Source of the DNA: a virus
DNA length: 57,088 nt
Reading direction: 5' to 3' (one strand)
Virus record (IMG/VR): IMGVR_UViG_3300010232_000003
In this document: in pieces, positions 1 through 57,088 of the stretch
How positions within the stretch are numbered: the stretch's first letter is position 1
How the letters are laid out: each line of letters starts with the position of its first letter
Translations under genes and position numbers: made by a program
Notes under the pieces: generated by a model
Databases searched by the model: none
Told to the model about the DNA's origin: nothing
Seen by the model: the letters and a program-made list of their open reading frames with translations, nothing else

Positions 1-55
1 AGCGAGTCCAAACGGAGCCAGACACCGTCGTCACGTTCCAGCGGAGCGACGGACA
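1..55. repeat. Direct terminal repeat, left copy
   Basis: nt 1-55 are identical (55/55) to nt 57034-57088, read directly. Confidence 0.97.
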
Positions 56-152
56 ACACATGAAAATCACTGATGACCGAGAGCTCATCTCAGTTGGCTC
101 ACGACACCCGTTCACCGGCACCGTGACCGACGTGAAGATCGACGCGGCGTAG
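3..152 (+). CDS. 3' part of junction-spanning hypothetical ORF (85 aa once the ends are joined)
   Basis: The frame opened at ATG 56928 runs through the terminal repeat and stops at TAG 150-152. Confidence 0.5.
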   Translation, partial: RVQTEPDTVVTFQRSDGQHMKITDDRELISVGSRHPFTGTVTDVKIDAA

Positions 153-153
153 C

Positions 154-819
154 TCACTCCCATTCCCGCGTCACCATATCGACCATTTTCTCAACGGTGG
201 CGTCACCGACGCCTAAACCCTCAGCACGTGAATGACATGATCTACAAAGTGAAAGCAGATTAGACAGTTCGTTATTTGTTTTATCACTATCTCGATGATG
301 GACATCTAACTCTCGTCCGCATTCTTCTTCTGTAATACCGCACAGCTGGCAAGTAAAATCGTCACGTTCTCGTGCAACCTTACGTGCAAACCAAAAGTCA
401 TCAGGATAGCCACTTCCACTTGTTCCGTCTTTCCACCACCAATGATCTTCGCCAGAAGGCCTATCGATTTCTGATATTTGACGACGTGTTTCAAGGGTGT
501 GTGATTTACCATAGAATGGATTCATTTCACCTGACATGTCACGCATATTTTCAGATATTTTGCGACGAGTTTCTGCGTCATGAGTATTACCAGTATTAGC
601 TTTGCCTATTTTCATTCGAGTTTTAGTACTTACTGTATGCCCTTCCAGTCCCTTTCTGTGATTACGTTTATGTTCATCTGACCATTCATCTTTAGTTCTG
701 CCTTTCAGAGCTTTGGATACTTTTTCTGCGCCATTGCTCTCATGTACCATCCCTTCATGTGTTCTTACACCTATGTGATTCTCAAACGACTTGCCGCAAT
801 ACTTACAGCTTATTCCCAT
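154..819 (-). CDS. Homing-type endonuclease: one C2H2 zinc finger, NUMOD3-like repeats, HNH domain
   Basis: CKYCGKSFENHIGVRTHEGMVH fits C-x2-C-x12-H-x4-H. Repeats such as TKTRMKIGKA and AETRRKISEN. HNH region LDVHHRD..NLLSLCRSCH. Visibly AT-richer than flanks. Confidence 0.85.
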   Translation of the reverse strand: MGISCKYCGKSFENHIGVRTHEGMVHESNGAEKVSKALKGRTKDEWSDEHKRNHRKGLEGHTVSTKTRMKIGKANTGNTHDAETRRKISENMRDMSGEMNPFYGKSHTLETRRQISEIDRPSGEDHWWWKDGTSGSGYPDDFWFARKVARERDDFTCQLCGITEEECGRELDVHHRDSDKTNNELSNLLSLCRSCHSRAEGLGVGDATVEKMVDMVTREWE

Positions 820-1457
820 TCTTGGTTCACCATCTTAACCATCTTATCACGAGTAGCTTCACCGATTCCATCAACAGCTAAAACATCATCGGGATCGTCA
901 ACTAATGTTTGTACAAGGTTCGCAAAGGTGCCATACTTATTAAGAAGATCTTCTGCTCGACTTGGGCCGACTCCAGTGAACGACTCTGTAATATATCTCG
1001 GGTACAGTTCCGGGGGCACGCTTGGCGAGTCCCGGATACTACCAACGTCGTGCTCGGTGTCGTCTTCGAGTTTAACGATGCCTTGAGCACTCGCTCGCGG
1101 ACCGCACGTGTGAACCGTCATTATCCCGAGCTTGATAACAGAAAACAACGCATTCGTAGGAGCAGCTGGCGTCAGATTTGACCACTGTAACGGTTCACTC
1201 CATTCGCCTTCTAGCATCAGAATGGGCGTATATCCGTGTTTGTCAGCAGCTGATTCCATAGCGAGGACTTGTTGCCACAGATCACGCTCAGATTGCGTGA
1301 TTCTCCCGATGAAATCTCCGTACTTTTTCCGTTCAATGATATAATCGTTGACAAGAAAATCGCCAGTACTTAAATGCTCTTCTTGAACGTCATCAGCGCC
1401 TTCGTCGTACAACAACTCGGCATCTATCGCTTTTTCACGCGTATCGATTACTATCAT
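810..1457 (-). CDS. ERCC4/XPF/Hef-type structure-specific nuclease with C-terminal HhH
   Basis: VIDTRE..GDF..IIERKKYGDF matches the ERCC4 motif GDxnERKxxxD. C-terminal GVGPSRAEDLL and VDGIGEATRDKM helix-hairpin-helix motifs. Confidence 0.8.
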   Translation of the reverse strand: MIVIDTREKAIDAELLYDEGADDVQEEHLSTGDFLVNDYIIERKKYGDFIGRITQSERDLWQQVLAMESAADKHGYTPILMLEGEWSEPLQWSNLTPAAPTNALFSVIKLGIMTVHTCGPRASAQGIVKLEDDTEHDVGSIRDSPSVPPELYPRYITESFTGVGPSRAEDLLNKYGTFANLVQTLVDDPDDVLAVDGIGEATRDKMVKMVNQEWE

Positions 1458-1467
1458 GTAAACGACC

Positions 1468-4023
1468 TCATGTGAATGCTGCTATCGACGTTTGTTCAAA
1501 CCTCTCGACTTGCAACAAGTCCATTGTTGGTTTGAAACGATTCTTCCATAAATACGAGTACTCGGGAACTCTCAATTTCGGATTCTCGTCCGTCTCATGG
1601 TCATGCGGTTTACCGACGACATGGCTACATTTATAACAGTATCCTTCATTTGGTCGCTTGTCAGTGATACCGTTATCAACGGGTTCTACTTGGCTCTTAT
1701 CAGAGCCCCTTTTTAAATACGCGACTTTATCACCCGTCCTCACGGCGCCGCGATCACCTTCTCGCTCGATGATTTTCTTCGCCGCGCGTGCATGAGCCAT
1801 TATCGTCTCGTATTCGTCTGGCATCTGGTTCAATCGAGTATGTTGGACCATCTGTTCGTCGAATCGACCCGTGAATAACTTGTCCTTGTACTCTCTAACG
1901 ATCCCAGTCGTGTCGTCGCCACTGAGCTTCGCGTCGATCAAGTCCTCCTGGAAATCGACGATCGCGTCAGAGGTATTCGCTTTCACGCACTTAAACCCCT
2001 TGATTTTACGGTACGCACACGGACCGTCGTCGTACACCACGTCACCCGCGTACTTCTTCTTTCGATCCGTGATGTGGTACCGTTTCCACACGTCGTCGAG
2101 ATCCATCTCCATGTGGTCTCCAGGCGAGTTGAACACGTCGCGAACGTACGTCACGACGAAATCGTTGAGCTTCGACGCAGTTCGTTGCGCGACGCGCCGC
2201 GCCCGATAGCACTCCTCGAGGTCACTGATATCGAGATCGAGCTCGTTGTCAGGCCCGACTTCGTCGACGAAATCAGCGACGTACTCGTCGAACCCGTCCA
2301 TGTCCACGTCGGTGTTCTCGACGACGAGCTCGAATTGTACACTGTCCGTGTCCCCGTACACTACTTTCTCGACTTCCTCGAGGTTCTCCTCCGCCCAGAG
2401 CTTACACGCTGACGTGAGGTGCTGACCGATCTCCGTGATGTTCTCGCTCATCCCGGGCTCGTAGTACCGATGAACGGGTGACGCGGCGACGCCGAACATC
2501 GAGTTCGCGAGCACTTTGAGACCGCGGTCTTGGTTGTTACGGCGATGCCATTCCGTTGAGCCTTTACTCGCTTGTTTCTTGAGCGACTTGAATTCTTTAC
2601 GTAGCGACTCGATACCGTCGAGTGACCCCGCGATCTCTGACTCCACGATACCGGGTTTCACGAAATATCCGCGCGCTTTACCGACGTTGTCGAGTTGCCC
2701 CGTGGTCTCGTACGCGTCTTCGGGTTCCGGCCCGATACCAGTGATGATATCGGTTTTCGTGACGTCCTCGTCGAATCGCTGATTCGCCGTCTCGACTGCT
2801 TCGGTGATATCGTTTGTGTCGAGCCACGATTTGACACCGACGTTGAAATCCCTGATGATCGCGGGGTACATCCCACTGAAATCAGCTGTCATCACGTCGC
2901 TATACGTGCCTGGGATGGGCTTGAAGACGCGACCTCCAGGGAAGTCGTGTAGATCCCGATATTTGCCTTTGTCGTTGAACGATTCATCGTTGTGGTTAAG
3001 TATCGCGCCGTCACACGCTTTCCCCACGGCCATGTTGACTTGACCGCTATCGGTGTTGTACATCAACGTAGAGGGTCGCGTGTACCCACGTCGACAGATC
3101 CGGAACACGATACGAGTTAATCGGTATTTCTCGTCGATAGCAGCTGTGATACGAGCGTCCTCGACGTTGTATTCCTCGAGTGTCTCGCGATCGGTTTGGA
3201 ACCAGTGCCAGAGGACCTCGTAGCCCATCTCGTGGTCTTCTTCACTCATCGTTTTAGTCATGTCGACCTCGTCTTCACCGACTGCGTCGAGCGCGAACGA
3301 TTGCCGTTCCTCGCGGTTGACGTGCATGAATAAGTACTGTAAGTCGAGGTGCACGATCTCGAACTCGTCGTAGTAAATATCGTAGATTTGTTTCCTGTTT
3401 AACACGTACATCCAGTCGAACGTCTCGGAGTTCCATCCGGCGAGCACGAAGTAGTCGTCGAGGAGATCGAAGAACTCCCTGAGCACGCGCTCCTCGTCGT
3501 CGTAACAGATGAATCCTTCGCTCCCGGCGCCATCGGTCCACGCGATGGACAGTATTTGCTTTGTAGCTTCCTCTGGGTCTGGGAACTCGCCACGCGGATC
3601 CACCTCGATATCGAAGTAGAGTATGTCTTCGGGTTCAGGTACATCGGCTTGGATGCCCTCGTCTATCATGACCCGCCGAGCGTACGGGATATCGGCTTCG
3701 AACGTCTCGTACTCGAAGCCGTGTTTGAAATCTCGGATGTCCCACGGGATCCCAGCTGTGACTTTCCATAACTCAAAGTCACCGTTCACGTGGCGATGCG
3801 TCTCGTCGCGTCGTACCCTGCAATCGTTGTCCGTAACGGATTGGATGAGCGCTGAGAGGTACCGTTTCCTGTCAGTCGAGACGTCACTCGCAGTCTTGAC
3901 ATAGCAATATGGGCGACACGGCGGATGGAACGCCTCGATCTCCTTGTCACCGTTCTCGTTCTTCGCGAGCGTTTCGAGCACGAGTTCCGGTTGAGTACTG
4001 TAGCGGAGATCGTAGCGTTGCAC
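1468..4023 (-). CDS. polB: Family B DNA polymerase
   Basis: Exo motifs FDIEV, GWNSETFDW, YNVEDA. Polymerase motifs DFSGMYPAII, KVLANSMFG, VYGDTDS. Confidence 0.95.
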   Translation of the reverse strand: MQRYDLRYSTQPELVLETLAKNENGDKEIEAFHPPCRPYCYVKTASDVSTDRKRYLSALIQSVTDNDCRVRRDETHRHVNGDFELWKVTAGIPWDIRDFKHGFEYETFEADIPYARRVMIDEGIQADVPEPEDILYFDIEVDPRGEFPDPEEATKQILSIAWTDGAGSEGFICYDDEERVLREFFDLLDDYFVLAGWNSETFDWMYVLNRKQIYDIYYDEFEIVHLDLQYLFMHVNREERQSFALDAVGEDEVDMTKTMSEEDHEMGYEVLWHWFQTDRETLEEYNVEDARITAAIDEKYRLTRIVFRICRRGYTRPSTLMYNTDSGQVNMAVGKACDGAILNHNDESFNDKGKYRDLHDFPGGRVFKPIPGTYSDVMTADFSGMYPAIIRDFNVGVKSWLDTNDITEAVETANQRFDEDVTKTDIITGIGPEPEDAYETTGQLDNVGKARGYFVKPGIVESEIAGSLDGIESLRKEFKSLKKQASKGSTEWHRRNNQDRGLKVLANSMFGVAASPVHRYYEPGMSENITEIGQHLTSACKLWAEENLEEVEKVVYGDTDSVQFELVVENTDVDMDGFDEYVADFVDEVGPDNELDLDISDLEECYRARRVAQRTASKLNDFVVTYVRDVFNSPGDHMEMDLDDVWKRYHITDRKKKYAGDVVYDDGPCAYRKIKGFKCVKANTSDAIVDFQEDLIDAKLSGDDTTGIVREYKDKLFTGRFDEQMVQHTRLNQMPDEYETIMAHARAAKKIIEREGDRGAVRTGDKVAYLKRGSDKSQVEPVDNGITDKRPNEGYCYKCSHVVGKPHDHETDENPKLRVPEYSYLWKNRFKPTMDLLQVERFEQTSIAAFT

Positions 4024-4055
4024 GATACTGTATTACCTCTGTCTGTATGTAAATC

Positions 4056-4814
4056 TTACTCCCATCGTGACCCGCCTAGCGACTCGCATTCACTCCGCCA
4101 TTCGCAATACTTACATCGACGATCCGTGACCGGATCAGTGTCCGGCGGTTCGTCATCCAGGAGATTCGCGTGATGCCGCGTTGTACGGATCTCGATGTCC
4201 TGCTCGACCTGCCCATCACGCTCGAAATCGAACACCATCTCGTCGAGCTCGTTACGCGTCATGTACGCGATCTCACCCGGGCAATCCATCGCCCACATAT
4301 ACGTTTGTAACTGATAGAGATGCGACGGTTTATGCCCATACCGGCGCCGCCAATCGATGTCTTTCGTGGTCTTCGTCTCCACGACTTTCAGGACGTCGCG
4401 CCCGTACTCCACGACGTCACCCGCGTGAGTAACTGCGTCTCGCGTACCGTCTCGACGCAACGTGACTTTGTCTATCTCGTATCGAGCACTTTCCTTGAAC
4501 ACCGTCCAATCCGACTCGCCAACGATCCGAGTATCGTCGTCGATGCGTATCTCGATATTCACGTCTTGCTTCACCCTGTCGTCGCCGTGCTCCCAGCGCA
4601 GCGCTCGCCCGTACACGTCCTCAAAGACGCGACCGAGCTCGAAGTACGGGCTCCACGAGTCCTCTGATTCGCGTTCGAAATCCCAATACCACCGGCGTGG
4701 ACAGTTACTGATATTGCTCGCGTGATACTCTCCGCGCTCGTCGCGGAATCGAGCGCCGTCGGGTTCACCGCCAGTATATTTCGACTCCAACCACCTGTCG
4801 ATCAAGTCGCTCAT
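4056..4814 (-). CDS. Cas4/RecB-like PD-(D/E)XK nuclease with four-Cys cluster
   Basis: N-terminal Cys (SNCPRRWYW), GESD..VVETKT core, QLQTY, C-terminal CKYCEWRSEC. Confidence 0.8.
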   Translation of the reverse strand: MSDLIDRWLESKYTGGEPDGARFRDERGEYHASNISNCPRRWYWDFERESEDSWSPYFELGRVFEDVYGRALRWEHGDDRVKQDVNIEIRIDDDTRIVGESDWTVFKESARYEIDKVTLRRDGTRDAVTHAGDVVEYGRDVLKVVETKTTKDIDWRRRYGHKPSHLYQLQTYMWAMDCPGEIAYMTRNELDEMVFDFERDGQVEQDIEIRTTRHHANLLDDEPPDTDPVTDRRCKYCEWRSECESLGGSRWE

Positions 4815-4818
4815 CTAG

Positions 4819-4861
4819 GAGCCGTGGACGGAGTCGAACCATCGAAACCCTAATCACGGCC
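4819..4861 (-). ncRNA. tRNA-like minihelix (7-bp acceptor-like stem plus canonical T-arm, no D or anticodon arms)
   Basis: RNA reads GGCCGUG-AUUAGGGUUUC-GAUGG-UUCGACU-CCGUC-CACGGCU-C. It ends 4 nt before the ATG at 4814. Confidence 0.4.
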
Positions 4862-5025
4862 CGAGTCGAAACTGTTGTCGAGTTCTGGTTCCGGGCGAGG
4901 TCCCAGCCTTCCCGGTTCCAACGGTTGACCAAACCACGCGTGTATTGCACCGGGTTTAGCACGACGGTGTCGCCGCGCGAGGTCAGGTGCCATGACCTAT
5001 ACATGGATTACTCAGCGAAGAGGTA

Positions 5026-5697
5026 TCAGTTTTTCTCCACCGAGTCTCCATCCGAACTGAGCTCGTCAGAGCTCGCGACGACCACCGCGGGTTCGACGTC
5101 GTAGTCCCGGACGTCGTTGAGGTACCCGTCGAGCTCGTCGACTGGGACTTCCCCGTCGTTCATCGCGACGACGTCCTCTGCGAACTCGATCGCTTTATCC
5201 GGGACACCTGAATCAGTCGACTCGGTTGACTCAGAGTTCCCAGTACTGTCACTCGCCTGGAGGGCTTGCTCAGTGGTGCCTTTGTAGTGCGGTGAGTTCT
5301 CCCAGACGTCTTGGAAGTCATCGGCTTGCTCGGTGCCTTGCCACTCGTCACGGGTAAGGATAGATGTCGCGTACGCGTTCATGTCGCGACCCGTGTTCGC
5401 TTTCACGGTGCCCTCGTACTCGATGAGCATCACGTCACCGATCGAAACCGCTTGGACGTCGTCTGTGAGCGAGGAGTGCGTTGGCGTCGCGACCTCGGTG
5501 CCTTTCTCGTGGTCACCGTTCCCGACTGAGCGAAGCGTCCCGACTGGGTGCGTGCCTCCGCCTGGATCTGTGTAGTCGTGTTTCTCGACGACGATCCCGA
5601 TGATCTCGTCGCCCTCGCTGGGTTCCCACCAGGGCGCGTAGTCTCCACCGCCACTGGACTTCCGTTCTTGTAACGCGTCGATTGCGTCGTCTGTCAT
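5026..5697 (-). CDS. Acidic hypothetical protein (possible OB-fold ssDNA-binding protein)
   Basis: Long ORF in the replication module with an acidic Ser/Asp-rich tail. Function not recognisable. Confidence 0.6.
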   Translation of the reverse strand: MTDDAIDALQERKSSGGGDYAPWWEPSEGDEIIGIVVEKHDYTDPGGGTHPVGTLRSVGNGDHEKGTEVATPTHSSLTDDVQAVSIGDVMLIEYEGTVKANTGRDMNAYATSILTRDEWQGTEQADDFQDVWENSPHYKGTTEQALQASDSTGNSESTESTDSGVPDKAIEFAEDVVAMNDGEVPVDELDGYLNDVRDYDVEPAVVVASSDELSSDGDSVEKN

Positions 5698-5745
5698 GGT
5701 CGCTCCAATCCAAGTTTAAGATTGTAAGATAAAAAGTGTTATCCT

Positions 5746-5973
5746 TCAGTGCTTGCTCTCTTTCCACCGCTCGTAGACCTCTTCCATGTCACCGTAATCG
5801 ATCGCGTCCTTATCCACGAGCGCCTCGAGCTTCCCACGCACCGTCATGTGATGCGCCATCGACGGGAAATCCAAGTCACCTGGATCGACGTCGATGTCGT
5901 TACTCGTACGCTTCAGTTCGTCGAGGTCCATCCGAACGATGTCCTCGGAGGTTAACGTCTCAGCTTGAGCCAT
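5746..5973 (-). CDS. Hypothetical protein
   Basis: ORF trimmed to ATG 5973 (MAQAETLT..). Acidic composition. A/T-rich box upstream. Confidence 0.55.
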   Translation of the reverse strand: MAQAETLTSEDIVRMDLDELKRTSNDIDVDPGDLDFPSMAHHMTVRGKLEALVDKDAIDYGDMEEVYERWKESKH

Positions 5974-6063
5974 CGTTACAGTAAAAGATAAACACCGGAA
6001 GTTAAAAAGTGTAACCCTCTCCACCGCGCAGCGTAGTAACCCGAGCTCATCTCAGTGCATTAT

Positions 6064-6084
6064 CTTACTATAGTAACAACACCC
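6064..6084 (-). promoter_or_regulatory. Partial third copy of the dyad-promoter element (CTTACTATAGTAACAACACCC)
   Basis: Shares cttactata..aacaacacccatca with 34907-34936 and with the reverse complement of 38596-38625. Confidence 0.45.
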
Positions 6085-6232
6085 ATCAATACCGTCGCGT
6101 TTCAAGCCGAGACCACTCGTGACACCGTGACTGAGCACAGCGAGTTTCACAGGAACCACGAGAACCGATACTAACACTACAAATCGCGTTGAAACAAACG
6201 TGAATCGCGTACTAAAGACTACGCCGAACCGT

Positions 6233-8905
6233 TCAATCCAACCGCCGAGACGACCCCTGTTCCAAGATAAGACGCTTCACGTCACTAACCTCTTCCGGGG
6301 TATCGTCGACGTGAAGAACACGATCACCATGCACCTCTACGTCGTCGCTATCGATAAACGTCACCAACAACTTCTTCACGTCGACAATGTCGCGTTGCTC
6401 CCACACCGATACGCCATACTCCTCAAACAACGCCCAGATCTCGTCCGGGACGTGCATATCCGGGACGATCACCGGCGTGACACCCGTCCCGTACTGTACC
6501 ATGTCGTCGTCGAGCACGTCGCTCGGGCGCAGGATCGAGTTCTGCGCGGCACGGATCTTCTCCGCTTTCTTCAAATCCCGGCGCCCGTACGTCTCCGCCA
6601 TGTAGTCCTCTCGCGGCGTCGCGAAATTACCGTTATACAACGCGCCAAAATCCGCTTCAGGGGTATCGACGCCCTCAGAGAACTGACTGTTCTCCGGGAT
6701 CGCGACCACCGTGGCGTGGTTCAAGTAATATCGCACGTCCTCCAAGGTATCGTTCTCGCTCGGCGACGTGCATCTATTGATTCTCTCCGCGTGCGACGCG
6801 CAATGCTTCGAGGACCCCGAGACCAACAACCCTGAAACGGTGTCGTCACTCGGCGCGAGCGCCCGTTGTAACTCCTCGATCGCTCGTTGCACGTGATTCG
6901 CTTGAATGTTCTGATTGTCACCACCCGTGTACTTGATGACTCGGATGCAATCCTGGACCGGTGTCACACCGCCATAAAACGGTTTCACTTCGTATTCGTC
7001 TCCATGCGAGATCTCGTGGAAATGCTCCATGTGAGGCAACGAGTTCCCAGCGGTCCATATCGTGTCGACGCTCTCCGGTAACGGGACGAACAACTCGTCG
7101 CAGTCACCCACGATGAATAGTTGTTTTTTCTCGTCGTTCTCGTAACTGTTCACGCCATCATGGAACATCACGTTCAAAATAGATTCTCGGAGATCCGGGA
7201 AGCGCTCGAGCCATTTCCGAGCCCTCGATAACACGGGTTGCTCCGCGAACTCGATGTCGCTAAGCAGTGACTCGACGTCGTCGACGAGTGACTCCCAGGA
7301 CTCGTCCACCGCGTTCCAATCCACTGGGAGCCAATTATCGATGCGTCGACACACCTGGACCATTCCCCGCGCCGTCGTGCGGACCCAGCGATGGACTCGT
7401 TGCACTTGGTCGAGATCGTCGATGTGATCCACGATGCGTTGTAACCTGTCTACCCGGGTACTGAGCTTCTTTTTCACGACTCGATCGTCGCCCAGGTGTC
7501 GCTCGACGTCGATGACGTTAACAGACGAGCTCAAGATACGGTTAAACGCTGCTTCTTCCGTCATGATAACCCAGTCTCGATCACCGATATCGCGGAGTTT
7601 CTCCGGCACAGTGACGACGACTTGCGCGTTCTTACACCCCCGGGTTAACGCGAGGTACTGGTTACAATTCGAGAGCCGAGCTGCTTCTCTCGGCGTCTTC
7701 GCGGATGCTGTTTGTCGGAAGTCACCCGTGCACGTGACGTTGTATTCTTCCAGTGCTCTATCCCGCCCAGTGAGATACGCGACGTCCGTGACTCCGTGCT
7801 CTTTGAACTTCTCGACGGTCGCTTCGGCTTCGCTGTGCGCGCTCGAAACGTACACGACTCGTGTATCGCGGTCCAGGCACCTCGCGGCTTCGCGGATCAT
7901 CGTGTACGATTTCCCGGTACGCGCGATCGATGGCATCGCGACGTTCGGTATCTCGCCCTCTGTGTCGACGGTCCACTCGTCGGCACGCGCCGGGTTCGTC
8001 GCGACGAGGTCACTACGCGTATCGCAATGCTGACACGTACACGGACTGAGTTGGACACCGATCTCGTCGAGTGACGCACGACTATGCGGGTAGAGTTGTT
8101 TCTTGTATAAGAGCTCGAGTTGATATCGCGACTCTCGTTCATCGAACCCGTCTTCCGGTGGGTATTCCCGTAGCAGGGACATCGCGTCCTCGATACTGTA
8201 TCCGAACGCGACGAGCCGGATCCCGACCGCTGTGTCGAGCTTGAACGGGTCTATATCTGTTCGTGATCGATCGAGGTCGCGTCGATGCTGTAGTAACTCG
8301 TGTACGCAACTCGGTATCTCTCTCGGCGGGTCGTCAGGGACGTCGAGTGACTCGAATTCCCGTGTACTTGTCGGTTGCACGAGATCGCGGTCGTCGTAGC
8401 TAAACGTGAGATTGACCTCGTCGTGATCGTAGATCTGGTATAGCTCGGCGTCGTTCAACGAGTCGTACCACTCGTTCTCGTGGAATGGTGACACGACGTG
8501 TCCTTGGTCGTGTGCTTTGACGTCTACCCAGGACTGAGCTGGCTCGATGGTGATTTCCTCGCTGATTCTCTGTGCGACGTAGTACCCGTGGTACCCGCTG
8601 GGCCCGTCGGGTTTCCGTGACCGGACGAACGGGACTCGGTTTACGTCGAACCCGAGTAAGTCCTCGTCGAACTCCGGGATGTCGTGCGTGTCGACGTCGA
8701 CGACGATGAGTTTCTGGTTCTCGACTCGAGTGCCCACGATACCGTAGTTCCCATGGGTATGGGTTTGGGTTTCCTCGTACGTGTACACGTTGTCGAGGTC
8801 CTCGAAGTCGTCCGTGTAGCTACCCCATGGCTCGGCTGGGATCTTTCGTTCTCCACGAGTACCGTGGTCCCTGAGTTTGATGTACCAGAATTTATCGGGT
8901 TGCAT
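6233..8905 (-). CDS. Primase-polymerase (prim-pol) fused to P-loop helicase
   Basis: N-terminal LIVVDVDTHD and PSGYHGYYV prim-pol motifs. Central Walker A IARTGKSYT. 890 aa. Confidence 0.75.
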   Translation of the reverse strand: MQPDKFWYIKLRDHGTRGERKIPAEPWGSYTDDFEDLDNVYTYEETQTHTHGNYGIVGTRVENQKLIVVDVDTHDIPEFDEDLLGFDVNRVPFVRSRKPDGPSGYHGYYVAQRISEEITIEPAQSWVDVKAHDQGHVVSPFHENEWYDSLNDAELYQIYDHDEVNLTFSYDDRDLVQPTSTREFESLDVPDDPPREIPSCVHELLQHRRDLDRSRTDIDPFKLDTAVGIRLVAFGYSIEDAMSLLREYPPEDGFDERESRYQLELLYKKQLYPHSRASLDEIGVQLSPCTCQHCDTRSDLVATNPARADEWTVDTEGEIPNVAMPSIARTGKSYTMIREAARCLDRDTRVVYVSSAHSEAEATVEKFKEHGVTDVAYLTGRDRALEEYNVTCTGDFRQTASAKTPREAARLSNCNQYLALTRGCKNAQVVVTVPEKLRDIGDRDWVIMTEEAAFNRILSSSVNVIDVERHLGDDRVVKKKLSTRVDRLQRIVDHIDDLDQVQRVHRWVRTTARGMVQVCRRIDNWLPVDWNAVDESWESLVDDVESLLSDIEFAEQPVLSRARKWLERFPDLRESILNVMFHDGVNSYENDEKKQLFIVGDCDELFVPLPESVDTIWTAGNSLPHMEHFHEISHGDEYEVKPFYGGVTPVQDCIRVIKYTGGDNQNIQANHVQRAIEELQRALAPSDDTVSGLLVSGSSKHCASHAERINRCTSPSENDTLEDVRYYLNHATVVAIPENSQFSEGVDTPEADFGALYNGNFATPREDYMAETYGRRDLKKAEKIRAAQNSILRPSDVLDDDMVQYGTGVTPVIVPDMHVPDEIWALFEEYGVSVWEQRDIVDVKKLLVTFIDSDDVEVHGDRVLHVDDTPEEVSDVKRLILEQGSSRRLD

Positions 8906-8953
8906 ATATCCCGTGGTTCGTGCGGTTTTTCATAGTTACTCTTATTGCCCTTC

Positions 8954-9000
8954 GATTCCAAAGGAAAAATGGGTATTCGCGGCATCCTTCCTTTGGAATC
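8954..9000. repeat. 13-bp perfect inverted repeat with 21-nt spacer in a divergent intergenic region
   Basis: GATTCCAAAGGAA (8954-8966) pairs with TTCCTTTGGAATC (8988-9000). Confidence 0.8.
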
Positions 9001-9080
9001 AGGTTGATAGCTAGTTGTATCCCCACGGTCAAATAGGTTTCCCATGGTGTCAGGAACATGACGCACGTAAGAGAAAAAGA

Positions 9081-9089
9081 AAGACTTAT
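9081..9089 (+). promoter_or_regulatory. Class-A TATA-like box (AAGACTTAT)
   Basis: Lies about 25 nt upstream of GTG 9114. Same core as the other class-A copies. Confidence 0.55.
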
Positions 9090-9113
9090 TGTAATACCGG
9101 TCATTAATCGAAC

Positions 9114-9431
9114 GTGACTGATCAGTCGTCACTGGACCAATTCGGCGCTGACACTCGCGGCGATGACACGGACGAGCGGAACCGCGGGTATACTCGGTAT
9201 CAAATCGCGGTACGCGAAGCACCAGACGGCGCGGAGCCATTCGCGGACGATTCGTGCCCGTGGTGCCTCGGTTCAGCGGACGACTTCGTGACGAAGACCA
9301 ACGACGACGTCACGGGGACACTACCACGTGACCCACAGGTGTCGTGTGGTCATTGCAGCGCTGTTATCCCCACGGATATGGATTGGTACACACGTGGTGA
9401 GAAGAAAGCGTTCACGCGACACGACCTATAA
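9114..9431 (+). CDS. Zinc-ribbon hypothetical protein
   Basis: GTG start, CPWC..CGHC pairs. Confidence 0.55.
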   Translation: MTDQSSLDQFGADTRGDDTDERNRGYTRYQIAVREAPDGAEPFADDSCPWCLGSADDFVTKTNDDVTGTLPRDPQVSCGHCSAVIPTDMDWYTRGEKKAFTRHDL

Positions 9432-9466
9432 CAACGTTTTTAACACTGTAAATCTTACTTTTAACT

Positions 9467-10393
9467 ATGCGTGTGTTCAAGTGCACGACGTCAAACGCGT
9501 TCCCAGAGATCGTCAAAACGCTGAGCGAAGAAGACGCTCAGCACTCGCGGAACGGCGACACGCGTGAACACCTCGGCGTCGCGATACAATCACAAGACCC
9601 ACGTGAACGATTATTCTTCAGGGAGAACTACAACCTCGCGTTCCAACTCCAAGAAGCGATCGCGTACTGGGCGGGGCAAAACCCTGGGCACGTCGAGCGA
9701 TACAACTCCACGATGACTCAATTCATGACAGACGGGGAACTCGAGGGCTCAGCGTACGGACGCTACCTCAGGCGCGTCCCGCACGACCAAATCGATCGCG
9801 TCGTCCAACAACTCGTCGACAACCAGGCGACTCGTCGAGCCGTTATCGCGTTCCACCAACCCCGCGTCGAGAACTACGACGGCCCAGACGTCGCGTGCAC
9901 GCTCACCATGCAACTCGTGATCCGAGACGACTCCCTCCACGCGTTCACCAACATGCGGTCACAAGACATGTACTGGGGATACCCGTACGACGTGCATAAC
10001 TTCCAATGGCTCCAAGAAGTACTCGCCGGGATCCTCGGTGTCGAGCTCGGTTCGTACACGCACTACATGAATAATTGCCACTACTACGTCGAGCGAGAAC
10101 CAATGGTGCTCGACGCCGCGAGGGACATGGACCCGGTTTCGCTCCCAGATATCAGGCTCCCACGCGACGAGCTCGACGCCGTGATGTTCTACCTCGCACA
10201 CGGATTAGCACGGGCTCGCGACGGGCTCGTCCCGTGGAGCGAGATCGACGCGCTCCACGCGTACGAAGCGTTCTACGCGGATTGGCTTCGCTACATGACC
10301 GCGTACGAACAACGCCGATTCCACGACAACGAAGAAACAGCTATAGATATAGCGAACGACATCGCGTTCATCGCGTTCAAAGACCAGGTCTAA
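9467..10393 (+). CDS. Thymidylate-synthase-family pyrimidine C5 transferase, paralog 1 (dCMP methylase or hydroxymethylase candidate)
   Basis: Catalytic Cys in DVACT. MRSQDMYWGYPYDVHNF aligns to ThyA QRSCDVFLGLPFNIASY with Asp in place of Asn177. CHYY aligns to THLY. Confidence 0.8.
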   Translation: MRVFKCTTSNAFPEIVKTLSEEDAQHSRNGDTREHLGVAIQSQDPRERLFFRENYNLAFQLQEAIAYWAGQNPGHVERYNSTMTQFMTDGELEGSAYGRYLRRVPHDQIDRVVQQLVDNQATRRAVIAFHQPRVENYDGPDVACTLTMQLVIRDDSLHAFTNMRSQDMYWGYPYDVHNFQWLQEVLAGILGVELGSYTHYMNNCHYYVEREPMVLDAARDMDPVSLPDIRLPRDELDAVMFYLAHGLARARDGLVPWSEIDALHAYEAFYADWLRYMTAYEQRRFHDNEETAIDIANDIAFIAFKDQV

Positions 10394-10779
10394 TCGTCTT
10401 TGAGCAACTCGTCGGTATCGATTTCCTCGTCAGGGACCTCGATGTCTTGACGACGCAGCGCTCGATTCAACTCGCGTAGATATCGCTCGACTTCGTTGAA
10501 CTCGTCGACGAGTTCATCGTGAGCCTCGTTCTGTTCCCTCCGAGTCTCCTCGATCGTCTCCCGGATTTTCTCGTGACTGTCCTCCGCTTCGTTCAAAAAA
10601 CCTTCTTGGCTCTCCACGCCGAACACTGTGTTCCACACCGTGTCGATTTTGCTCTTCATCGGTTCAATGTCATCTTTCTTTAACTGGTCGAGTTGCCCGA
10701 TGACATACCCGAGTGCCGCTCCGACGACCATGACGCCCACCGAGATGAGGGTTAAGAGTGCTGTTACTAAGCTAGCCAT
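10390..10779 (-). CDS. Membrane-anchored coiled-coil hypothetical protein
   Basis: N-terminal hydrophobic helix ALLTLISVGVMVVGAALGYVIG followed by a charged helical region. Confidence 0.6.
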   Translation of the reverse strand: MASLVTALLTLISVGVMVVGAALGYVIGQLDQLKKDDIEPMKSKIDTVWNTVFGVESQEGFLNEAEDSHEKIRETIEETRREQNEAHDELVDEFNEVERYLRELNRALRRQDIEVPDEEIDTDELLKDD

Positions 10780-10836
10780 CGTTGTTGTTGCTCCGTTTAT
10801 CGTTCCATGCGATTAAAGCCATGGGGGTTCTGTGTG

Positions 10837-13800
10837 TTAAGTATCGCCGGTAACCCGTATGTAATCGTACTTGATCGTCCCGTCGGCGCCTTTTACCTGT
10901 AAAATGATGCCTCCACCGCTAAAATCCGTGTTATTGTAGCTTGCGGAGGCGATCGAATTACCGTTTTCATCGAAAACCGTTAATTCATGGTCTCCGTTAT
11001 CGGTCCATGCGATTTCGTTTTCATACCACGTGTTACCGCTTAACGTAACGGATGCTGTTGCTTTCGTGATTTGGTCCGGTCCGTTATCATATATAAGTCG
11101 AATTTCGTCGTTAGCGGGGTCGCTTTCTATGATATATCGTTCGTTTTTGCTGCTATTCTTTTGATGTGCGTACGCGAATTCGTTTACCGGCCCGGATTCG
11201 GCTTTCCACCAATATCGGAATTTATCGCCTTTAGAGGGATACAGATCGAGGCCATCAAACGATTGAGCGTTTAAGTCACTACCACTACGGGTAACTTCCA
11301 CCGCGTAGATACCGTTTTTCACATCAGATGTTTGAATGACGAATTCGCTTGTATCGCCTATATATTCGCTCATGTCGCCGTCTTCGAAATCGTCAATAAC
11401 GGAGGAACCACCGTCAAGGTTATCGGTAACCCGGATGTAATCTATCGTTGTCGCAATATTATCGACGAAATCCGATCGGCTTCCCTCCATAGCGATCCCT
11501 CCATCCCCGTATGTAGCGTCGGTAAAGGAGCCATTACCGACGGAATTTCCGTTTTCATCGAAGACTTCGATTTCGTGAATACCGTTTGTGTACCACCGGA
11601 TTTCCGTTTGATACCATGTATCGAATGAAATGGACATAGAAAATGTTTGTTGCGGGTCCCCGTTCGAATCCCCGCCGTCAATATATACATCAATTTGGTT
11701 ATCATGAACTTCGTAATCAAGCCGATACGCATTATCACGTGACGAATTTTGGATTCCGTACCAAAAGCGATGTATTGCGTCTTGCTCGCTATACCACCAA
11801 TATCGGAATTTATCGCCGATCTTCGGGTAATTAGGTAATCCATCTCCTTCTAAAGAATACATACGACGGTTATCGCCGTCTCGAGTAAGGTCTAAGGCGA
11901 CATCTCCTTCTTTCGTCCGTGAGGTATTAAACGAGTGATAGCTGGTTTCCCCGGAGTATTCCGAAAGATCGGAATCTTCGAAATCGTCTATAGTAGCGGT
12001 GTTGTTTTCATCAGACGTTATTTCAGCGCTGTCCCAATAAATCGTGTTACTCGCGTCGCTTGCACTTCCAGAACCCACGAACCCGATTCCACCCGACAGG
12101 AAAGTAGTATCCACCGTTGAGATCTGTACGATCTGAGAATCGTTGGGTCCATACATGGTACACGTAATATCGCCGCTTCCCTTCCAATCGATCTCTACCG
12201 TGTTCCATTGGTCGTTATGAAGCGTCCAGTCGAACGGTGTAGACGCGAGCTCGACGTAGTTATCGCCATCTTTGTATAAACGGAATTTATCGTCGCGAGG
12301 CCCCCAAACGAGGCGGTAATTATTGTCGTTATTACTACTTACGCCGAAGAGAAAGTAACATTGCCAATTGTCGCCGCTCGAAGAATCCATATAGTTCTTT
12401 ATCTGGAACGTGTCCCCCGACGAAGGATACTCCGGTAAACCGGAGGTACTATAGAGATAATACGTGTCATTATCGTCCGGTTGATTCTCCTCGAGACCAT
12501 ACGTTCCTTCATACGCTGCAGCCGTTGTGACAGAGTATGGATCGCCGGAGCCGAAGTAGTCCTTCGTATACTCCGATATATCGCCGTCTTCGAAGTCGTC
12601 GATGATGATAGTCGTGGCTGGCGTTGTTTGAGCGCCGGATGTTTGCTCTAAGGCGTAGTCGAAGTATGACGTTATTGAGCCGCCTTGCTCCGACCAACCG
12701 TGTCCTCCGGAGGCCCAAGTCGCATCCGTACCAGTAACACTTGAAACTTCGGTATTACCGTCATAGAGTTTCGCGGTTATGGTGCCATCTGATGCCCAAT
12801 CGACCTGAAACGTTAAATAAGCGTCGTTAGGAACGGTAACACCGGTAGCTTGCGAAATCGTGGAACCACCACCGTTCTCGACTTTGCCTATCGTCCATGT
12901 ACCGTTCGGAGAGTCGGCCTCAACGTAGTAATAGTTACTCCCGTCTTGGACTCCGAATAAGTGCCGACTGATCGACCCAGTGGGTAGGTAGTGATACGTT
13001 TCAAACGTTTCACCGGCTTCCGCATCATTATTCAAGCTACCCGCGGATGTATAAATTGTTGCCGTACCGGTTACTTGAAGGGCGTAGTCGCCGTGCTTCG
13101 TAGGTATATTCGTTCTATTATCAACTGTGGCAGAACTCGTATCTCCGTTATACTCCGTAACCCCAGCGTCTTCGAAGTCGTCAATAACATTCGTAGCTAC
13201 GGTTACCCGCGCAAAGTCGAAGATCGCTTCAAGGTCAAGCGTGGTTAAAACCCGCGGAGCTGAACCCCAACCAACACCTCCCGAAAGGTATGTATCATCC
13301 GTCGTTGTAAACGTTCCAAGTGACGTACCATCGTCTTCGAACAATTCAACGGTGAACCCGCCGGAGGAACCCCAATCGACCTCGATTTCGTACCATACAT
13401 TCGTACTAACCGACGCGGAAATTTCTCCTAACGTCGTAGTGTTCCCGGAGTCAACGACGCTTACACGTACTCTATCTTCGGCGGGGTTTAAGTCGACTCG
13501 ATACGCGTTATCGATGTCTGAAGCACCGAAGTAATGAACGGCACGGTTATCAGCATTCGACACGTAGGCCCAATAAGCGTACGTATCACCGGTTTCTGGA
13601 TAGTAATTCAAGCCTGACGTTGAAACGATGTTCTTAGGCGTTGAACCGTCGGATTTCATGGAAAGCGACGCGTCGCCACTTTGAGTCGGGTAATTCCGGA
13701 TAGAGGCCCCCGACGTGTCACCGGAGTATTCACCGATATCTTCGTCTTCGAAGTCATCGATAACATTCGACGAAGGCGCCCGCGACACGGTTTTGATAAC

Positions 13801-13968
13801 GACGTCGGTTATCTCCGTTCGGTCAACGACTCGCTCAATCGGTGTCAGGACTTGATCGCCGCCAACAGATGAACCCTCCGGCGGTTGCGCGGCTCTCGCT
13901 TCCTCGAGTCGCTGTACTCTCGTCTTCACGGTGCGTAGCTCCTCAGCTGCTTTATCGTTATCAGTCAT
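10837..13968 (-). CDS. Tail fibre / receptor-binding protein with five tandem ~195-aa lectin-like repeats
   Basis: N-terminal coiled coil. Repeats start with IDDFED.D..EY.GDTS at aa 70, 262, 456, 660 and 858. Each ends ..Y/F.RVT. Confidence 0.7.
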   Translation of the reverse strand: MTDNDKAAEELRTVKTRVQRLEEARAAQPPEGSSVGGDQVLTPIERVVDRTEITDVVIKTVSRAPSSNVIDDFEDEDIGEYSGDTSGASIRNYPTQSGDASLSMKSDGSTPKNIVSTSGLNYYPETGDTYAYWAYVSNADNRAVHYFGASDIDNAYRVDLNPAEDRVRVSVVDSGNTTTLGEISASVSTNVWYEIEVDWGSSGGFTVELFEDDGTSLGTFTTTDDTYLSGGVGWGSAPRVLTTLDLEAIFDFARVTVATNVIDDFEDAGVTEYNGDTSSATVDNRTNIPTKHGDYALQVTGTATIYTSAGSLNNDAEAGETFETYHYLPTGSISRHLFGVQDGSNYYYVEADSPNGTWTIGKVENGGGSTISQATGVTVPNDAYLTFQVDWASDGTITAKLYDGNTEVSSVTGTDATWASGGHGWSEQGGSITSYFDYALEQTSGAQTTPATTIIIDDFEDGDISEYTKDYFGSGDPYSVTTAAAYEGTYGLEENQPDDNDTYYLYSTSGLPEYPSSGDTFQIKNYMDSSSGDNWQCYFLFGVSSNNDNNYRLVWGPRDDKFRLYKDGDNYVELASTPFDWTLHNDQWNTVEIDWKGSGDITCTMYGPNDSQIVQISTVDTTFLSGGIGFVGSGSASDASNTIYWDSAEITSDENNTATIDDFEDSDLSEYSGETSYHSFNTSRTKEGDVALDLTRDGDNRRMYSLEGDGLPNYPKIGDKFRYWWYSEQDAIHRFWYGIQNSSRDNAYRLDYEVHDNQIDVYIDGGDSNGDPQQTFSMSISFDTWYQTEIRWYTNGIHEIEVFDENGNSVGNGSFTDATYGDGGIAMEGSRSDFVDNIATTIDYIRVTDNLDGGSSVIDDFEDGDMSEYIGDTSEFVIQTSDVKNGIYAVEVTRSGSDLNAQSFDGLDLYPSKGDKFRYWWKAESGPVNEFAYAHQKNSSKNERYIIESDPANDEIRLIYDNGPDQITKATASVTLSGNTWYENEIAWTDNGDHELTVFDENGNSIASASYNNTDFSGGGIILQVKGADGTIKYDYIRVTGDT

Positions 13969-14543
13969 GCATTACGGAATTGTAACTCGACTTCGTACGT
14001 GATCGATACATCCGACGTCTTCGTTTCCTCGGATACCAAGGAGTGATTGAAAAACGTCCCGCCAGTCGACGCCGAGACGAGCCCGACTTCGCGGAACGTG
14101 TTCCCGTTCGCTTCCCCGGTCCCAATTAACGTCTCCGTGGTTAAGTTCTTCCCGTTATCCGTCGACGAATCTACGGCTTCTCGATGCACTTCGTTGTTAA
14201 GCCCGGTGTTCGATGACGACGGTTGACTGCTACCGTCACCCACGGCTAGGTGCGACGCGTCGATCCCCGATGGGCTCTGCGAGCTATCGACGTGATCCAC
14301 GATGTACTCCAAGAACCCGTCGAGCACGACGTTCCTATCAACCGCTATATCGATGGGCTCCGGTCCATGGTCCTTGACCACGGCGATACGAGCCGCGTCT
14401 AACGGGTCAGGCTGTTCGTGAAACGTTTCTCCCAACAGTTCACATATAGCATCGTAGTCCCGCCAGAAACGTATCTCTGTACGTATCTCGTCGGAATCGT
14501 ACGTCCGTCTCGTCACGCGACCCGTGACGTCTACGTTGTTCAT
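13965..14543 (-). CDS. Tail tip / baseplate component (hypothetical)
   Basis: Lies between the distal tail genes and the fibre. Start and stop overlap the neighbouring genes. Confidence 0.55.
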   Translation of the reverse strand: MNNVDVTGRVTRRTYDSDEIRTEIRFWRDYDAICELLGETFHEQPDPLDAARIAVVKDHGPEPIDIAVDRNVVLDGFLEYIVDHVDSSQSPSGIDASHLAVGDGSSQPSSSNTGLNNEVHREAVDSSTDNGKNLTTETLIGTGEANGNTFREVGLVSASTGGTFFNHSLVSEETKTSDVSITYEVELQFRNA

Positions 14544-15970
14544 ACGTTTTCCCTCGTCTTCGCGGTGACCTCGGTGCGTAACCGTAACCCGTCGTACGTG
14601 TCAACAACGGAGGTAACGACGTAATTACCGTTCGCGTCAACAGTGGACTCGTCGACGTCGATGACTTCTCGAGGCCGTACATTATGCGCCCTCAACGAAT
14701 CAGCTGTGAACGATACCTCTCCGCCCGGTGTTTGTCTCCGAGCGATGATCCCTTGAACCACGTTTTCGCCCTCGGATTCCCCCACGACTGATTCACGGCG
14801 ATACCGTCCCTCTCGGCGACGGTACTGGGTTATCGACGAGTTACTCCGAGCCCCCACGACGATCGGGTAATAATAAAAAATCCGGTACGCGGTTTCGTTC
14901 GTGGAGCTATCGTACCGTACGTCGTGACCCCCAGAGCCATCAGATTCAATGAGCACGTGGGGATCCGGGTTCGGGAGGTTATTCTCCGGCATCGGTACGT
15001 AGTTCATGCCATCCGTTACCTCGCTCGCCGGGATCTTCGACCTCGCTAAATCCGAGTTCTTGTTCCCAGGTGCTTTCGGGGACCCTGAGTCGTTCGCTTG
15101 TAACCGTACGACGAGCGCGTCGTCCGGGTCGTACGGGTCAACGTTAATTGATACCCCGGCGATTTCACCTTTCCGGACATTGACTTGTTGCGTGCGTCGA
15201 TTGCTATCCGTTACTCTCTCCGTCGAGTCATAACTCGTCTGCTCGACGTCTAACCCCGTGTCCCTCACGCCGTCGATTAAGACCTCGTTCGCCATGTTCT
15301 TATCCGTTTCTTCGTGTGACCACTCGCCGATCCTATCAGAGCTATCCAATTCGAACTCAGTGGACAACGAGGAGCGCTCCGTGAACACGAAGTCCACGCC
15401 ATCAGACGCCATCACGACCGGTGTTTGCTCGCGGATCCGTCGAAACGCTTCGAGGAGATTCGTTCGCTGATACTGTACTGATAACCCTCGAGTAACAGTG
15501 TCAACCCTCGACGTACCGATCTCAGAAGCGTTCTCTCGAAGCAACGTGTCCACGATCGAGCTCGACGTCCCCGATACTTGGACTTCGTCGAACGACTCCG
15601 TGGTGAATCGCATCGAGAACACCGCGAACACGAAGTCTTCAAGTGTCAACTCGAGGTCTTGACTCGCCGGTCCAGTAACGGTGTGCGACATCGGTCTCAC
15701 CATCCCGGTCCACCTGTGGCTCAACGAGCTCTCGCCCTCGAGTCGTGTCCTGAACTGGACTCGATCACCGATATCGACGCTATCAGTGTACGATGCACCG
15801 TCGTTGTCGAGCTCGATCTTCGCGGTGTCCTTCACGCTTTGTAACCGGTTCTCGATGTTCACGTACCCGATATCAGTGTCCGGTATCGTGGCGTCCGCGT
15901 CGCTCGGTGACGTGCTCGTGTTCCCGGGCTCGAACACTCGGAGCTCCGCGTCGACAACGGTTCGTGTCAT
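14540..15970 (-). CDS. Distal tail / tail tip protein (hypothetical)
   Basis: 476-aa ORF immediately downstream of the tape measure gene. Confidence 0.55.
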   Translation of the reverse strand: MTRTVVDAELRVFEPGNTSTSPSDADATIPDTDIGYVNIENRLQSVKDTAKIELDNDGASYTDSVDIGDRVQFRTRLEGESSLSHRWTGMVRPMSHTVTGPASQDLELTLEDFVFAVFSMRFTTESFDEVQVSGTSSSIVDTLLRENASEIGTSRVDTVTRGLSVQYQRTNLLEAFRRIREQTPVVMASDGVDFVFTERSSLSTEFELDSSDRIGEWSHEETDKNMANEVLIDGVRDTGLDVEQTSYDSTERVTDSNRRTQQVNVRKGEIAGVSINVDPYDPDDALVVRLQANDSGSPKAPGNKNSDLARSKIPASEVTDGMNYVPMPENNLPNPDPHVLIESDGSGGHDVRYDSSTNETAYRIFYYYPIVVGARSNSSITQYRRREGRYRRESVVGESEGENVVQGIIARRQTPGGEVSFTADSLRAHNVRPREVIDVDESTVDANGNYVVTSVVDTYDGLRLRTEVTAKTRENV

Positions 15971-18393
15971 TGCGTAGCCCCAGTATCCGCGATGTTCTGC
16001 GATCGAAGCGCTCGCGTGAACCCCTCGGCGGCTCTCCGACCGCCCTCGCGGCTATCAGCGTGTATCACTAAGCGATTAACGCTCACACCGGAGCGGGGTT
16101 CGTCGAGCGGTTCGACTCGCTCCGGCCCGGATTCACCGATCATCGCGAGCGTGGGTTGCGTGACGACGCCGCCCTCAGCGAGCGCCGGGATCCCGATGGT
16201 TTCACCCGAGAAAACAGTGTCACCCCTGACGTTGACTTCCCCGATCGTGTGCTCCCATGGCAACCCGAGCGCGTCGTTGAACGCGTTCTTCACCGCTTTC
16301 GCGAGACCCTCAGCGAACCCCACGATAGCGCCAGTGATATCCCATTGAGTGAGGAGATCACTGATCCGGCTCAACGTGCGATCGATGAACCCCTCGATGG
16401 CTTCCCATGCTTCGCCCCAATCACCCTGTAACACGTTGAGGAACACGCGTATCGCGGTGAGGAACGCGTCAAGTGACGTTTGTAGAACCGTTGAAATAAC
16501 GTCGAACACGAACGATAGATACGTGATTATCTCGTCGCCCCACTGGCTCCACGCTTCACCGATGACTCCAAGCACCGTGTTGACGATGTCCATCATGACG
16601 TTTAACCCGACCCTGACTCGTTTCACGATCGGGTCAATGGTTTCACGGACTTCTTCCGTGATAGGCCCGGCGTGTAGACGCCATAGCTCGACGATCGCTC
16701 CAAAGTACTCTTGGACCTCGCGGATAAGCGGCTCGATTGGGGCTAAGAAACCGCTCACAGTGTCATCCGCTTTGTCACCCGCCATTGAGGGTAACCCCCA
16801 TGATTCGAGGAGACCAGTGACTCGTTCCAGTCTCCGTTCGAAGAACCCTGTGAACGACGACCACGCGCCCTTCCAATCACCTTGTATCAAGTCGAGGATA
16901 ATACGGATATGCGTGAGTAACCCGTCGAGTGTGTCGACGATGTACGTGCTCACGAGTTCCATGACCGCGTTAACCACTGTCATGATCTCGTCGCCCCACT
17001 CGTCCCAGAACGACTGGATGCTCGCGAGTATATTCTGTATATCTTCGCGTAGAGGCTCGCCGTGAACCGCCCATAGCTCGCGGATCTTCGAGAACGTTTC
17101 CTCCGTCACGTCGCGGATACCCGCGAAGTTAGTCGCGTACGCGGCACCGAGAGCAGCGACCGCTGCGACGACCGCGGCGATCGGTCCACTAACGAGTAAG
17201 CCAATCGCCGCGATCGTGCTCCCGATCGCGACAGCTACGAGCCCCCATGCTTTTTGTTGCGAGGACAACATGTTTATCACGGATTCACCCGAGCTCAAGA
17301 AATCGTTGATACCCTCGACGAGGGACGTTAAATACGGTAATAAAACGTTACCGATCTCGATCGCGGTGTTCCGCAACCGGTTTTTCAACAACTTTACCTT
17401 GGCGTTAAACGTATCCGTCGCGGCGTTGAACTCTTCTTGGAGAGACGTCGCTTCCTCGTACGACTCGTTCGACGCGTCCAACGCTTCCTTCGTGCCCTCG
17501 AGGTTCTGCCCGAGACCCGCCAAGGCTTGCCGCGACGTCGACGACAACGTTTGCCTGAGCTCGTCAGCTGCTCGACCGTCCTCCGACATCGCCTCAGCCA
17601 TCCGGAGGAACAACTCTTGTGGTTCCTCGTCACGCATGTTCGCGAACGCTTCCGATGACATCCCTAACGCCGAGCTCACGTCCTCGACTTTATCAGGGTC
17701 CATGAGCTCTTGCGCGACGCGACGAAGCCTCGTCCCCGCTCGACGAGCGCTCGGTGAAACCTCGTTCAACGCCGCTGAGACCCCCGCGATCTCTCGCTGG
17801 TTCAACCCGAATTGCGATAACGCGGCTGACGATCGCATCATCGAGCTCGTGACTTCTTGCGCGGACGTCGCGAAGTTATTCGACAACGCGTTAATCGCGG
17901 AGCCGAGGTTCTCGACTTCATCTATCGGGGTGTTCGTGATCTCCGCGAGTTTCGCGAGTGACTCACCAGCTTCGTCAGTGCTGAGATTCGTAGCCGTCGC
18001 CATCTTCGCCGTGGTCTCAGTGAAGTTACGGATGTTCTTCGTTCCCTCGATACCGAACCGAGCAGCATCAGCGGTTAACCCAGCGAGTTCCTCTTGCGCG
18101 ATCGGTATCTCCGCGGCCATGTCACGGATCTCCGAGTTCAGCGCAGCCGCCGTGGTTTCATCCGTGACTTTCTCGACTTCGACCATCGCTTCCTCGAAGT
18201 CCGCCGCGGCTGACGCTGACTTCGCTAACGCCGCTGTGGAGAACGCGGCAAGCGCACCAGCAGCCGCGCCAACAGCGGCTCTAAACGAGAACAACGTAGA
18301 CGTGGCGTCGCCCATCGAGTTCCTGAACCCGCCGACGCCCTGCGATTCCACGCGTACAGATAACGTGTTCTCAGAGCCGGGCATGAACGGCAT
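15967..18393 (-). CDS. Tail tape measure protein
   Basis: 808 aa, Ala-rich and helical. TP901-like core AAADFEEAMVEVEKV..IPIAQEELAGL. Hydrophobic central segment. Position after the chaperone genes. Confidence 0.85.
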   Translation of the reverse strand: MPFMPGSENTLSVRVESQGVGGFRNSMGDATSTLFSFRAAVGAAAGALAAFSTAALAKSASAAADFEEAMVEVEKVTDETTAAALNSEIRDMAAEIPIAQEELAGLTADAARFGIEGTKNIRNFTETTAKMATATNLSTDEAGESLAKLAEITNTPIDEVENLGSAINALSNNFATSAQEVTSSMMRSSAALSQFGLNQREIAGVSAALNEVSPSARRAGTRLRRVAQELMDPDKVEDVSSALGMSSEAFANMRDEEPQELFLRMAEAMSEDGRAADELRQTLSSTSRQALAGLGQNLEGTKEALDASNESYEEATSLQEEFNAATDTFNAKVKLLKNRLRNTAIEIGNVLLPYLTSLVEGINDFLSSGESVINMLSSQQKAWGLVAVAIGSTIAAIGLLVSGPIAAVVAAVAALGAAYATNFAGIRDVTEETFSKIRELWAVHGEPLREDIQNILASIQSFWDEWGDEIMTVVNAVMELVSTYIVDTLDGLLTHIRIILDLIQGDWKGAWSSFTGFFERRLERVTGLLESWGLPSMAGDKADDTVSGFLAPIEPLIREVQEYFGAIVELWRLHAGPITEEVRETIDPIVKRVRVGLNVMMDIVNTVLGVIGEAWSQWGDEIITYLSFVFDVISTVLQTSLDAFLTAIRVFLNVLQGDWGEAWEAIEGFIDRTLSRISDLLTQWDITGAIVGFAEGLAKAVKNAFNDALGLPWEHTIGEVNVRGDTVFSGETIGIPALAEGGVVTQPTLAMIGESGPERVEPLDEPRSGVSVNRLVIHADSREGGRRAAEGFTRALRSQNIADTGATQ

Positions 18394-18396
18394 TAG

Positions 18397-18651
18397 TTAG
18401 TTCCTCCGGTGCTCGTCGAATTCCTGTAGCTTATCGAAATCCGATTGCCTCGCTACGCCCATCGTGGGGTTCTCGTTCATCTCGTCGTTTCGCGCCATTT
18501 GACGTATCTTCTCATGCACCCTGTGCCCCTCCACGACGCGTCGGATCTCCGGGAACGTCAACCCAGCGATCGGGTTCTCGTTATACGAGTACCCGGCTTC
18601 GTGGAGAACGTACTCCGCTCGGGCCTCTAATTGCCACTCCGCGAATTTCCC
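18397..18651 (-). CDS. -1 frame extension of the tail assembly chaperone (gpT-like part of a G/GT pair)
   Basis: About 84 codons open with no usable start codon. Entered from the slippery heptamer G_GGA_AAT. Ends TAA 18397-18399, 3 nt before the tape measure ATG. Confidence 0.7.
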   Translation of the reverse strand, partial: GKFAEWQLEARAEYVLHEAGYSYNENPIAGLTFPEIRRVVEGHRVHEKIRQMARNDEMNENPTMGVARQSDFDKLQEFDEHRRN

Positions 18652-19154
18652 TCGATCGCTTCAGCGAGCTCCGCGTTGTCAAGCACCATGCCCTTCGCCA
18701 TCTCGAACCCTGACGCGTTATACAGGCACAGTATCAAGGGCTCGACGCCAAACGCAGCGAAGTCGTCGAGCTCCGTTTCAGCGTTAGACTCCTCGAGCTC
18801 GAACTCGGGTTCGACGAATCGCTCGTTGAGCAACTTAACGGTTTTCCGATCCGAGATGTTCCGCGGGTCACCGTCGCGCGGTAAGTACTTCTCCGCGGCT
18901 CCTTGCTCTAACGGCACGACGTTCGCGTACGCGTCGATCTCTCCGTCACCAGTGCACGCGTCGCATTCAGTGAAACTCGGTTCTCTCGACGCGTCGGTAT
19001 CGCGGAGAACGGTGCCCGTCCCGTCGCACTCAGTGCACTCGTTCCGGACGCCAGGGATGCGCTCCCAGACCGGTAACAAGTCACCGTGCTCGTCGCGCTG
19101 GACCTGGAAATCGCTCGCACTCGCCACGGCCCCAGCTGGTGGCTCGTCCGTCAT
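18627..19154 (-). CDS. Tail assembly chaperone (gpG-like)
   Basis: Position immediately upstream of the tape measure gene and the frameshift partner ORF. Confidence 0.7.
   Translation of the reverse strand: MTDEPPAGAVASASDFQVQRDEHGDLLPVWERIPGVRNECTECDGTGTVLRDTDASREPSFTECDACTGDGEIDAYANVVPLEQGAAEKYLPRDGDPRNISDRKTVKLLNERFVEPEFELEESNAETELDDFAAFGVEPLILCLYNASGFEMAKGMVLDNAELAEAIEGNSRSGN
18645..18651 (-). promoter_or_regulatory. Programmed -1 ribosomal frameshift slippery site GGGAAAT
   Basis: Zero-frame codons are GGA AAT, fitting X_XXY_YYZ, 15 nt before TAG 18627-18629. Confidence 0.7.
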
Positions 19155-20434
19155 GCTATCGACAACCCAGCGGTACCGCCGCCTTGCGGTTCGAACGTGT
19201 TATCCAGTGTCATCTGTGTTTGCTCGGCTTCGTGTGACACGCTCCCGGGCTCCACGAGCTTCGCGTCACTCAACGTCACGGTGTCACCAGACTGGAACGT
19301 CCACACGATGTCAGCACCGTTATTCGTGAGTGAACGCTTCAAATCGCTGTACGACTCGGTCTCGCCGTACACAGTAGCGGTTAACTGCGTGTCGCGGACG
19401 CCTTCCTCGATGACTTGACGGAACGAGTCATCGCGCATCCGCGTGTTCAGGTTGTTATCCACCGAGAGCTCCTTCGAATTGATCTCGAGCCAATACGTCG
19501 ACGAACCACCGAGCGTGATCTCGTCTTGCAACGTCCGGTAATACGACGAACCGATAGCGGTCGCGTGACTCCCAGAGCCCAGCGCCGGGACGCCATGCGC
19601 GCCCTCGACACCAGCGTACGTGTTCGAGCCCTCGATCTCAGTGACCGTGTTCCCCGAGCTAGTCGCCGAGACCGTGACCGTGCCAATAGTGTCCGTCGGG
19701 TTCCCGGATCCATCCGTGACGTATATCGCGTCCACGTCGCTGAACGACGCAGTCGTCGTCACAGTGGTCGTGCCACTCAAGTTAACGGATTCCGATGTAC
19801 CCGCGCCCTCGTCCTCGATGACCACGGTTTGAGACGTGTCACTACTATCACTCGAGACGACGTCTAGGGTATCCGAGGACGCGGGTTGATCGATTTGATG
19901 TCGCCGCACGTACTCGAATTGATACGTGACCTCGACCATCACGGGTTGCTGGTCCGATGGGTCCACGGTGACAGAGACGTCGGAGACTTTCCCGCCGATC
20001 CCGACGGTGTATAATCGACTCGCGAGCGCCGTGCCACCGTTCAGCGTGGAATCCGCGGCTAGTTGACCTTTGTCCTCGCGGTCCACTACTGTGATAGTCG
20101 CTGGGAGTAACTGGTCGGAGTCCCGTGTCATCCCGTACCCAGCGGCGTCTTGCGCGTCCCCGTTACCGTCGACGAACCAGCGCTGTAACGCGTACGAAAC
20201 CGTGACTTCGTGTTCCTCGGGCGCTTTATCGAACTCGTCGACGTCCGCGTCACTCAGCCCGCGGTCGCCCTCGAGGTTCGGTGACGGCGACCACTCCACT
20301 GAGTACACGCGGTCGGAGAACCGTTCCCACGACGGGTTACTCGGTGGTCGCGGTACCCCGCTCGAGTCAGTGTTTTCCGTCGCGAACTCGGTTCGATGGT
20401 TCCGTAAACCGGATTCAGGTCTAGTCGTACTCAT
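19151..20434 (-). CDS. Major tail protein (putative)
   Basis: 427-aa ORF between the head-tail joining genes and the chaperone. No sheath/tube pair is seen. Confidence 0.5.
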   Translation of the reverse strand: MSTTRPESGLRNHRTEFATENTDSSGVPRPPSNPSWERFSDRVYSVEWSPSPNLEGDRGLSDADVDEFDKAPEEHEVTVSYALQRWFVDGNGDAQDAAGYGMTRDSDQLLPATITVVDREDKGQLAADSTLNGGTALASRLYTVGIGGKVSDVSVTVDPSDQQPVMVEVTYQFEYVRRHQIDQPASSDTLDVVSSDSSDTSQTVVIEDEGAGTSESVNLSGTTTVTTTASFSDVDAIYVTDGSGNPTDTIGTVTVSATSSGNTVTEIEGSNTYAGVEGAHGVPALGSGSHATAIGSSYYRTLQDEITLGGSSTYWLEINSKELSVDNNLNTRMRDDSFRQVIEEGVRDTQLTATVYGETESYSDLKRSLTNNGADIVWTFQSGDTVTLSDAKLVEPGSVSHEAEQTQMTLDNTFEPQGGGTAGLSIA

Positions 20435-20624
20435 AGCTCACAGTGTCGTTATCGTCTTCCGCTCGCTCTATGTGCGGATAATGCTCGATCATCGATTCCC
20501 CTACCTCAGTCGTCACGTTCGCTTTCCAGTTCTCGGTAAACTCCACGGTTTCACCGAGCGTACCTTCAGGATCCGATAACTCGTCAGTCGGGCGCGCCTC
20601 GGGTTCAGTGTTCTTTACCCACAT
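20421..20624 (-). CDS. Hypothetical protein
   Basis: Acidic 67-aa ORF in the morphogenesis operon. Confidence 0.5.
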   Translation of the reverse strand: MWVKNTEPEARPTDELSDPEGTLGETVEFTENWKANVTTEVGESMIEHYPHIERAEDDNDTVSYEYD

Positions 20625-20729
20625 CGATGTGTAATCGCCACGTAGTAACGCGTCGCGTCGCGATTCAACCGGTCCAACGTTCGAACCGGGGTATAACAGT
20701 CCATCACTGGGCGTTCAGTGACGGGTTCT

Positions 20730-21218
20730 TTAGTCACGGTAGTTGAACCCTACCGTGACGAGGTACCGGAACACGACTTTCCGGCGCTCTGTTTCTTGAA
20801 ACGGTTCCCGTGACAGCCACGCGATGACTTCCACTGGGGTGTTCCCGGTGCTCGGGTTCACGGGTTGATCCGCGTTAGCCTTGATGATCCGTCGTATCTC
20901 CTCCGTTACTTGGTAGTTGTATTGCCGCGGGTTATCTGTGTTTGGACCCGGCATATCGGATCGACGGCTCCACGCGTTCACGTCGATCGTGCCAGCGAAC
21001 TCTTGACCGGGTTCACCTGTTTGGTTGATCGATTGATACCCTGTGTCACCGCCGGACACCGTCGAGTCCTCTGGTTGACCGATAGTGACCTGGGGGTTAC
21101 CGCCGTCGTCGTCAAACCAACCGTAATGAATATCTGGCTTGAAATCGTACGTGTTACTCGGGGTCCACGAGTCCTCGAGTAAATCATGGACCAACACCTC
21201 GGGTGCTTCCTCGGGCAT
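20730..21218 (-). CDS. Head-tail joining / tail terminator protein (putative)
   Basis: Assigned by position in the neck gene series. Confidence 0.5.
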   Translation of the reverse strand: MPEEAPEVLVHDLLEDSWTPSNTYDFKPDIHYGWFDDDGGNPQVTIGQPEDSTVSGGDTGYQSINQTGEPGQEFAGTIDVNAWSRRSDMPGPNTDNPRQYNYQVTEEIRRIIKANADQPVNPSTGNTPVEVIAWLSREPFQETERRKVVFRYLVTVGFNYRD

Positions 21219-21221
21219 GGT

Positions 21222-21587
21222 TCACGTTTCCCTTACTGACGCGAGCCGGACGAGCCCGTTGTCCTGTACGTCTACCAACATGACTATCATCGTCTCGCCA
21301 TCGACGTCGATCTCCGACGCGCCCTGCCCGGCGCCATCAGTGATCTCGGAGACGCCACCAGCCGCGTTTTCCTGTATCCACACGTCGACGTCGATATCAA
21401 CGTCGCTACCGTGCGCGTCGATCACTTGGCTCGGCGTGGACTTGTAATCCACCCTCGCCGAGACGTCGTATGGAGACCCAGTGGTTTCACTGTACTCCGG
21501 TCGATCCGTCCCAGTCTCCACGTAGTTCCGAATCGTAACGGTTCTCCCCACGCGGTCCAGTGCCCTCGACACAGCGGAGCGAATCAT
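21222..21587 (-). CDS. Head-tail adaptor (putative)
   Basis: Assigned by position in the neck gene series. Confidence 0.5.
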   Translation of the reverse strand: MIRSAVSRALDRVGRTVTIRNYVETGTDRPEYSETTGSPYDVSARVDYKSTPSQVIDAHGSDVDIDVDVWIQENAAGGVSEITDGAGQGASEIDVDGETMIVMLVDVQDNGLVRLASVRET

Positions 21588-21926
21588 TCACTTAATCCTC
21601 TGGGCTCGGATACTGCCCTTGAGATTACCGGTGTCAACCGGTGCTTTATCTTTCGCTTCCGCTTCTATCGCGAGAGCGACGGCGCTCACGAACCCCGATA
21701 ACGTCTCGTAGTCGCTCGAAACGTATCTCTCCGGGTCCCGAGCGACTTGCCGAGCAGCTGGGCGGAGATACGGGTGCGCTGCTTGAACAGACGTACCGAA
21801 CTCGACGAAAGCCGCGTACTCGACGTTCGTGCCAACGACGTACACGACGTCCTCCGCATCCGCGAAGTCCCGTGCTCGACGGAACGCGTCAACGGTTTCC
21901 GCGAACCCGAGTAACTGCATTGTCAC
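21588..21926 (-). CDS. HK97 gp10-family head-tail protein
   Basis: NVEYAAFVEFGTS..AHPYLRPAA resembles the gp10-family signature. Confidence 0.65.
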   Translation of the reverse strand: MTMQLLGFAETVDAFRRARDFADAEDVVYVVGTNVEYAAFVEFGTSVQAAHPYLRPAARQVARDPERYVSSDYETLSGFVSAVALAIEAEAKDKAPVDTGNLKGSIRAQRIK

Positions 21927-22303
21927 TCGATGTTCCTCCCGTCGAGAACGCGGATATCCGCCCGGGGTTTATCCGCGTCTTCCTCGAAGAACTCAGTGGT
22001 GTCGAGTCGCAACGCTGTTCGCCAGTAATCCGTGGTCTCCGTGGTTCCCTTGTAATCGAATTGCGCGTCTCCAATCGTTTCCTCTGAGACCCGTGGGTCT
22101 TGCGTCGCCGCGTAGTGAGCAGCGAGGTTCTTCTCGATGAGCTTTAACCGGTTACTCGACAACTCGCCATGGGACTCGACGTCGTCCGTCGTCTCAGCCG
22201 CCATGTTAACCCAGTTGTGCAACTGGGAGTCGTCGAGATCCGTGTCGAAAATCTCTTTCACCTCGGATGCCGTGTTACGAGCATTCGAGTTAAGAGACGC
22301 CAT
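21923..22303 (-). CDS. Head-tail connector (putative)
   Basis: Lies downstream of the capsid gene. Overlapping stop/start. Confidence 0.5.
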   Translation of the reverse strand: MASLNSNARNTASEVKEIFDTDLDDSQLHNWVNMAAETTDDVESHGELSSNRLKLIEKNLAAHYAATQDPRVSEETIGDAQFDYKGTTETTDYWRTALRLDTTEFFEEDADKPRADIRVLDGRNIE

Positions 22304-22304
22304 G

Positions 22305-22658
22305 TTAGCTCCGATGCTCAGCTATCGCGTCGTGCACGCCGTCTCTATCGTCGTTACTCGACTCCGTTTCCTCGAGCTCGTCGAGCGCCTCGGAACCGTA
22401 CTCTTCACCGTTCAACGCTTCCTCGACTTCATCGACGGTCATGTCACTGGGGTCGAACGGCGCTTCACTCGTGGACTCGTCGCTATCGCGGAGCTCCCTG
22501 AACCGTTCAGGGAACGCTTCGAGCTCCGCTTCCGTCGGAGTGATCTCGTCGCCGACCTCGAACGCGTCCATGCCTCCCATCCCAGCGGGTTCATCGGGCG
22601 CGCGAGACGACGAGCGGTAATGCCGCTTGTTCACTACTTCGTGTGTGTGCCCAGTCAT
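22305..22658 (-). CDS. Acidic hypothetical protein
   Basis: 117-aa ORF directly after the capsid gene. Confidence 0.55.
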   Translation of the reverse strand: MTGHTHEVVNKRHYRSSSRAPDEPAGMGGMDAFEVGDEITPTEAELEAFPERFRELRDSDESTSEAPFDPSDMTVDEVEEALNGEEYGSEALDELEETESSNDDRDGVHDAIAEHRS

Positions 22659-22661
22659 TGG

Positions 22662-23675
22662 TTAGATACCAGTGAGGTGAACGACACCGGATTGACCGGA
22701 GCTATCCGCCTTGATCTCCGGCGCCATCGCCGCCATGACCTTGTAGTGATTCGTCATCCCGGAACCGCTTTGCCACTCGATCGTCTGGACGTCTTCAGCG
22801 ACGGCGAGCTCGACGACATCCGGGCTCGGGTCGACCATCACGGCTTCGCCGTCCGGGAGGAACGACGCGCGTCGAACCGCACCGATCTCCGGGTCGAACT
22901 CGTTGGTAACGCGTTCCCGGACCGTCAAGTTACCGTCTCCATCCGGGTCCACAGCGGATCGGAACTCGCGGTACTGCGTCGGCGCGACGTACATCCAGAA
23001 CCCACCAGCTGTGCGTTCATCGGTGTCGAGCGCGTCGAGCGACGACACGATGTCGTCTCGGATGTTCCCAGCGGTGCCCCAATCGGAGCCCGCAACGGTG
23101 TTCCGGTTCGGGTGCGTCGTGTACCCGTACAGGGTGAACGTGTCACCGCTCGAGTCCCGAACCGTGGGGTCCCATCCCTGGAACAAGATACGCTCGAGCA
23201 TCTCCGTGACTGACACCGTGGCTTGCGCGACGCCATCAGTCCTGAGATCGTTCCCCATCCGACGGCTTGACTGTAGGTCTCGATCAGAGACCCGGAAGTC
23301 CTTGTGAACGATGGGGATCGGGACACCGGAAGTCGAATACGTCGGACGGTCTTCTTGTGACCGTGTCTCGCCGTCCATCGTGACGTCGGCGTCCGACATC
23401 TCACCGCCTCGCGACCAGAGATCGACTTTCGTCGCGAGACTGAGATCGCGCGTGAGACCCGCGTCCTGTAAGTCCTCGATCCCAACGGTGGTTTCTTGAT
23501 ACACCGATACCATCCGGTCGGAGAGCGTCTCCCACTCTTCTTCTTCGAGTGTCGTGGCGTTCGCAGCGATTTCACGGCGCTCCTCGACGTTCGCCATGAA
23601 ATAATCCATACCGACGCCAAAGGCGCCATCGACCGCTTCTTCACCGGTGTCGATGTTTGCTCCAGTAGCGCTCAT
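22662..23675 (-). CDS. Major capsid protein (HK97 fold, encapsulin-like)
   Basis: 337 aa. Position after the protease/scaffold genes. Resembles the linocin/encapsulin-type capsid family. Confidence 0.8.
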   Translation of the reverse strand: MSATGANIDTGEEAVDGAFGVGMDYFMANVEERREIAANATTLEEEEWETLSDRMVSVYQETTVGIEDLQDAGLTRDLSLATKVDLWSRGGEMSDADVTMDGETRSQEDRPTYSTSGVPIPIVHKDFRVSDRDLQSSRRMGNDLRTDGVAQATVSVTEMLERILFQGWDPTVRDSSGDTFTLYGYTTHPNRNTVAGSDWGTAGNIRDDIVSSLDALDTDERTAGGFWMYVAPTQYREFRSAVDPDGDGNLTVRERVTNEFDPEIGAVRRASFLPDGEAVMVDPSPDVVELAVAEDVQTIEWQSGSGMTNHYKVMAAMAPEIKADSSGQSGVVHLTGI

Positions 23676-24194
23676 TTACACGGCCTCCACTTCTATACGA
23701 GCGGGGTCACTCCCGCCCGAGTTATCCACGTCTTCGAGTGCCACGCCAACGATACTACCAGCGTCGTCGTTCGCGCTATCGTATGCCCGGAGTGTACCGT
23801 CCTGACCACCACCGGAATACGTCACGAGCTTATCTCCGGTGGAAATGTTCGCATTACCGGAAACGTCGGTACCCGCTCCGCCAGCGTTTCCACCACCGAA
23901 CACGAAACCGTCGAACTCGTCACCGGTTTCCAGCGGTAGATACCGTAGTTCATCGCCGGCCTCATAGTCGTCGGATTTCTCCCGTCCAGCAGTGGTGTAC
24001 ACGAGGGCTACGCGGAACGGTCCACCCGCCGCGTCCGTGCTAACCCGAGTGAAGTTACGTTCCGTCGATGCCCCAGCGGTGTTCACGCCACCGAGCTCGA
24101 TCACGTCACCCGGCGTGATCGTGCCGTTCGCGCGGTCTCTCTTCACGGTTCCCGGGTCGTCGTCCGCACGGAGAAGCACTGTGTCGTCAGCCAT
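23676..24194 (-). CDS. Capsid decoration or scaffold-like protein (putative)
   Basis: 172-aa ORF between the protease/scaffold gene and the capsid gene. Confidence 0.45.
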   Translation of the reverse strand: MADDTVLLRADDDPGTVKRDRANGTITPGDVIELGGVNTAGASTERNFTRVSTDAAGGPFRVALVYTTAGREKSDDYEAGDELRYLPLETGDEFDGFVFGGGNAGGAGTDVSGNANISTGDKLVTYSGGGQDGTLRAYDSANDDAGSIVGVALEDVDNSGGSDPARIEVEAV

Positions 24195-25882
24195 TAATCG
24201 TCACCGTCCATCCGCTCGGTGACCGATAACGCGGGCATCTCCGAGCCATCGGTTTCTTGATTCGCCGAGACGCCGCGAGTCGCCCCGAAGTCCGGTGACG
24301 GATCTGAGTCACTGACTTCGTCCGAGAGTTTCTCGAGCACGGGTACTGGTGAATCCATCAGGGTCTCGTGGTCGTCGTCACCGTAATCGTCCGAGTTCCC
24401 GATGATCTCGTCGGCGAGTTCCTCTTTCTCACGCGCCTCTTGATTCGCGGCGAGCGCCTCGTCGACGCGTTCATCGACGATGCCCTCGATGGTTTCCTCG
24501 AACGCTTCCTCTGAGTCGAAGGTCACCGCGGGTTCTTGCTCGTCGTCGTCTGGCTCCTCGGGGTCCTCGGTATCTTCGTCGCTCGGTTCCTCACTGTCCG
24601 TGTTACCCGCGAACTCGTCGTAGATCCGGTCGAAGCACTCTGTGTCTTCCTCCGGGAGATTCTCGGCGTTGAAACCGAGATCGACGAGTTCACTGGTTCG
24701 CTCTGTTTCGCTCACAGTTGAACTTTCGTGTCGCCCGGGTTCCGCCGGGTCGTCGTTCGCGTCGTTGTTCCAACTAAGCATCGCGAGACCGCGCTTGATC
24801 AGGGTCTTCGCGTTCGACGAGAGATCCCGATCGAACTCCGATTCAAGCAAGCTCGTAGCCGTGCTCGCCGCGTTTTCGTACGCTTCATCGGGGATATCGG
24901 CATTGGACCCGCGACCGCTAATCACTGCTTCGAGTGCTCCCTCGTTTAACTCCCCGGTGTCATGGTTCACCACGGGGAAGAAGTACAGGTCCCGCCAATC
25001 CTCCGCGTCGGTCTCGCCGAGCAACGTGTGTTCAGCGATCGTCTCTCGTTGTTCGGAGGTGAGCTCTTCGACGGAATCAGCATCGATGTCGAGCGCATCG
25101 GTAACCGCTGTTAGCGTCTTAGATACGTCGCTCCAAGACGTCGACTCCGTGCCCTCGTATTCCGGTGTCCGAGCGTTCTCCCGAACATTGAACGAATCCG
25201 TCATGTCGCCAGTAACCTCGCCCAGCCCGGTCTCGGGACTCACGGGGTCATCGGGGTCTTGACTTACACTAACGGCGTTGAGCATTAACCCGACGTTTGC
25301 ATTCGCCGCTACTGCGTTCGGTCCAGCCATGCACCCATCTGTTATCGAGCACCGGCCCTCGCGATCCCGGAGAAGCGCCACGTGGTCTGGCCTGAGGTTC
25401 CCGACGACGCGGTTTCGTTCCTCGCCATCGTACTCACCCGACGGGAGCCTGATACCGCCGTAAGACGCAGAGACACCAATAGTCCGGTTACTCGCCAGTT
25501 CCTCCTTTATCTCACTTGCTTCACCTCCGATTGACTCGGTTTTCTCCACGTTTATCCATACTTCTCCGCGCGTCTCCGCATCTCCGTTGACTTTGGTCTC
25601 CGTGTTATCGATGAACCCGATCGGTGATTTATCCGCTGTGGGGTTGTTGATACTAACGAGTTTACCGTACTCGTCTCGAGGGTGATCCGCGATTACTGGT
25701 GTCCCGGGCCATTCATCCGTTGCTTTCTCGACTTCGCGTTTCGGGACGTACCCGCGATGTAAATCCATCGACTTGATAAACGTGACTGGTGCCACGAGGT
25801 ACTCTGCGCCATCAGTTTCCTCTATTCGAACGTCCCCGGTGGGAGAAGCGTTGATAAACGTTTCAGTCATGTTCTTAGCCAC
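24194..25882 (-). CDS. Prohead protease / scaffold fusion (putative)
   Basis: 562 aa. Globular N-terminal half and an extremely acidic, helical C-terminal half. Assigned by position. Confidence 0.45.
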   Translation of the reverse strand: MAKNMTETFINASPTGDVRIEETDGAEYLVAPVTFIKSMDLHRGYVPKREVEKATDEWPGTPVIADHPRDEYGKLVSINNPTADKSPIGFIDNTETKVNGDAETRGEVWINVEKTESIGGEASEIKEELASNRTIGVSASYGGIRLPSGEYDGEERNRVVGNLRPDHVALLRDREGRCSITDGCMAGPNAVAANANVGLMLNAVSVSQDPDDPVSPETGLGEVTGDMTDSFNVRENARTPEYEGTESTSWSDVSKTLTAVTDALDIDADSVEELTSEQRETIAEHTLLGETDAEDWRDLYFFPVVNHDTGELNEGALEAVISGRGSNADIPDEAYENAASTATSLLESEFDRDLSSNAKTLIKRGLAMLSWNNDANDDPAEPGRHESSTVSETERTSELVDLGFNAENLPEEDTECFDRIYDEFAGNTDSEEPSDEDTEDPEEPDDDEQEPAVTFDSEEAFEETIEGIVDERVDEALAANQEAREKEELADEIIGNSDDYGDDDHETLMDSPVPVLEKLSDEVSDSDPSPDFGATRGVSANQETDGSEMPALSVTERMDGDD

Positions 25883-26129
25883 CGTTTATCACCGACCACG
25901 CTTCCTTAACCGCTGGGCCAAATACATATATCAACGCGGCGATGAACGCGCCGGAATCGATGAACCACCATGCTTGAGGAACCGTGGATAAATCGATGTA
26001 CGGAGTCGTCGCGAGTGACACCAACGTTACGTAGTGCCCGATGATTAACAGGGATACAACCGTTGATAGCCACTCCGCGCGGAACTTCGAGTGCTCGGTT
26101 ATGTAATCGTCGTCCGGTTTATCACTCAT
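25875..26129 (-). CDS. Small membrane protein (two TM helices)
   Basis: Trimmed to ATG 26129. Hydrophobic segments VVSLLIIGHYVTLVSL and FIDSGAFIAALIYVF. Confidence 0.5.
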   Translation of the reverse strand: MSDKPDDDYITEHSKFRAEWLSTVVSLLIIGHYVTLVSLATTPYIDLSTVPQAWWFIDSGAFIAALIYVFGPAVKEAWSVINGG

Positions 26130-26131
26130 TG

Positions 26132-26962
26132 TTACACCACTGGGAGTAACGCGCACCGGCAATTCGGGTGAGCCGGTGGTCTAACCGGGTACTCTTGCTC
26201 TTGAAACGTGAACGATCCAGACCGCGCGTCTTGAACGGTAAACGTTTCCCCCTCTAACGCTTTGCAAATCGGGCACACACGCAAGTCAGCAGCCGTTGAC
26301 CACTCCGCTTGAACCGTGACTTCGTCGACATCGAATCGCTCGAAGCGATTCAGCGTCGCTTCTGAGTGCGCCCTGATTACCTCGGTTCTCGCGAGCGTCG
26401 TGGATCTCCGTTTCCCGACCTCGTCGACCGAGCTCGTGATACTACGCGCTATCTTCCGAGGGTTCTCACCTCTCTGGAACCCGTTCGCTAGCTCCCTACT
26501 AATGCGTTGATTCATCGCTTCGGTTATCCCGTTTAATTCCTCGAAGTTCCGCGTGAACAGGAACGAGACGGTTTCTTGATGAATCGGGAGATTAAATATA
26601 TTAGCGACGTTTTCCTCGGGTACATCGAGCCCCTCGCCTCTCAACGACTGCGTCGCGTGCTCGACACCGCGCTCGTAACTACTCCTGACGAACGCGTTAT
26701 CGTTCTTCGTGACGATCTCGAGTAACCCGGTTTCTTCTTGCCGTCTGAGCCATCGGAGAAACGCCTCGGTTTTCTGGTCGTCCCGTGGGAACGCGAACAC
26801 GTTCGGCGGGACAGGATCCGATTGATTCATCGAGAACACGTCGGTTTGCGTGATAGCCTCTCGGATAACCGCGTTTAACCTAGCTAGCCACCCTCGGAGC
26901 CGTTGAGCGTATTTTTTCCGGATCGTCGTGGTCCGAGTAGGATCCCGAGTTGTGGCGCTCAT
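26132..26962 (-). CDS. Minor head morphogenesis protein (SPP1 gp7 / Mu F family)
   Basis: TTLARTEVIRAHSEA..VCPICKALEGE..PPAHPNCRCALLP. Confidence 0.8.
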   Translation of the reverse strand: MSATTRDPTRTTTIRKKYAQRLRGWLARLNAVIREAITQTDVFSMNQSDPVPPNVFAFPRDDQKTEAFLRWLRRQEETGLLEIVTKNDNAFVRSSYERGVEHATQSLRGEGLDVPEENVANIFNLPIHQETVSFLFTRNFEELNGITEAMNQRISRELANGFQRGENPRKIARSITSSVDEVGKRRSTTLARTEVIRAHSEATLNRFERFDVDEVTVQAEWSTAADLRVCPICKALEGETFTVQDARSGSFTFQEQEYPVRPPAHPNCRCALLPVV

Positions 26963-28401
26963 TCCTCGTCACCAAACGCTTCGTTGAACTGTCGCTGTAC
27001 TTGCCGGTTACCCTCGTCTAACACTGGCTCCGACGAACCACTGAGATCGGGTTTCTCACCGGTTTTAACGTACGACATGATCTCGTCGAACCCCGCGAGT
27101 AGATCCGTGTTACCCTTCGGGGCTATCTCAGAGATCACTTTCGCTCTATTGGCCTCGACTTCTGATTGCTCGAGCTCGTTTAACTCGAAGAGATTCGGCC
27201 ATTCAACGCTGTACACGTCGTTCGCTGGGCGCGATATGACCTCGAACTCGATTAACCGGTCGATGAACGGTCTAACGATCGCGGGCTCGACGAATTGGTT
27301 TCGCCGCGTCTCGACTTTCCCGAACCACGTCGCTCGATCCTGTGTCGACGCTAACTCGCCTCGCTCTGAACCTGTCAAGATCCGTTTCGGTATGCCCTTA
27401 GTGCCAGATATCGCGGAGAGAATCACGTCATGCACGCCGGACGGGTCGACTTCTTCACCGGAGATGACCTCGACGTCGGTGTTAAACGTTTTTATATAGT
27501 TCTGCATGTTATGAACGAGCTTCTGTACTTCCTCGTCGAGCTTCGCGAGCTCGTCGTCCGGGACGTCACTCGCGTTACCCGCGTCGACGTTGAATTGATA
27601 TCGTGGAGACGCCCCGGTCCAGAAGATCTCCGCACTAGACCCAACAGTTTTCTCTAAATCGATGAGCCGGTTGTACACGTCTTTCAACCGCGGCGTGCCA
27701 ATCAAATCGGATTCGTCCCTCCCATCCGATGGAACGTGGAGCACGCGAGTCCAATCCACCCAGTTCAAGTCACGAGTCTCCCCGAAGTCCAAACGGTACT
27801 CCACGGGTTTATTGTACCGTGGGTGAGACGTCGGTAATCCATGGTTCTTACCGAGCCGCCATTCATCGATCGAGTCCTGCGCGAACGGCACGAAGTGACT
27901 CACGGCTTCGGTTTCGTCGCTCGGTAACGACGACACGTCGACTTCCTCGTTGATCTCGGCGTCGTCCGTGAACCCGATGAACAACACGGCGTATTCCCCG
28001 ATCCCAGCGATGGTATCTGTTCTCCGAGCGTAGTGCCATGGTTTCACGGATTGCGTGAAGCGCTCGATCTCTCGCTCGAACGCCGTTTCGTCACTGGAAT
28101 CCGTGACGACGGGCGGCTCGGTCCACGAGTCCTCCGCGGGGAGCTCGACGATTCGCTTCCCGATGTTCCGCTCGTACTTCGCCCTGTAATCCGTGATCCG
28201 TATCTCTTCCGGGTACCCGAGAACGTCGTATATATCCCTGTCACCGTCGTATTGACGCCCTAAGCTACCAAGGTAATTCGAACGGATACCCGTCCTCGTG
28301 ACACCCGTAGCCCCTGCTTGAACGGTGTTGAGCGCGAGCCTCGTGGCTTCAGCGAACGTGCCCTCGTCGTACTCTTCACCGTTCCACGTAACTGTGCTCA
28401 T
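26959..28401 (-). CDS. Portal protein
   Basis: 480 aa. Position between the terminase region and the gp7-like gene. Confidence 0.75.
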   Translation of the reverse strand: MSTVTWNGEEYDEGTFAEATRLALNTVQAGATGVTRTGIRSNYLGSLGRQYDGDRDIYDVLGYPEEIRITDYRAKYERNIGKRIVELPAEDSWTEPPVVTDSSDETAFEREIERFTQSVKPWHYARRTDTIAGIGEYAVLFIGFTDDAEINEEVDVSSLPSDETEAVSHFVPFAQDSIDEWRLGKNHGLPTSHPRYNKPVEYRLDFGETRDLNWVDWTRVLHVPSDGRDESDLIGTPRLKDVYNRLIDLEKTVGSSAEIFWTGASPRYQFNVDAGNASDVPDDELAKLDEEVQKLVHNMQNYIKTFNTDVEVISGEEVDPSGVHDVILSAISGTKGIPKRILTGSERGELASTQDRATWFGKVETRRNQFVEPAIVRPFIDRLIEFEVISRPANDVYSVEWPNLFELNELEQSEVEANRAKVISEIAPKGNTDLLAGFDEIMSYVKTGEKPDLSGSSEPVLDEGNRQVQRQFNEAFGDEE

Positions 28402-28403
28402 CG

Positions 28404-29684
28404 CTACACACCCCCAGCTTTGAGGGTAAACGCTTCTAGCGTCAAATCCGTCGAGTCACCCGTGTTCTCGATCGCCACCGAGAACTGGTCATCGCTCGTA
28501 ATCGATGGAATAATCGTCGAGACATCGACGGTGTCCGGTTCATTCGCTCCCGAGATCGTGCTCTCGACTTTTGACCGGTCGAGCGTAGAGCCATTTAACT
28601 GTATCGCGACCGTGTACGTCGTGTTTGACTCGGATACGGATACCGTAGCGTCTACCTCGATGTTACCATCGAAGAACGCGTTGTACTGTAACACGCCAGG
28701 TGACGGGTTCGAGATCCGTTCAGCTAAGTTCAGTGTATACGTTCCATCAGTGATCGTGACTTCACCGGTACCGGAACCGGTTATCGTTGGAGCCGTGCCG
28801 TCCTCGACGAGTTCACCGGCGACTTGACTATCCGCGATCGGTAAACTGTTACTGACGAACGCGCCGGGTTCGTCGCGACGCGCCTGCCCGGAAAGGATAT
28901 TGGACTTCGTCACGGTGTCGTCGTGATCGACGTTTTGATACTTCACGTACTCGTTCACAGTCGCAGCGGTATCGATATCGAGGACTTTCGTGTCGGATCG
29001 AACGTCTTTCACGTAACACCCGTCTACCTTGAATATCTGTACGTTTAGATCGGCGTCTCCCCGGATACACGTCACCCCGGTCCCGACGTTTCGCAACGGG
29101 CACGTCTGGAAGAACACTTTATCCGGGTTCCCAGTAACCGTAATCCCGGAGTTAAAGTGCTCGAAGTTCACGGATTTAAAAGACACGACTTTATATCCAC
29201 CAATCGTGCCGAGATCCGCGATGTCACCAAAGAGATTATCCGGGTCAAAGAACGCGGTGTCAGTCACGTAGAACCTCGTCGAGTTATCAGCCGAGAGATC
29301 GAACAACGTCCCACCGGGAGCGTGTCCATAGAAATTATCAGCGTAAAACCCCGTGCCATCAGTTTGGAACGCGACGTCGCCACCAGTATGGATATACCCA
29401 CCCGCTGCTCCGTGTATCCCAACTAACGGGACGCCATTCGGGTCCAGCGTCGCGTCGTCGGAGATGAATCGAGAGAAAAAATACGCCCTCGCGGAGCCAT
29501 CCAACGTACGCACACCGCTCTCCACTGGCGGTAAATCGTCGACGGCGTTAACCCATTGAACACCGTTCAACCGGCCTTTATCGAATTTAAACGTACGTCC
29601 TGTTGGCGCGTGCTCGAACTCGATGGCTTCACCGCTAGAAGGGTCAGTACGGAGATAATACTCGCCGAGCGTTAAATCCTTCAT
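28404..29684 (-). CDS. Predicted right-handed beta-helix protein
   Basis: Trimmed to ATG 29684 (MKDLTLGEYY). Gly/Asp/Asn/Val-rich repetitive short strands. Confidence 0.55.
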   Translation of the reverse strand: MKDLTLGEYYLRTDPSSGEAIEFEHAPTGRTFKFDKGRLNGVQWVNAVDDLPPVESGVRTLDGSARAYFFSRFISDDATLDPNGVPLVGIHGAAGGYIHTGGDVAFQTDGTGFYADNFYGHAPGGTLFDLSADNSTRFYVTDTAFFDPDNLFGDIADLGTIGGYKVVSFKSVNFEHFNSGITVTGNPDKVFFQTCPLRNVGTGVTCIRGDADLNVQIFKVDGCYVKDVRSDTKVLDIDTAATVNEYVKYQNVDHDDTVTKSNILSGQARRDEPGAFVSNSLPIADSQVAGELVEDGTAPTITGSGTGEVTITDGTYTLNLAERISNPSPGVLQYNAFFDGNIEVDATVSVSESNTTYTVAIQLNGSTLDRSKVESTISGANEPDTVDVSTIIPSITSDDQFSVAIENTGDSTDLTLEAFTLKAGGV

Positions 29685-29688
29685 GGTT

Positions 29689-31281
29689 TCACCACACGAG
29701 TCTCGTCGGGCTCCCAGACGGCTCGGCTCGAGCCGCCCACGTCGCCATGTACGCGGCGTCGAGCAAATCGGGTGATTTCCCGAGGTGTTCCTTGACGTCG
29801 TCTTTCGACGTCGCTTGGAACACTGTTTCTTCCCGTGACTTATAGTACTTCTCCTCGATCTCGATCGTCCGAGCAGCGGCGAGGAGCTCTTCGCGTAACC
29901 GGCGACTATTGAACACGCCGCCATCGCGGAGGAACTGACCGAGCTTGTACAAGCCCTCAGTCCATCGGTCGTAGTACTCAGTGGACTCAGCTGCTTTTTC
30001 CCCCGCGTTGAACCTGACGAGCTCGTCGTGGAACGAGTGCACGCGATCCGCGAGCCCTGAGCCCTCGCCTTGCGCGTCCATCGCGACGGCGACGCCATCC
30101 CAGTCTTCGAGGTGATTCCTGACCTTCGACTCGTTCGCGTTGTGATCGACGCCTTGCCAGCGCCCGTGCACGCGTATCACGTCGCTGTGCTTCGCCGCGA
30201 GGACGTTGTGATCCCCGCCTTTCCGAGCGACGTCTAACCCGACGCCTTGCGGTATCGCGGTACTGATATCAGGGGAGCGCTCGTACGCTTCCTCGACGTC
30301 TTGCACGTTGAACGGCCGGAACACCATCGCGGAGTCCGGCGGCATCACGCCGGCGCGTCGACGATACCAGCGTTTATCCAAATCGTCGCGCTCCATGTGC
30401 GCGTGCCTCGCCCTCGACGCCCCGGGTTTGAGCACGTCGACGAGCTCGTCACGCGTCAAATCGCCGTTTTGAACGCGGTCTTTCAGCTCGGAAACCCCGG
30501 GGTACTCGCCGTCGCTCCACTGCTCCTCGGCCCTTGGCCACGGTTCCGTGTTCCAGTCCTCCCAATCCGCGGCCACGGTGACGAGATCCACGATACCCGG
30601 GATGCGCTCGTCGTCCAACTCGTCCATATCGACTTGGACGTTATGAGCTTCGAACGACGACAACTCGAGGACGTGCCACCGGGACTCGTCTTGCATCAAG
30701 TCGTACACGACGTTCGTCTCGTCTTCCGGTGGATTCGCCACGGCGATCATTCGATCGTTCATATCCGTCACCGAGGACCCGGCGCTATCGAAGTGCTCCC
30801 CCGTGATATACGCTTTATCAGCTTCCTCGATGACGATGAGAACATCAGCTGCGTGCCTGCCCTCGAGGTCCCCCGGGTCCCGTGGGCTCACGACCTTGAA
30901 AAACCATTCGTCGTCGAGCTCGAGTTTCGGTTGATTCCCGTCGTAGACACGAACCGGGATGTCGTGTTCGTCTCGGAGTTTCTTCGCGAGCGACTTCATC
31001 GGGTTCCACATCGTGTCGACGAATTGGCTATAGGAACCCGACGTCCCGAGACCGACGCTATCAGTGTTCGTCGCGATGAACGCGTCGCACAGCGCAGCGA
31101 TGACGTAGGATTTACCGAACCCGTTCGCGCCCACGACGAGTACGTGTTGATTCGTCGCGACCGCGCGGAGGATACGCTTCTGCGGCTCGGACACGTGGAG
31201 CTCGAGGAAATCCTCAGCGAAGCGAACGTAGCGATCGTCGCCCGACGTGTAATCACGTGGCGCTGGTTTCGATTGACTCAT
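29689..31281 (-). CDS. terL: Terminase large subunit
   Basis: Walker A VVGANGFGKSYV, Walker B LIVIEEAD, C-terminal nuclease-like half. Confidence 0.85.
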   Translation of the reverse strand: MSQSKPAPRDYTSGDDRYVRFAEDFLELHVSEPQKRILRAVATNQHVLVVGANGFGKSYVIAALCDAFIATNTDSVGLGTSGSYSQFVDTMWNPMKSLAKKLRDEHDIPVRVYDGNQPKLELDDEWFFKVVSPRDPGDLEGRHAADVLIVIEEADKAYITGEHFDSAGSSVTDMNDRMIAVANPPEDETNVVYDLMQDESRWHVLELSSFEAHNVQVDMDELDDERIPGIVDLVTVAADWEDWNTEPWPRAEEQWSDGEYPGVSELKDRVQNGDLTRDELVDVLKPGASRARHAHMERDDLDKRWYRRRAGVMPPDSAMVFRPFNVQDVEEAYERSPDISTAIPQGVGLDVARKGGDHNVLAAKHSDVIRVHGRWQGVDHNANESKVRNHLEDWDGVAVAMDAQGEGSGLADRVHSFHDELVRFNAGEKAAESTEYYDRWTEGLYKLGQFLRDGGVFNSRRLREELLAAARTIEIEEKYYKSREETVFQATSKDDVKEHLGKSPDLLDAAYMATWAARAEPSGSPTRLVW

Positions 31282-31709
31282 TCACTTGACTCGATGTATT
31301 CGCGCCACGTGATCTCGTGTTCCTCGGGCTCGGTGTTGATCGCGCCACGGCGCTCGAGCCACTCGGCTTCTTTCTCGAGGATCTCCACGGCGCCTTTCCA
31401 GTCGCCCTCGCGGAGCGCTTCTCGCTTCGCTTTCTCGAACACAGTCCAGTTCTCACCGGTGTGGTGCTCGCCGAGGAACGACTCGATGAACTCCGCGATG
31501 GCGTCGAGATCGTAGTAGATCTGGCGCCTGGACACGTCGAGTTTCTCGCACTCTTCCTGCGTGTCGATGAGACTCGGGTGCCCTTCTTCTTTCACGCGCT
31601 CGTAGATATACGCCCTGCGTTGACGCGCGTGACACTCCGAGAGGTCATCGGGGATCGGTATCCTGTTGAGATCGACGCCTTGCCAGTTACCGTTGGATGA
31701 ATCGGGCAT
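31278..31709 (-). CDS. terS: Terminase small subunit (putative, HTH)
   Basis: Immediately upstream of terL with an overlapping stop. HTH-like VSRRQIYYDLDAI. Confidence 0.55.
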   Translation of the reverse strand: MPDSSNGNWQGVDLNRIPIPDDLSECHARQRRAYIYERVKEEGHPSLIDTQEECEKLDVSRRQIYYDLDAIAEFIESFLGEHHTGENWTVFEKAKREALREGDWKGAVEILEKEAEWLERRGAINTEPEEHEITWREYIESSE

Positions 31710-31729
31710 CTCGTATCACCGTTGATTCG

Positions 31730-32230
31730 CTACCGCGAGCTCGTGGACGTCTCCGTGTTTCTCAGTGTCCATACCTTGATCGCTCCTTGAACCGCGTGCC
31801 CGAGAACGGAGTCGAGTCGAGACTGGTTCTCGGGTCTCTGCATGTCCATTCGCACCCTGTCGAGTAACGTGTCCCTGTCGAAATCGATGTTTTTCTCATC
31901 GAGTCGAGTCGCGACGCGTTTCGCGTACGTCATCGCGACCTCGAGCTCGACTGGCCTGAGCGGGATCCCGCGTTGACCGCATTTACACGACTGTATCGTC
32001 GCACCGTCGTCGCTATCGGGGTACATGTGCTCGACTCGAGTCGAGCGAACGAATCGCATCGAGGGTAAATCGACTTCTTCCCACCACACGTCGGGTTCCC
32101 CGTCACTGTTCTTGAACGCTCGCTTCGCGTAGTTCCGTTCGATGGTGTCGTGCGTGCGACGGAAACAGTTGTTACACACGTCTTTGTCGCGTTGCACGAG
32201 TTCCTTGAACGCTTCGGTGCGAGAAGACAT
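31730..32230 (-). CDS. Hypothetical Cys-rich protein
   Basis: ATG 32230 is preferred because the upstream GTG lies inside a strong hairpin (32244-32278). CNNC..CKCG. Confidence 0.55.
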   Translation of the reverse strand: MSSRTEAFKELVQRDKDVCNNCFRRTHDTIERNYAKRAFKNSDGEPDVWWEEVDLPSMRFVRSTRVEHMYPDSDDGATIQSCKCGQRGIPLRPVELEVAMTYAKRVATRLDEKNIDFDRDTLLDRVRMDMQRPENQSRLDSVLGHAVQGAIKVWTLRNTETSTSSR

Positions 32231-32479
32231 GCTAGTGTTTGAACTCACTGGAGTCGACGCGTCAACTCGTCCAGTGAGGCCTAGTAGAGAATAGGGGTCT
32301 GATGAGTGAAAAGCGTTGCCCCGGAATCACTGGGAGTCAGAGCGGTCTCGCCGTAGTGCACGTCGTAGTCTCTCCATCCGGAGTTCTTCTTCGCGTTCCG
32401 CTAGTTCATCGACCCGACCATGTCTGTGCTCATGTCGACGAGTGTCACTTGGAGCTCGCGGTGACGACGCTCCAACTCG

Positions 32480-32866
32480 TCATTCGAGCCTCGTGCACTC
32501 GAACGATCGAGCTGTTTTCACGGCGCGTTCCTCGAGGAACGCTCGATCGCTCCCCGGTGGCGACGGCTCCCAGTCGACGAAGTCGCCATTCGTGGTCGTT
32601 CGAGCGACGACTCGGGCGTCGATCTCGCCCGTGACGTCGAACACGACTCGGTGCTCGCCGCGTGGCTCGTCGAGTCGCACGGCGCGGAGCGACCAGTCGA
32701 GCCGTGGTCCATACACGTGACTGACGACGACTCGACTCGTAACGATGGACCGATCGCACTCCTGGCATTTCACGGTGCGATCCGCGACTGCTTCGAGTTC
32801 ACCGTTACACTCGCTACACGTCTTGTCGATCGTTTCGCATCGGTCGTGCTCGCTATGGGACCTCAT
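32480..32866 (-). CDS. Zinc-ribbon hypothetical protein
   Basis: CSEC..CQEC. Diverged promoter cassette upstream. Confidence 0.55.
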   Translation of the reverse strand: MRSHSEHDRCETIDKTCSECNGELEAVADRTVKCQECDRSIVTSRVVVSHVYGPRLDWSLRAVRLDEPRGEHRVVFDVTGEIDARVVARTTTNGDFVDWEPSPPGSDRAFLEERAVKTARSFECTRLE

Positions 32867-32925
32867 TCCAGTTGGATAATGGACCCGTACCGTTATAAGT
32901 CTTTCTTTAACACACCGGTGTGAAG
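32867..32925 (-). promoter_or_regulatory. Diverged copy of the class-A promoter/leader cassette
   Basis: ATAAGTCTT at 32905-32913 on the plus strand and GGGACCTC at the gene start. Confidence 0.5.
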
Positions 32926-32951
32926 AATACCACGGCGCTCGTCACTATCCC

Positions 32952-33239
32952 TCATAGACCAATCAACTCCGAGAACCGCTTATCTATATGGAAATGACTA
33001 CACTCCTGGCACTCCAACACGTTCCTCACGAGCTCAACGTCCGCGAGGCCACTCGCGCCACACACGTTACACGAATCTATCTCGTACACTACGTCGAACC
33101 GATCACTACTGTAACACCTACCTTCGTCGTCTCGAACAACGCCCTCGCCATCCGCTTGACAGAGCTGATACTCGTACTCGTACCCAGGTTCCATCACGCA
33201 AATAACGCCTGGCTCGCTCTCCAGAACGTTACTCATCAT
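32952..33239 (-). CDS. Zinc-ribbon hypothetical protein
   Basis: CNVC..CQEC. Confidence 0.55.
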   Translation of the reverse strand: MMSNVLESEPGVICVMEPGYEYEYQLCQADGEGVVRDDEGRCYSSDRFDVVYEIDSCNVCGASGLADVELVRNVLECQECSHFHIDKRFSELIGL

Positions 33240-33549
33240 CCTGGAGTGACTCCTCCAGCCACGTCGTAGCCGTATCCAGGTGTTCGTCGGATACCGGTGA
33301 AAGACGCTCTCGCTCCCGTGTCAACTGGTGAAGCATCGTCGCTGCTTTCTGCTGGTCGATTTCGATAGTCTCGGTACCATCCCGATTCGTCTCATCTGAC
33401 CATTCCCAATAAACGTACATCTGCCCGTCCTGAATCTCTATTCGCGTCACGTGTTTCTCGTCGAAATCAGGGTGTCGAAGCTTCTCCTCGATGTTTATGG
33501 AGCGGTTCCGGATACTGAAGCGCATCGGGTTCTTCAACCCGTCAGTCAT
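33229..33549 (-). CDS. Hypothetical protein
   Basis: 106-aa acidic ORF that overlaps its neighbours. Confidence 0.55.
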   Translation of the reverse strand: MTDGLKNPMRFSIRNRSINIEEKLRHPDFDEKHVTRIEIQDGQMYVYWEWSDETNRDGTETIEIDQQKAATMLHQLTRERERLSPVSDEHLDTATTWLEESLQDDE

Positions 33550-33739
33550 CGTTGGTCTCTCCGGATAGCTCCGCTCGGATCAGTTCATCGACAGTACCGG
33601 GGTCAGTCGACCCACCAGTGGCCTGCATCACTTGCCCAACGAGGAAGTTCAGGGCACCGTCCTCACCCTCGTGATAGTCTTCGATGGCTCCGGGATTGTC
33701 AGCGATGACGGTCTCAACGGCATCGTCGACTTCAGTCAT
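33542..33739 (-). CDS. Stand-alone GatB/YqeY-type domain protein
   Basis: VIADNPGAIEDYHEGEDGALNFLVGQVMQATGGSTDPGTVDELIRAEL matches the GatB C-terminal / YqeY pattern (vi..NP.a.edy..G...al.flvGqvMk.tkG.adp..v..ll...L). Confidence 0.7.
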   Translation of the reverse strand: MTEVDDAVETVIADNPGAIEDYHEGEDGALNFLVGQVMQATGGSTDPGTVDELIRAELSGETNDD

Positions 33740-33959
33740 TCTCCTGGCGGCGAAGCGCCTTAGCTACCTCGGACACCACTATGTACGTGACGCGTGCCTG
33801 ATGGAGTCGACCCTTCTTGTAGATCGTGTCAGGCGCGTCATCGCTTTCGTCGACTCGCTCGGCACAGGCATCGACCTCCTTGCGCCAGTACTCTTCGAGC
33901 CCGTATACAAGCGCCTCGGCGTCACCGTCGACGACCTGATCCGCCAGGTTGTTAGTCAT
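33732..33959 (-). CDS. Hypothetical protein
   Basis: Trimmed to ATG 33959 (MTNNLADQ). Confidence 0.5.
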   Translation of the reverse strand: MTNNLADQVVDGDAEALVYGLEEYWRKEVDACAERVDESDDAPDTIYKKGRLHQARVTYIVVSEVAKALRRQEND

Positions 33960-34227
33960 TGTATCGCCCTTGTCGCGCCGCTTCCTGGACACCAGGCACC
34001 ACGTAGCTCGCGGTGCAGATCGCGCAGAGCTCGACACTACCGTCGTGAAACGGCCACTCCACGGTGCGCGTGGGCTCGTCGTCACGCGGGTGCGCGTCGT
34101 CTCGACCCGCGAAGTGACCGAGCGTCACTGAGTCACCAATCGCGCCGTGCTCCCGGCAAATCGAGATAGTGGTCGGGGTCCCGCCATAGTACTCGTCGCA
34201 GCCATCGCAGCGGAACGCTTCGCTCAT
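33952..34227 (-). CDS. Cys-rich hypothetical protein
   Basis: CDGC..CAIC. Confidence 0.5.
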   Translation of the reverse strand: MSEAFRCDGCDEYYGGTPTTISICREHGAIGDSVTLGHFAGRDDAHPRDDEPTRTVEWPFHDGSVELCAICTASYVVPGVQEAARQGRYND

Positions 34228-34490
34228 GAGTCTCCCCCGAATTTCTCCTGGACGAGAACCATTTGTTCCTCTGAGAGAAACCCGTGTAGTGAAAGTAGTT
34301 GCTCCCTCGGGACCACGCCCTCGCTCACGAGGGACGTAACTACTTCAGCGATTCGATGGTCGACTGGGTACCCGTTTAGTGCGAGTCGGTAGATTCGATA
34401 CGCGCTCGCGTCGGTTTCGACGACAGTGACGTCGTCGCGGAAGTGCTCACGCGTCGCAGCGCCCGGACCCACGATGTCACCGATGTTCAT
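34224..34490 (-). CDS. Hypothetical protein
   Basis: Trimmed to ATG 34490, which makes an ATGA overlap with the upstream stop. Confidence 0.5.
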   Translation of the reverse strand: MNIGDIVGPGAATREHFRDDVTVVETDASAYRIYRLALNGYPVDHRIAEVVTSLVSEGVVPREQLLSLHGFLSEEQMVLVQEKFGGDS

Positions 34491-34693
34491 CGGCCCCTCC
34501 ATTCGTCGAGATCGATCGTCACCGTGATGGTCACGGATGCCGGGACGTCGAACTGGTGTCGCTCCTCGACGTAGATCCACTCGTGCTCGTTCGCGATGCA
34601 CTGTACGTCGTCGAGGTTGCCCTGGTCGATCGTGACCTCCGTGCTGTACTCGTTCCTGCTCACGTATCGTCGTAGCTCGTCGAGTGCCTCCAT
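34487..34693 (-). CDS. Hypothetical protein (first gene of the leftward operon)
   Basis: 68-aa acidic ORF. TATA-like GTAAGTCTT (34725-34733) lies about 30 nt upstream. Confidence 0.5.
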   Translation of the reverse strand: MEALDELRRYVSRNEYSTEVTIDQGNLDDVQCIANEHEWIYVEERHQFDVPASVTITVTIDLDEWRGR

Positions 34694-34814
34694 GTTTGGT
34701 ATTGGAACCCCGAGATTGTAAGTCTTTCTTACCGTGAAAGAGAGGCCAATAGGCTATATTCCGAGTTGAAAGTATGCCACGCGCCTTACTTTACAAAAAA
34801 CCGAGTCCGTAAGA

Positions 34815-34838
34815 CTGCCTTGTTACCGAGCAAGACAG
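34815..34838 (-). promoter_or_regulatory. Conserved hairpin block 1, left copy
   Basis: 24/24 identical to the reverse complement of 38695-38718. Internally CTGCCTTG-N8-CAAGACAG. Confidence 0.7.
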
Positions 34839-34896
34839 AACGTGTCAACTCAATAGACAGATCCACGCCGCGTAGCGACCCACAGCACCATCGCGA

Positions 34897-34929
34897 AACG
34901 GTGTTGCTTACTATAATAAGAACAACACC
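34897..34929 (-). promoter_or_regulatory. Dyad-flanked TATA element block 2, left copy
   Basis: 33/33 identical to the reverse complement of 38596-38628. GGTGTTG-N16(TATAATAAG)-CAACACC. Confidence 0.7.
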
Positions 34930-35066
34930 CATCACTTACATACAGAGCCCGTCAAAATCAGCGTCAGCCGTATCGACGACTTCGCTTCGCTAGAGACACC
35001 GCCGCGGTACTGGCGATCCTCGAGAACGGGCGGGGCGCAGTGAAGTCTTTGATCGTTGCGCGAGCG

Positions 35067-35678
35067 TTACTGGCTCGGATGGACTTCGTCGCCCCACGCG
35101 TCCCATCCGTCCCTGGATTCCCTACTGAATAGTTCTAGGCGAGGGAGGGCATTGGATAGTTCTTCAGCTAGCCGGTAGGATTTCGCGGGTTTCGAGCTGT
35201 GCTCGGTGCGTTCTGCTAGGATGTAGTTCGGAACGTCGTTTCGATCCGTGGCTTTGTTTCCTTTGGCGCAGAACAGGATGTGTTCAGTGCAGTTCCGGAG
35301 GTAGTGTCCCATCCCGATGTGTTCGTTTATTGGCGTTGGTTCGTCGCGCTCGTGAGGTAGCCCGTTGGGTTCATCGGTTACTTTTAGCCAGGTGATGATG
35401 GTTTTTTGTTCGAATCCCCACGCGTTAGCTACGTGCATCGCTTGCTCGATGAAGGAATTCGTGAACCATAGGTACAGGTGGGCTGTTGGAGCAGTCGCTT
35501 TTCGTATCTGTGGTCCCATCCCGGCCACTGTGCCGTTGTGCAGTGTATCGTAGTGCGAGTCGCTTCCGCGGCCTGGCCCTGGGAGATCGTCGTCGTACGC
35601 CCACGGAGGGTCGGCCATCAGGGTTCGGTATTCGTTGTTCGGGATGGGCGGTAGTTGCGGGAAGTGTAAGTCAGACAT
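35067..35678 (-). CDS. MT-A70-family N6-adenine DNA methyltransferase
   Basis: LMADPPWAY (DPPW catalytic motif). 203 aa. Confidence 0.85.
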   Translation of the reverse strand: MSDLHFPQLPPIPNNEYRTLMADPPWAYDDDLPGPGRGSDSHYDTLHNGTVAGMGPQIRKATAPTAHLYLWFTNSFIEQAMHVANAWGFEQKTIITWLKVTDEPNGLPHERDEPTPINEHIGMGHYLRNCTEHILFCAKGNKATDRNDVPNYILAERTEHSSKPAKSYRLAEELSNALPRLELFSRESRDGWDAWGDEVHPSQ

Positions 35679-35706
35679 CTGTACGTGTTATATTACACGT
35701 ATCACA

Positions 35707-35715
35707 ATAAGTCTT
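35707..35715 (-). promoter_or_regulatory. Class-A TATA-like box
   Basis: ATAAGTCTT on the plus strand, about 30 nt upstream of ATG 35678. Confidence 0.55.
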
Positions 35716-35743
35716 TCTCTTACTGTCACGCAATGCGTGACGG

Positions 35744-36325
35744 TTAGAGCTCGAGGATCGAGCCAGTCGGGATCTCGTCGAGCTCGCTCGACTGCACGAC
35801 TCGCGGGGACTCGAGGTCATCCGTGGTGACCCTGAAGCGCCCCGAGTACACGAGCGCCCGGGCCGTGTCAGTGACGACGATAAACGTTTCACTCGTGAGC
35901 GCGCCAAGCGACTCGACCGCGTCGCGGAGCTCGACGCCGTCCTCGAGGCGTGCTTCGAGTTCACGGGCCACGTGCCACGAGTCCGCACGGCCATCGTGTG
36001 GAGCGTCGTGCCACGTGCCGTTGTGCGCGAGCGCCGCTGTGCGCGACGCACCCCCGGGTTCGTGCCAGTGAATCAAGAACGGGTGCGCGTTCTCCTCCGT
36101 GATCTCGCCGCGAGTCGCGAGTCGCGTGTGTACGAGCGCGACCTCGGCCTCGGGGCTCATCGCGAACGTGTCGATGGTCCCGACCTGTGTGAACGTCTCG
36201 AGTTTCTCGCCATCGGAGATCGCGTAGCCCCAAGAGTGCCCGCCGCTCGCGTCCTCGTGTCGTTGGCACGCGTCGATCCCCGAGGCGAGCGGGGAGTCGC
36301 CGCGCTGCGCAGTCATCCAGCACAC
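35744..36325 (-). CDS. Class-II (Ntn) glutamine amidotransferase-like protein
   Basis: GTG-TGC start gives an N-terminal Met-Cys. GGAGG lies 8 nt upstream. ..GHSWGYA..VHTRLATRG..NAHPF. Confidence 0.65.
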   Translation of the reverse strand: MCWMTAQRGDSPLASGIDACQRHEDASGGHSWGYAISDGEKLETFTQVGTIDTFAMSPEAEVALVHTRLATRGEITEENAHPFLIHWHEPGGASRTAALAHNGTWHDAPHDGRADSWHVARELEARLEDGVELRDAVESLGALTSETFIVVTDTARALVYSGRFRVTTDDLESPRVVQSSELDEIPTGSILEL

Positions 36326-36400
36326 TGTTGATCGCCTCCGTTATGGGACCTCATATCCATTTAGACTATAGACTGGTAAGACAATAAATCTTACTCTTTA
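36326..36400 (-). promoter_or_regulatory. Diverged class-A promoter/leader cassette (overlaps the stop of the HNH gene)
   Basis: Gene-sense TAAGATTTATTGTCTTACCAGTCTATAGTCTAAATGGATATGAGGTCCCA. Confidence 0.5.
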
Positions 36401-36873
36401 TGTCTCTGTTTATGACACGACCTGCACAGCGTTACGAGGTTATCCAGATCATCGTTCCCGACGTCACCATCGATGTGATGAACGTCGAGCTGTATGTCGT
36501 GAGGATACTCGTCTTGTACGACGTCACAGTCTTGACACGCATAGTTATCACGTCGACGTGCAGGTGCTTTCCCTGACCTCGTCCCGTACTGTCGCTCTGG
36601 ATTCCATCGAGGGTGCTGCTCTCCGCTACGCCCATACATACTGTTATTCGTGCCACGCTGTGATTGACTTAGTTTACGTCGATGTTCTTCATCGAACTCG
36701 GGCGTCGTTGGTGGATTCTCGTTCTCGTCTTTGAGCTGCTGTGGGAGTTCCCCGTGCGCTGTGCCGTAGTGGATGTTTCGTCCATGCACTGAGTCGAACT
36801 CGTGGTCACACTCCGGGCAATCGACCATGTGTCGAATTATGTGTTGCACTCCGATAAAAGTTTTCACTGTCAC
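36391..36873 (-). CDS. Homing-type endonuclease: one C2H2 zinc finger plus HNH
   Basis: CPECDHEFDSVHGRNIHYGTAH. LDVHHIDGD..NLVTLCRSCH. The maximal ORF starts at GTG 36873, but ATG 36828 (MVDCPEC) is probably the real start. Confidence 0.8.
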   Translation of the reverse strand: MTVKTFIGVQHIIRHMVDCPECDHEFDSVHGRNIHYGTAHGELPQQLKDENENPPTTPEFDEEHRRKLSQSQRGTNNSMYGRSGEQHPRWNPERQYGTRSGKAPARRRDNYACQDCDVVQDEYPHDIQLDVHHIDGDVGNDDLDNLVTLCRSCHKQRHKE

Positions 36874-36953
36874 GCATTGCGCGACGGAAGGGGAGCGTGT
36901 GAGGAAGGGTGTGGTGCGTGACAGTTAATCGCCACGGCGCCCCTGTTCGGGCA

Positions 36954-37028
36954 CGTCACCTGTCCTTCGCGCTTCAGCCAGGTGAGCGGCTGGGATCGAA
37001 CCAGCTGCCTTCCATGTACACGTAAGGC
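36954..37028 (-). ncRNA. T-arm-containing structured RNA element in the leader of the HNH gene
   Basis: RNA: GCCUU-N12-AAGGC, then A, then GCUGG-UUCGAUC-CCAGC, then a 9-bp hairpin CG(C)UCACCUG..CAGGUGACG stacked on it. Confidence 0.3.
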
Positions 37029-37038
37029 CCGTAACGCC

Positions 37039-37047
37039 ATAAGTCTT
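37039..37047 (-). promoter_or_regulatory. Class-A TATA-like box
   Basis: ATAAGTCTTACTCTTAC on the plus strand, the same as in the 38282-38300 copy. Confidence 0.5.
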
Positions 37048-37279
37048 ACTCTTACACACTGACATGGCTGTGTGAGCAGGGCGAACAGCAGTGACTCATC
37101 GTCTCGCGAACCACCGAGGCGTACTGCGCGCCGCTTCGAGCAGCGTTACCCCCATGCTAAACACGCTCCAAACACCGCTACAGCAGCTTCGAGCGCGAAA
37201 CCCGGTCTCAAACACCGATATCTCAGCTGTTCACAGCTCGAAAACCGCGTCGAGACCGCTGCGAATACCTCGAGGAGCG

Positions 37280-38242
37280 CTACACCTCGTCCCAGCGCCG
37301 GTCGTCCACCATGCTCCAAAACCGAGAGCCCTCGTCGACCCTCCACGCTTCGCGACCCAAGTCCTCCGGGCCCGACTCGTGTCTCCCGTCGATCCGAGCC
37401 ATCGTGAACGCTTTGACGCGATCCTTGTAATTCCCGTGATCCGTGCCCATCGACCCGAGGATCGCTCGAAGCACCTCGAGCGCGTTGTCGAACTCCTCGC
37501 CGACCCCGGGGATCCCGCGCCCGTCCTCGAATTCAATGGACCCCGCGTCGCGGAGCGCCTCGATCGGGTCGTTCGCGTCGTACGCCGCGTCGTAGATCTC
37601 CGCGATGACCCTGGAGCGATCCCCAGCGAGTTTGGGTGACCATCCCTTCTCCACGCAGCGCCCCGCGACCCTCCGGAGGAACAACAACCCCACGATGGCT
37701 CGAGCCGGGTGCGCCTCGTTCATCCGGAGCTCGAGCGTGAGCGGTTTCCCGGAGTAATCCGCGCCGTTCATCGTGACGGCGTCGTAGCTCCGTGATTGAC
37801 TCCGAGGGTTGGAGACCATCGATTGCAGTGTGTCCTGCGAGTACCGCGTCGTCGTGGGGCTCGCCCATCGAGCGACTGAGTCCCTATAGCCGTTGGTCCA
37901 GTCCGCGCAGAACAACGGGAGCATGAATGGCGCGAGCTCGATGACGGTGTTGTGCGTGATGGTCCAGGCTTGGAGCTCGTCGTCGAAATCCGAGCCGACG
38001 TTGAGATGAACGTGGCTCCCGCACCCAGCGCCACCAGTGGTCTCGTTGTGCCACGTCCACGTCGAGCCGTCGCAGTCGTCCTTGAACGCGTTGAGAATGG
38101 ATTTGACTTGGTTGTACGCGCCGTAATCGGTTTCTTGGGGACCGCTACCGTCCCTGTGCCAGTCGTCGCCTTGCACGACGTCTCGCGGCGCTTGGTCGGG
38201 ATCTTGCTCGATTTCCATGCCGTGGGAGTAGTCGTAATACAT
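37280..38242 (-). CDS. Glutamine-synthetase-like amidoligase (Amidoligase_2-type)
   Basis: HGMEIE, GCGSHVHLNVG and TLELRMNE resemble the G.E.E / G.HVH / .E.R signature. Confidence 0.6.
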   Translation of the reverse strand: MYYDYSHGMEIEQDPDQAPRDVVQGDDWHRDGSGPQETDYGAYNQVKSILNAFKDDCDGSTWTWHNETTGGAGCGSHVHLNVGSDFDDELQAWTITHNTVIELAPFMLPLFCADWTNGYRDSVARWASPTTTRYSQDTLQSMVSNPRSQSRSYDAVTMNGADYSGKPLTLELRMNEAHPARAIVGLLFLRRVAGRCVEKGWSPKLAGDRSRVIAEIYDAAYDANDPIEALRDAGSIEFEDGRGIPGVGEEFDNALEVLRAILGSMGTDHGNYKDRVKAFTMARIDGRHESGPEDLGREAWRVDEGSRFWSMVDDRRWDEV

Positions 38243-38300
38243 GGGACCTCTTTTCCATTTAGACTAATGGCCGGTATCACAATAAGTCTTACTCTTACAC
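38243..38300 (-). promoter_or_regulatory. Class-A promoter/leader cassette, full copy
   Basis: The reverse complement is nearly identical (1 mismatch in ~56 nt) to 56690-56746. Confidence 0.75.
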
Positions 38301-38413
38301 ATACCGCACCGCGTGGCGACACCCACCCATCAGCGCGCAACAGAACCATCAAGAACCAAACCGCACTGAACGGAGGCGGGCTTGGGCAGTGTTGCAAGGC
38401 TATGGCTGGTTCA

Positions 38414-38470
38414 GCGGGCAGCGAGCTACGTGGCGGGCAGCGAGCTACGTGGCGGGCAGCGAGCTACGTG
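38414..38470. repeat. Three perfect tandem 19-bp repeats (GCGGGCAGCGAGCTACGTG) plus a degenerate fourth
   Basis: Copies at 38414-38432, 38433-38451 and 38452-38470, read directly. Confidence 0.9.
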
Positions 38471-38595
38471 ACGGCGGCGAAGCAGTACGTCCGTGCTTGA
38501 AGCGCCGGGAATCGCGTCTTGGAACGGTATGTGAGTGCGTTCTTGCTCTGTTGTATCGGTATGTGAGACGGGAGGGTATTGGCTTCAATTGGATT

Positions 38596-38628
38596 GGTGT
38601 TGTTCTTATTATAGTAAGCAACACCGTT
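38596..38628 (+). promoter_or_regulatory. Dyad-flanked TATA element block 2, right copy
   Basis: GGTGTTGTTCTTATTATAGTAAGCAACACC, reverse complement of 34897-34929. Confidence 0.7.
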
Positions 38629-38694
38629 TTCCTGTCGTCGCTGTAAGACAGTAAGACTTGTTTTCATCTGTTAACACGTCGATTTTTATTCAAG

Positions 38695-38718
38695 CTGTCT
38701 TGCTCGGTAACAAGGCAG
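38695..38718 (+). promoter_or_regulatory. Conserved hairpin block 1, right copy
   Basis: Reverse complement of 34815-34838. Confidence 0.7.
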
Positions 38719-38906
38719 CGAGACAGTTTCGGAATAGTGTAAACAAAGGCTCTACGCGACTACCCTCGTTGGAAACAAGCGAAAGAGGTAAGTTTATCAC
38801 GGTTCGAGCCCTACCAATATCCGTGCAAGCGTTCAACCCGCTCGCGTCAGCACACGGCCGCGGACGCCACGATTCACGGCTCAAAATAGTACAGCAAATA
38901 AGCGAC

Positions 38907-39305
38907 ATGGAGAACGAATTCACGCATCGAGACATCGAGATAGACTTATCTCGACAGCAGGTCTCAAAGGCACTCAGGCAAGCCCGCGACGAAGGCTCGC
39001 TCGAGCTCGTGTACACCGATACCTACGACAAACCCGGCTCGCTGCGATGGTACCGATTAACCGAGACCGGCGAACAAGCCATCATCGACGGGATGGCGTC
39101 GTTCCACGAATCACTCGTCACAGCGATAATGCAAGACGTCACCGACGAGCTCGTGCCCGAGCACCACGCTCGCGAGATCGCGAAAGACCAATTCATCGAG
39201 TTATTCAGCGAGGAAACACTCCAGCTAGCCCGGACCAAGGGCGACGCGCAAGAACACGACTGGCGCCGCGCAGCTCGGCTATTCAAGGAACTAACAGACA
39301 TGTGA
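38907..39305 (+). CDS. Winged-helix transcription regulator (putative)
   Basis: Trimmed to ATG 38907. LSRQQVSKALRQARDEGSLELV..WYRLTETGEQAI. Confidence 0.55.
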   Translation: MENEFTHRDIEIDLSRQQVSKALRQARDEGSLELVYTDTYDKPGSLRWYRLTETGEQAIIDGMASFHESLVTAIMQDVTDELVPEHHAREIAKDQFIELFSEETLQLARTKGDAQEHDWRRAARLFKELTDM

Positions 39306-39409
39306 AACGGCGACGCGAACCAGCGCTCGGTCAAGCCAGGCTCACCGAGCACGAACAATCACGACTCCCACTCGGGAACCAATACACGGAGCGACGCGAG
39401 AAACCCGTG

Positions 39410-39583
39410 ATGTCCTGGCAGTGCGTGAAAGCCGCCGCGGTGCACTACGAGGTCCAGGATTGGACGTCGCGCGTAGATCCCGAGTTAACCTATCAAGAGA
39501 ACATCGAGCTAATGCGCAAACGCGGCTCCGGTCGATCGATGAAAGAGATGCCTATCAGAGTGATCGAGTCTCGTCCCAAATAA
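39410..39583 (+). CDS. Hypothetical small protein
   Basis: ATG 39410. The frame is also open from GTG 39302, which overlaps the upstream stop. Confidence 0.35.
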   Translation: MSWQCVKAAAVHYEVQDWTSRVDPELTYQENIELMRKRGSGRSMKEMPIRVIESRPK

Positions 39584-39971
39584 ACTCCGTGTACTCGATC
39601 GCGTCAAGCACGGCGCGTAGCTCCGCTTCGCCGCGGGTGACGGTACACGCGTCACCATCGAGATGCGCCGTGGGATGCTCGGTGGGCTCGGGTTCCCAGT
39701 GCGCGCTGAGCTCGACGCCGTCGTCAGCGATCCACCCCCTGACGTGTGTTTGCCACCACTCGACGCCGCGGTGTTCCTCGTAGACTACTCTCGCGAGGTT
39801 GACGTCTTCACCGCGATAGTTGTAACTGTACTCCCAGTTCGGCGCGAACGACTGTGCCCCGAGGGCGCGCGTCACGTCGCTCACAGTGGCGTCGGCGAGG
39901 AAGTACCTCCCGGAGGGCCGGGGTTTCGTAAAGAATCGCTTCCTGAACGCGCGGAGCGCGTCTAGCGACAT
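39555..39971 (-). CDS. Hypothetical protein
   Basis: 138-aa ORF. Confidence 0.55.
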   Translation of the reverse strand: MSLDALRAFRKRFFTKPRPSGRYFLADATVSDVTRALGAQSFAPNWEYSYNYRGEDVNLARVVYEEHRGVEWWQTHVRGWIADDGVELSAHWEPEPTEHPTAHLDGDACTVTRGEAELRAVLDAIEYTEFIWDETRSL

Positions 39972-40537
39972 CGTGGCACGCTCCGCGGTTGCATGGATAA
40001 ATCACCGTACGTGATGGTTTTTTCTCCAACGGGTTTATGCACGTCTTCGAACGTCTCCGTGATCTCACCGGTAGTAGGCTTCGTCGCTACGCGTGGCTCG
40101 GCGCTCTCACCGTGATTCGTGAACCATCCTGTGAGTTCGTGTGTCTCGGTCGAGTTCACTGTGTCGATCGCTCGCTCCGCGAACGCGTTCATCGCCCCCA
40201 TGACGTGGTCCTCGTCCATCTCGAGTAAATCCCTGTGAGGGACTCGGTAATTGAACTGTGCACGCGTCGCGACGTCGCGATCGCTGTAATCCATGGTCCA
40301 TCGCCACGTGGTATCCGTGACGTCGACGTCGAGGTAATCGCTCGTCGACTCCCACTCGACGAGTTCGGGTGACGCGGGCGGGTGGTCGTCTGGGACGTGT
40401 GGTATCGGGTCGTCTTTATCGCGTAGCGATTGGCAGTCGTCGCGCAGGTCGCGTAGCGTCTCTGGGTGGCACCAAGCGCTCCACTCGACGCCGAATGGCT
40501 CGTCTCTGAGTGTCTCCCAGATCTGTTGTTCGTTCAT
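39962..40537 (-). CDS. Hypothetical protein
   Basis: 191-aa acidic ORF. CTTTTTATC box upstream. Confidence 0.6.
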   Translation of the reverse strand: MNEQQIWETLRDEPFGVEWSAWCHPETLRDLRDDCQSLRDKDDPIPHVPDDHPPASPELVEWESTSDYLDVDVTDTTWRWTMDYSDRDVATRAQFNYRVPHRDLLEMDEDHVMGAMNAFAERAIDTVNSTETHELTGWFTNHGESAEPRVATKPTTGEITETFEDVHKPVGEKTITYGDLSMQPRSVPRCR

Positions 40538-40620
40538 GTGATGTCAGTACCTTTTTTGACGTGTAGAAGGTAGTGTTTGAAAGATAAAAAGCGTTGCTTT
40601 GCGCGCACGGTCTATAATAA

Positions 40621-40674
40621 AAAGAGAAAGACTTATTGTGATACCAGCCATTAGTCTAAATAGAGGTCCCACGG
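40621..40674 (+). promoter_or_regulatory. Class-A promoter/leader cassette (copy with a 5-nt deletion)
   Basis: AAAGAGAAAGACTTATTGTGATACCAGCCATTAGTCTAAATAGAGGTCCCACGG followed by ATG. Confidence 0.7.
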
Positions 40675-41127
40675 ATGGCACGATCACAGGCGGGACGCTA
40701 CACCAACATCGCACAGGACGAATTCGAGGAGTTCCTCGAGGACTTCGCTCAATTCGAGGAGGTCGACATGGACGATGTCAACGAGGTCGTTTACTCCATC
40801 GATCTCCCAGCGAACGACCTCGAGCTCCGAGTGTTCTCGACGCTCCAAAACGGGAGCGCTCGGGACCGCGGGGACGACGCGATCCGAAACGTCGTGTGGA
40901 GCCTCGAGGACGACCGCCCAGTTTCCGGGCGCAGAAAAACACTTAGGATCGAGTCGTGGCGGAGCAACCTCCGTCCCAAAATCCAAGACATGGCGCTCAA
41001 CTGGAGAGAAGCCATCAACCCGCGATGCGACGAGTGCGAAGCGTGGATGGCTCGTCGCGAATCCGAGCACGGCGAGTTCTGGGGGTGCTCGAACTACCCG
41101 AACTGTCGACACACCATCGACATCTAG
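40675..41127 (+). CDS. Protein with C-terminal topoisomerase-type C4 zinc finger
   Basis: CDECEAWMARRESEHGEFWGCSNYPNCRH. Confidence 0.6.
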   Translation: MARSQAGRYTNIAQDEFEEFLEDFAQFEEVDMDDVNEVVYSIDLPANDLELRVFSTLQNGSARDRGDDAIRNVVWSLEDDRPVSGRRKTLRIESWRSNLRPKIQDMALNWREAINPRCDECEAWMARRESEHGEFWGCSNYPNCRHTIDI

Positions 41128-42008
41128 TACGACAAATCGGGTTCCCTGCCACGGACTCGATCGCTCAAGATATGAATCTGGCCATTCCCAGTGTGATAAC
41201 TGTTATTCATCACGGTGACGTGTGAATACCCATAGGCCTCGACGAAGTCGTCTTGATCGGGCTCGTGGTTGTCGTGGGACAACCCGAGACAATGCCCGAT
41301 CTCGTGTAGCGTCGAGTTAATCGAGTACCCGAGCCCGCCGTAGTGCCGTTCACGGATACACGCGTCGTCTCTCCATGGCTCGTGGTCGACTGGACCATCG
41401 AGCTTGTGGAGGTTCACGACGCAGTAGTGCCCACCGCCCTCCCCGTACACCCCGGGAAGGTGACCGATGAGCGCGTTCGCGTGCTTCGCTCGGTTCTCCG
41501 ACGTTAATTGGTGCCAGTAGTACTCTTTGAACGCGACGAACCACGATCCGTGATGGTCACGAGAGTCTTTATCGATCGGTAACGGTTCGGGGTGGATGAC
41601 GCAGTCGACTTCGTAGCCCTCGCCCCAAGCTTCCTCGTAACAGTACTCGACGTAGGGCTTCGCCATCTTGCACGCCCACTCGCCGAGCGCGTCGCCGACG
41701 CGCCAATACAGTCGTACCTCGATGGTCTCGTCGCCAACGCCGCGATGCGGCGGGTCCACGCACGGGTTCGGTGGCCACGTGATGTCGAGCGACTCGTCGC
41801 TCGAGCGATTCACGTCCTCCGTCTCTTCTTCGTCGTCGTCGCTGGGTGGCGTGTGCTCCTCGACTGGAGGGTCTTCAGTCTCGTTAACGTCACTCTCAGT
41901 GTCACGCGTCTCTTCGACGTCCTGGTCACTACTAGTGTCGGTCTGGTCGCCGCTATCAGTGCGCCTGAACCGTTCGAGCAGCGCTCGTAGTAACTGGTAT
42001 AGGTTCAT
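41124..42008 (-). CDS. Metzincin-like zinc metalloprotease
   Basis: HEIGHCLGLSH fits HExxHxxGxxH. Trimmed to ATG 42008, which makes an ATGA overlap with the Ro60-like stop. Confidence 0.65.
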   Translation of the reverse strand: MNLYQLLRALLERFRRTDSGDQTDTSSDQDVEETRDTESDVNETEDPPVEEHTPPSDDDEEETEDVNRSSDESLDITWPPNPCVDPPHRGVGDETIEVRLYWRVGDALGEWACKMAKPYVEYCYEEAWGEGYEVDCVIHPEPLPIDKDSRDHHGSWFVAFKEYYWHQLTSENRAKHANALIGHLPGVYGEGGGHYCVVNLHKLDGPVDHEPWRDDACIRERHYGGLGYSINSTLHEIGHCLGLSHDNHEPDQDDFVEAYGYSHVTVMNNSYHTGNGQIHILSDRVRGREPDLSY

Positions 42009-43540
42009 GGCTCGTATGCTTGAATGTCGTCTAGTAAACTGTTCTCGGCGTGCCAGATATAATCCAACACGCCGTCGTTCCATCCCTGCAGTCTCGTGAC
42101 GCCCGGATAGTTCTCTGGGAACTTGATCTCGCCGTAACTCGCCAAGTCCACGATGTACAAGTACGGTTCCTCGGAGTGCATCTCGCGAAGCCTCTCCCAC
42201 GCACCACGGAACGCGTTCGGGTCGTTACCGTACCGCTGTCTCTCCCAGATCTGGAAATCAGTGAACACCACGACTCTATCAGGAACGACTTCCCCATCAG
42301 TAGACTCGTCCGCGATGAACTCGAGCGCCTTGTGAGCGAACGTGCTACTCCCGACATCCGTGGACACGATCGCTTCTTGCAACGAGAGCACACTGTTCTC
42401 GAGCGGGTCAACGGGGACACGAGTCGCTGTATCAGCGAACGCGATGACATCCGAGCGTCTCTGACCGAGCATCGCGCCGAACAACGCCGCGATCTCGACG
42501 CGACTGAGGTCACTCCGGTTCGACACCCGTTGTTGCATCGAGCCCGACAGGTCCACGAGCGTCGCTGTGTGTACGAGCTCGTCTGGCACGGTTTCACACG
42601 CGACGTTCACCGCGTTCTCGAGCCACTGGTGCGCGTAGCGATCCATCTCAACAGCGCCCTTGAGTGCTTTCCGCGCTTGGTAGAACCTGAACGGGTATAG
42701 TTGACTGTTCCGGATCCACTCGTCGCTCGCGTCCTCGAGGATTTCTTCACCAGTCAGCCCGGCTTCGAGCATGTTCCGTAAGTTCCGGACCCGAGCGAAT
42801 AACCCCATGTCGTCGAGTACGAGACGCCAGTCATTAGCCGTGACGTCGCCGTCTTGCCCAGCTGCACTGATGGTGTCTTCCCACGTACGTCTCTGGCTGA
42901 GAGACTGTACGTCTGGATACGCGTCCTTCCCTCCCTTGGTTATCCTATTCGCGATCTCAGACTGTTCCTCGACCGGTTCTGGACTGTCCTCGTACCCATA
43001 TGGGTGCACTTGGTTGAACACGTCGTGCATCGAGACCGCTCGGTGCCCTTGTCGGTACTTCGCGTACTGGTACGCGTCGAACGACGCGTCCTCGATCACG
43101 TCAGCGATGGCTCGTTTCAAGACCCATGGAACCGTCGCGGAGAAATCACCCGGACCGTCACCAGCAACGGTGTTGTTAAACGCGAGCGTCGTGCAGAGCT
43201 CGTCAGCTCGATCGATCACGTGGCTCGCGTATCGTCGAACGTAGTGCTTCGCGTCGTCGTGGCGCGCGCTGAGCACGAGTAATACTTGCGGGACGTCTCG
43301 AACGTATGCGTCTCGTCGCGCCCACGCAGCGAGTCGCAACGGGAACTCGGGATCCACGTTCGCAGCTGCTTGGAAGCGCTCGACGAGTTTCTCGAGCGAC
43401 TCCGAGTCGTCCTCGTAGTACGTGTCCTCGAGTAAGTTAGTAATCGTGACCATTCGAAGCGCTTCACGTGGGTCACTGATCTCGTGGCTATGGCCACCAG
43501 CGAGGTTCCGCGCTTCTGTTTTAGACGAGTTCAAGTCCAT
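42005..43540 (-). CDS. Ro60-like TROVE-domain protein with C-terminal vWA (MIDAS) domain
   Basis: Trimmed to ATG 43540. NLAGGHSHE, YQYAKYRQGHRAVSMHDVFNQVHP, LFARVRNLRNMLEAGL, QLYPFRFYQA, LVDLSGSM. Confidence 0.75.
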   Translation of the reverse strand: MDLNSSKTEARNLAGGHSHEISDPREALRMVTITNLLEDTYYEDDSESLEKLVERFQAAANVDPEFPLRLAAWARRDAYVRDVPQVLLVLSARHDDAKHYVRRYASHVIDRADELCTTLAFNNTVAGDGPGDFSATVPWVLKRAIADVIEDASFDAYQYAKYRQGHRAVSMHDVFNQVHPYGYEDSPEPVEEQSEIANRITKGGKDAYPDVQSLSQRRTWEDTISAAGQDGDVTANDWRLVLDDMGLFARVRNLRNMLEAGLTGEEILEDASDEWIRNSQLYPFRFYQARKALKGAVEMDRYAHQWLENAVNVACETVPDELVHTATLVDLSGSMQQRVSNRSDLSRVEIAALFGAMLGQRRSDVIAFADTATRVPVDPLENSVLSLQEAIVSTDVGSSTFAHKALEFIADESTDGEVVPDRVVVFTDFQIWERQRYGNDPNAFRGAWERLREMHSEEPYLYIVDLASYGEIKFPENYPGVTRLQGWNDGVLDYIWHAENSLLDDIQAYEP

Positions 43541-43542
43541 GG

Positions 43543-43794
43543 TTAGAACCTCTCGTCCTCCGCGGTGAACACGACGCCGTCCTCGACGACTTCGACTGTC
43601 CCAAGAACGTATTCTTCCTCGATGGTTTTCTCCGTCGTGACGATGAGCTCCGGGATGGTCTCGACGCCGAATCGATCCATCGCTTGACGCTCGATGGACG
43701 CTACGTCGTCCTCGCTGAGCTCGGATCTCGCGTCGCTCGGGACGTGTAATCGTGGCTCGTCGTCTTTCTTGACCTCGACGTTGAAATCGTTCAT
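43543..43794 (-). CDS. Small acidic hypothetical protein
   Basis: 83 aa. GAGGT lies 10 nt upstream. Stop is 2 nt before the Ro60-like start. Confidence 0.6.
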   Translation of the reverse strand: MNDFNVEVKKDDEPRLHVPSDARSELSEDDVASIERQAMDRFGVETIPELIVTTEKTIEEEYVLGTVEVVEDGVVFTAEDERF

Positions 43795-43869
43795 TGGTAT
43801 GTACCTCGGATGAGTGGGAACCGGGTGTTAGTGTCTTATGCCGTGTTAGACCACGTTGCCGTGCTGTGC

Positions 43870-43934
43870 ACGACAAGTCGCGATTCGAACGCGAGTCACT
43901 CGCGCTAGATGCGAAGTAACCGGTTCCCTTGCCG
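43870..43934 (-). ncRNA. 65-nt tRNA-like element U2 (acceptor stem, T-arm, 7-nt loop AUCUAGC, vestigial D region)
   Basis: CGGCAAG/CUUGUCG (one G-U). UCGCG-UUCGAAU-CGCGA. UUCGC-AUCUAGC-GCGAG. Confidence 0.35.
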
Positions 43935-44035
43935 AGTGCGCCGGAGCCCGTCGTGTGCCCGCGAGTCCTCCAGGTCCGCACGACGGCACGCGGTCACTGG
44001 ATGTGTCCCTTCCGGGACGGCGAGCTGTTTTCGCT

Positions 44036-44143
44036 CCGGCAAGTGAGAACGGAGGGACTCGAACCCTTCGTCGTTCCCATAAGCCCGGGTGAATCCGTGT
44101 CAGGGTGTTCGGGAGCTTTCGAAGTAACTGACACGGTTGCCGG
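44036..44143 (-). ncRNA. 108-nt branched tRNA-like element U1 containing an acceptor/T-arm minihelix
   Basis: Outer stem CCGGCAA/UUGCCGG. 9-bp hairpin CCGUGUCAG..CUGACACGG. Minihelix GGGAACG-ACG-AAGGG-UUCGAGU-CCCUC-CGUUCUC-A (44044-44078). Confidence 0.35.
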
Positions 44144-44147
44144 GCAG

Positions 44148-44222
44148 TTGCGAGGGATGGACTCGAACCATCGGTTTCACGGGCATGAGCCGTGCGGAGT
44201 AGCCTAGCTGTCCTACCTCGCA
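44148..44222 (-). tRNA. tRNA with anticodon CAU (Met, or Ile2 if modified)
   Basis: Hand-folded cloverleaf: acceptor UGCGAGG/CCUCGCA, U8, D-loop with GG, anticodon arm CACGG-CUCAUGC-CCGUG, T-arm GAUGG-UUCGAGU-CCAUC, discriminator A. Confidence 0.85.
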
Positions 44223-44249
44223 TCGAGTGTAAGTTAAACACGTAACGGT

Positions 44250-44258
44250 ATAAGTCTT
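44250..44258 (-). promoter_or_regulatory. Class-A TATA-like box driving the tRNA / ncRNA / Ro60 operon
   Basis: ATAAGTCTT on the plus strand. The tRNA 5' end lies about 27 nt downstream. Confidence 0.6.
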
Positions 44259-44264
44259 TCTCTG

Positions 44265-45407
44265 TCAGTTATCATAGAGGTCCTCGAACGACTCCGGTGG
44301 CTCGTCAGTTAAGCTCCGCGACTCGGGTGGTTCATCGTCCGATGGCGGCTCGATATCGAAGTCACTCAAAGACGGCCCATACTCTCCATAGTATTCCCGC
44401 ATCGCGGTTACGCGCTTCTCGAATTGACTGCGAAAGTATCGACCAGTATCGTTCACGTCCACGATACGAGCGTGGTCACCGTTCTTCGGTCGTAGCGCTC
44501 GCCCGATGACCTGGATTTGCTTGACGTCGCTTTTCCCTGCTTGCGCGAGAACGATAGCGCTAATGTTCGGGATATCGACGCCCTCCCTTAATAGCGTCGA
44601 GACGAGGATATCGAGGTCACCGTTTTGGAACTCGTCGAGTGTATCCTGACGGATCTTAGTGGTGTCAGCGCCGTGCATGAACTCGGCGTTCGTATCAGCG
44701 ACTCGACTCGTCGCTTGCAACGCGCTGATGAACTCGCGCCTCGATTGCGCGTCGTCGAAGTCAACGGCGTCAATAGGATCGACGTCTCGGTTCAGTGCGT
44801 ACTCGAGGAGACGCCCGTGCTTGATACGATCCACGTTAACCAACACTTGGTACCCCAGGTTGGCGAGCTCAGCGGTTTTCGCCGCGACCGCGCGGTTCCT
44901 CGTCGCGGTGAGACTGATACAGCGACGGTACGCGTCGTGATACGCTTCACCTGTATTAGCGGTGTCGACACGACCGTAGTCTCGAGGGTCGATGACGTCG
45001 AATCGCGGTTCTGAGAGATACCCGGCGTCGATCATTTCCTCGGCGGTAACGGAGTGCGCCTCGCCGCCAACCGCGCCCTCGATCTTGAGCTCCTCGCCCT
45101 CGATACGGCGCCACGGGGTAGCGCTGAGCCCGACACGCATCGCGACGTTTAAATCCATCCCGATGTCGTGCATTGTGTCCGCCGCTGATGTCCTGTGACA
45201 GTTTTTTGTCAAGATATTATCAACAAAGAAGTTGTGATTGTTTTTTACTTCGATGTCGTAGACACGTTCTCGTCCGACTTTTTTGACTGTACGGACTGTA
45301 GTTCGATTCGCATCGCCATCGCGTACAGCTCGGGCTGCGCCTTCTTCAACATTTGACTCGCTGTCCATGCTGCTTTCGTGTGAATTGTCGCGTGACATGA
45401 CGTACAT
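44265..45407 (-). CDS. C-terminal intein fragment fused to the C-terminal half of an SF2 helicase
   Basis: ..VKKVGRERVYDIEVKNNHNFFVDNILTKN then CHRTSA. GLSATP motif III. Helicase C-domain motifs. Confidence 0.8.
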   Translation of the reverse strand: MYVMSRDNSHESSMDSESNVEEGAARAVRDGDANRTTVRTVKKVGRERVYDIEVKNNHNFFVDNILTKNCHRTSAADTMHDIGMDLNVAMRVGLSATPWRRIEGEELKIEGAVGGEAHSVTAEEMIDAGYLSEPRFDVIDPRDYGRVDTANTGEAYHDAYRRCISLTATRNRAVAAKTAELANLGYQVLVNVDRIKHGRLLEYALNRDVDPIDAVDFDDAQSRREFISALQATSRVADTNAEFMHGADTTKIRQDTLDEFQNGDLDILVSTLLREGVDIPNISAIVLAQAGKSDVKQIQVIGRALRPKNGDHARIVDVNDTGRYFRSQFEKRVTAMREYYGEYGPSLSDFDIEPPSDDEPPESRSLTDEPPESFEDLYDN

Positions 45408-53897: not shown

Positions 53898-54194
53898 CTA
53901 CAAGTTCCGCTGACCACGCAGCTTTCGACACCCAGCGGCTAGGCTCCACGCTTCCTCAGTGAACCGTTTGATTGGCGTCACCATCTCGCCTCGCTCTGCC
54001 CGTTCCATCTGAACGTCGTCCCTGGATGCCCGTTTCGTCTCGCCCCTCGTAAGGATGCCAGCGACTTCGAATAGCTTGAGGTTCTGCCAGTCTTCATGGT
54101 TCATCCTGACTTCTTCCAACTCAGCGTGGCCATCGACGACACGCGCCTCGACGTAGAGCAGCGTCGAGATCTCGCTCGAGCCAAGCGCGTCCAC
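53898..54194 (-). CDS. Hypothetical protein
   Basis: Acidic frame. GTG 54194 or ATG 54104 could be the start. Confidence 0.45.
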   Translation of the reverse strand: MDALGSSEISTLLYVEARVVDGHAELEEVRMNHEDWQNLKLFEVAGILTRGETKRASRDDVQMERAERGEMVTPIKRFTEEAWSLAAGCRKLRGQRNL

Positions 54195-54288
54195 GGTAAG
54201 ACCTCGTCACACTCGTGTTCGACGAGCTGTACGATGTCAGCGATTTCATCACCGCAACTAACGCAGTCAAAACCGTTTTGCAGTGCGT

Positions 54289-54750
54289 TCATTGGCGTCT
54301 CCGGAAGTACTCGTACTCCGTCGTCGACACGTGCTCGCTCGGGTCGAGACCGTGTTCTCGGAGTATCTCCTCGAGGTCCTTCGCGTTGAACTTCATCGCG
54401 GCGACTGGATCGATGTCGTTCGCTTCCAACGCGCGGATCGCGCGTTCACGATTCTCGACGTACCGTCGACTACCATGACGCTTCACCAACGGTCCGACGT
54501 TTTCGTCGACCTCGACTCGCTTGTCGAGCTGCGCTTCGAACACGTCTTTCCGAGCGTCCTCGACGTGACCCGCGAGTTCCTTGAGCGCACCCGAGAACTC
54601 TGCGAGTCGTTCCGAGCTCGCTTCCTCGACGTCGAACGCTTCTGCTTGCCGGAGCTGATTCGACATCTCCTCGATGTCCTCGACGTCGATGTCAAACTCC
54701 ATGCCAACGGTTACATCGAAGTCGTCGAGTGACACGTCGTCGTCACTCAT
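54289..54750 (-). CDS. Acidic hypothetical protein
   Basis: 153-aa ORF. Confidence 0.6.
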   Translation of the reverse strand: MSDDDVSLDDFDVTVGMEFDIDVEDIEEMSNQLRQAEAFDVEEASSERLAEFSGALKELAGHVEDARKDVFEAQLDKRVEVDENVGPLVKRHGSRRYVENRERAIRALEANDIDPVAAMKFNAKDLEEILREHGLDPSEHVSTTEYEYFRRRQ

Positions 54751-55085
54751 ACCTGCCCACCAGCCATGCCGAGAACCGCGGCGAGTGAGTGGTCGCGTTT
54801 CTGTGCTTCCTCGAATTCACGGTACAGTTCCTCGTCGAGCTCCGCGAACTCCGTGATGAGCGCGTGGTACATCACGCAATCGTAGAAATCACCGTTATCA
54901 CTCGCGTGGTTGTGCGCGGTGATGAGCGCGCTCAATAAGTGGTGGAGCTCTACTTTCGCGATCGAGTCCGAAAGCTCGATTTGTCGATGCGCGTCGTGAC
55001 CGAAGAGCTCCTCGTTGAACTCTTCCGCGACGTCGTCACCGACTTTCTCGAGAAACGCCCGGTAGTCGTCCCCGTCAAGGGTCAT
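54747..55085 (-). CDS. Hypothetical protein
   Basis: 112-aa ORF that overlaps its neighbours. Confidence 0.6.
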   Translation of the reverse strand: MTLDGDDYRAFLEKVGDDVAEEFNEELFGHDAHRQIELSDSIAKVELHHLLSALITAHNHASDNGDFYDCVMYHALITEFAELDEELYREFEEAQKRDHSLAAVLGMAGGQV

Positions 55086-56101
55086 GCGAGTTCCTCGAGC
55101 GCTTCTTGGGACGCGTCGAGCGCGTTGTCACTCGGCGAATCGATTTCTTCCATGAGGATCTGGATCGCTCGTCCTTGGTGACGATCGTACACGTTGGGGT
55201 TCACGCCGTCGTCGCCGAGTTGCATCGTGTCGTGGTCGAGGTACTCCGTGACCGCGTTGTACAAGTCCCAGCGCCGGAACTCGTCGTCGACGGCGCCGTA
55301 GTCTCGGAGTTTCTTGAGGATGCGTTTCTGGTAATTCGGTCCGAACCCGGCGTCGTCGAGCGCTGGCATCGCCCAGGTCAACGGGTAGTCGTCGTCCTGG
55401 ATGGAGTCCACGATGAGCCCTTCGACTTCGGATCGTTGTTCGAGCACGTCGAAGATCAACGTCTCGACGTCGGATTGACTGAGCTCGTCGATGTGTAACT
55501 GAGTGAACTCCCCGATGGTTTCTTCGCCCCAGACCATCCAGTTCTGGCAGATGTAGCGATATCCCATGGTTTCGACGCGGATCCGCTCTGACGCGTCGAA
55601 CGAGTTAGCGAACCTGACACCGACGCCGAGGACGTCGCGCACCGTGCCGTCGTGTTCACCGAAACCCTGGAACTCCTCGGCTCGATCTGTCATGACTTCG
55701 CCTTCTGGTGGGACGTAGCCGTCGTCGACGAGTTCCTCGACGTCGACGCTGTGCCCTTCGAGTGTGAGCATGCCGTCGATGCGTTCACCGAAGTCACGGA
55801 TTTGACCGATGTCGATCTCGCCAACGGTTTGCCCGACTGCGTCGTCGATGACGCGTAGTACTTCTTCGTGTTGCGTGATCCTGTATTTGTCGGTGCCGAT
55901 GTACGCGAGCCTGTCGTCACGGTTGTTCCAGATGGCCTGGTGCTGGACTTGCTCCGGGTCGACCGGGCTAGGTGACTCGTCGCTGTATTGGTCACCGAGA
56001 TCGACGTACACTGGGTGGCTTGATGCTTGTGCGAGCTCGGCGAGTCCGTCTCGGAATTCTCCGAGTCCTTCGAAGTTGTGCTTGGTGATTGGACCAGGCA
56101 T
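55082..56101 (-). CDS. DUF932-like phage/plasmid protein
   Basis: RFANSFDASERIRVETMGYRYICQNWM resembles the DUF932 core as I remember it. Confidence 0.5.
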   Translation of the reverse strand: MPGPITKHNFEGLGEFRDGLAELAQASSHPVYVDLGDQYSDESPSPVDPEQVQHQAIWNNRDDRLAYIGTDKYRITQHEEVLRVIDDAVGQTVGEIDIGQIRDFGERIDGMLTLEGHSVDVEELVDDGYVPPEGEVMTDRAEEFQGFGEHDGTVRDVLGVGVRFANSFDASERIRVETMGYRYICQNWMVWGEETIGEFTQLHIDELSQSDVETLIFDVLEQRSEVEGLIVDSIQDDDYPLTWAMPALDDAGFGPNYQKRILKKLRDYGAVDDEFRRWDLYNAVTEYLDHDTMQLGDDGVNPNVYDRHQGRAIQILMEEIDSPSDNALDASQEALEELA

Positions 56102-56160
56102 TGCGTTTTCGAGTTGGACAGGATAGACAATAAAACTTTCTCTATCTGTCTTTATGAACG

Positions 56161-56652
56161 TTAGTCTTCAAACAGCCACTCGGGAGCCTGTCGACCGCGA
56201 TCGTAACGCACGTCCATCGCCTCGATTTTGTAGTCGCGGTAGTAGTCGCGATACGCGAGCCACACCGAATCGGCGTCGGACTCGTAATCAAACGCACGCG
56301 GTGGCGGAGTGAACTGGACGTCGTCGAAGTACTCGTACGGCGCCGCTGTGCCGTATCGCCAGTCGCGTAGTTTTTGGATCGACGTGTGCGATTTGTCGTA
56401 GCGATTCGTGTACTCGCCACCGACGGCGTACGCGTACAAGCGAGCCCAGCGCCAGTTCATCAACGAGTCAGCTGTCCATTGCACGATGGGGTGTTGCGTG
56501 TGCGTTGGTTTGTAGAACGTGTCGTCGCACCCGTTGACGTGTAGCGCGGTGTTGAGGATTTGCACTGCTTCGGTCGGGATCTTGACGACGTGTTTGTCGC
56601 AGAGCCATTGCGCGCACAGTGCGGTGTTTTTGTGGAACGCGAATAGTTGCAC
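56161..56652 (-). CDS. Hypothetical protein
   Basis: GTG 56652 lies about 23 nt after ACACTTATTA. The upstream part of the track ORF only translates the promoter cassette. Confidence 0.5.
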   Translation of the reverse strand: MQLFAFHKNTALCAQWLCDKHVVKIPTEAVQILNTALHVNGCDDTFYKPTHTQHPIVQWTADSLMNWRWARLYAYAVGGEYTNRYDKSHTSIQKLRDWRYGTAAPYEYFDDVQFTPPPRAFDYESDADSVWLAYRDYYRDYKIEAMDVRYDRGRQAPEWLFED

Positions 56653-56689
56653 GTGGATTTGTTTGGACCGAATGGTAATAAGTGTATCT

Positions 56690-56749
56690 GTAAGAGAAAG
56701 ACTTATTGTGATACCGGCCATTAGTCTAAATGGAAAAGAGGTCCCAACG
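56690..56749 (+). promoter_or_regulatory. Class-A promoter/leader cassette, full copy
   Basis: TGTAAGAGAAAGACTTATTGTGATACCGGCCATTAGTCTAAATGGAAAAGAGGTCCCAACG followed by ATG. Confidence 0.75.
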
Positions 56750-56926
56750 ATGAACGCACACACATTCGCTGACGGCGAAGAATTCGAGACGTACCACATC
56801 CGGTTCATGGTCACCGTGATCCACGAAGACGGCCTCGACGCAGCAAAACAGAAATCAGCCGCGGAGCGCTACAACGGGCTCATCACGGCGACACTGCGCT
56901 ACATGGCCGCTTGCGGAGAGAACTAA
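56750..56926 (+). CDS. Hypothetical small protein (58 aa)
   Basis: ATG directly after the cassette. Not listed separately in the ORF track. Confidence 0.5.
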   Translation: MNAHTFADGEEFETYHIRFMVTVIHEDGLDAAKQKSAAERYNGLITATLRYMAACGEN

Positions 56927-56927
56927 C

Positions 56928-57088
56928 ATGGCACTCATCCACATCAGTGCTCGACTCGACGAAACCGATCGCGTCGTCGTCACGTACGACTCCGTTCGAA
57001 GCGACGAGCACCAGACGCGGAGCGGCACGGTGGAGCGAGTCCAAACGGAGCCAGACACCGTCGTCACGTTCCAGCGGAGCGACGGACA
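56928..57088 (+). CDS. 5' part of the junction-spanning hypothetical ORF
   Basis: ATG 56928 lies 1 nt after the previous stop. The frame continues through the terminal repeat to TAG 150-152. Confidence 0.5.
   Translation, partial: MALIHISARLDETDRVVVTYDSVRSDEHQTRSGTVERVQTEPDTVVTFQRSDG
57034..57088. repeat. Direct terminal repeat, right copy
   Basis: Identical to nt 1-55. Indicates circular closure or terminal redundancy. Confidence 0.97.

What the first reader, a model, noticed from the sequence alone, without database searches (positions are those of the whole stretch)
4819..4861. tRNA-like acceptor/T-arm minihelix ending 4 nt before the start codon of the Cas4-like nuclease
The RNA reads GGCCGUG-AUUAGGGUUUC-GAUGG-UUCGACU-CCGUC-CACGGCU-C, then CUAG, then AUG. 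The loop, G53 and C61 fit the T-loop consensus, and the acceptor-like stem is 7 bp with G1-U72. The element lies at the 3' end of a 211-nt structured non-coding gap inside an otherwise tightly packed operon. I found no partner sequence that would complete a cloverleaf. One hypothesis is that it serves as a tRNase Z / RNase P processing signal. Cleavage there would release a nearly leaderless downstream mRNA from a polycistronic transcript, or would define an RNA 3' end.
Basis: partly seen in the sequence, partly recalled or inferred. Interest (0 to 1): 0.6.

Follow-up and report, generated by a model that had tools for sequence, protein, structure and literature searches.

The report
tRNA top-half mimic before viral Cas4 gene
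A 43-base RNA fold that copies only the upper half of a tRNA sits 4 bases before the start codon of a nuclease gene in an uncultured virus of salt-loving archaea. It most likely tells the host's tRNA-trimming enzymes where to cut the viral message, but no RNA data show this yet.

Summary
On the minus strand, 4861-4820 forms a 7-bp acceptor-type stem, an 11-nt linker and a canonical T arm. Then come discriminator C (4819), CUAG, and the AUG of a Cas4-like gene.

It is not chance. Canonical T arms are expected about 0.001 times per kb per strand. The window has four, all on the transcribed strand.

It is neither a tRNA gene nor an att site:
- ARAGORN and Rfam find no cloverleaf.
- No haloarchaeal tRNA in 185,579 species genomes carries this 3' end.
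- The complete 96%-identical relative has no integrase.

Distant relatives with the same gene order (223-aa gene, then Cas4, then PolB) carry tRNA-like elements in the same slot. One is another armless minihelix and two are intron-bearing cloverleaf-like genes.

The Cas4 start has no Shine-Dalgarno sequence and no nearby promoter box. tRNase Z cleavage after C4819 would leave a 4-nt leader, which counts as leaderless in Haloferax. In the cultured halovirus HGTV-1, four real tRNA genes end 1-4 nt before ORF starts.

Best reading (0.45): a t-element-like processing signal. The main rival is a tRNA gene relic.

Earlier notes of this scan report similar top-half mimics in other haloviruses.

The parts
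4820..4861 (-). tRNA top-half minihelix: 7-bp acceptor-type stem (4861-4855 with 4826-4820), 11-nt linker (4854-4844), 5-bp T stem (4843-4839 with 4831-4827), 7-nt T loop UUCGACU (4838-4832)
   Evidence: Sequence read. Own scanner gives 7/7 and 5/5 pairs. Shuffle expectation 0.05 per window. Identical in G001 except one linker base.
4819..4819 (-). Discriminator-position C. The predicted tRNase Z cut is 3' of this base.
   Evidence: Position inferred from tRNA geometry; cleavage not shown.
4815..4818 (-). CUAG spacer. This would be the whole 5' leader of the Cas4 mRNA after cleavage.
   Evidence: Sequence. A leader of 0-5 nt counts as leaderless in H. volcanii (PMC4983044).
4056..4814 (-). Cas4-like PD-(D/E)XK nuclease gene, 252 aa. 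The AUG at 4814 is supported by full-length 252-aa homologues.
   Evidence: Pfam PF12705/PF01930 just below cut-off. PHROG 1706 at 2.5e-10. 41 homologues, the closest covering 100% at equal length.
4862..4885 (-). Hypervariable patch that abuts the 5' end of the element (83% identity to G001, with a 4-nt indel)
   Evidence: The indel also cuts the 79-aa ORF 5004..4765 to 52 aa in G001, so the gap is non-coding.
4886..5025 (-). Rest of the 211-nt non-coding gap. It has no T run of 4 or more (so no archaeal-type terminator) and only a weak TATA-like box, GAGTAATCCATGTATAGG, at 5013-4996.
   Evidence: Sequence. Comparison with the promoter-box families of this genome. Fold z -0.70.
5026..5697 (-). 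Upstream acidic 223-aa gene with its own promoter box ACACTTTTTATCTTAC at 5739-5724. This is the likely source of read-through transcription into the gap.
   Evidence: Homologues lie upstream of Cas4 in L010, L011, L014 and L016 (tblastn).
1468..4023 (-). Family B DNA polymerase gene downstream of Cas4, with its own promoter-like box GAGTAAGATTTACATA at 4061-4046
   Evidence: Pfam PF00136 at 3.4e-25; upstream sequence.

Best explanation
The element is a tRNA-derived top half (acceptor stem stacked on a T arm, with no D or anticodon arm), transcribed as part of the RNA that runs from the 223-aa gene, or from a weak promoter in the gap, into the Cas4-like gene. It works like a haloarchaeal t-element. 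Host RNase P cuts 5' of G4861 and host tRNase Z cuts 3' of C4819. This separates the upstream message from the Cas4 (and possibly PolB) message and removes a 12-bp helix that would otherwise sit 4 nt from a start codon lacking a Shine-Dalgarno sequence. The product is CUAG-AUG..., effectively a leaderless mRNA, which is the main translation mode in haloarchaea. Shown: the fold, its tRNA-type features, its strand, its position, and the occurrence of tRNA-like elements in the same slot in relatives. Inferred: transcription through it, both cleavages, and the effect on translation.
For: (1) Canonical 7+5 bp top half with the T-loop consensus, on the sense strand only because of two G-U pairs. (2) It is far above chance: 0.05 strict minihelices expected per window and 0.00085 T arms per kb per strand. 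(3) In 10 distant loci the only three canonical T arms all lie on the sense strand between the 223-aa gene homologue and Cas4. L016 1104-1141 is another armless minihelix (5+6 bp). L011 2861-2979 is a tRNA-like gene with a 45-nt intron that ends 15 nt before Cas4. L014 2044-2147 is a third. (4) 35 of 36 top-half pairs are kept across window, L011 and L014 although 8 of 12 pairs differ on both sides. (5) The element's 3' end lies 4 nt from the AUG. A random placement within the gap would come that close in roughly 3-4% of cases (my estimate). (6) The gap has no Shine-Dalgarno sequence, no strong promoter box and no terminator. (7) A 0-5 nt leader counts as leaderless, and 72% of H. volcanii mRNAs are leaderless (PMC4983044). 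(8) Haloferax t-elements are cut in vivo by RNase P and tRNase Z (PMC4326828, PMC6546412). (9) Two methanomicrobial archaeal RNase Z enzymes cleaved pre-tRNA variants lacking the D arm or the anticodon arm with Co2+; with Mg2+ only one of them did (PMC7479834). (10) In cultured halovirus HGTV-1, four tRNA genes end 1-4 nt before the next ORF start. The sequences for gp272 and gp271 were checked: 4 and 2 nt after the discriminator.
Against: There are no RNA ends or cleavage data. Sequence conservation is seen only in one 96% relative, where the whole region is 94-99% identical, so it has no discriminating power. Nearest-neighbour folding prefers an alternative inner hairpin to the T arm. From memory (Schierling et al. 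2002, not held here), H. volcanii RNase Z lost much activity in vitro when the D arm was removed. Relatives differ in layout: L011 has a Shine-Dalgarno sequence and a 15-nt spacer; L016 has its element 81 nt upstream with a TATA-like box after it. The leaderless-mRNA outcome is therefore not a conserved feature of the slot. This genome has only one such stand-alone element, so there is no genome-wide punctuation system here.
Confidence: 0.45

Rival explanations
1. It is a relic of a tRNA gene. Relatives keep tRNA or tRNA-like genes in this slot. Here a single internal deletion removed the D and anticodon arms. What remains is young debris that is not selected, whether or not enzymes still cut it.
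For: L011 and L014 carry full-size tRNA-like genes in the same interval. One deletion of about 35-75 nt would give this form. The 96% relative cannot show selection. A hypervariable patch lies next to the element.
Against: All 12 pairs and the T-loop consensus are intact. A second, independent armless minihelix exists in L016, whose Cas4 fragment is 52% identical. The element abuts a start codon that has no other visible means of initiation. L011's element has A33 and C1-G72, so even the full-size form may not be a decoding tRNA.
Confidence: 0.25
2. It is a tRNA mimic with a role other than cutting. Possibilities are a protective structured end for the neighbouring messages, a CCA-adding-enzyme or synthetase ligand, a decoy for host tRNA-binding factors, or a partner of the virus's own Ro60/Y RNA module.
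For: The top half is the part of a tRNA that the CCA-adding enzyme and several other proteins bind (general knowledge). The same genome has a Ro60 gene with tRNA-like RNAs at 42005-44258 (note e1-3277688), and a second minihelix-like fold lies at 44078-44045. In the window, G-1 can pair with C73 as in tRNA-His.
Against: The Ro60 module is 37 kb away. The gap has no Rfam Y RNA match. G-1 is C in G001. Nothing in the sequence points to a specific alternative ligand.
Confidence: 0.12
3. It is a DNA-level promoter or operator. The A/T-richer linker ATTAGGGTTTC lies 30-40 nt upstream of the AUG, where this genome's TATA-like boxes sit for leaderless genes. The flanking inverted repeats could bind a regulator.
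For: The linker is centred about 35 nt upstream of the AUG, within the range of the boxes seen before other genes. In G001 the single change makes the linker more T-rich.
Against: The linker does not resemble any of the box families of this genome. As DNA, the repeats match only 6/7 and 4/5, while as sense RNA they pair 7/7 and 5/5 through G-U pairs. A palindromic operator does not explain an exact GGTTCGANTCC T-arm sequence, which is otherwise found in this genome only in tRNA-type RNAs and at 37005.
Confidence: 0.08
4. It is an att or recombination site, that is, a copy of the 3' end of a host tRNA gene used for integration.
For: tRNA 3' ends are common integration targets (general knowledge).
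Against: GGTTCRANTCCNTCCACGGCT gave no haloarchaeal match among 185,579 species genomes. There were 13 bacterial matches. ARAGORN on the five checked (L017, L021, L023, L026, L027) called no tRNA at the match position. The complete relative G001 has no PF00589 integrase. The 5' acceptor strand is also present, which an att core would not need.
Confidence: 0.03
5. It is a chance hairpin that happens to resemble a tRNA top half.
For: The genome-wide shuffle p is only about 0.045 for the strict pattern.
Against: It lies in one of the few non-coding gaps, on the sense strand, with the exact T-arm core, and relatives carry tRNA-like elements in the same slot.
Confidence: 0.03

Closest known systems
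Haloarchaeal t-element: the tRNA-like structure upstream of 5S rRNA in Haloferax volcanii (Hoelzle et al. 2008, RNA 14:928; Hoelzle et al. 2012, Biochimie 94:940; reused to release icrRNAs, PMC4326828)
   Same: It is a tRNA-like fold with no decoding role, placed directly 5' of the RNA whose 5' end it defines. It is in a haloarchaeal setting and relies on host RNase P and tRNase Z.
   Different: This one lies in a virus and precedes a protein-coding gene. It is reduced to acceptor stem plus T arm with an 11-nt linker. No cleavage is shown.
t-elements of plant mitochondria and tRNA punctuation of animal mitochondria (Forner et al. 2007, PMC1920247; review PMC3790967)
   Same: tRNA or tRNA-like folds between coding regions of long transcripts, with mRNA ends made by RNase P and tRNase Z; in animal mitochondria this yields mRNAs with almost no leader.
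   Different: Those are organelle systems with mapped ends and many sites per genome. Here there is one site in a viral genome and no mapped ends.
tRNA genes abutting ORF starts in halovirus HGTV-1 (NC_021328; annotation read)
   Same: The same geometry: discriminator base, then 2-4 nt, then AUG, on the same strand within a gene cluster of a haloarchaeal tailed virus.
   Different: Those are full cloverleaf tRNA genes with anticodons, whereas the window's element lacks the D and anticodon arms. Processing has not been reported for HGTV-1 either (PMC13532342 does not mention it).
Acceptor/T-arm minihelix model substrates of RNase P, tRNase Z and the CCA-adding enzyme (from memory: McClain, Guerrier-Takada and Altman 1987; PMC7479834 tested single-arm deletions on archaeal RNase Z)
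   Same: The same 12-bp coaxial acceptor plus T-arm design, which these enzymes contact.
   Different: Those are laboratory constructs, while this is a natural genomic element. Whether haloarchaeal tRNase Z accepts a substrate lacking both arms is not known to me.

Membership tests
Canonical tRNA gene | Cloverleaf with D arm and anticodon arm carrying an anticodon | tested here: not met
   Only 11 nt lie between the acceptor strand and the T stem. ARAGORN makes no call at default settings, with or without introns. Rfam gives no tRNA match at E up to 10.
Canonical tRNA gene | 7-bp acceptor stem stacked on a 5-bp T stem with the T-loop consensus (G53, U54, U55, C56, R57, A58, C61) | tested here: met
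Haloarchaeal t-element | tRNA-like fold without decoding function, lying directly upstream of the RNA end it defines | tested here: met
   The fold is confirmed, it has no anticodon arm, and its 3' end is 4 nt from the Cas4 AUG.
Haloarchaeal t-element | Cleavage by tRNase Z (3' side) and RNase P (5' side) | not testable with these tools
   This needs end mapping or enzyme assays. The precedent is in PMC4326828 and PMC6546412.
Haloarchaeal t-element | Sequence or architecture match to the 5S-leader element | not tested
   Hoelzle 2008 and 2012 are not held. No haloarchaeal genome handle could be obtained.
Mitochondrial-type tRNA punctuation / plant t-elements | mRNA 5' and 3' ends coincide with the borders of the tRNA-like fold | not testable with these tools
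   No transcriptome exists for this uncultured virus.
attP / tRNA 3' fragment | Identity to the 3' end of a host tRNA gene | tested here: not met
   A pattern scan of 185,579 species genomes gave 13 bacterial matches and none in archaea. ARAGORN on the five checked called no tRNA at the match position.
attP / tRNA 3' fragment | Integrase encoded by the element | tested here: not met
   No PF00589 match in the complete 96% relative G001. The window itself was not scanned exhaustively.
Y RNA (YrlA-type) tRNA-like domain | Adjacent Ro60 gene and a long terminal stem that binds Ro60 | tested here: not met
   The Ro60 gene is at 42005-43981, 37 kb away. The gap has no Rfam Y RNA match, and no long terminal stem appears in the fold.

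The most novel reading that the evidence does not exclude
Haloarchaeal tailed viruses use tRNAs, and tRNA top halves stripped of their decoding parts, as punctuation marks. Host RNase P and tRNase Z cut polycistronic viral transcripts at these folds and thereby make leaderless mRNAs for genes that have neither a promoter nor a Shine-Dalgarno sequence. This would be an archaeal-virus counterpart of mitochondrial tRNA punctuation. The window's element would be the minimal form, HGTV-1's tRNA-ORF junctions the full form, and L011 and L016 intermediates.
Probability: 0.35. Interest if true: 0.7.

Novelty: new variant of a known kind. Interest (0 to 1): 0.5.

Why it matters
How internal genes of haloarchaeal operons get translated when they lack a Shine-Dalgarno sequence is still unclear, and most haloarchaeal mRNAs are leaderless. 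A virus-encoded tRNA top half placed 4 nt before a start codon suggests a simple answer for at least some genes: the host's tRNA-trimming enzymes cut out a new leaderless 5' end. If true, this would extend t-elements from rRNA maturation to viral mRNA biogenesis. It would give some viral tRNA genes a second job besides decoding. It would also offer a very small natural processing tag (43 nt) for Haloferax genetics. I found no paper in the held library that describes such elements in archaeal viruses. Earlier notes of this scan report look-alikes in other haloviruses, so this is one more member of a recurring, apparently undescribed class and not a one-off.

Tried and rejected
- **Completing a cloverleaf.** ARAGORN at default settings and with introns, and Rfam, find nothing. 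An alternative 5' strand GGCTGGG at 4908 pairs only 6/7, and its interior spans the variable patch. ARAGORN calls it only at a threshold that gives 252 calls in the window.
- **att site.** Rejected.
- **Protein-coding gap.** The 79-aa ORF 5004..4765 is cut to 52 aa in G001, both substitutions within it are non-synonymous, and it is basic in an acidic proteome.
- **Repeats of the gap elsewhere in the window or in the loci.** None found.
- **More copies of the minihelix in the window.** At relaxed criteria the count is not above shuffles (3 observed, 4.5 expected). Only 44078-44045 is credible, and it lies in the Ro60/Y RNA region.
- **T-loop motif matches in the distant, AT-richer viruses G002 and G003.** They lack T stems and are chance.
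- **Closer relatives.** IMG/VR, JGI metagenomes and species genomes gave only G001 and relatives of 36-52% identity. The phage collection has no relative.
- **Covariance model.** A MAFFT alignment of the four minihelices put L016 out of register, so I built no model and counted pairs by script instead.
- **The H. volcanii 5S-leader t-element for direct comparison.** Not obtainable.

Full report
**What is there.** The window is a complete, circularly assembled 57-kb genome; its first and last 55 nt are identical. It belongs to an uncultured tailed virus. The proteome is acidic (median pI 4.65; D+E 17% against K+R 10%; GC 56%). Many genes have TATA-like boxes about 27-40 nt before the start codon, and relatives carry intron-bearing tRNA-like genes. 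This fits a haloarchaeal host. The phage collection holds no cultured relative. The nearest record is G001, IMGVR_UViG_3300046051_000019 (56,428 bp); 62% of the window aligns to it at 94% identity.

- GGCCGTG (4861-4855)
- ATTAGGGTTTC (4854-4844)
- GATGG (4843-4839)
- TTCGACT (4838-4832)
- CCGTC (4831-4827)
- CACGGCT (4826-4820)
- C (4819), then CTAG, then ATG (4814)

The ATG opens a 252-aa Cas4-like PD-(D/E)XK nuclease. Its closest homologues have the same length and N-terminus, so the start codon is sound.

**Is it more than chance?** A script asked for 7/7 acceptor pairs, 5/5 T-stem pairs, a TTYRANY loop and a linker of at most 20 nt. It finds this one site in the window. Dinucleotide shuffles give 0.05 per window. 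The core GGTTCRANTCC occurs three times against 0.45 expected, always on the minus strand. A canonical T arm (G53, TTCGANY, C61 and a 5/5 stem) is expected 0.00085 times per kb per strand. The window has four, all on the minus strand: tRNA-Met, a tRNA-like RNA, one unexplained site at 37005, and this one. Two of the twelve pairs are G-U, so the fold exists only in RNA of the sense strand.

The rest of the gap is not unusually structured (z -0.70). It is non-coding: the 79-aa ORF across it is cut short by a 4-nt indel in G001. One caveat is that nearest-neighbour folding prefers a UCGA/UCGA inner hairpin (-18.7 kcal/mol) to the T arm (-14.2). The acceptor stem forms either way. Such programs do not score T-loop tertiary contacts.

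**What it is not.**
- It is not a tRNA gene. There is no D or anticodon arm, ARAGORN makes no call, and Rfam gives no match.
- It is not an att fragment. The 3' half pattern has no haloarchaeal match in 185,579 species genomes. Of its 13 bacterial matches, the five checked with ARAGORN lie in no called tRNA gene. G001 has no tyrosine integrase. The 5' acceptor strand is also present.
- It is not a repeat.

**Relatives.** In G001 the element is identical except for one linker base (G to T). A 24-nt patch directly 5' of it is only 83% identical and carries an indel. The whole region is 94-99% identical, so this says little about selection.

Distant relatives (Cas4 36-52% identical) keep the order 223-aa gene, Cas4, PolB. 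In ten such loci the only three canonical T arms all lie on the sense strand between the 223-aa gene homologue and Cas4:
- **L016 1104-1141.** Another armless minihelix: a 5-bp closing stem stacked on a 6-bp T stem, with the same loop TTCGACT. It starts 3 nt after a stop codon and lies 81 nt before the Cas4 AUG.
- **L011 2861-2979.** ARAGORN with introns calls it tRNA-Ala(UGC) with a 45-nt intron at 37/38, but it has A33 and C1-G72. A TTTTAAAT box lies about 25 nt upstream. It ends 15 nt before a TTG start that is preceded by GAGGTGA.
- **L014 2044-2147.** A tRNA-like gene 65 nt after the 223-aa homologue.

Across window, L011 and L014, 35 of 36 top-half pairs are kept, while 8 of 12 pairs differ on both sides. 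This shows that each is a proper top half. It does not prove common descent.

**Context of the start codon.** The 20 nt before the AUG contain no part of GGAGGTGA. The gap has no T run of four or more. Its only TATA-like sequence (5013-4996) matches the genome's box families poorly. In contrast, the 223-aa gene and PolB have clear boxes. Read-through from the promoter at about 5739-5724 into Cas4 is therefore likely, and the AUG would sit 4 nt behind a 12-bp helix.

**Mechanism proposed.** Host RNase P would cut before G4861 and tRNase Z after C4819. The downstream product begins CUAG-AUG.
- In H. volcanii, leaders of 0-5 nt define leaderless mRNAs, which make up 72% of mRNAs (PMC4983044).
- Haloferax t-elements, tRNA-like structures first found before 5S rRNA, are cut in vivo by both enzymes and are used as tools to release crRNAs (PMC4326828, PMC6546412).
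- Two methanomicrobial archaeal RNase Z enzymes cleaved pre-tRNA variants lacking the D arm or the anticodon arm with Co2+. With Mg2+ only one of them did. Bacterial RNase Z contacts only the acceptor stem and T arm (PMC7479834).
- Against this, I recall that H. volcanii RNase Z was sensitive to D-arm removal in vitro (Schierling et al. 2002). That paper is not held here.

**A test of a lead.** I checked the GenBank record. Four tRNA genes end 1-4 nt before the next annotated start codon: gp272, gp271, gp265 and gp264. In sequence, tRNA-Arg(tct) is followed by its discriminator, TCAA and ATG. tRNA-Arg(tcg) is followed by its discriminator, TT and ATG. The geometry of the window's element is thus the geometry of real tRNA-ORF junctions in a cultured halovirus. 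The recent HGTV-1 paper does not discuss processing. Full-text searches found no paper on tRNA-like processing elements in archaeal viruses.

**Verdict.** The element is a real tRNA top-half mimic, most likely tRNA-derived. The processing-signal reading is the best supported (0.45) but rests on position, analogy and precedent. A tRNA relic without selected function (0.25) is the main rival. Other notes of this scan (e1-5359753, e1-5354149, e1-3266353, e1-3432183) describe similar elements in other haloviruses. I did not test those, and they are not counted as evidence.

Noticed in passing
window 37005-36981 (minus strand): A fourth canonical T arm (GCTGG-TTCGATC-CCAGC, then CGCTCAC-C) has no 5' acceptor partner in the transcript. 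It lies just inside a 56-aa ORF that starts 27 nt after an AAGACTTAT promoter box, and it is conserved in G001 at 22997. ARAGORN with introns joins it to a 5' half 1 kb upstream (tRNA-Ile with a 985-nt intron), which looks like an artefact. It could be a tRNA 3'-half relic.
   Followed up: partly
window 44078-44045 (minus strand): A second minihelix-like fold (GGGAACG-ACG-AAGGG-TTCGAGT-CCCTC-CGTTCTC-A; 7/7 acceptor pairs, 4/5 T-stem pairs) lies between tRNA-Met and the tRNA-like CUA element.
   Followed up: partly
L011 2861-2979: An odd tRNA-like gene in a distant relative. ARAGORN calls it tRNA-Ala(UGC) with a 45-nt intron at 37/38, but it has A33 in place of U33, C1-G72, G3-C70 and a T7-C66 mismatch. 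A TATA-like box lies 25 nt upstream, and a Shine-Dalgarno sequence plus a TTG start for Cas4 lie 15 nt downstream.
   Followed up: partly
L041 (HGTV-1 NC_021328) 42266-52168: In the tRNA cluster of HGTV-1, small ORFs and HNH/LAGLIDADG endonuclease genes are interleaved with tRNA genes. Four ORFs start 1-4 nt after a tRNA 3' end, and two end 0-3 nt before a tRNA 5' end.
   Followed up: partly
window 4862 and 4819: In the window, G-1 can pair with C73, giving an 8-bp stem as in tRNA-His. In G001 the -1 base is C, so this feature is not conserved.
   Followed up: yes
window 4061-4046 (minus strand): A promoter-like box GAGTAAGATTTACATA overlaps the Cas4 stop codon and lies 23-38 nt before the GTG start of PolB. 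PolB may therefore also be transcribed on its own as a leaderless mRNA.
   Followed up: no
window 1-55 and 57034-57088: The first 55 nt repeat the last 55 nt. This is the terminal redundancy of a circular or permuted assembly, so the window is a whole genome.
   Followed up: yes
window versus G001, whole length: Only 62% of the window aligns to G001 by blastn (at 94% identity). The replication module is shared nearly intact, while other blocks are replaced, which indicates a mosaic genome.
   Followed up: no

What the first reader, a model, noticed from the sequence alone, without database searches (positions are those of the whole stretch)
34815..38718. 3.9-kb cassette (MT-A70 methylase, class-II GATase, HNH, GS-like amidoligase) bounded by inverted copies of two conserved blocks
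The cassette is bracketed by a 24-nt block (34815-34838 against 38695-38718) and a 33-nt block (34897-34929 against 38596-38628). Both pairs are perfect reverse complements and keep the same order with 57-66 nt spacing. Inside are a DPPW adenine methyltransferase, an Ntn-type glutamine amidotransferase-like protein (Met-Cys start) and a glutamine-synthetase-like amidoligase (G.E.E / G.HVH / .E.R motifs). As far as I recall, comparative-genomics work has noted GATase-like and amidoligase genes as a conserved neighbourhood. Next to a cytosine-modification toolkit, this pair could add an amino-acid-type moiety to a modified base or to a protein. That idea is speculative.
Basis: partly seen in the sequence, partly recalled or inferred. 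Interest (0 to 1): 0.7.

Follow-up and report, generated by a model that had tools for sequence, protein, structure and literature searches.

The report
Amidoligase–glutaminase island between mirrored regulatory sites
In a haloarchaeal tailed virus, a conserved enzyme pair (an ATP-dependent amide-forming ligase and a glutaminase) and two strain-variable inserted genes lie between mirror-image copies of a control sequence. These copies most likely regulate the neighbouring outward-facing genes, not flip or move the segment.

Summary
Both block pairs are perfect reverse complements (24 nt; 33 nt, extending to 34), and chance expectation is about 6e-6 and 6e-12. All four gene calls hold: MT-A70 methylase, class-II (Ntn) glutamine amidotransferase, and HNH/NUMOD3 endonuclease. 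The 320-aa protein has no Pfam hit, but its AlphaFold model (pLDDT 92.7) matches only glutamine-synthetase-fold carboxylate-amine ligases (PafA, YbdK, GCL, GS).

The "cassette" reading is not supported.
- A 91-96 % identical relative lacks both the methylase and the HNH gene.
- No recombinase was found in the window.
- All junctions seen in five related viruses have the same orientation.
- PhiCh1 and ChaoS9 carry the ligase-GATase pair without such repeats.

The blocks sit 100-230 nt upstream of two outward-facing units: the late/packaging operon and a winged-helix-like regulator gene. A third copy of the B33 core precedes the replication operon. The left and right copies co-vary within each virus. 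I read them as shared promoter/operator elements.

The ligase-GATase pair is an archaeal-virus version of the known, still uncharacterised phage "amidoligase + GAT-II" neighbourhood. Eight of 45 homologues carry a C-terminal helix-hairpin-helix domain, a weak hint of action on DNA. The substrate is unknown.

The parts
34896..34929 (-). B33, left copy. It is a dyad (GGTGTTG...CAACACC) around a TATA-like core, TGTTCTTATTATAGTAAG. It reads outward on the minus strand, 203 nt upstream of the ATG at 34693.
   Evidence: Perfect 34-nt inverted match to 38596-38629. The core is conserved in diverged relatives.
34815..34838 (-). B24, left copy. It is an imperfect dyad, CTGTCTTG-N8-CAAGGCAG, 122 nt upstream of the ATG at 34693.
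   Evidence: Perfect 24-nt inverted match to 38695-38718. The close relative's left copy differs at 3 positions.
38596..38629 (+). B33, right copy. It reads outward on the plus strand, 194 nt upstream of the GTG at 38823.
38695..38718 (+). B24, right copy, 105 nt upstream of the GTG at 38823.
6064..6081 (-). Third, partial copy of the B33 core (GGGTGTTGTTACTATAGTAAG). It has one half-site plus a palindromic TATA-like centre. It lies 40 nt upstream of the GTG at 6024, the first gene of the nuclease/PolB unit.
   Evidence: Two mismatches to the 18-nt core, against 0.02 matches expected by chance.
37280..38242 (-). GS/GCS-fold carboxylate-amine ligase (amidoligase-like), 320 aa. It is the homologue of PhiCh1 ORF41/42 and ChaoS9_220 and belongs to phrog_23742.
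   Evidence: No Pfam hit. The AF2 model has pLDDT 92.7. Foldseek top hits are PafA, YbdK, Dop, GCL, GmaS and GS.
36391..36873 (-). HNH + NUMOD3 endonuclease, a free-standing homing-endonuclease-like insertion between the ligase and the GATase.
   Evidence: Pfam HNH 2.1e-7 and NUMOD3 9e-6. PHROG HNH families. In the 91-96 % identical relative a ~60-aa ORF takes its place. GC3 is 0.52 against about 0.70 genome-wide.
35744..36325 (-). Class-II (Ntn) glutamine amidotransferase domain protein, 193 aa, with N-terminus Met-Cys-Trp-Met-Thr. It is the homologue of PhiCh1 ORF40 and ChaoS9_215.
   Evidence: GATase_4 1.9e-5 (24.2 bits, cutoff 23) and GATase_6 3e-5. phrog_26360 1.4e-38. The HTRxATxG and NAHP motifs align to the GlmS glutaminase domain. 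The MCWMT start is shown for the window, its close relative and L011.
35067..35678 (-). MT-A70-family N6-adenine DNA methyltransferase (DPPW motif), a strain-variable insertion.
   Evidence: Pfam MT-A70 2.4e-25. phrog_359 4.6e-51. PADLOC MTase_II 1.4e-45. It is absent from the close relative. The nearest phage homologues are bacterial-phage methylases at about 35 % identity.
38243..38298 (-). Portable promoter-leader repeat (…AGTAAGACTTATTGTGATACCGGCCATTAGTCTAAATGGAAAAGAGGTCCC-ATG) in front of the ligase gene. Further copies lie at 36343-36400 (GATase), 35679-35723 (methylase), about 37010-37058 (HNH, degenerate), 40620-40664 and 56690-56735.
   Evidence: Direct-repeat families D1 and D2. The core AG(A/T)AAGACTTAT has 11 copies in the window against 0.09 expected.
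38823..39305 (+). Outward-facing gene to the right of the blocks: a 160-aa protein, a probable winged-helix DNA-binding regulator. The assignment is tentative.
   Evidence: The N-terminus from GTG 38823 is conserved with P0172. There are weak PADLOC hits to the wHTH parts of Csa3 (2.9e-4) and AbiEi (3.8e-3). The AF2 model is poor (pLDDT 46.6) but shows an H-H-beta-hairpin pattern. There is no Pfam or PDB sequence hit.
34487..34693 (-). First gene (68 aa) of the outward-facing leftward unit. That unit runs through small genes into the presumed terminase (assigned by position only; no family hit), portal and head genes.
   Evidence: ORF map. Portal, Mu-F-like and capsid genes lie downstream on the same strand; the 530-aa ORF at 29689-31281 has no Pfam hit. 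The promoter-like motif GTAAGAAAGACTTAC lies 22-37 nt upstream of the ATG.
38414..38474 (.). Three tandem 19-nt repeats (GCGGGCAGCGAGCTACGTG) in the 580-nt gap between the ligase gene and the regulator gene. Their role is unknown.
   Evidence: (D3)

Best explanation
The interval is an accessory-gene island lying between two divergently transcribed units of a haloarchaeal siphovirus-like genome. It is not a discrete invertible or mobile cassette.

(1) The inverted blocks. They are two copies of one cis-regulatory region: B33, a dyad around a TATA-like core, followed 57-65 nt later by the dyad B24. Each copy lies 100-230 nt upstream of an outward-facing unit, in the sense orientation. On the left this is the late/packaging operon starting at 34693. 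On the right it is a winged-helix-like regulator gene starting at about 38823. A third, partial B33 copy precedes the nuclease/PolB unit at 6024. Inferred: one DNA-binding factor, possibly the adjacent regulator, recognises B33 and B24. This would co-ordinate these units and explain why the two copies stay identical and co-vary.

(2) The core of the island. It is a conserved two-enzyme module. Inferred mechanism: Cys1 of the Ntn glutaminase, exposed after Met removal, hydrolyses glutamine. The GS-fold ligase uses ATP to activate a carboxylate as an acyl-phosphate and forms an amide bond, either with the released ammonia or with an amine. Alternatively, the GATase-like protein trims a gamma-glutamyl adduct made by the ligase. 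The substrate is unknown.

(3) The variable genes. The HNH and MT-A70 genes are strain-variable insertions into slots of this island. Each is preceded by its own copy of a portable promoter-leader repeat.
For: Shown:
- The blocks are perfect while the sequence between and around them is only about 50-59 % identical. This is conservation in islands, not a recent duplication.
- Both copies have the same orientation and similar distances relative to the outward-facing genes.
- The third B33-core copy lies 40 nt upstream of another transcription unit.
- 15 of 17 core positions of B33 and 12 of the first 16 positions of B24 are invariant in a six-sequence alignment (both copies of the window and of its close relative, plus L004 right and L005 left). 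Comparable cores, always pointing away from the module, were also seen by eye in L015, L016 and L022.
- In virus C (L005 and L022, 98 % identical in their overlap) the left and right copies share virus-specific variants that differ from the window's.
- The close relative is collinear and keeps both copies of B33 but lacks the HNH and MT-A70 genes.
- No integrase or resolvase appears among the ORFs scanned.
- Ligase: AF2 pLDDT 92.7; all top Foldseek hits are GS-fold ligases; acidic/His/Arg motifs are invariant even in distant homologues; one distant homologue hits Pfam GCS2 at 5e-8.
- GATase: Pfam and GlmS motif alignment.
- Ligase-GATase adjacency is conserved in PhiCh1, ChaoS9, several uncultivated haloviruses and two of the three distant, apparently non-halophilic loci examined.
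- The promoter motif is present in 11 copies, one before each island gene.
- Similar repeats upstream of ORFs are reported for Hardycor1, the virus with the closest capsid protein.
Against: - No transcript, transcription-start or binding data exist, so the promoter/operator role is inferred from position and conservation only.
- B33 lacks the purine-rich BRE-like stretch of this virus's main promoter motif.
- A canonical-looking promoter lies between B24 and each start codon, so B33 and B24 could act at the RNA level instead.
- The regulator's wHTH assignment is weak.
- The perfect identity and co-variation of the two copies could come from gene conversion, which implies some recombination between them.
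- For the enzymes: no Pfam Amidoligase_2 hit, TM-scores are only 0.4-0.5, and no biochemical data exist for any member.
- Context clues to the substrate conflict. HhH fusions point to DNA. S8 peptidase and GNAT neighbours in distant homologues point to peptide or protein.
Confidence: 0.55

Rival explanations
1. Invertible or mobile cassette. The inverted blocks are recombination sites at which the 3.7-kb segment flips or is exchanged as a unit, as in the PhiCh1 int1 tail-fibre segment or the phiH L-segment.
For: - There are two perfect inverted repeats in conserved order.
- The left and right copies co-vary within a virus, which gene conversion between the copies would also produce.
- The window's left B24 equals its right copy, whereas the relative's left copy carries the GTCGG variant also seen in L015.
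Against: - No tyrosine or serine recombinase or transposase was found in the window.
- Every junction observed in five related viruses has the same orientation.
- The island genes carry their own promoters, so flipping would switch nothing obvious.
- The content between the blocks differs between close relatives by simple gene replacement.
- PhiCh1, ChaoS9 and L010 carry the ligase-GATase pair without flanking repeats.
- A third B33 copy lies elsewhere in the genome.
Confidence: 0.05
2. RNA-level elements. B33 and B24 are hairpins in long 5' leaders, or B33 is a terminator-like hairpin followed by a T-run. They would control read-through, stability or processing of the outward transcripts; they would not be protein-binding DNA sites.
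For: - Both blocks fold as hairpins. In the outward sense B24 pairs with a G·U, where the opposite strand has a C·A mismatch.
- B33 is followed by GTTT(T).
- The outward-sense RNAs fold better than shuffled sequences (z = -3.4 and -2.4).
- The left and third copies lie downstream of same-strand genes.
Against: - The B33 stem is not kept in L004, L005 or the third copy, while the unpaired core is invariant.
- The B24 stem shrinks to 5-6 bp in relatives without compensatory changes.
- The right copy has no upstream same-strand gene to terminate.
- There is no Rfam match.
Confidence: 0.2
3. The ligase-GATase pair is a DNA hypermodification enzyme set. It would add or amidate a group on a base in viral DNA, possibly working with the pyrimidine toolkit elsewhere in the genome.
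For: - Eight of 45 ligase homologues carry a C-terminal HhH domain. The best two score 32.6 and 37.3 bits against a cutoff of 27. The domain resembles those of RadA, UvrC and ComEA.
- Lee et al. 2022 report that amidoligase and amidotransferase genes of unknown function co-occur with thymidine-hypermodification clusters.
- The window encodes two divergent ThyA-like proteins and dCTP-deaminase-like, dUTPase, MazG and UDG-family proteins.
Against: - The pair lies more than 13 kb from those genes.
- The first 50 kb of PhiCh1 shares with the window only the ligase-GATase pair, so it lacks those ThyA-like genes there. ChaoS9 and the last 8.5 kb of PhiCh1 were not checked.
- The window's own ligase has no HhH domain.
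- No 5-HMUDK or aGPT-Pplase-type Pfam hit appeared in the window.
- Distant homologues sit next to S8 peptidase and GNAT genes, which suggests peptide or protein chemistry.
Confidence: 0.2

Closest known systems
Phage 'amidoligase + class-II GATase' neighbourhood (Iyer, Abhiman, Burroughs & Aravind 2009; Pfam Amidoligase_2 with GATase_6), found for example in LUZ24-like Pseudomonas phages (UFV-P2 ORF23-25), OM43 phages and Poseidoniales viruses
   Same: - A GS-fold ATP-dependent ligase is encoded next to an Ntn glutaminase-type protein in a virus genome.
- The function is uncharacterised in all cases.
- In UFV-P2 an HNH gene also sits between the two genes.
   Different: - The haloviral ligase is not detected by the Amidoligase_2 model. 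The window protein has no hit at E<=10, and only 1 of 45 family members hits, at E = 0.18.
- The GATase is a bare 193-aa Ntn domain, compared with 486 aa in UFV-P2.
- Some members carry HhH domains.
PhiCh1 ORF41/42 + ORF40 and ChaoS9_220 + ChaoS9_215 (Vertoviridae)
   Same: - They are direct homologues: about 46-47 % identity for the ligase and 42-43 % for the GATase.
- The gene order is the same.
- The GATase is already annotated as 'putative glutaminase / class-II GATase'.
   Different: - In those viruses the two genes are 4 nt apart and are followed by ORF39 and an HTH gene (ORF38).
- There are no flanking inverted blocks.
- The rest of the window shares no detectable genes with the parts of PhiCh1 and ChaoS9 that were compared.
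- The ligase partner is annotated only as 'uncharacterized protein'.
YbdK/GCS2 carboxylate-amine ligases and the Pup ligase PafA / deamidase Dop
   Same: They are the best structural matches (Foldseek E 5e-5 to 2e-4, probability 1.0). The motif pattern of acidic, His and Arg residues is the same. They lack the N-terminal beta-grasp domain of true glutamine synthetases.
   Different: TM-scores are only 0.4-0.5 with 12-13 % identity. There is no sequence-level hit to any PDB chain. No Pup-like or proteasome genes are nearby.
PhiCh1 int1 invertible tail-fibre segment
   Same: It is a segment of a halovirus genome bounded by inverted repeats.
   Different: The PhiCh1 segment encodes its own tyrosine recombinase between the repeats. 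Its inversion swaps tail-fibre gene ends. Here there is no recombinase, no gene crosses the repeats, and no orientation variants were seen.
Repeats upstream of ORFs in halovirus Hardycor1 (Dyall-Smith et al. 2021)
   Same: [quoted passage not shown] Hardycor1 has the closest capsid protein to the window's (40 %).
   Different: The sequences are different. The window has two motif classes: the 11-copy promoter-leader and the 3-copy B33.

Membership tests
MT-A70 N6-adenine methyltransferase (PF05063) | Full-length match to the family model above the curated cutoff | tested here: met
   89.9 bits against a cutoff of 23.9, covering profile positions 1-172 of 172. phrog_359 at 4.6e-51.
MT-A70 N6-adenine methyltransferase (PF05063) | Catalytic DPPW motif | tested here: met
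   …LMADPPWAYDD… in the translation.
Class-II (Ntn) glutamine amidotransferase | Nucleophilic Cys as the first residue after the initiator Met | tested here: met
   GTG-TGC start giving MCWMT in the window. MCWMT is also shown in the close relative and L011, and MCGIGG in distant homologues.
Class-II (Ntn) glutamine amidotransferase | Match to a class-II GATase model above the curated cutoff | tested here: met
   GATase_4 scores 24.2 bits against a cutoff of 23, which is marginal. GATase_6 scores 24.4 against 27 and fails.
Class-II (Ntn) glutamine amidotransferase | Glutamine-binding motifs (HTRxATxG, NAHP, HNG) | tested here: met
   HTRLATRG and NAHP align to HTRWATHG and NAHP of GlmS. AHNG is in the translation.
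Class-II (Ntn) glutamine amidotransferase | Glutaminase activity | not testable with these tools
   This needs an enzyme assay.
Pfam Amidoligase_2 (PF12224) | Match to the family model | tested here: not met
   The window protein has no hit at E<=10. One of 45 family members hits at E = 0.18. None of 51 distant homologues hits.
GS/GCS-fold carboxylate-amine ligase superfamily | Glutamine-synthetase-type catalytic fold | tested here: met
   The AF2 model has pLDDT 92.7. The five matches with E <= 0.001 are PafA (two chains), YbdK (1r8g and 1tt4) and Dop. All 50 rows printed are GS-fold ligases (PafA/Dop, YbdK, GCL/glutathione synthetase, GmaS and other GS-like enzymes), most with E between 0.001 and 0.05. 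TM-scores of 0.4-0.5 are moderate.
GS/GCS-fold carboxylate-amine ligase superfamily | Conserved metal/ATP/substrate residues (G.E.E, D..G..E, G.H.H, R, T.E.R.NE) | tested here: met
   These columns are invariant or nearly invariant in 45 close homologues and in 51 distant ones. One distant homologue hits Pfam GCS2 at 5.4e-8. The mapping of the residues to their roles is from memory of the superfamily and was not tested.
GS/GCS-fold carboxylate-amine ligase superfamily | ATP-dependent amide-bond formation | not testable with these tools
   This needs biochemistry.
Amidoligase + GAT-II conserved neighbourhood (Iyer et al. 2009) | Ligase and Ntn-GATase genes adjacent across diverse genomes | tested here: met
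   The genes are adjacent or separated by one or two small genes in PhiCh1, ChaoS9, L005, L008, L010, L011, L012, L015, L017 and L020/L021. No GATase was recognised in L019. The original paper could not be read.
Site-specific invertible DNA segment | Inverted repeats at both ends | tested here: met
Site-specific invertible DNA segment | Dedicated recombinase encoded in or next to the segment | tested here: not met
   No integrase or resolvase family appears among about 66 ORFs scanned. The remaining gaps hold structural-type ORFs. About ten ORFs of 52-79 aa were not scanned.
Site-specific invertible DNA segment | Both orientations found in populations or relatives | tested here: not met
   All junctions in the window, L008, L004, L005/L022, L015 and L016 have the same orientation. 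The sample is small and no read-level data were available.
Free-standing HNH homing endonuclease | HNH nuclease motif with a NUMOD-type DNA-binding module | tested here: met
   HNH 31.4 bits (cutoff 21.4) and NUMOD3 25.9 bits (cutoff 20.4).
Free-standing HNH homing endonuclease | Presence/absence polymorphism between otherwise near-identical genomes | tested here: met
   In the relative, 247 nt carrying a ~60-aa ORF replaces 559 nt, while the flanks are 95-96 % identical.

The most novel reading that the evidence does not exclude
The haloviral ligase-GATase pair, including its HhH-tethered variants, is a new kind of nucleic-acid modification system. In this reading a glutamine-synthetase-fold enzyme acts directly on DNA, or on a DNA-bound target, to form an amide-linked base modification in archaeal virus genomes. 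The B33/B24 sites would be the operators of a virus-specific switch that times the late and replication operons.
Probability: 0.15. Interest if true: 0.8.

Novelty: new variant of a known kind. Interest (0 to 1): 0.45.

Why it matters
- The phage amidoligase + GATase pair is widespread. It is found in LUZ24-like phages, marine phages and Poseidoniales viruses, and now in two unrelated groups of haloarchaeal tailed viruses. Its function has been an open question since 2009.
- This work puts a fold and a family on the partner protein, which is annotated only as 'uncharacterized' in PhiCh1 and ChaoS9. Both viruses have been isolated in culture, so the question becomes testable in the laboratory.
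- The HhH fusions give a concrete hypothesis about the substrate.
- The mirrored B33/B24 sites are a candidate regulatory code for an uncultivated halovirus lineage. Archaeal virus transcription control is poorly known, so this would be useful.
- None of this overturns current views. It mainly corrects the cassette reading and sharpens an existing puzzle.

Tried and rejected
- Megablast of the region against GenBank phages gave no match.
- Pfam at E<=10 on the 320-aa protein gave nothing. A profile search against PDB sequences gave only noise. NCBIfam and PADLOC gave nothing for the ligase.
- An exact-sequence look-up of the window's ligase in the assembly index found nothing on record.
- An exact B33 scan of JGI metagenome contigs gave 0 hits.
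- The Iyer et al. 2009 paper is not held, so its content is cited only through other papers and from memory.
- Rfam and tRNA scans found nothing in the interval.
- RNA folding of the blocks gave modest z-scores. The stems are not conserved, so I did not build a covariance model.
- AF2 of the putative regulator from a 2-sequence alignment was too poor (pLDDT 46.6) to use for a fold search.
- Composite transposon or IS: rejected, because no transposase was found and the inner content varies by gene replacement.
- Origin of replication for the 580-nt gap with 19-nt tandem repeats: considered but not testable here.
- B33 as an intrinsic terminator: rejected, because the right copy has nothing to terminate and the hairpin is missing in the third copy and in relatives.

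Full report
**1. The observation**

Direct comparison confirms both inverted pairs. Block B24 at 34815-34838 is the exact reverse complement of 38695-38718. Block B33 at 34897-34929 is the exact reverse complement of 38596-38628, and the match extends to 34 nt (34896-34929 / 38596-38629). Neither full block occurs elsewhere in the window at up to 6 mismatches. About 6e-6 and 6e-12 such pairs are expected by chance.

The two blocks keep their order. The spacers are 57 nt (left) and 65 nt (right). The spacers and the outer flanks align at only about 50-59 % identity. The blocks are therefore islands of perfect identity in otherwise diverged sequence. This pattern indicates selection or conversion acting on short functional sites. 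It does not look like a recent duplication.

Each block is itself a dyad. B33 is GGTGTTG-N16-CAACACC around TTCTTATTATAGTAAG. B24 is CTGTCTTG-N8-CAAGGCAG.

**2. The genome**

The window is a 57-kb haloarchaeal tailed-virus contig.
- The proteins are acidic and GC3 is about 0.7.
- It encodes a family-B DNA polymerase, a primase-polymerase, portal, Mu-F-like, HK97-type capsid and tape-measure proteins, two divergent ThyA-like proteins, a TROVE/VWA protein, an Nramp transporter and an intein-bearing helicase.
- Its capsid protein is closest to that of the siphovirus Hardycor1, at 40 % identity.
- It is not a PhiCh1-type virus. Among the ORFs I called in the window, only the ligase and the GATase find homologues in the parts of PhiCh1 and ChaoS9 that I compared: the first 50 kb of PhiCh1 and a 13-kb stretch of ChaoS9.

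**3. The genes between the blocks**

All four lie on the minus strand.
- **35067-35678.** An MT-A70 methyltransferase with a DPPW motif.
- **35744-36325.** A bare class-II glutamine amidotransferase domain. It starts Met-Cys, from a GTG codon. Its HTRLATRG, NAHP and HNG motifs align with the glutaminase domain of GlmS.
- **36391-36873.** An HNH + NUMOD3 endonuclease.
- **37280-38242.** A 320-aa protein with no Pfam hit even at E<=10. It belongs to phrog_23742, of unknown function. Its family has about 48 sequence clusters, all unannotated and mostly from hypersaline metagenomes.

An AlphaFold model of the 320-aa protein, built on 45 homologues, is confident (pLDDT 92.7, pTM 0.92). Foldseek against the PDB returns only glutamine-synthetase-fold carboxylate-amine ligases: PafA, YbdK, Dop, gamma-glutamylcysteine ligases, GmaS and GS. 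The best E-value is 5e-5, the probability is 1.0 and TM-scores are 0.4-0.5.

The invariant residues (G.E.E, D.SGP.E, GSH.H, R, T.E.R.N) remain invariant in distant homologues recovered by a profile search of 1.8 billion proteins. One of those homologues hits Pfam GCS2 at 5e-8, and none hits Amidoligase_2. The protein is not a member of Pfam Amidoligase_2 as that family is modelled.

**4. Is it one cassette?**

No.

A viral contig that is 91-96 % identical and collinear (IMGVR_UViG_3300046051_000019, L008) lacks both the HNH gene and the methylase. Each slot holds about 250 nt with a small ORF instead.

More distant relatives (L005, L015) also have a small ORF, not an HNH gene, between the ligase and the GATase.

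Each island gene is preceded by a copy of a portable promoter-leader repeat. Its core, AG(A/T)AAGACTTAT, occurs 11 times in the window against 0.09 expected. These direct repeats are plausible substrates for gene replacement.

GC3 is 0.83-0.84 for the ligase and the GATase, 0.64 for the methylase and 0.52 for the HNH gene. This fits separate origins.

The ligase-GATase pair alone is the conserved unit.
- It is adjacent in PhiCh1 (ORF41/42 + ORF40) and ChaoS9 (220 + 215). There it is followed by ORF39-like and HTH genes.
- It is adjacent in several uncultivated haloviruses.
- It stays linked in two of the three distant, apparently non-halophilic loci examined (L017, L020/L021; not L019). These also carry two conserved ~150-aa proteins, and some have S8 peptidase and GNAT genes nearby.
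- PhiCh1, ChaoS9 and L010 show no comparable flanking inverted repeats.

**5. What the blocks are**

In both copies the blocks face outward in the same order and lie upstream of an outward-facing gene.
- **Left:** B33, 57 nt, B24, then about 85 nt to a promoter-like GTAAGAAAGACTTAC, then the ATG at 34693. This gene is the first of a minus-strand unit that runs into the packaging and head genes.
- **Right:** B33, 65 nt, B24, then about 70 nt to GAGGTAAGTTTATCA, then the GTG at 38823. The gene encodes a 160-aa protein.

A homologue at 59 % identity conserves the N-terminus of that protein from the GTG. The protein gives weak hits to the winged-helix parts of Csa3 and AbiEi. Its AF2 model is poor, so "regulator" is tentative.

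A third copy of the B33 core (GGGTGTTGTTACTATAGTAAG, 6064-6081) lies 40 nt upstream of the first gene of the nuclease/PolB unit.

Relatives keep the architecture. In a six-sequence alignment, 15 of the 17 core positions of B33 (TGTT.TT.yTATAGTAA) and 12 of the first 16 positions of B24 are invariant. That alignment contains both copies of the window and of its close relative, plus L004 (right side) and L005 (left side). I also saw a comparable B33 core by eye in L015 (left), L016 (right) and L022 (right), and a B24-like block in L015 and L022. L016 ends at the B33 core, so B24 could not be checked there. In every case the element points away from the ligase-GATase module. The ligases of these relatives are 60-78 % identical to the window's.

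L005 and L022 come from the same virus, with 98 % identity over 1304 nt. Its left and right copies share variants (CTGTCTCGT.CGTTAAGAAGGCAGTCTTAC) that differ from the window's pair. The two copies therefore evolve in concert.

The B33 stem is not preserved in L004, L005 or the third copy, whereas the unpaired core is. This argues for a DNA sequence signal, not an RNA hairpin.

No integrase, resolvase or transposase was found. Every junction seen has the same orientation.

My reading is that B33 and B24 are shared promoter/operator elements that put the late operon, the regulator gene and, through the half-site, the replication unit under one factor. This rests on position and conservation. 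No expression or binding data exist. Gene conversion between the copies cannot be excluded and would imply occasional recombination.

**6. How the enzyme pair probably works**

From established knowledge of the two superfamilies:
- Ntn amidotransferases use the alpha-amino group and thiol of Cys1 to hydrolyse the amide of glutamine.
- GS-fold ligases phosphorylate a carboxylate with ATP and then transfer the acyl group to ammonia or an amine.

Two arrangements are known for such pairs.
- **Two-component amidation.** The pair acts as a glutamine-dependent amidotransferase that amidates a carboxylate.
- **Add and trim.** The ligase adds a gamma-glutamyl group and the GATase-like hydrolase later removes it. 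Examples from memory are EgtA/EgtC and PuuA/PuuD.

The preserved glutamine-binding motifs fit either arrangement.

The evidence on the substrate conflicts.
- Eight of 45 homologues carry a C-terminal HhH DNA-binding domain. The best score is 37.3 bits against a cutoff of 27. The domain resembles those of RadA, UvrC and ComEA.
- Lee et al. 2022 note that amidoligase and amidotransferase genes of unknown function occur in thymidine-hypermodification clusters.
- Against a DNA role tied to the pyrimidine toolkit: the first 50 kb of PhiCh1 has the pair but no homologue of the window's ThyA-like genes. ChaoS9 and the last 8.5 kb of PhiCh1 were not checked. The pair is more than 13 kb from the window's ThyA-like genes.
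- Distant homologues sit near peptidase and acetyltransferase genes, which suggests peptide or protein chemistry.

I put DNA modification at about 0.2.

**7. Comparison with what is known, and novelty**

The amidoligase + GAT-II neighbourhood is known from comparative genomics. It is widely annotated in bacteriophages and in Poseidoniales viruses. UFV-P2 even has an HNH gene between the two genes.

For haloarchaeal tailed viruses, the sources I read list only the GATase of PhiCh1 and ChaoS9. Their tables and GenBank records give the partner as "uncharacterized protein".

The new points are modest:
- the partner is a divergent GS-fold ligase family outside the current Pfam models;
- some members carry HhH domains;
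- the pair is shared by two unrelated halovirus groups;
- in this lineage the pair sits between mirrored regulatory sites.

I rate this as a new variant of a known kind, with interest 0.45.

Noticed in passing
window 9467-10393 (+) and 51015-51755 (+); other ORFs scanned: Two divergent thymidylate-synthase-like proteins score far below the ThyA equivalog cutoffs. dCTP-deaminase-like, dUTPase, MazG and UDG-superfamily proteins are also present. This is a pyrimidine toolkit that could make a modified pyrimidine such as a hydroxymethyl-pyrimidine.
   Followed up: partly
window 42005-43981 (-), 43870-43943 (-), 44147-44222 (-): A TROVE (Ro60-like) + VWA protein lies directly next to a tRNA-like gene. 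Rfam calls it tRNA at 52.7 bits and ARAGORN calls it tRNA-Met(CAT). ARAGORN also calls a 'tRNA-Pyl(cta)' inside the 5' end of the TROVE ORF. Ro60 orthologues usually sit beside Y-RNA genes that have tRNA-like modules, so this may be a viral Ro/Y-RNA pair.
   Followed up: no
window 44265-47273 (-); about 45200-46407: A helicase (ResIII/DEAD + Helicase_C) is interrupted by an intein, with Hint/intein splicing domains on both sides. The 91-96 % identical relative lacks 1.2 kb here, so the intein or its endonuclease part is polymorphic.
   Followed up: partly
window 48516-49757 (-): An Nramp-family divalent-metal transporter (1e-31) is encoded in a virus genome. This is an unusual auxiliary gene.
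   Followed up: no
window 38414-38474 and 38519-38567: Three tandem 19-nt repeats and a pair of 17-nt repeats lie in the 580-nt non-coding gap between the ligase gene and the regulator gene. They could be iterons or further binding sites.
   Followed up: no
window 35679-35723, 36343-36400, 38243-38298, 40620-40664, 56690-56735; L008 9360-9420 and 10210-10255: A ~45-56-nt promoter-leader unit is repeated at 84-100 % identity in front of accessory genes, including the replacement ORFs in the relative. It probably mediates gene swapping by homologous recombination.
   Followed up: partly
window 10837-13968 (-): A 1043-aa ORF of low GC (about 0.45-0.50) is built of about six repeated ~170-aa modules (IDDFED…EY.GDTS…). 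It is probably a modular tail-fibre or receptor-binding protein. My GC3-based gene picker missed it.
   Followed up: no
whole window: There is strong avoidance of CTAG (35 sites) and GGCC (72 sites), each against roughly 200-350 expected. TGCA is also low (114). GATC is not avoided (356).
   Followed up: no
L017 5559-8614; L020 2216-7113; L019 3258-8793: Distant ligase homologues lie in a larger conserved module. A ~152-aa protein overlaps the ligase start, and there is a second ~145-aa protein (all three loci). A 264-273-aa class-II GATase is present in L017 and L020/L021. A subtilisin-like S8 peptidase occurs in L019 and L020/L021, and a GNAT acetyltransferase in L020/L021. This hints at peptide or protein chemistry in that clade.
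   Followed up: partly
L008 5345-5644 and 6726-6975: The close relative has a ~300-nt in-frame insertion in the homologue of 39962-40537. It also has an extra ~85-aa CxxC-type gene between the homologues of 38823-39305 and 39555-39971.
   Followed up: no

What the first reader, a model, noticed from the sequence alone, without database searches (positions are those of the whole stretch)
42005..44258. Ro60/TROVE-vWA protein operon headed by a tRNA and two tRNA-like RNAs, a possible viral Ro-Y RNA module
The product of 42005-43540 carries sequence signatures I associate with Ro60/Rsr: NLAGG.., YQYAKYRQGH..HDV..VHP, RVRNLRNML, YPFRFYQA and a DxSGS MIDAS (LVDLSGSM). Bacterial and some phage Ro60 genes are known to sit next to Y RNA genes whose effector module mimics tRNA (YrlA, Wolin lab work, recalled from memory). 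Here a 470-nt non-coding stretch lies on the same strand directly upstream. It starts about 27 nt after a class-A TATA-like box (44250-44258). It holds one canonical tRNA(CAU) and two further elements with perfect T-arms (G53-UUCGAnY-C61) and acceptor-like stems, but neither folds into a normal cloverleaf. GC-rich hairpins lie between them (GUCCC-GGAA-GGGAC and CCGUCGUG..CACGACGG). The operon continues with an 83-aa acidic protein, the Ro60-like gene, and an ATGA-coupled metzincin-like protease. I do not know of a Ro/Y-RNA module described in an archaeal virus and cannot verify novelty here.
Basis: partly seen in the sequence, partly recalled or inferred. Interest (0 to 1): 0.9.

Follow-up and report, generated by a model that had tools for sequence, protein, structure and literature searches.

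The report
Archaeal virus Ro60 with Y RNAs
A tailed virus of salt-loving archaea carries a Ro60 RNA-binding ring protein directly preceded by a tRNA and two Y-type partner RNAs, one a circularly permuted tRNA mimic like bacterial YrlA, which extends the Ro60/Y RNA system to archaeal viruses and, by my searches, to their cellular hosts.

Summary
42005-43540(-) encodes a full-length Ro60 orthologue: TROVE plus vWA with a complete MIDAS motif, and the 13 best PDB fold matches are all Ro60. The upstream 470 nt is non-coding and starts 27 nt after a recurrent promoter box.

The region holds:
- tRNA(CAU), 44222-44148.
- An acceptor/T-arm minihelix, 44078-44045.
- A GC-rich spacer that I cannot explain.
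- A 134-nt long Y RNA, 43937-43804. Its core runs V hairpin, T arm, closed acceptor stem, D arm, which is the YrlA order.

Both Y RNAs share one scaffold: stem A, CAA, 9-bp stem B, UUACUUCG ... stem B', ACUCAU, stem A'. I found 27 copies in nine related viral loci, always upstream of TROVE on its strand. Stem B is 96% paired, with compensatory changes at all nine pairs.

A covariance model built only from bacterial and phage YrlA-like RNAs has its best window hit on the long element (26.3 bits, E 4e-4). It scores relatives up to 66 bits. It also finds Y RNAs upstream of most of the 54 cellular haloarchaeal TROVE genes searched.

Ro60 binding, processing and function are inferred. I rate this a new variant of a known kind.

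The parts
44250..44258 (-). Archaeal TATA-like promoter box AAGACTTAT. It is preceded by GAGAAAG and ends 27 nt before the tRNA 5' end.
   Evidence: 11 copies in the window against 0.61 expected. The same box precedes the RNA arrays of L003-L010. Promoter function is inferred.
44148..44222 (-). Canonical tRNA with anticodon CAU. The anticodon loop is CUCAUGC, with an unusual G37.
   Evidence: Rfam tRNA 52.7 bits, E 1.6e-8. ARAGORN agrees. The orthologous tRNA(CAU) in L004 also abuts a Y module with a 2-nt spacer.
44083..44145 (-). Short Y RNA (Y1, 63 nt). Layout: stem A GCCCGG/CCGGGC, internal loop CAA//AUUCAC, 9-bp stem B CCGUGUCAG/CUGACACGG, and an apical UUAC-UUCG..CGAA hairpin. It has no tRNA-like core, so it is YrlB-like.
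   Evidence: Model R2, built from 8 short forms of other viral loci, scores it 50.5 bits, E 8e-14, full length, and it is the top hit in the window. Folding z-score is -5.97. The scaffold covaries.
44045..44078 (-). Acceptor-stem plus T-arm minihelix: GGGAACG-ACG-AAGGG-UUCGAGU-CCCUC-CGUUCUC(A). It has no D or anticodon arm and lies 4 nt after Y1.
   Evidence: Read from the sequence. There is a weak sub-threshold mascRNA-like Rfam alignment (18.1 bits, E 0.68). A role as an RNase P / tRNase Z processing signal is inferred.
43938..44044 (-). GC-rich spacer holding the GUCCC-GGAA-GGGAC and CCGUCGUG..CACGACGG hairpins, closed by GCCGGAGC/GCUCCGGC. Its function is unexplained.
   Evidence: Folded together with the minihelix, its energy is not significantly better than shuffles (z -1.65). 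I found no homologue in related loci. The only substitution in L002 that falls inside a hairpin stem (C to U) keeps a G-U pair.
43804..43937 (-). Long YrlA-like Y RNA (Y2, 134 nt).
- Stem A: CUCGG/CCGAG.
- Internal loop: CAA//ACUCAU.
- Stem B: GGGAACCGG/CCGGUUCCC.
- UUAC.
- V hairpin: UUCGC-AUCUAGC-GCGAG, 43915-43899.
- T arm: 43894-43878.
- Closed 9-bp acceptor-like stem with an ACA loop: 43876-43856.
- D arm: GUCU-AACACGGCAUA-AGAC, 43851-43833.
The 3' strand of stem A carries the SD-like GAGGU, 8 nt before the ORF83 ATG.
   Evidence: The bacterial-only YrlA model R1 matches it end to end at 26.3 bits. E is 5.7e-6 in the local search and 4e-4 window-wide, and it is the top hit. R2 hits its scaffold (15.8 bits). 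Folding z-score is -5.85. The orthologue in L003 also scores 26.3 bits.
43543..43794 (-). ORF83, an acidic 83-aa protein of unknown function.
   Evidence: ORF call. No Pfam hit. Present only in the window/L002 lineage. It is not part of the conserved module.
42005..43540 (-). Ro60 orthologue, 511 aa: a TROVE HEAT-repeat ring plus a vWA domain with MIDAS (D330-x-S332-G-S334, T400, D428).
41124..42008 (-). Metzincin-like ORF (HEIGHCLGLSHD), start-stop coupled to Ro60 through ATGA.
   Evidence: The motif is read from the sequence. All Pfam metallopeptidase hits fall below their cut-offs (Astacin 19.3 against 22.5). It is lineage-specific.

Best explanation
This is a Ro60/Y RNA module of a haloarchaeal tailed virus.

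Proposed sequence of events:
1. A strong viral promoter (box at 44250-44258) drives one precursor: tRNA(CAU), short Y RNA (Y1), tRNA-like minihelix, spacer, long Y RNA (Y2), ORF83, Ro60, metzincin-like ORF.
2. The tRNA and the minihelix abut Y1 with spacers of 2 and 4 nt. Host RNase P and tRNase Z would therefore cut out Y1 with defined ends. This step is inferred.
3. Both Y RNAs pair their 5' and 3' ends into a long helix. The helix is interrupted by a conserved asymmetric internal loop (CAA opposite ACUCAU) and followed by UUAC-UUCG. By analogy with all characterised Y RNAs, the Ro60 ring binds this bulged helix. This step is inferred.
4. Y2 carries on top of that helix a circularly permuted tRNA-like core: V hairpin, T arm, closed acceptor stem, D arm. 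That is the architecture of bacterial YrlA. It would present a tRNA elbow to a tRNA-binding effector, tethering or gating Ro60 for RNA quality control, decay or repair during infection. This step is inferred.
5. The 3' strand of Y2's helix overlaps the ribosome-binding site of the first ORF. Ro60 binding, or helix formation alone, may therefore also feed back on translation of the operon. This step is inferred.

Shown computationally:
- The protein is Ro60.
- The RNA scaffold is conserved, covaries, and is strictly linked to TROVE.
- The long form is homologous to bacterial YrlA-type RNAs.
For: Protein: TROVE, vWA and MIDAS are present, the match to phiLo Ro60 is full length, and the fold matches are Ro60 only.

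Scaffold:
- I found 27 modules in the window plus L003-L010, all upstream of TROVE on its strand.
- The same pattern-plus-pairing scan found no other copy elsewhere in the window or in those loci.
- It found none in the 74 cellular TROVE loci or in 120 unrelated IMG/VR stretches.
- Stem B is 96.3% paired, and 9 of 9 pairs show double changes. The covariation score is 0.742 against 0.223 for shuffles (0 of 500 as high), and slid registers are 31-50% paired.

Model tests:
- R2, built without any window sequence, finds Y1 at 50.5 bits (E 8e-14) and Y2's scaffold as the second hit.
- R1 was built only from 13 Bacteroidota and phage YrlA-like RNAs whose structure is 97.9% paired.
- R1 matches viral long modules end to end at 65.8, 58.7, 53.4, 46.9 and 40.9 bits.
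- R1's best hit in the whole window is Y2 (26.3 bits, E 4e-4).
- R1 gives 63 hits, all on the TROVE strand, in 54 cellular haloarchaeal loci. Most lie 140-330 nt upstream of the gene.

Shared and clade-specific motifs:
- The UUACUUCG motif (YrlA's conserved YUAY) is shared by bacterial, phage, cellular-archaeal and viral forms.
- The internal-loop motifs change with the TROVE clade, as expected for a co-evolving protein-binding site. Bacteria have CCGUAG//UUUUGCC, cellular haloarchaea have GUCGAG//CAGUUUUCC, and this viral clade has CAA//ACUCAU.

Array layout: modules and tRNAs are packed with spacers of 0-5 nt. The last module ends 0-12 nt before the start codon in 7 of 9 loci.

Known precedents: YrlA anatomy and Rsr binding (PMC4201824; bioRxiv 10.1101/312249), and phage phiLo Ro60 binding its adjacent Yrl RNAs (PMC12135203).
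Against: - There is no expression, processing or binding data.
- The motif thought to contact Ro60 in bacteria (GNCGAAN0-1G) is absent from this viral clade. Only G-CAA remains.
- The window's Y2 is a weak member. It scores 26 bits and is missed by default filters. It has CGUG instead of the UA linker and a 9-bp rather than a 6-7-bp closed stem.
- Y1 has no significant similarity to bacterial short forms by itself (R1 6.5 bits).
- Modules were collected with a pattern that required pairing, which inflates the percentage paired. The covariation and the independent covariance-model hits are not affected by this.
- Rfam 15 returned only tRNA hits (plus one unrelated sRNA, sot0042) even in the bacterial TROVE loci that carry YrlA-like RNAs. 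An independent curated check was therefore not possible.
- Halobacteria are not known to have PNPase (from my own knowledge, not checked here), so the effector is unknown.
Confidence: 0.75

Rival explanations
1. The structured RNAs, Y2 above all, are only a cis-acting 5' leader of the ORF83-Ro60 mRNA. They would be an autoregulatory operator or stability element and would not be released as stable trans-acting Y RNAs.
For: The last module ends 0-12 nt before the start codon in 7 of 9 viral loci. In L006 the ATG lies directly at the stem A 3' strand. SD-like GAGGU, GGAGGUG or CAGGUG sits in that strand in the window, L003, L005 and L010. No terminator-like site separates the RNAs from the ORFs.
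Against: - Up to six modules per array, most of them far from any start codon, cannot all be operators.
- Modules are flanked by tRNAs with spacers of 0-5 nt, which predicts excision.
- Homologous bacterial YrlA and YrlB are stable RNAs bound by Rsr (PMC4201824).
- This rival is compatible with the main explanation for the last module only.
Confidence: 0.12
2. The long modules are circularly permuted tRNA genes, as in Cyanidioschyzon or Thermofilum. The flanking helix would be excised and ligated, and the acceptor loop opened, to give functional tRNAs. Under this reading the link with Ro60 is incidental to a tRNA gene cluster.
For: In relatives the long modules show tRNA-like detail:
- 7-bp closed acceptor stems.
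- A UA linker.
- A canonical D arm, GCUC-AGUCAGGUA-GAGC.
- NCCA encoded right after the acceptor 3' strand in 6 of 15 modules, against about 0.2 expected.
- A 7-nt V-hairpin loop that looks like an anticodon loop, with GUC, GAU, GUA, GCU, CAG or CUA.
Against: - No bulge-helix-bulge motif can form at the junction. In canonical geometry 16 of 17 modules pair only 0-2 of the 4 central positions.
- The hairpin sits in the variable-arm position. The anticodon-stem position is taken by stem B, which continues into the conserved scaffold.
- Short forms share the scaffold but have no tRNA core.
- The same architecture occurs in bacteria, which lack the splicing endonuclease.
- Ser- and Leu-like loops come without a long variable arm.
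- The window's own Y2 has no CCA, no UA linker and a 9-bp stem with a 3-nt loop.
- TAG is an ordinary stop codon here (9 of 54 ORFs), so a CUA suppressor is not needed.
Confidence: 0.07
3. The region is a decayed tRNA gene cluster: pseudo-tRNAs and spacer hairpins with no function of their own and no relation to Ro60.
For: Related loci carry many ordinary tRNA genes in the same position. The spacer at 43938-44044 shows no significant structure.
Against: - The scaffold is conserved with compensatory changes across nine loci whose TROVE proteins are only 55-71% identical.
- The linkage to TROVE is strict.
- The covariance-model matches to bacterial YrlA-like RNAs are significant.
Confidence: 0.03

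Closest known systems
Bacterial YrlA and YrlB Y RNAs with Rsr/Ro60 (Salmonella rsr-yrlBA-rtcBA operon, Mycobacterium smegmatis, 22 phages; Chen et al. 2014, PMC4201824; structure in bioRxiv 10.1101/312249)
   Same: - Encoded next to Ro60 on the same strand.
- A long helix is formed by the 5' and 3' ends.
- A conserved YUAY (here UUAC) opens the variable region.
- The core order is T arm, then closed acceptor stem-loop, then D arm.
- A long form with the tRNA-like core coexists with a short form without it.
- A covariance model of bacterial members detects the viral long forms.
   Different: - The host is an archaeal virus.
- The 5' GNCGAAN0-1G motif is replaced by G-CAA, and the 3' loop by ACUCAU.
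- There are 2-6 copies per genome, interleaved with tRNA genes.
- The V region is a regular 5-bp hairpin with an anticodon-like 7-nt loop.
- Several relatives encode CCA inside the closed acceptor loop.
- The RNAs lie upstream of Ro60 and overlap its ribosome-binding site.
Thermus phage phiLo Ro60 with Yrl1 and Yrl2 (PMC12135203; PDB 9KOP, 9L5Y)
   Same: It is the closest solved structure (E 7e-25; TM 0.71-0.78). It is a viral Ro60 with two Y-like RNAs immediately upstream, each a stem-bulge-stem.
   Different: It is a bacterial phage. Its RNAs carry the CGAA motif. It recruits host PNPase, which Halobacteria are not known to have (my own knowledge, not checked here).
Halogranum tailed virus HGTV-1 gp129 'RNA-binding protein, TROVE domain' (NC_021328)
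   Same: It is the only haloarchaeal virus with TROVE in the phage collection, at 41% identity. It has a short Y-like hairpin of the same architecture 3 kb upstream.
   Different: No Y RNA is annotated there. Its internal-loop motifs are of the cellular type (ACGAC//AAAUUUAG). RtcB and a nucleotidyltransferase lie nearby, and I did not find either in this window.
Deinococcus radiodurans Yrn1
   Same: It is a Y RNA with T-arm-like and D-loop-like elements that tethers Rsr to an effector (PMC4201824).
   Different: In Yrn1 the arms are in tRNA order, D then anticodon-like then T. Here they are in the permuted YrlA order.
Circularly permuted tRNA genes and tRNA-punctuated ncRNA processing (for example MALAT1-mascRNA)
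   Same: The acceptor stem is closed by a loop and the ends are paired. tRNA-like structures abut a non-coding RNA and could define its ends.
   Different: There is no BHB motif. The mascRNA match is sub-threshold. Processing has not been tested.

Membership tests
Ro60/Rsr protein | TROVE (HEAT-repeat ring) domain | tested here: met
   Pfam PF05731 scores 77.3 bits against a cut-off of 23.
Ro60/Rsr protein | C-terminal vWA domain with MIDAS (DxSxS..T..D) | tested here: met
   VWA_2 scores 27.3 bits against a cut-off of 27. The Ro60-specific vWA model is below its cut-off (14.8 against 27.7). D330, S332, S334, T400 and D428 are invariant in 19 sequences.
Ro60/Rsr protein | Ring fold superimposable on solved Ro60 structures | tested here: met
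   The 13 best Foldseek PDB hits are all Ro60 (9KOP, 9L5Y, 1YVP, 2I91, 2NVO, 9NEN), with TM 0.59-0.78. The model has pLDDT 78.
Ro60/Rsr protein | Binds Y RNA and misfolded RNA | not testable with these tools
   Needs RIP or EMSA.
YrlA-type Y RNA | Encoded within about 4 kb of Ro60 on the same strand | tested here: met
   Y1 and Y2 end 543 and 264 nt upstream of the Ro60 ATG on the minus strand. The same holds for all 27 viral modules and all 63 cellular hits.
YrlA-type Y RNA | [quoted passage not shown] | tested here: met
   Stems A and B covary. Folding z-scores are -5.97 and -5.85.
YrlA-type Y RNA | GNCGAAN0-1G motif near the 5' end (proposed Ro60 contact) | tested here: not met
   This viral clade has G-CAA instead. 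The motif is recognisable in cellular haloarchaeal forms (GUCGAG) and bacterial forms (GCCGUAG).
YrlA-type Y RNA | Conserved YUAY opening the variable region | tested here: met
   UUAC is present in both window elements. (N)UACUUCG is invariant in 27 modules and is shared with bacterial forms.
YrlA-type Y RNA | tRNA-like core in the order T arm, closed acceptor stem-loop, D arm | tested here: met
   Y2 aligns end to end to a model built only from bacterial and phage members (26.3 bits, window-wide E 4e-4, top hit). Y1 lacks the core, so it is YrlB-like.
YrlA-type Y RNA | UA dinucleotide between the acceptor stem and the D arm | tested here: not met
   The window's Y2 has CGUG. UA is present in 6 of 15 long modules of relatives.
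YrlA-type Y RNA | Bound by Ro60; carries tRNA modifications (psi55, D) | not testable with these tools
   Experimental.
Canonical tRNA (the two extra T-arm elements) | Cloverleaf with D, anticodon and T arms and a 7-bp open acceptor stem | tested here: not met
   Rfam tRNA hits only 44148-44222, even at E up to 10. ARAGORN's tRNA-Pyl call uses stem A/CAA/stem B as a 'D arm' and the V hairpin as an anticodon arm.
BHB-processed permuted tRNA gene | Bulge-helix-bulge motif formed by leader and trailer at the junction | tested here: not met
   In canonical geometry 16 of 17 long modules pair only 0-2 of the 4 central positions.
Metzincin metallopeptidase (41124-42008) | HExxHxxGxxH zinc motif and a family HMM above its cut-off | tested here: inconclusive
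   The motif HEIGHCLGLSH is present. The best Pfam hit, Astacin, scores 19.3 bits against a cut-off of 22.5. The Met-turn was not examined.

The most novel reading that the evidence does not exclude
The viral Y RNA arrays are a counter-defence device. The long modules would be tRNA decoys or surrogates held on Ro60. Their V hairpins copy anticodon loops (GUC, GAU, GUA, GCU, CAG, CUA). In several relatives the closed acceptor stem encodes NCCA. Opening by RNase P and tRNase Z would then yield CCA-ended, nicked tRNA mimics that titrate, or are repaired after attack by, host anticodon nucleases. A related, more modest reading is that this is the first sighting of Y RNAs in the archaeal domain, cellular haloarchaea included, with Ro60-binding loops that co-evolve with the protein clade.
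Probability: 0.15. Interest if true: 0.85.

Novelty: new variant of a known kind. Interest (0 to 1): 0.62.

Why it matters
Ro60/Y RNA particles are studied in animals, where Ro60 is an autoantigen, and in a few bacteria. [quoted passage not shown]

In the papers I could search, I found no described Y RNA from archaea or their viruses:
- Chen et al. 2014 covered bacteria and 22 phages.
- The Asgard-virus and HGTV-1 reports mention only the protein.

This locus and its relatives offer three things:
1. A third-domain branch of the family, with three distinct internal-loop versions that track the Ro60 clade. That is a natural co-variation experiment for mapping the protein-RNA interface.
2. Tractable systems: HGTV-1 with Halogranum, and Halorubrum and Haloarcula species that carry chromosomal copies.
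3. Arrays in which Y RNAs alternate with tRNAs. These fit the proposed origin of YrlA from dimeric tRNA transcripts and suggest tRNA-enzyme-dependent maturation.

Tried and rejected
- Rfam 15, at gathering thresholds and at E up to 10, gave only the tRNA and chance hits. The same library returns only tRNA hits (plus one unrelated sRNA, sot0042) in the bacterial TROVE loci that carry YrlA-like RNAs. Its silence is therefore uninformative.
- ARAGORN's 'tRNA-Pyl(CUA)' amber suppressor is rejected. It is a mis-parse of the Y2 scaffold, and TAG ends 9 of 54 ORFs.
- BHB-dependent permuted-tRNA maturation is rejected, because no central helix can form.
- Kink-turn and hammerhead readings of the conserved loops were considered by eye and dropped. 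The required GA pairs or three-way junction are absent.
- A loose IMG/VR pattern scan returned 120 chance matches, and none had the structure. A stricter pattern gave 3 matches, none real. The viral-type scaffold is therefore rare in IMG/VR. Most relatives came from Logan and JGI assemblies found through the protein.
- The viral-type scaffold (CAA//ACUCAU) was not found in 54 cellular haloarchaeal or 20 bacterial TROVE loci. Those loci carry their own versions.
- The spacer at 43938-44044 showed no significant folding and no homologue, and it is left unexplained.
- ORF83 and the metzincin-like ORF were tested as conserved partners and are not.
- Two review papers on bacterial Y RNAs were not available in the library. 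My statement about novelty rests on the papers I could read.

Full report
**What is in the sequence.** Pfam gives TROVE at 77.3 bits (E 1.8e-21) and VWA_2 at 27.3 bits. phmmer against PDB matches only the Ro60 of Thermus phage phiLo (9KOP/9L5Y), over residues 10-495 (E 7e-25). An AlphaFold model built on 19 homologues has pLDDT 78. Its 13 best Foldseek PDB hits are all Ro60 (phiLo, Xenopus, human, Deinococcus Rsr), with TM 0.59-0.78, and vWA-only proteins follow far behind. The MIDAS residues are invariant in the family alignment. The protein is therefore a Ro60 orthologue.

**What kind of genome this is.** The window encodes a portal, a tape-measure protein, PolB and a primase-polymerase. The portal's best relatives are haloarchaeal tailed viruses, at 33-38% identity. 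Among catalogued phages, the closest TROVE protein is gp129 of the haloarchaeal virus HGTV-1 (41%). Cellular Halobacteria carry TROVE proteins of about 509 aa at about 41% identity.

All of them are present.
- The tRNA(CAU) at 44148-44222 is canonical (Rfam 52.7 bits).
- The two extra T-arms are present, and so are both GC-rich hairpins.
- The box AAGACTTAT at 44250-44258 ends 27 nt before the tRNA. It occurs 11 times in the window against 0.61 expected, so it is this virus's recurrent promoter element.

Rfam finds no Y RNA, even at E up to 10. However, it also returns only tRNA hits (plus one unrelated sRNA, sot0042) in the bacterial TROVE loci that carry YrlA-like RNAs. That negative result is therefore uninformative.

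**The real unit is a conserved scaffold.** I fetched eight contigs encoding TROVE proteins 55-71% identical to this one, plus a 97% relative. All have a tRNA cluster upstream of TROVE. All also carry a repeated element that no tool annotates. Its layout is:

[stem A] G-CAA [9-bp stem B] (Y)UAC-UUCG [insert] [stem B'] ACUCAU [stem A']

I collected 27 copies. The window has exactly two: 44145-44083 and 43937-43804. The stems differ completely in sequence between copies but stay complementary:
- Stem B is 96.3% paired, with double (compensatory) changes at all nine pairs.
- The covariation score is 0.742 against 0.223 for shuffles (0 of 500 as high).
- Slid registers are only 31-50% paired.

One caveat applies. 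My collecting pattern required pairing, which inflates the percentage paired. It does not affect the covariation or the model searches below.

An independent test supports the short form. A covariance model built from eight short forms of other loci (R2, no window sequence) finds 44147-44081 at 50.5 bits (E 8e-14). Y2's scaffold is the second hit, and nothing else in the 57 kb is significant. Both elements fold far better than shuffles (z -5.97 and -5.85). The spacer plus minihelix does not (z -1.65).

**Short and long forms.** In short forms, including the window's Y1, the insert is only a small UUCG..CGAA hairpin. In long forms the insert runs, in this order:
1. A 5-bp hairpin, UUCGC-N7-GCGAG.
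2. A perfect T arm.
3. An acceptor-like stem closed by a loop.
4. Usually UA, then a D arm, often GCUC-AGUCAGGUA-GAGC.
5. The return strand of stem B.

This is the circularly permuted tRNA-like architecture of bacterial YrlA. In YrlA the order is Ro60-binding helix, anticodon-stem analogue, conserved YUAY opening the variable region, T arm, closed acceptor stem, UA, D arm (PMC4201824; bioRxiv 10.1101/312249).

For the window's Y2 the parts are:
- V hairpin, 43915-43899.
- T arm, 43894-43878.
- A 9-bp stem with an ACA loop, 43876-43856.
- D arm, 43851-43833.

ARAGORN's 'tRNA-Pyl(CUA)' is a mis-parse of this element. TAG is an ordinary stop codon here (9 of 54 ORFs).

**Objective test of YrlA membership.** A genome scan with the TROVE alignment returned 54 haloarchaeal and 20 bacterial loci, the bacterial ones mostly Bacteroidota.
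- The bacterial loci, and several phage contigs, carry one to five same-strand elements each. Their form is GUG(C/U)CGUAG, a 7-bp stem, UUACUUCG, V, T, closed stem, UA, D, the stem return, then UUUUGCC. Both long and short versions occur.
- Thirteen long ones align with a structure that is 97.9% paired.
- Model R1, built only from these 13, matches the viral long modules end to end: L007 65.8 bits (E 6e-13), L006 58.7, L010 53.4, L005 46.9, L004 40.9 and L003 26.3.
- With filters off, R1's best hit in the entire window is Y2 (43806-43936, 26.3 bits, E 4e-4).
- R1 also gives 63 hits in the 54 cellular haloarchaeal loci. All are on the TROVE strand, and most lie 140-330 nt upstream of the gene.
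- The cellular consensus is GUGGCC-GUCGAG-[stem B]-(A/U)UCC-UUCG ... [stem B']-CAG-UUUUCC-GGCCAC.

The architecture and the UACUUCG motif are thus shared across bacteria, phages, haloarchaea and this viral clade. The asymmetric internal loop differs by TROVE clade:
- Bacteria: CCGUAG//UUUUGCC.
- Cellular haloarchaea, and similar in HGTV-1 and L207: GUCGAG//CAGUUUUCC.
- The clade of this window: CAA//ACUCAU.

That pattern is what a co-evolving protein-binding site would show. It also means one published defining feature of YrlA, the GNCGAAN0-1G motif, is not met here.

**Mechanism, and what is inferred.** Three things are shown computationally: the protein is Ro60, the RNA family is conserved, covarying and TROVE-linked, and it is homologous to YrlA-type RNAs. 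The rest is inferred.
- Ro60 binds the bulged helix.
- Host tRNA-processing enzymes release the RNAs. The tRNA ends at 44148, Y1 spans 44145-44083, and the minihelix starts at 44078. In relatives, modules and tRNAs are packed with spacers of 0-5 nt. tRNase Z and RNase P cuts would therefore define the Y RNA ends.
- The tRNA-like elbow of Y2 recruits a tRNA-binding effector.
- The last module of each array ends 0-12 nt before the start codon in 7 of 9 loci, and its 3' strand often carries an SD-like GAGGU(G). Helix formation or Ro60 binding could therefore also gate translation.
- The biological role is unknown. It could be RNA quality control, hijacking of host decay, or protection against tRNA-targeting defence.

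**Rivals.**
- A purely cis-acting leader is plausible for the last module only.
- BHB-dependent maturation of permuted tRNA genes is disfavoured. No bulge-helix-bulge can form, short forms share the scaffold, and the same design exists in bacteria.
- Two features in relatives remain intriguing. NCCA is encoded inside the closed acceptor loop in 6 of 15 modules, and the V loops look like anticodon loops.
- A decayed tRNA cluster is excluded by the covariation.

**Novelty.** Ro60 genes in phages, and Y RNAs next to them, are known (PMC4201824; PMC12135203). TROVE proteins have been noted in HGTV-1 and in Asgard viruses without any RNA partner (bioRxiv 10.1101/2021.07.29.454249). Full-text searches found no description of Y RNAs in archaea or archaeal viruses. 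I therefore rate this a new variant of a known kind: a YrlA/YrlB-type module in an archaeal virus, with a divergent binding loop and a multi-copy, tRNA-interleaved organisation.

**Not part of the conserved module.** ORF83 and the metzincin-like ORF occur only in this lineage.

Noticed in passing
window 36923-37041 (-): This is the second-best hit of the bacterial YrlA model in the window (17.1 bits, E 0.055). It has a T-arm, GCUGG-UUCGAUC-CCAGC, and sits right after another AAGACTTAT promoter box (37039-37047), upstream of an HNH endonuclease ORF. Its 5' half may lie upstream of the transcription start. It could be a third tRNA-like or Y-like RNA.
   Followed up: partly
L005 1300-1434, L006 2959-3091 and 3874-4005, L007 3627-3761, L009 2324-2442, L010 349-491: Six of 15 long modules in related viruses encode NCCA immediately after a 7-nt acceptor 3' strand, inside the closed acceptor loop. 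About 0.2 would be expected by chance. The window's tRNA(CAU) gene has no encoded CCA. The window's Y2 lacks this feature.
   Followed up: partly
V hairpins of long modules (window 43915-43899; relatives as): The 7-nt loops follow the anticodon-loop pattern YU-NNN-RN with varying triplets: GUC three times, GAU, GUA, GCU, CAG, and CUA twice. All sit on the same UUCGC/GCGAG stem. They might mimic anticodon loops.
   Followed up: no
window 44148-44222 (-); L004 3630-3704: The tRNA(CAU) has G37 (loop CUCAUGC), which is unusual for a tRNA reading AUN codons (from my own knowledge). The loop sequence resembles the Y RNA 3' internal loop, ACUCAU(C/G)C.
   Followed up: no
L001 (HGTV-1, NC_021328) 1218-1284 and 1290-1491: The cultured virus HGTV-1 has a short Y-like hairpin: GUCGG-ACGAC-GAGAACGC-AUAC-UUCA...GCGUUCUC-AAAUUUAG-CCGAC. 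It lies next to the annotated 'tRNA-Asp + intron', which itself contains GUUACUUCGC. The hairpin is 3 kb upstream of TROVE gp129 on the same strand and near RtcB. The covariance-model scores are weak (10-15 bits).
   Followed up: partly
L011-L063 (cellular haloarchaeal TROVE loci), about 140-330 nt upstream of TROVE: Most of the 54 cellular haloarchaeal TROVE loci searched have one or two YrlA-like RNAs upstream, with motifs GUCGAG and CAGUUUUCC. Some loci (L035, L051) also carry 14 or more tRNA genes there. L049 has the Rfam sRNA sot0042 at 1190-1363.
   Followed up: partly
window 44265-47273 (-): The DEAD/ResIII helicase upstream of the module is interrupted by an intein region. It reads as three ORFs in different frames. 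The middle one (45245-46132) carries C2H2 and HNH-like zinc-finger repeats.
   Followed up: no
window 48516-49757 (-): The virus encodes an Nramp-family divalent-metal transporter (Pfam E 1e-31), an unusual auxiliary gene for a haloarchaeal virus.
   Followed up: no
window 43938-44044 (-): The GC-rich spacer between the minihelix and Y2 is closed by an 8-bp pairing, GCCGGAGC/GCUCCGGC. Folded together with the minihelix, it does not fold significantly better than shuffles, and I found no homologue. It is unexplained.
   Followed up: partly
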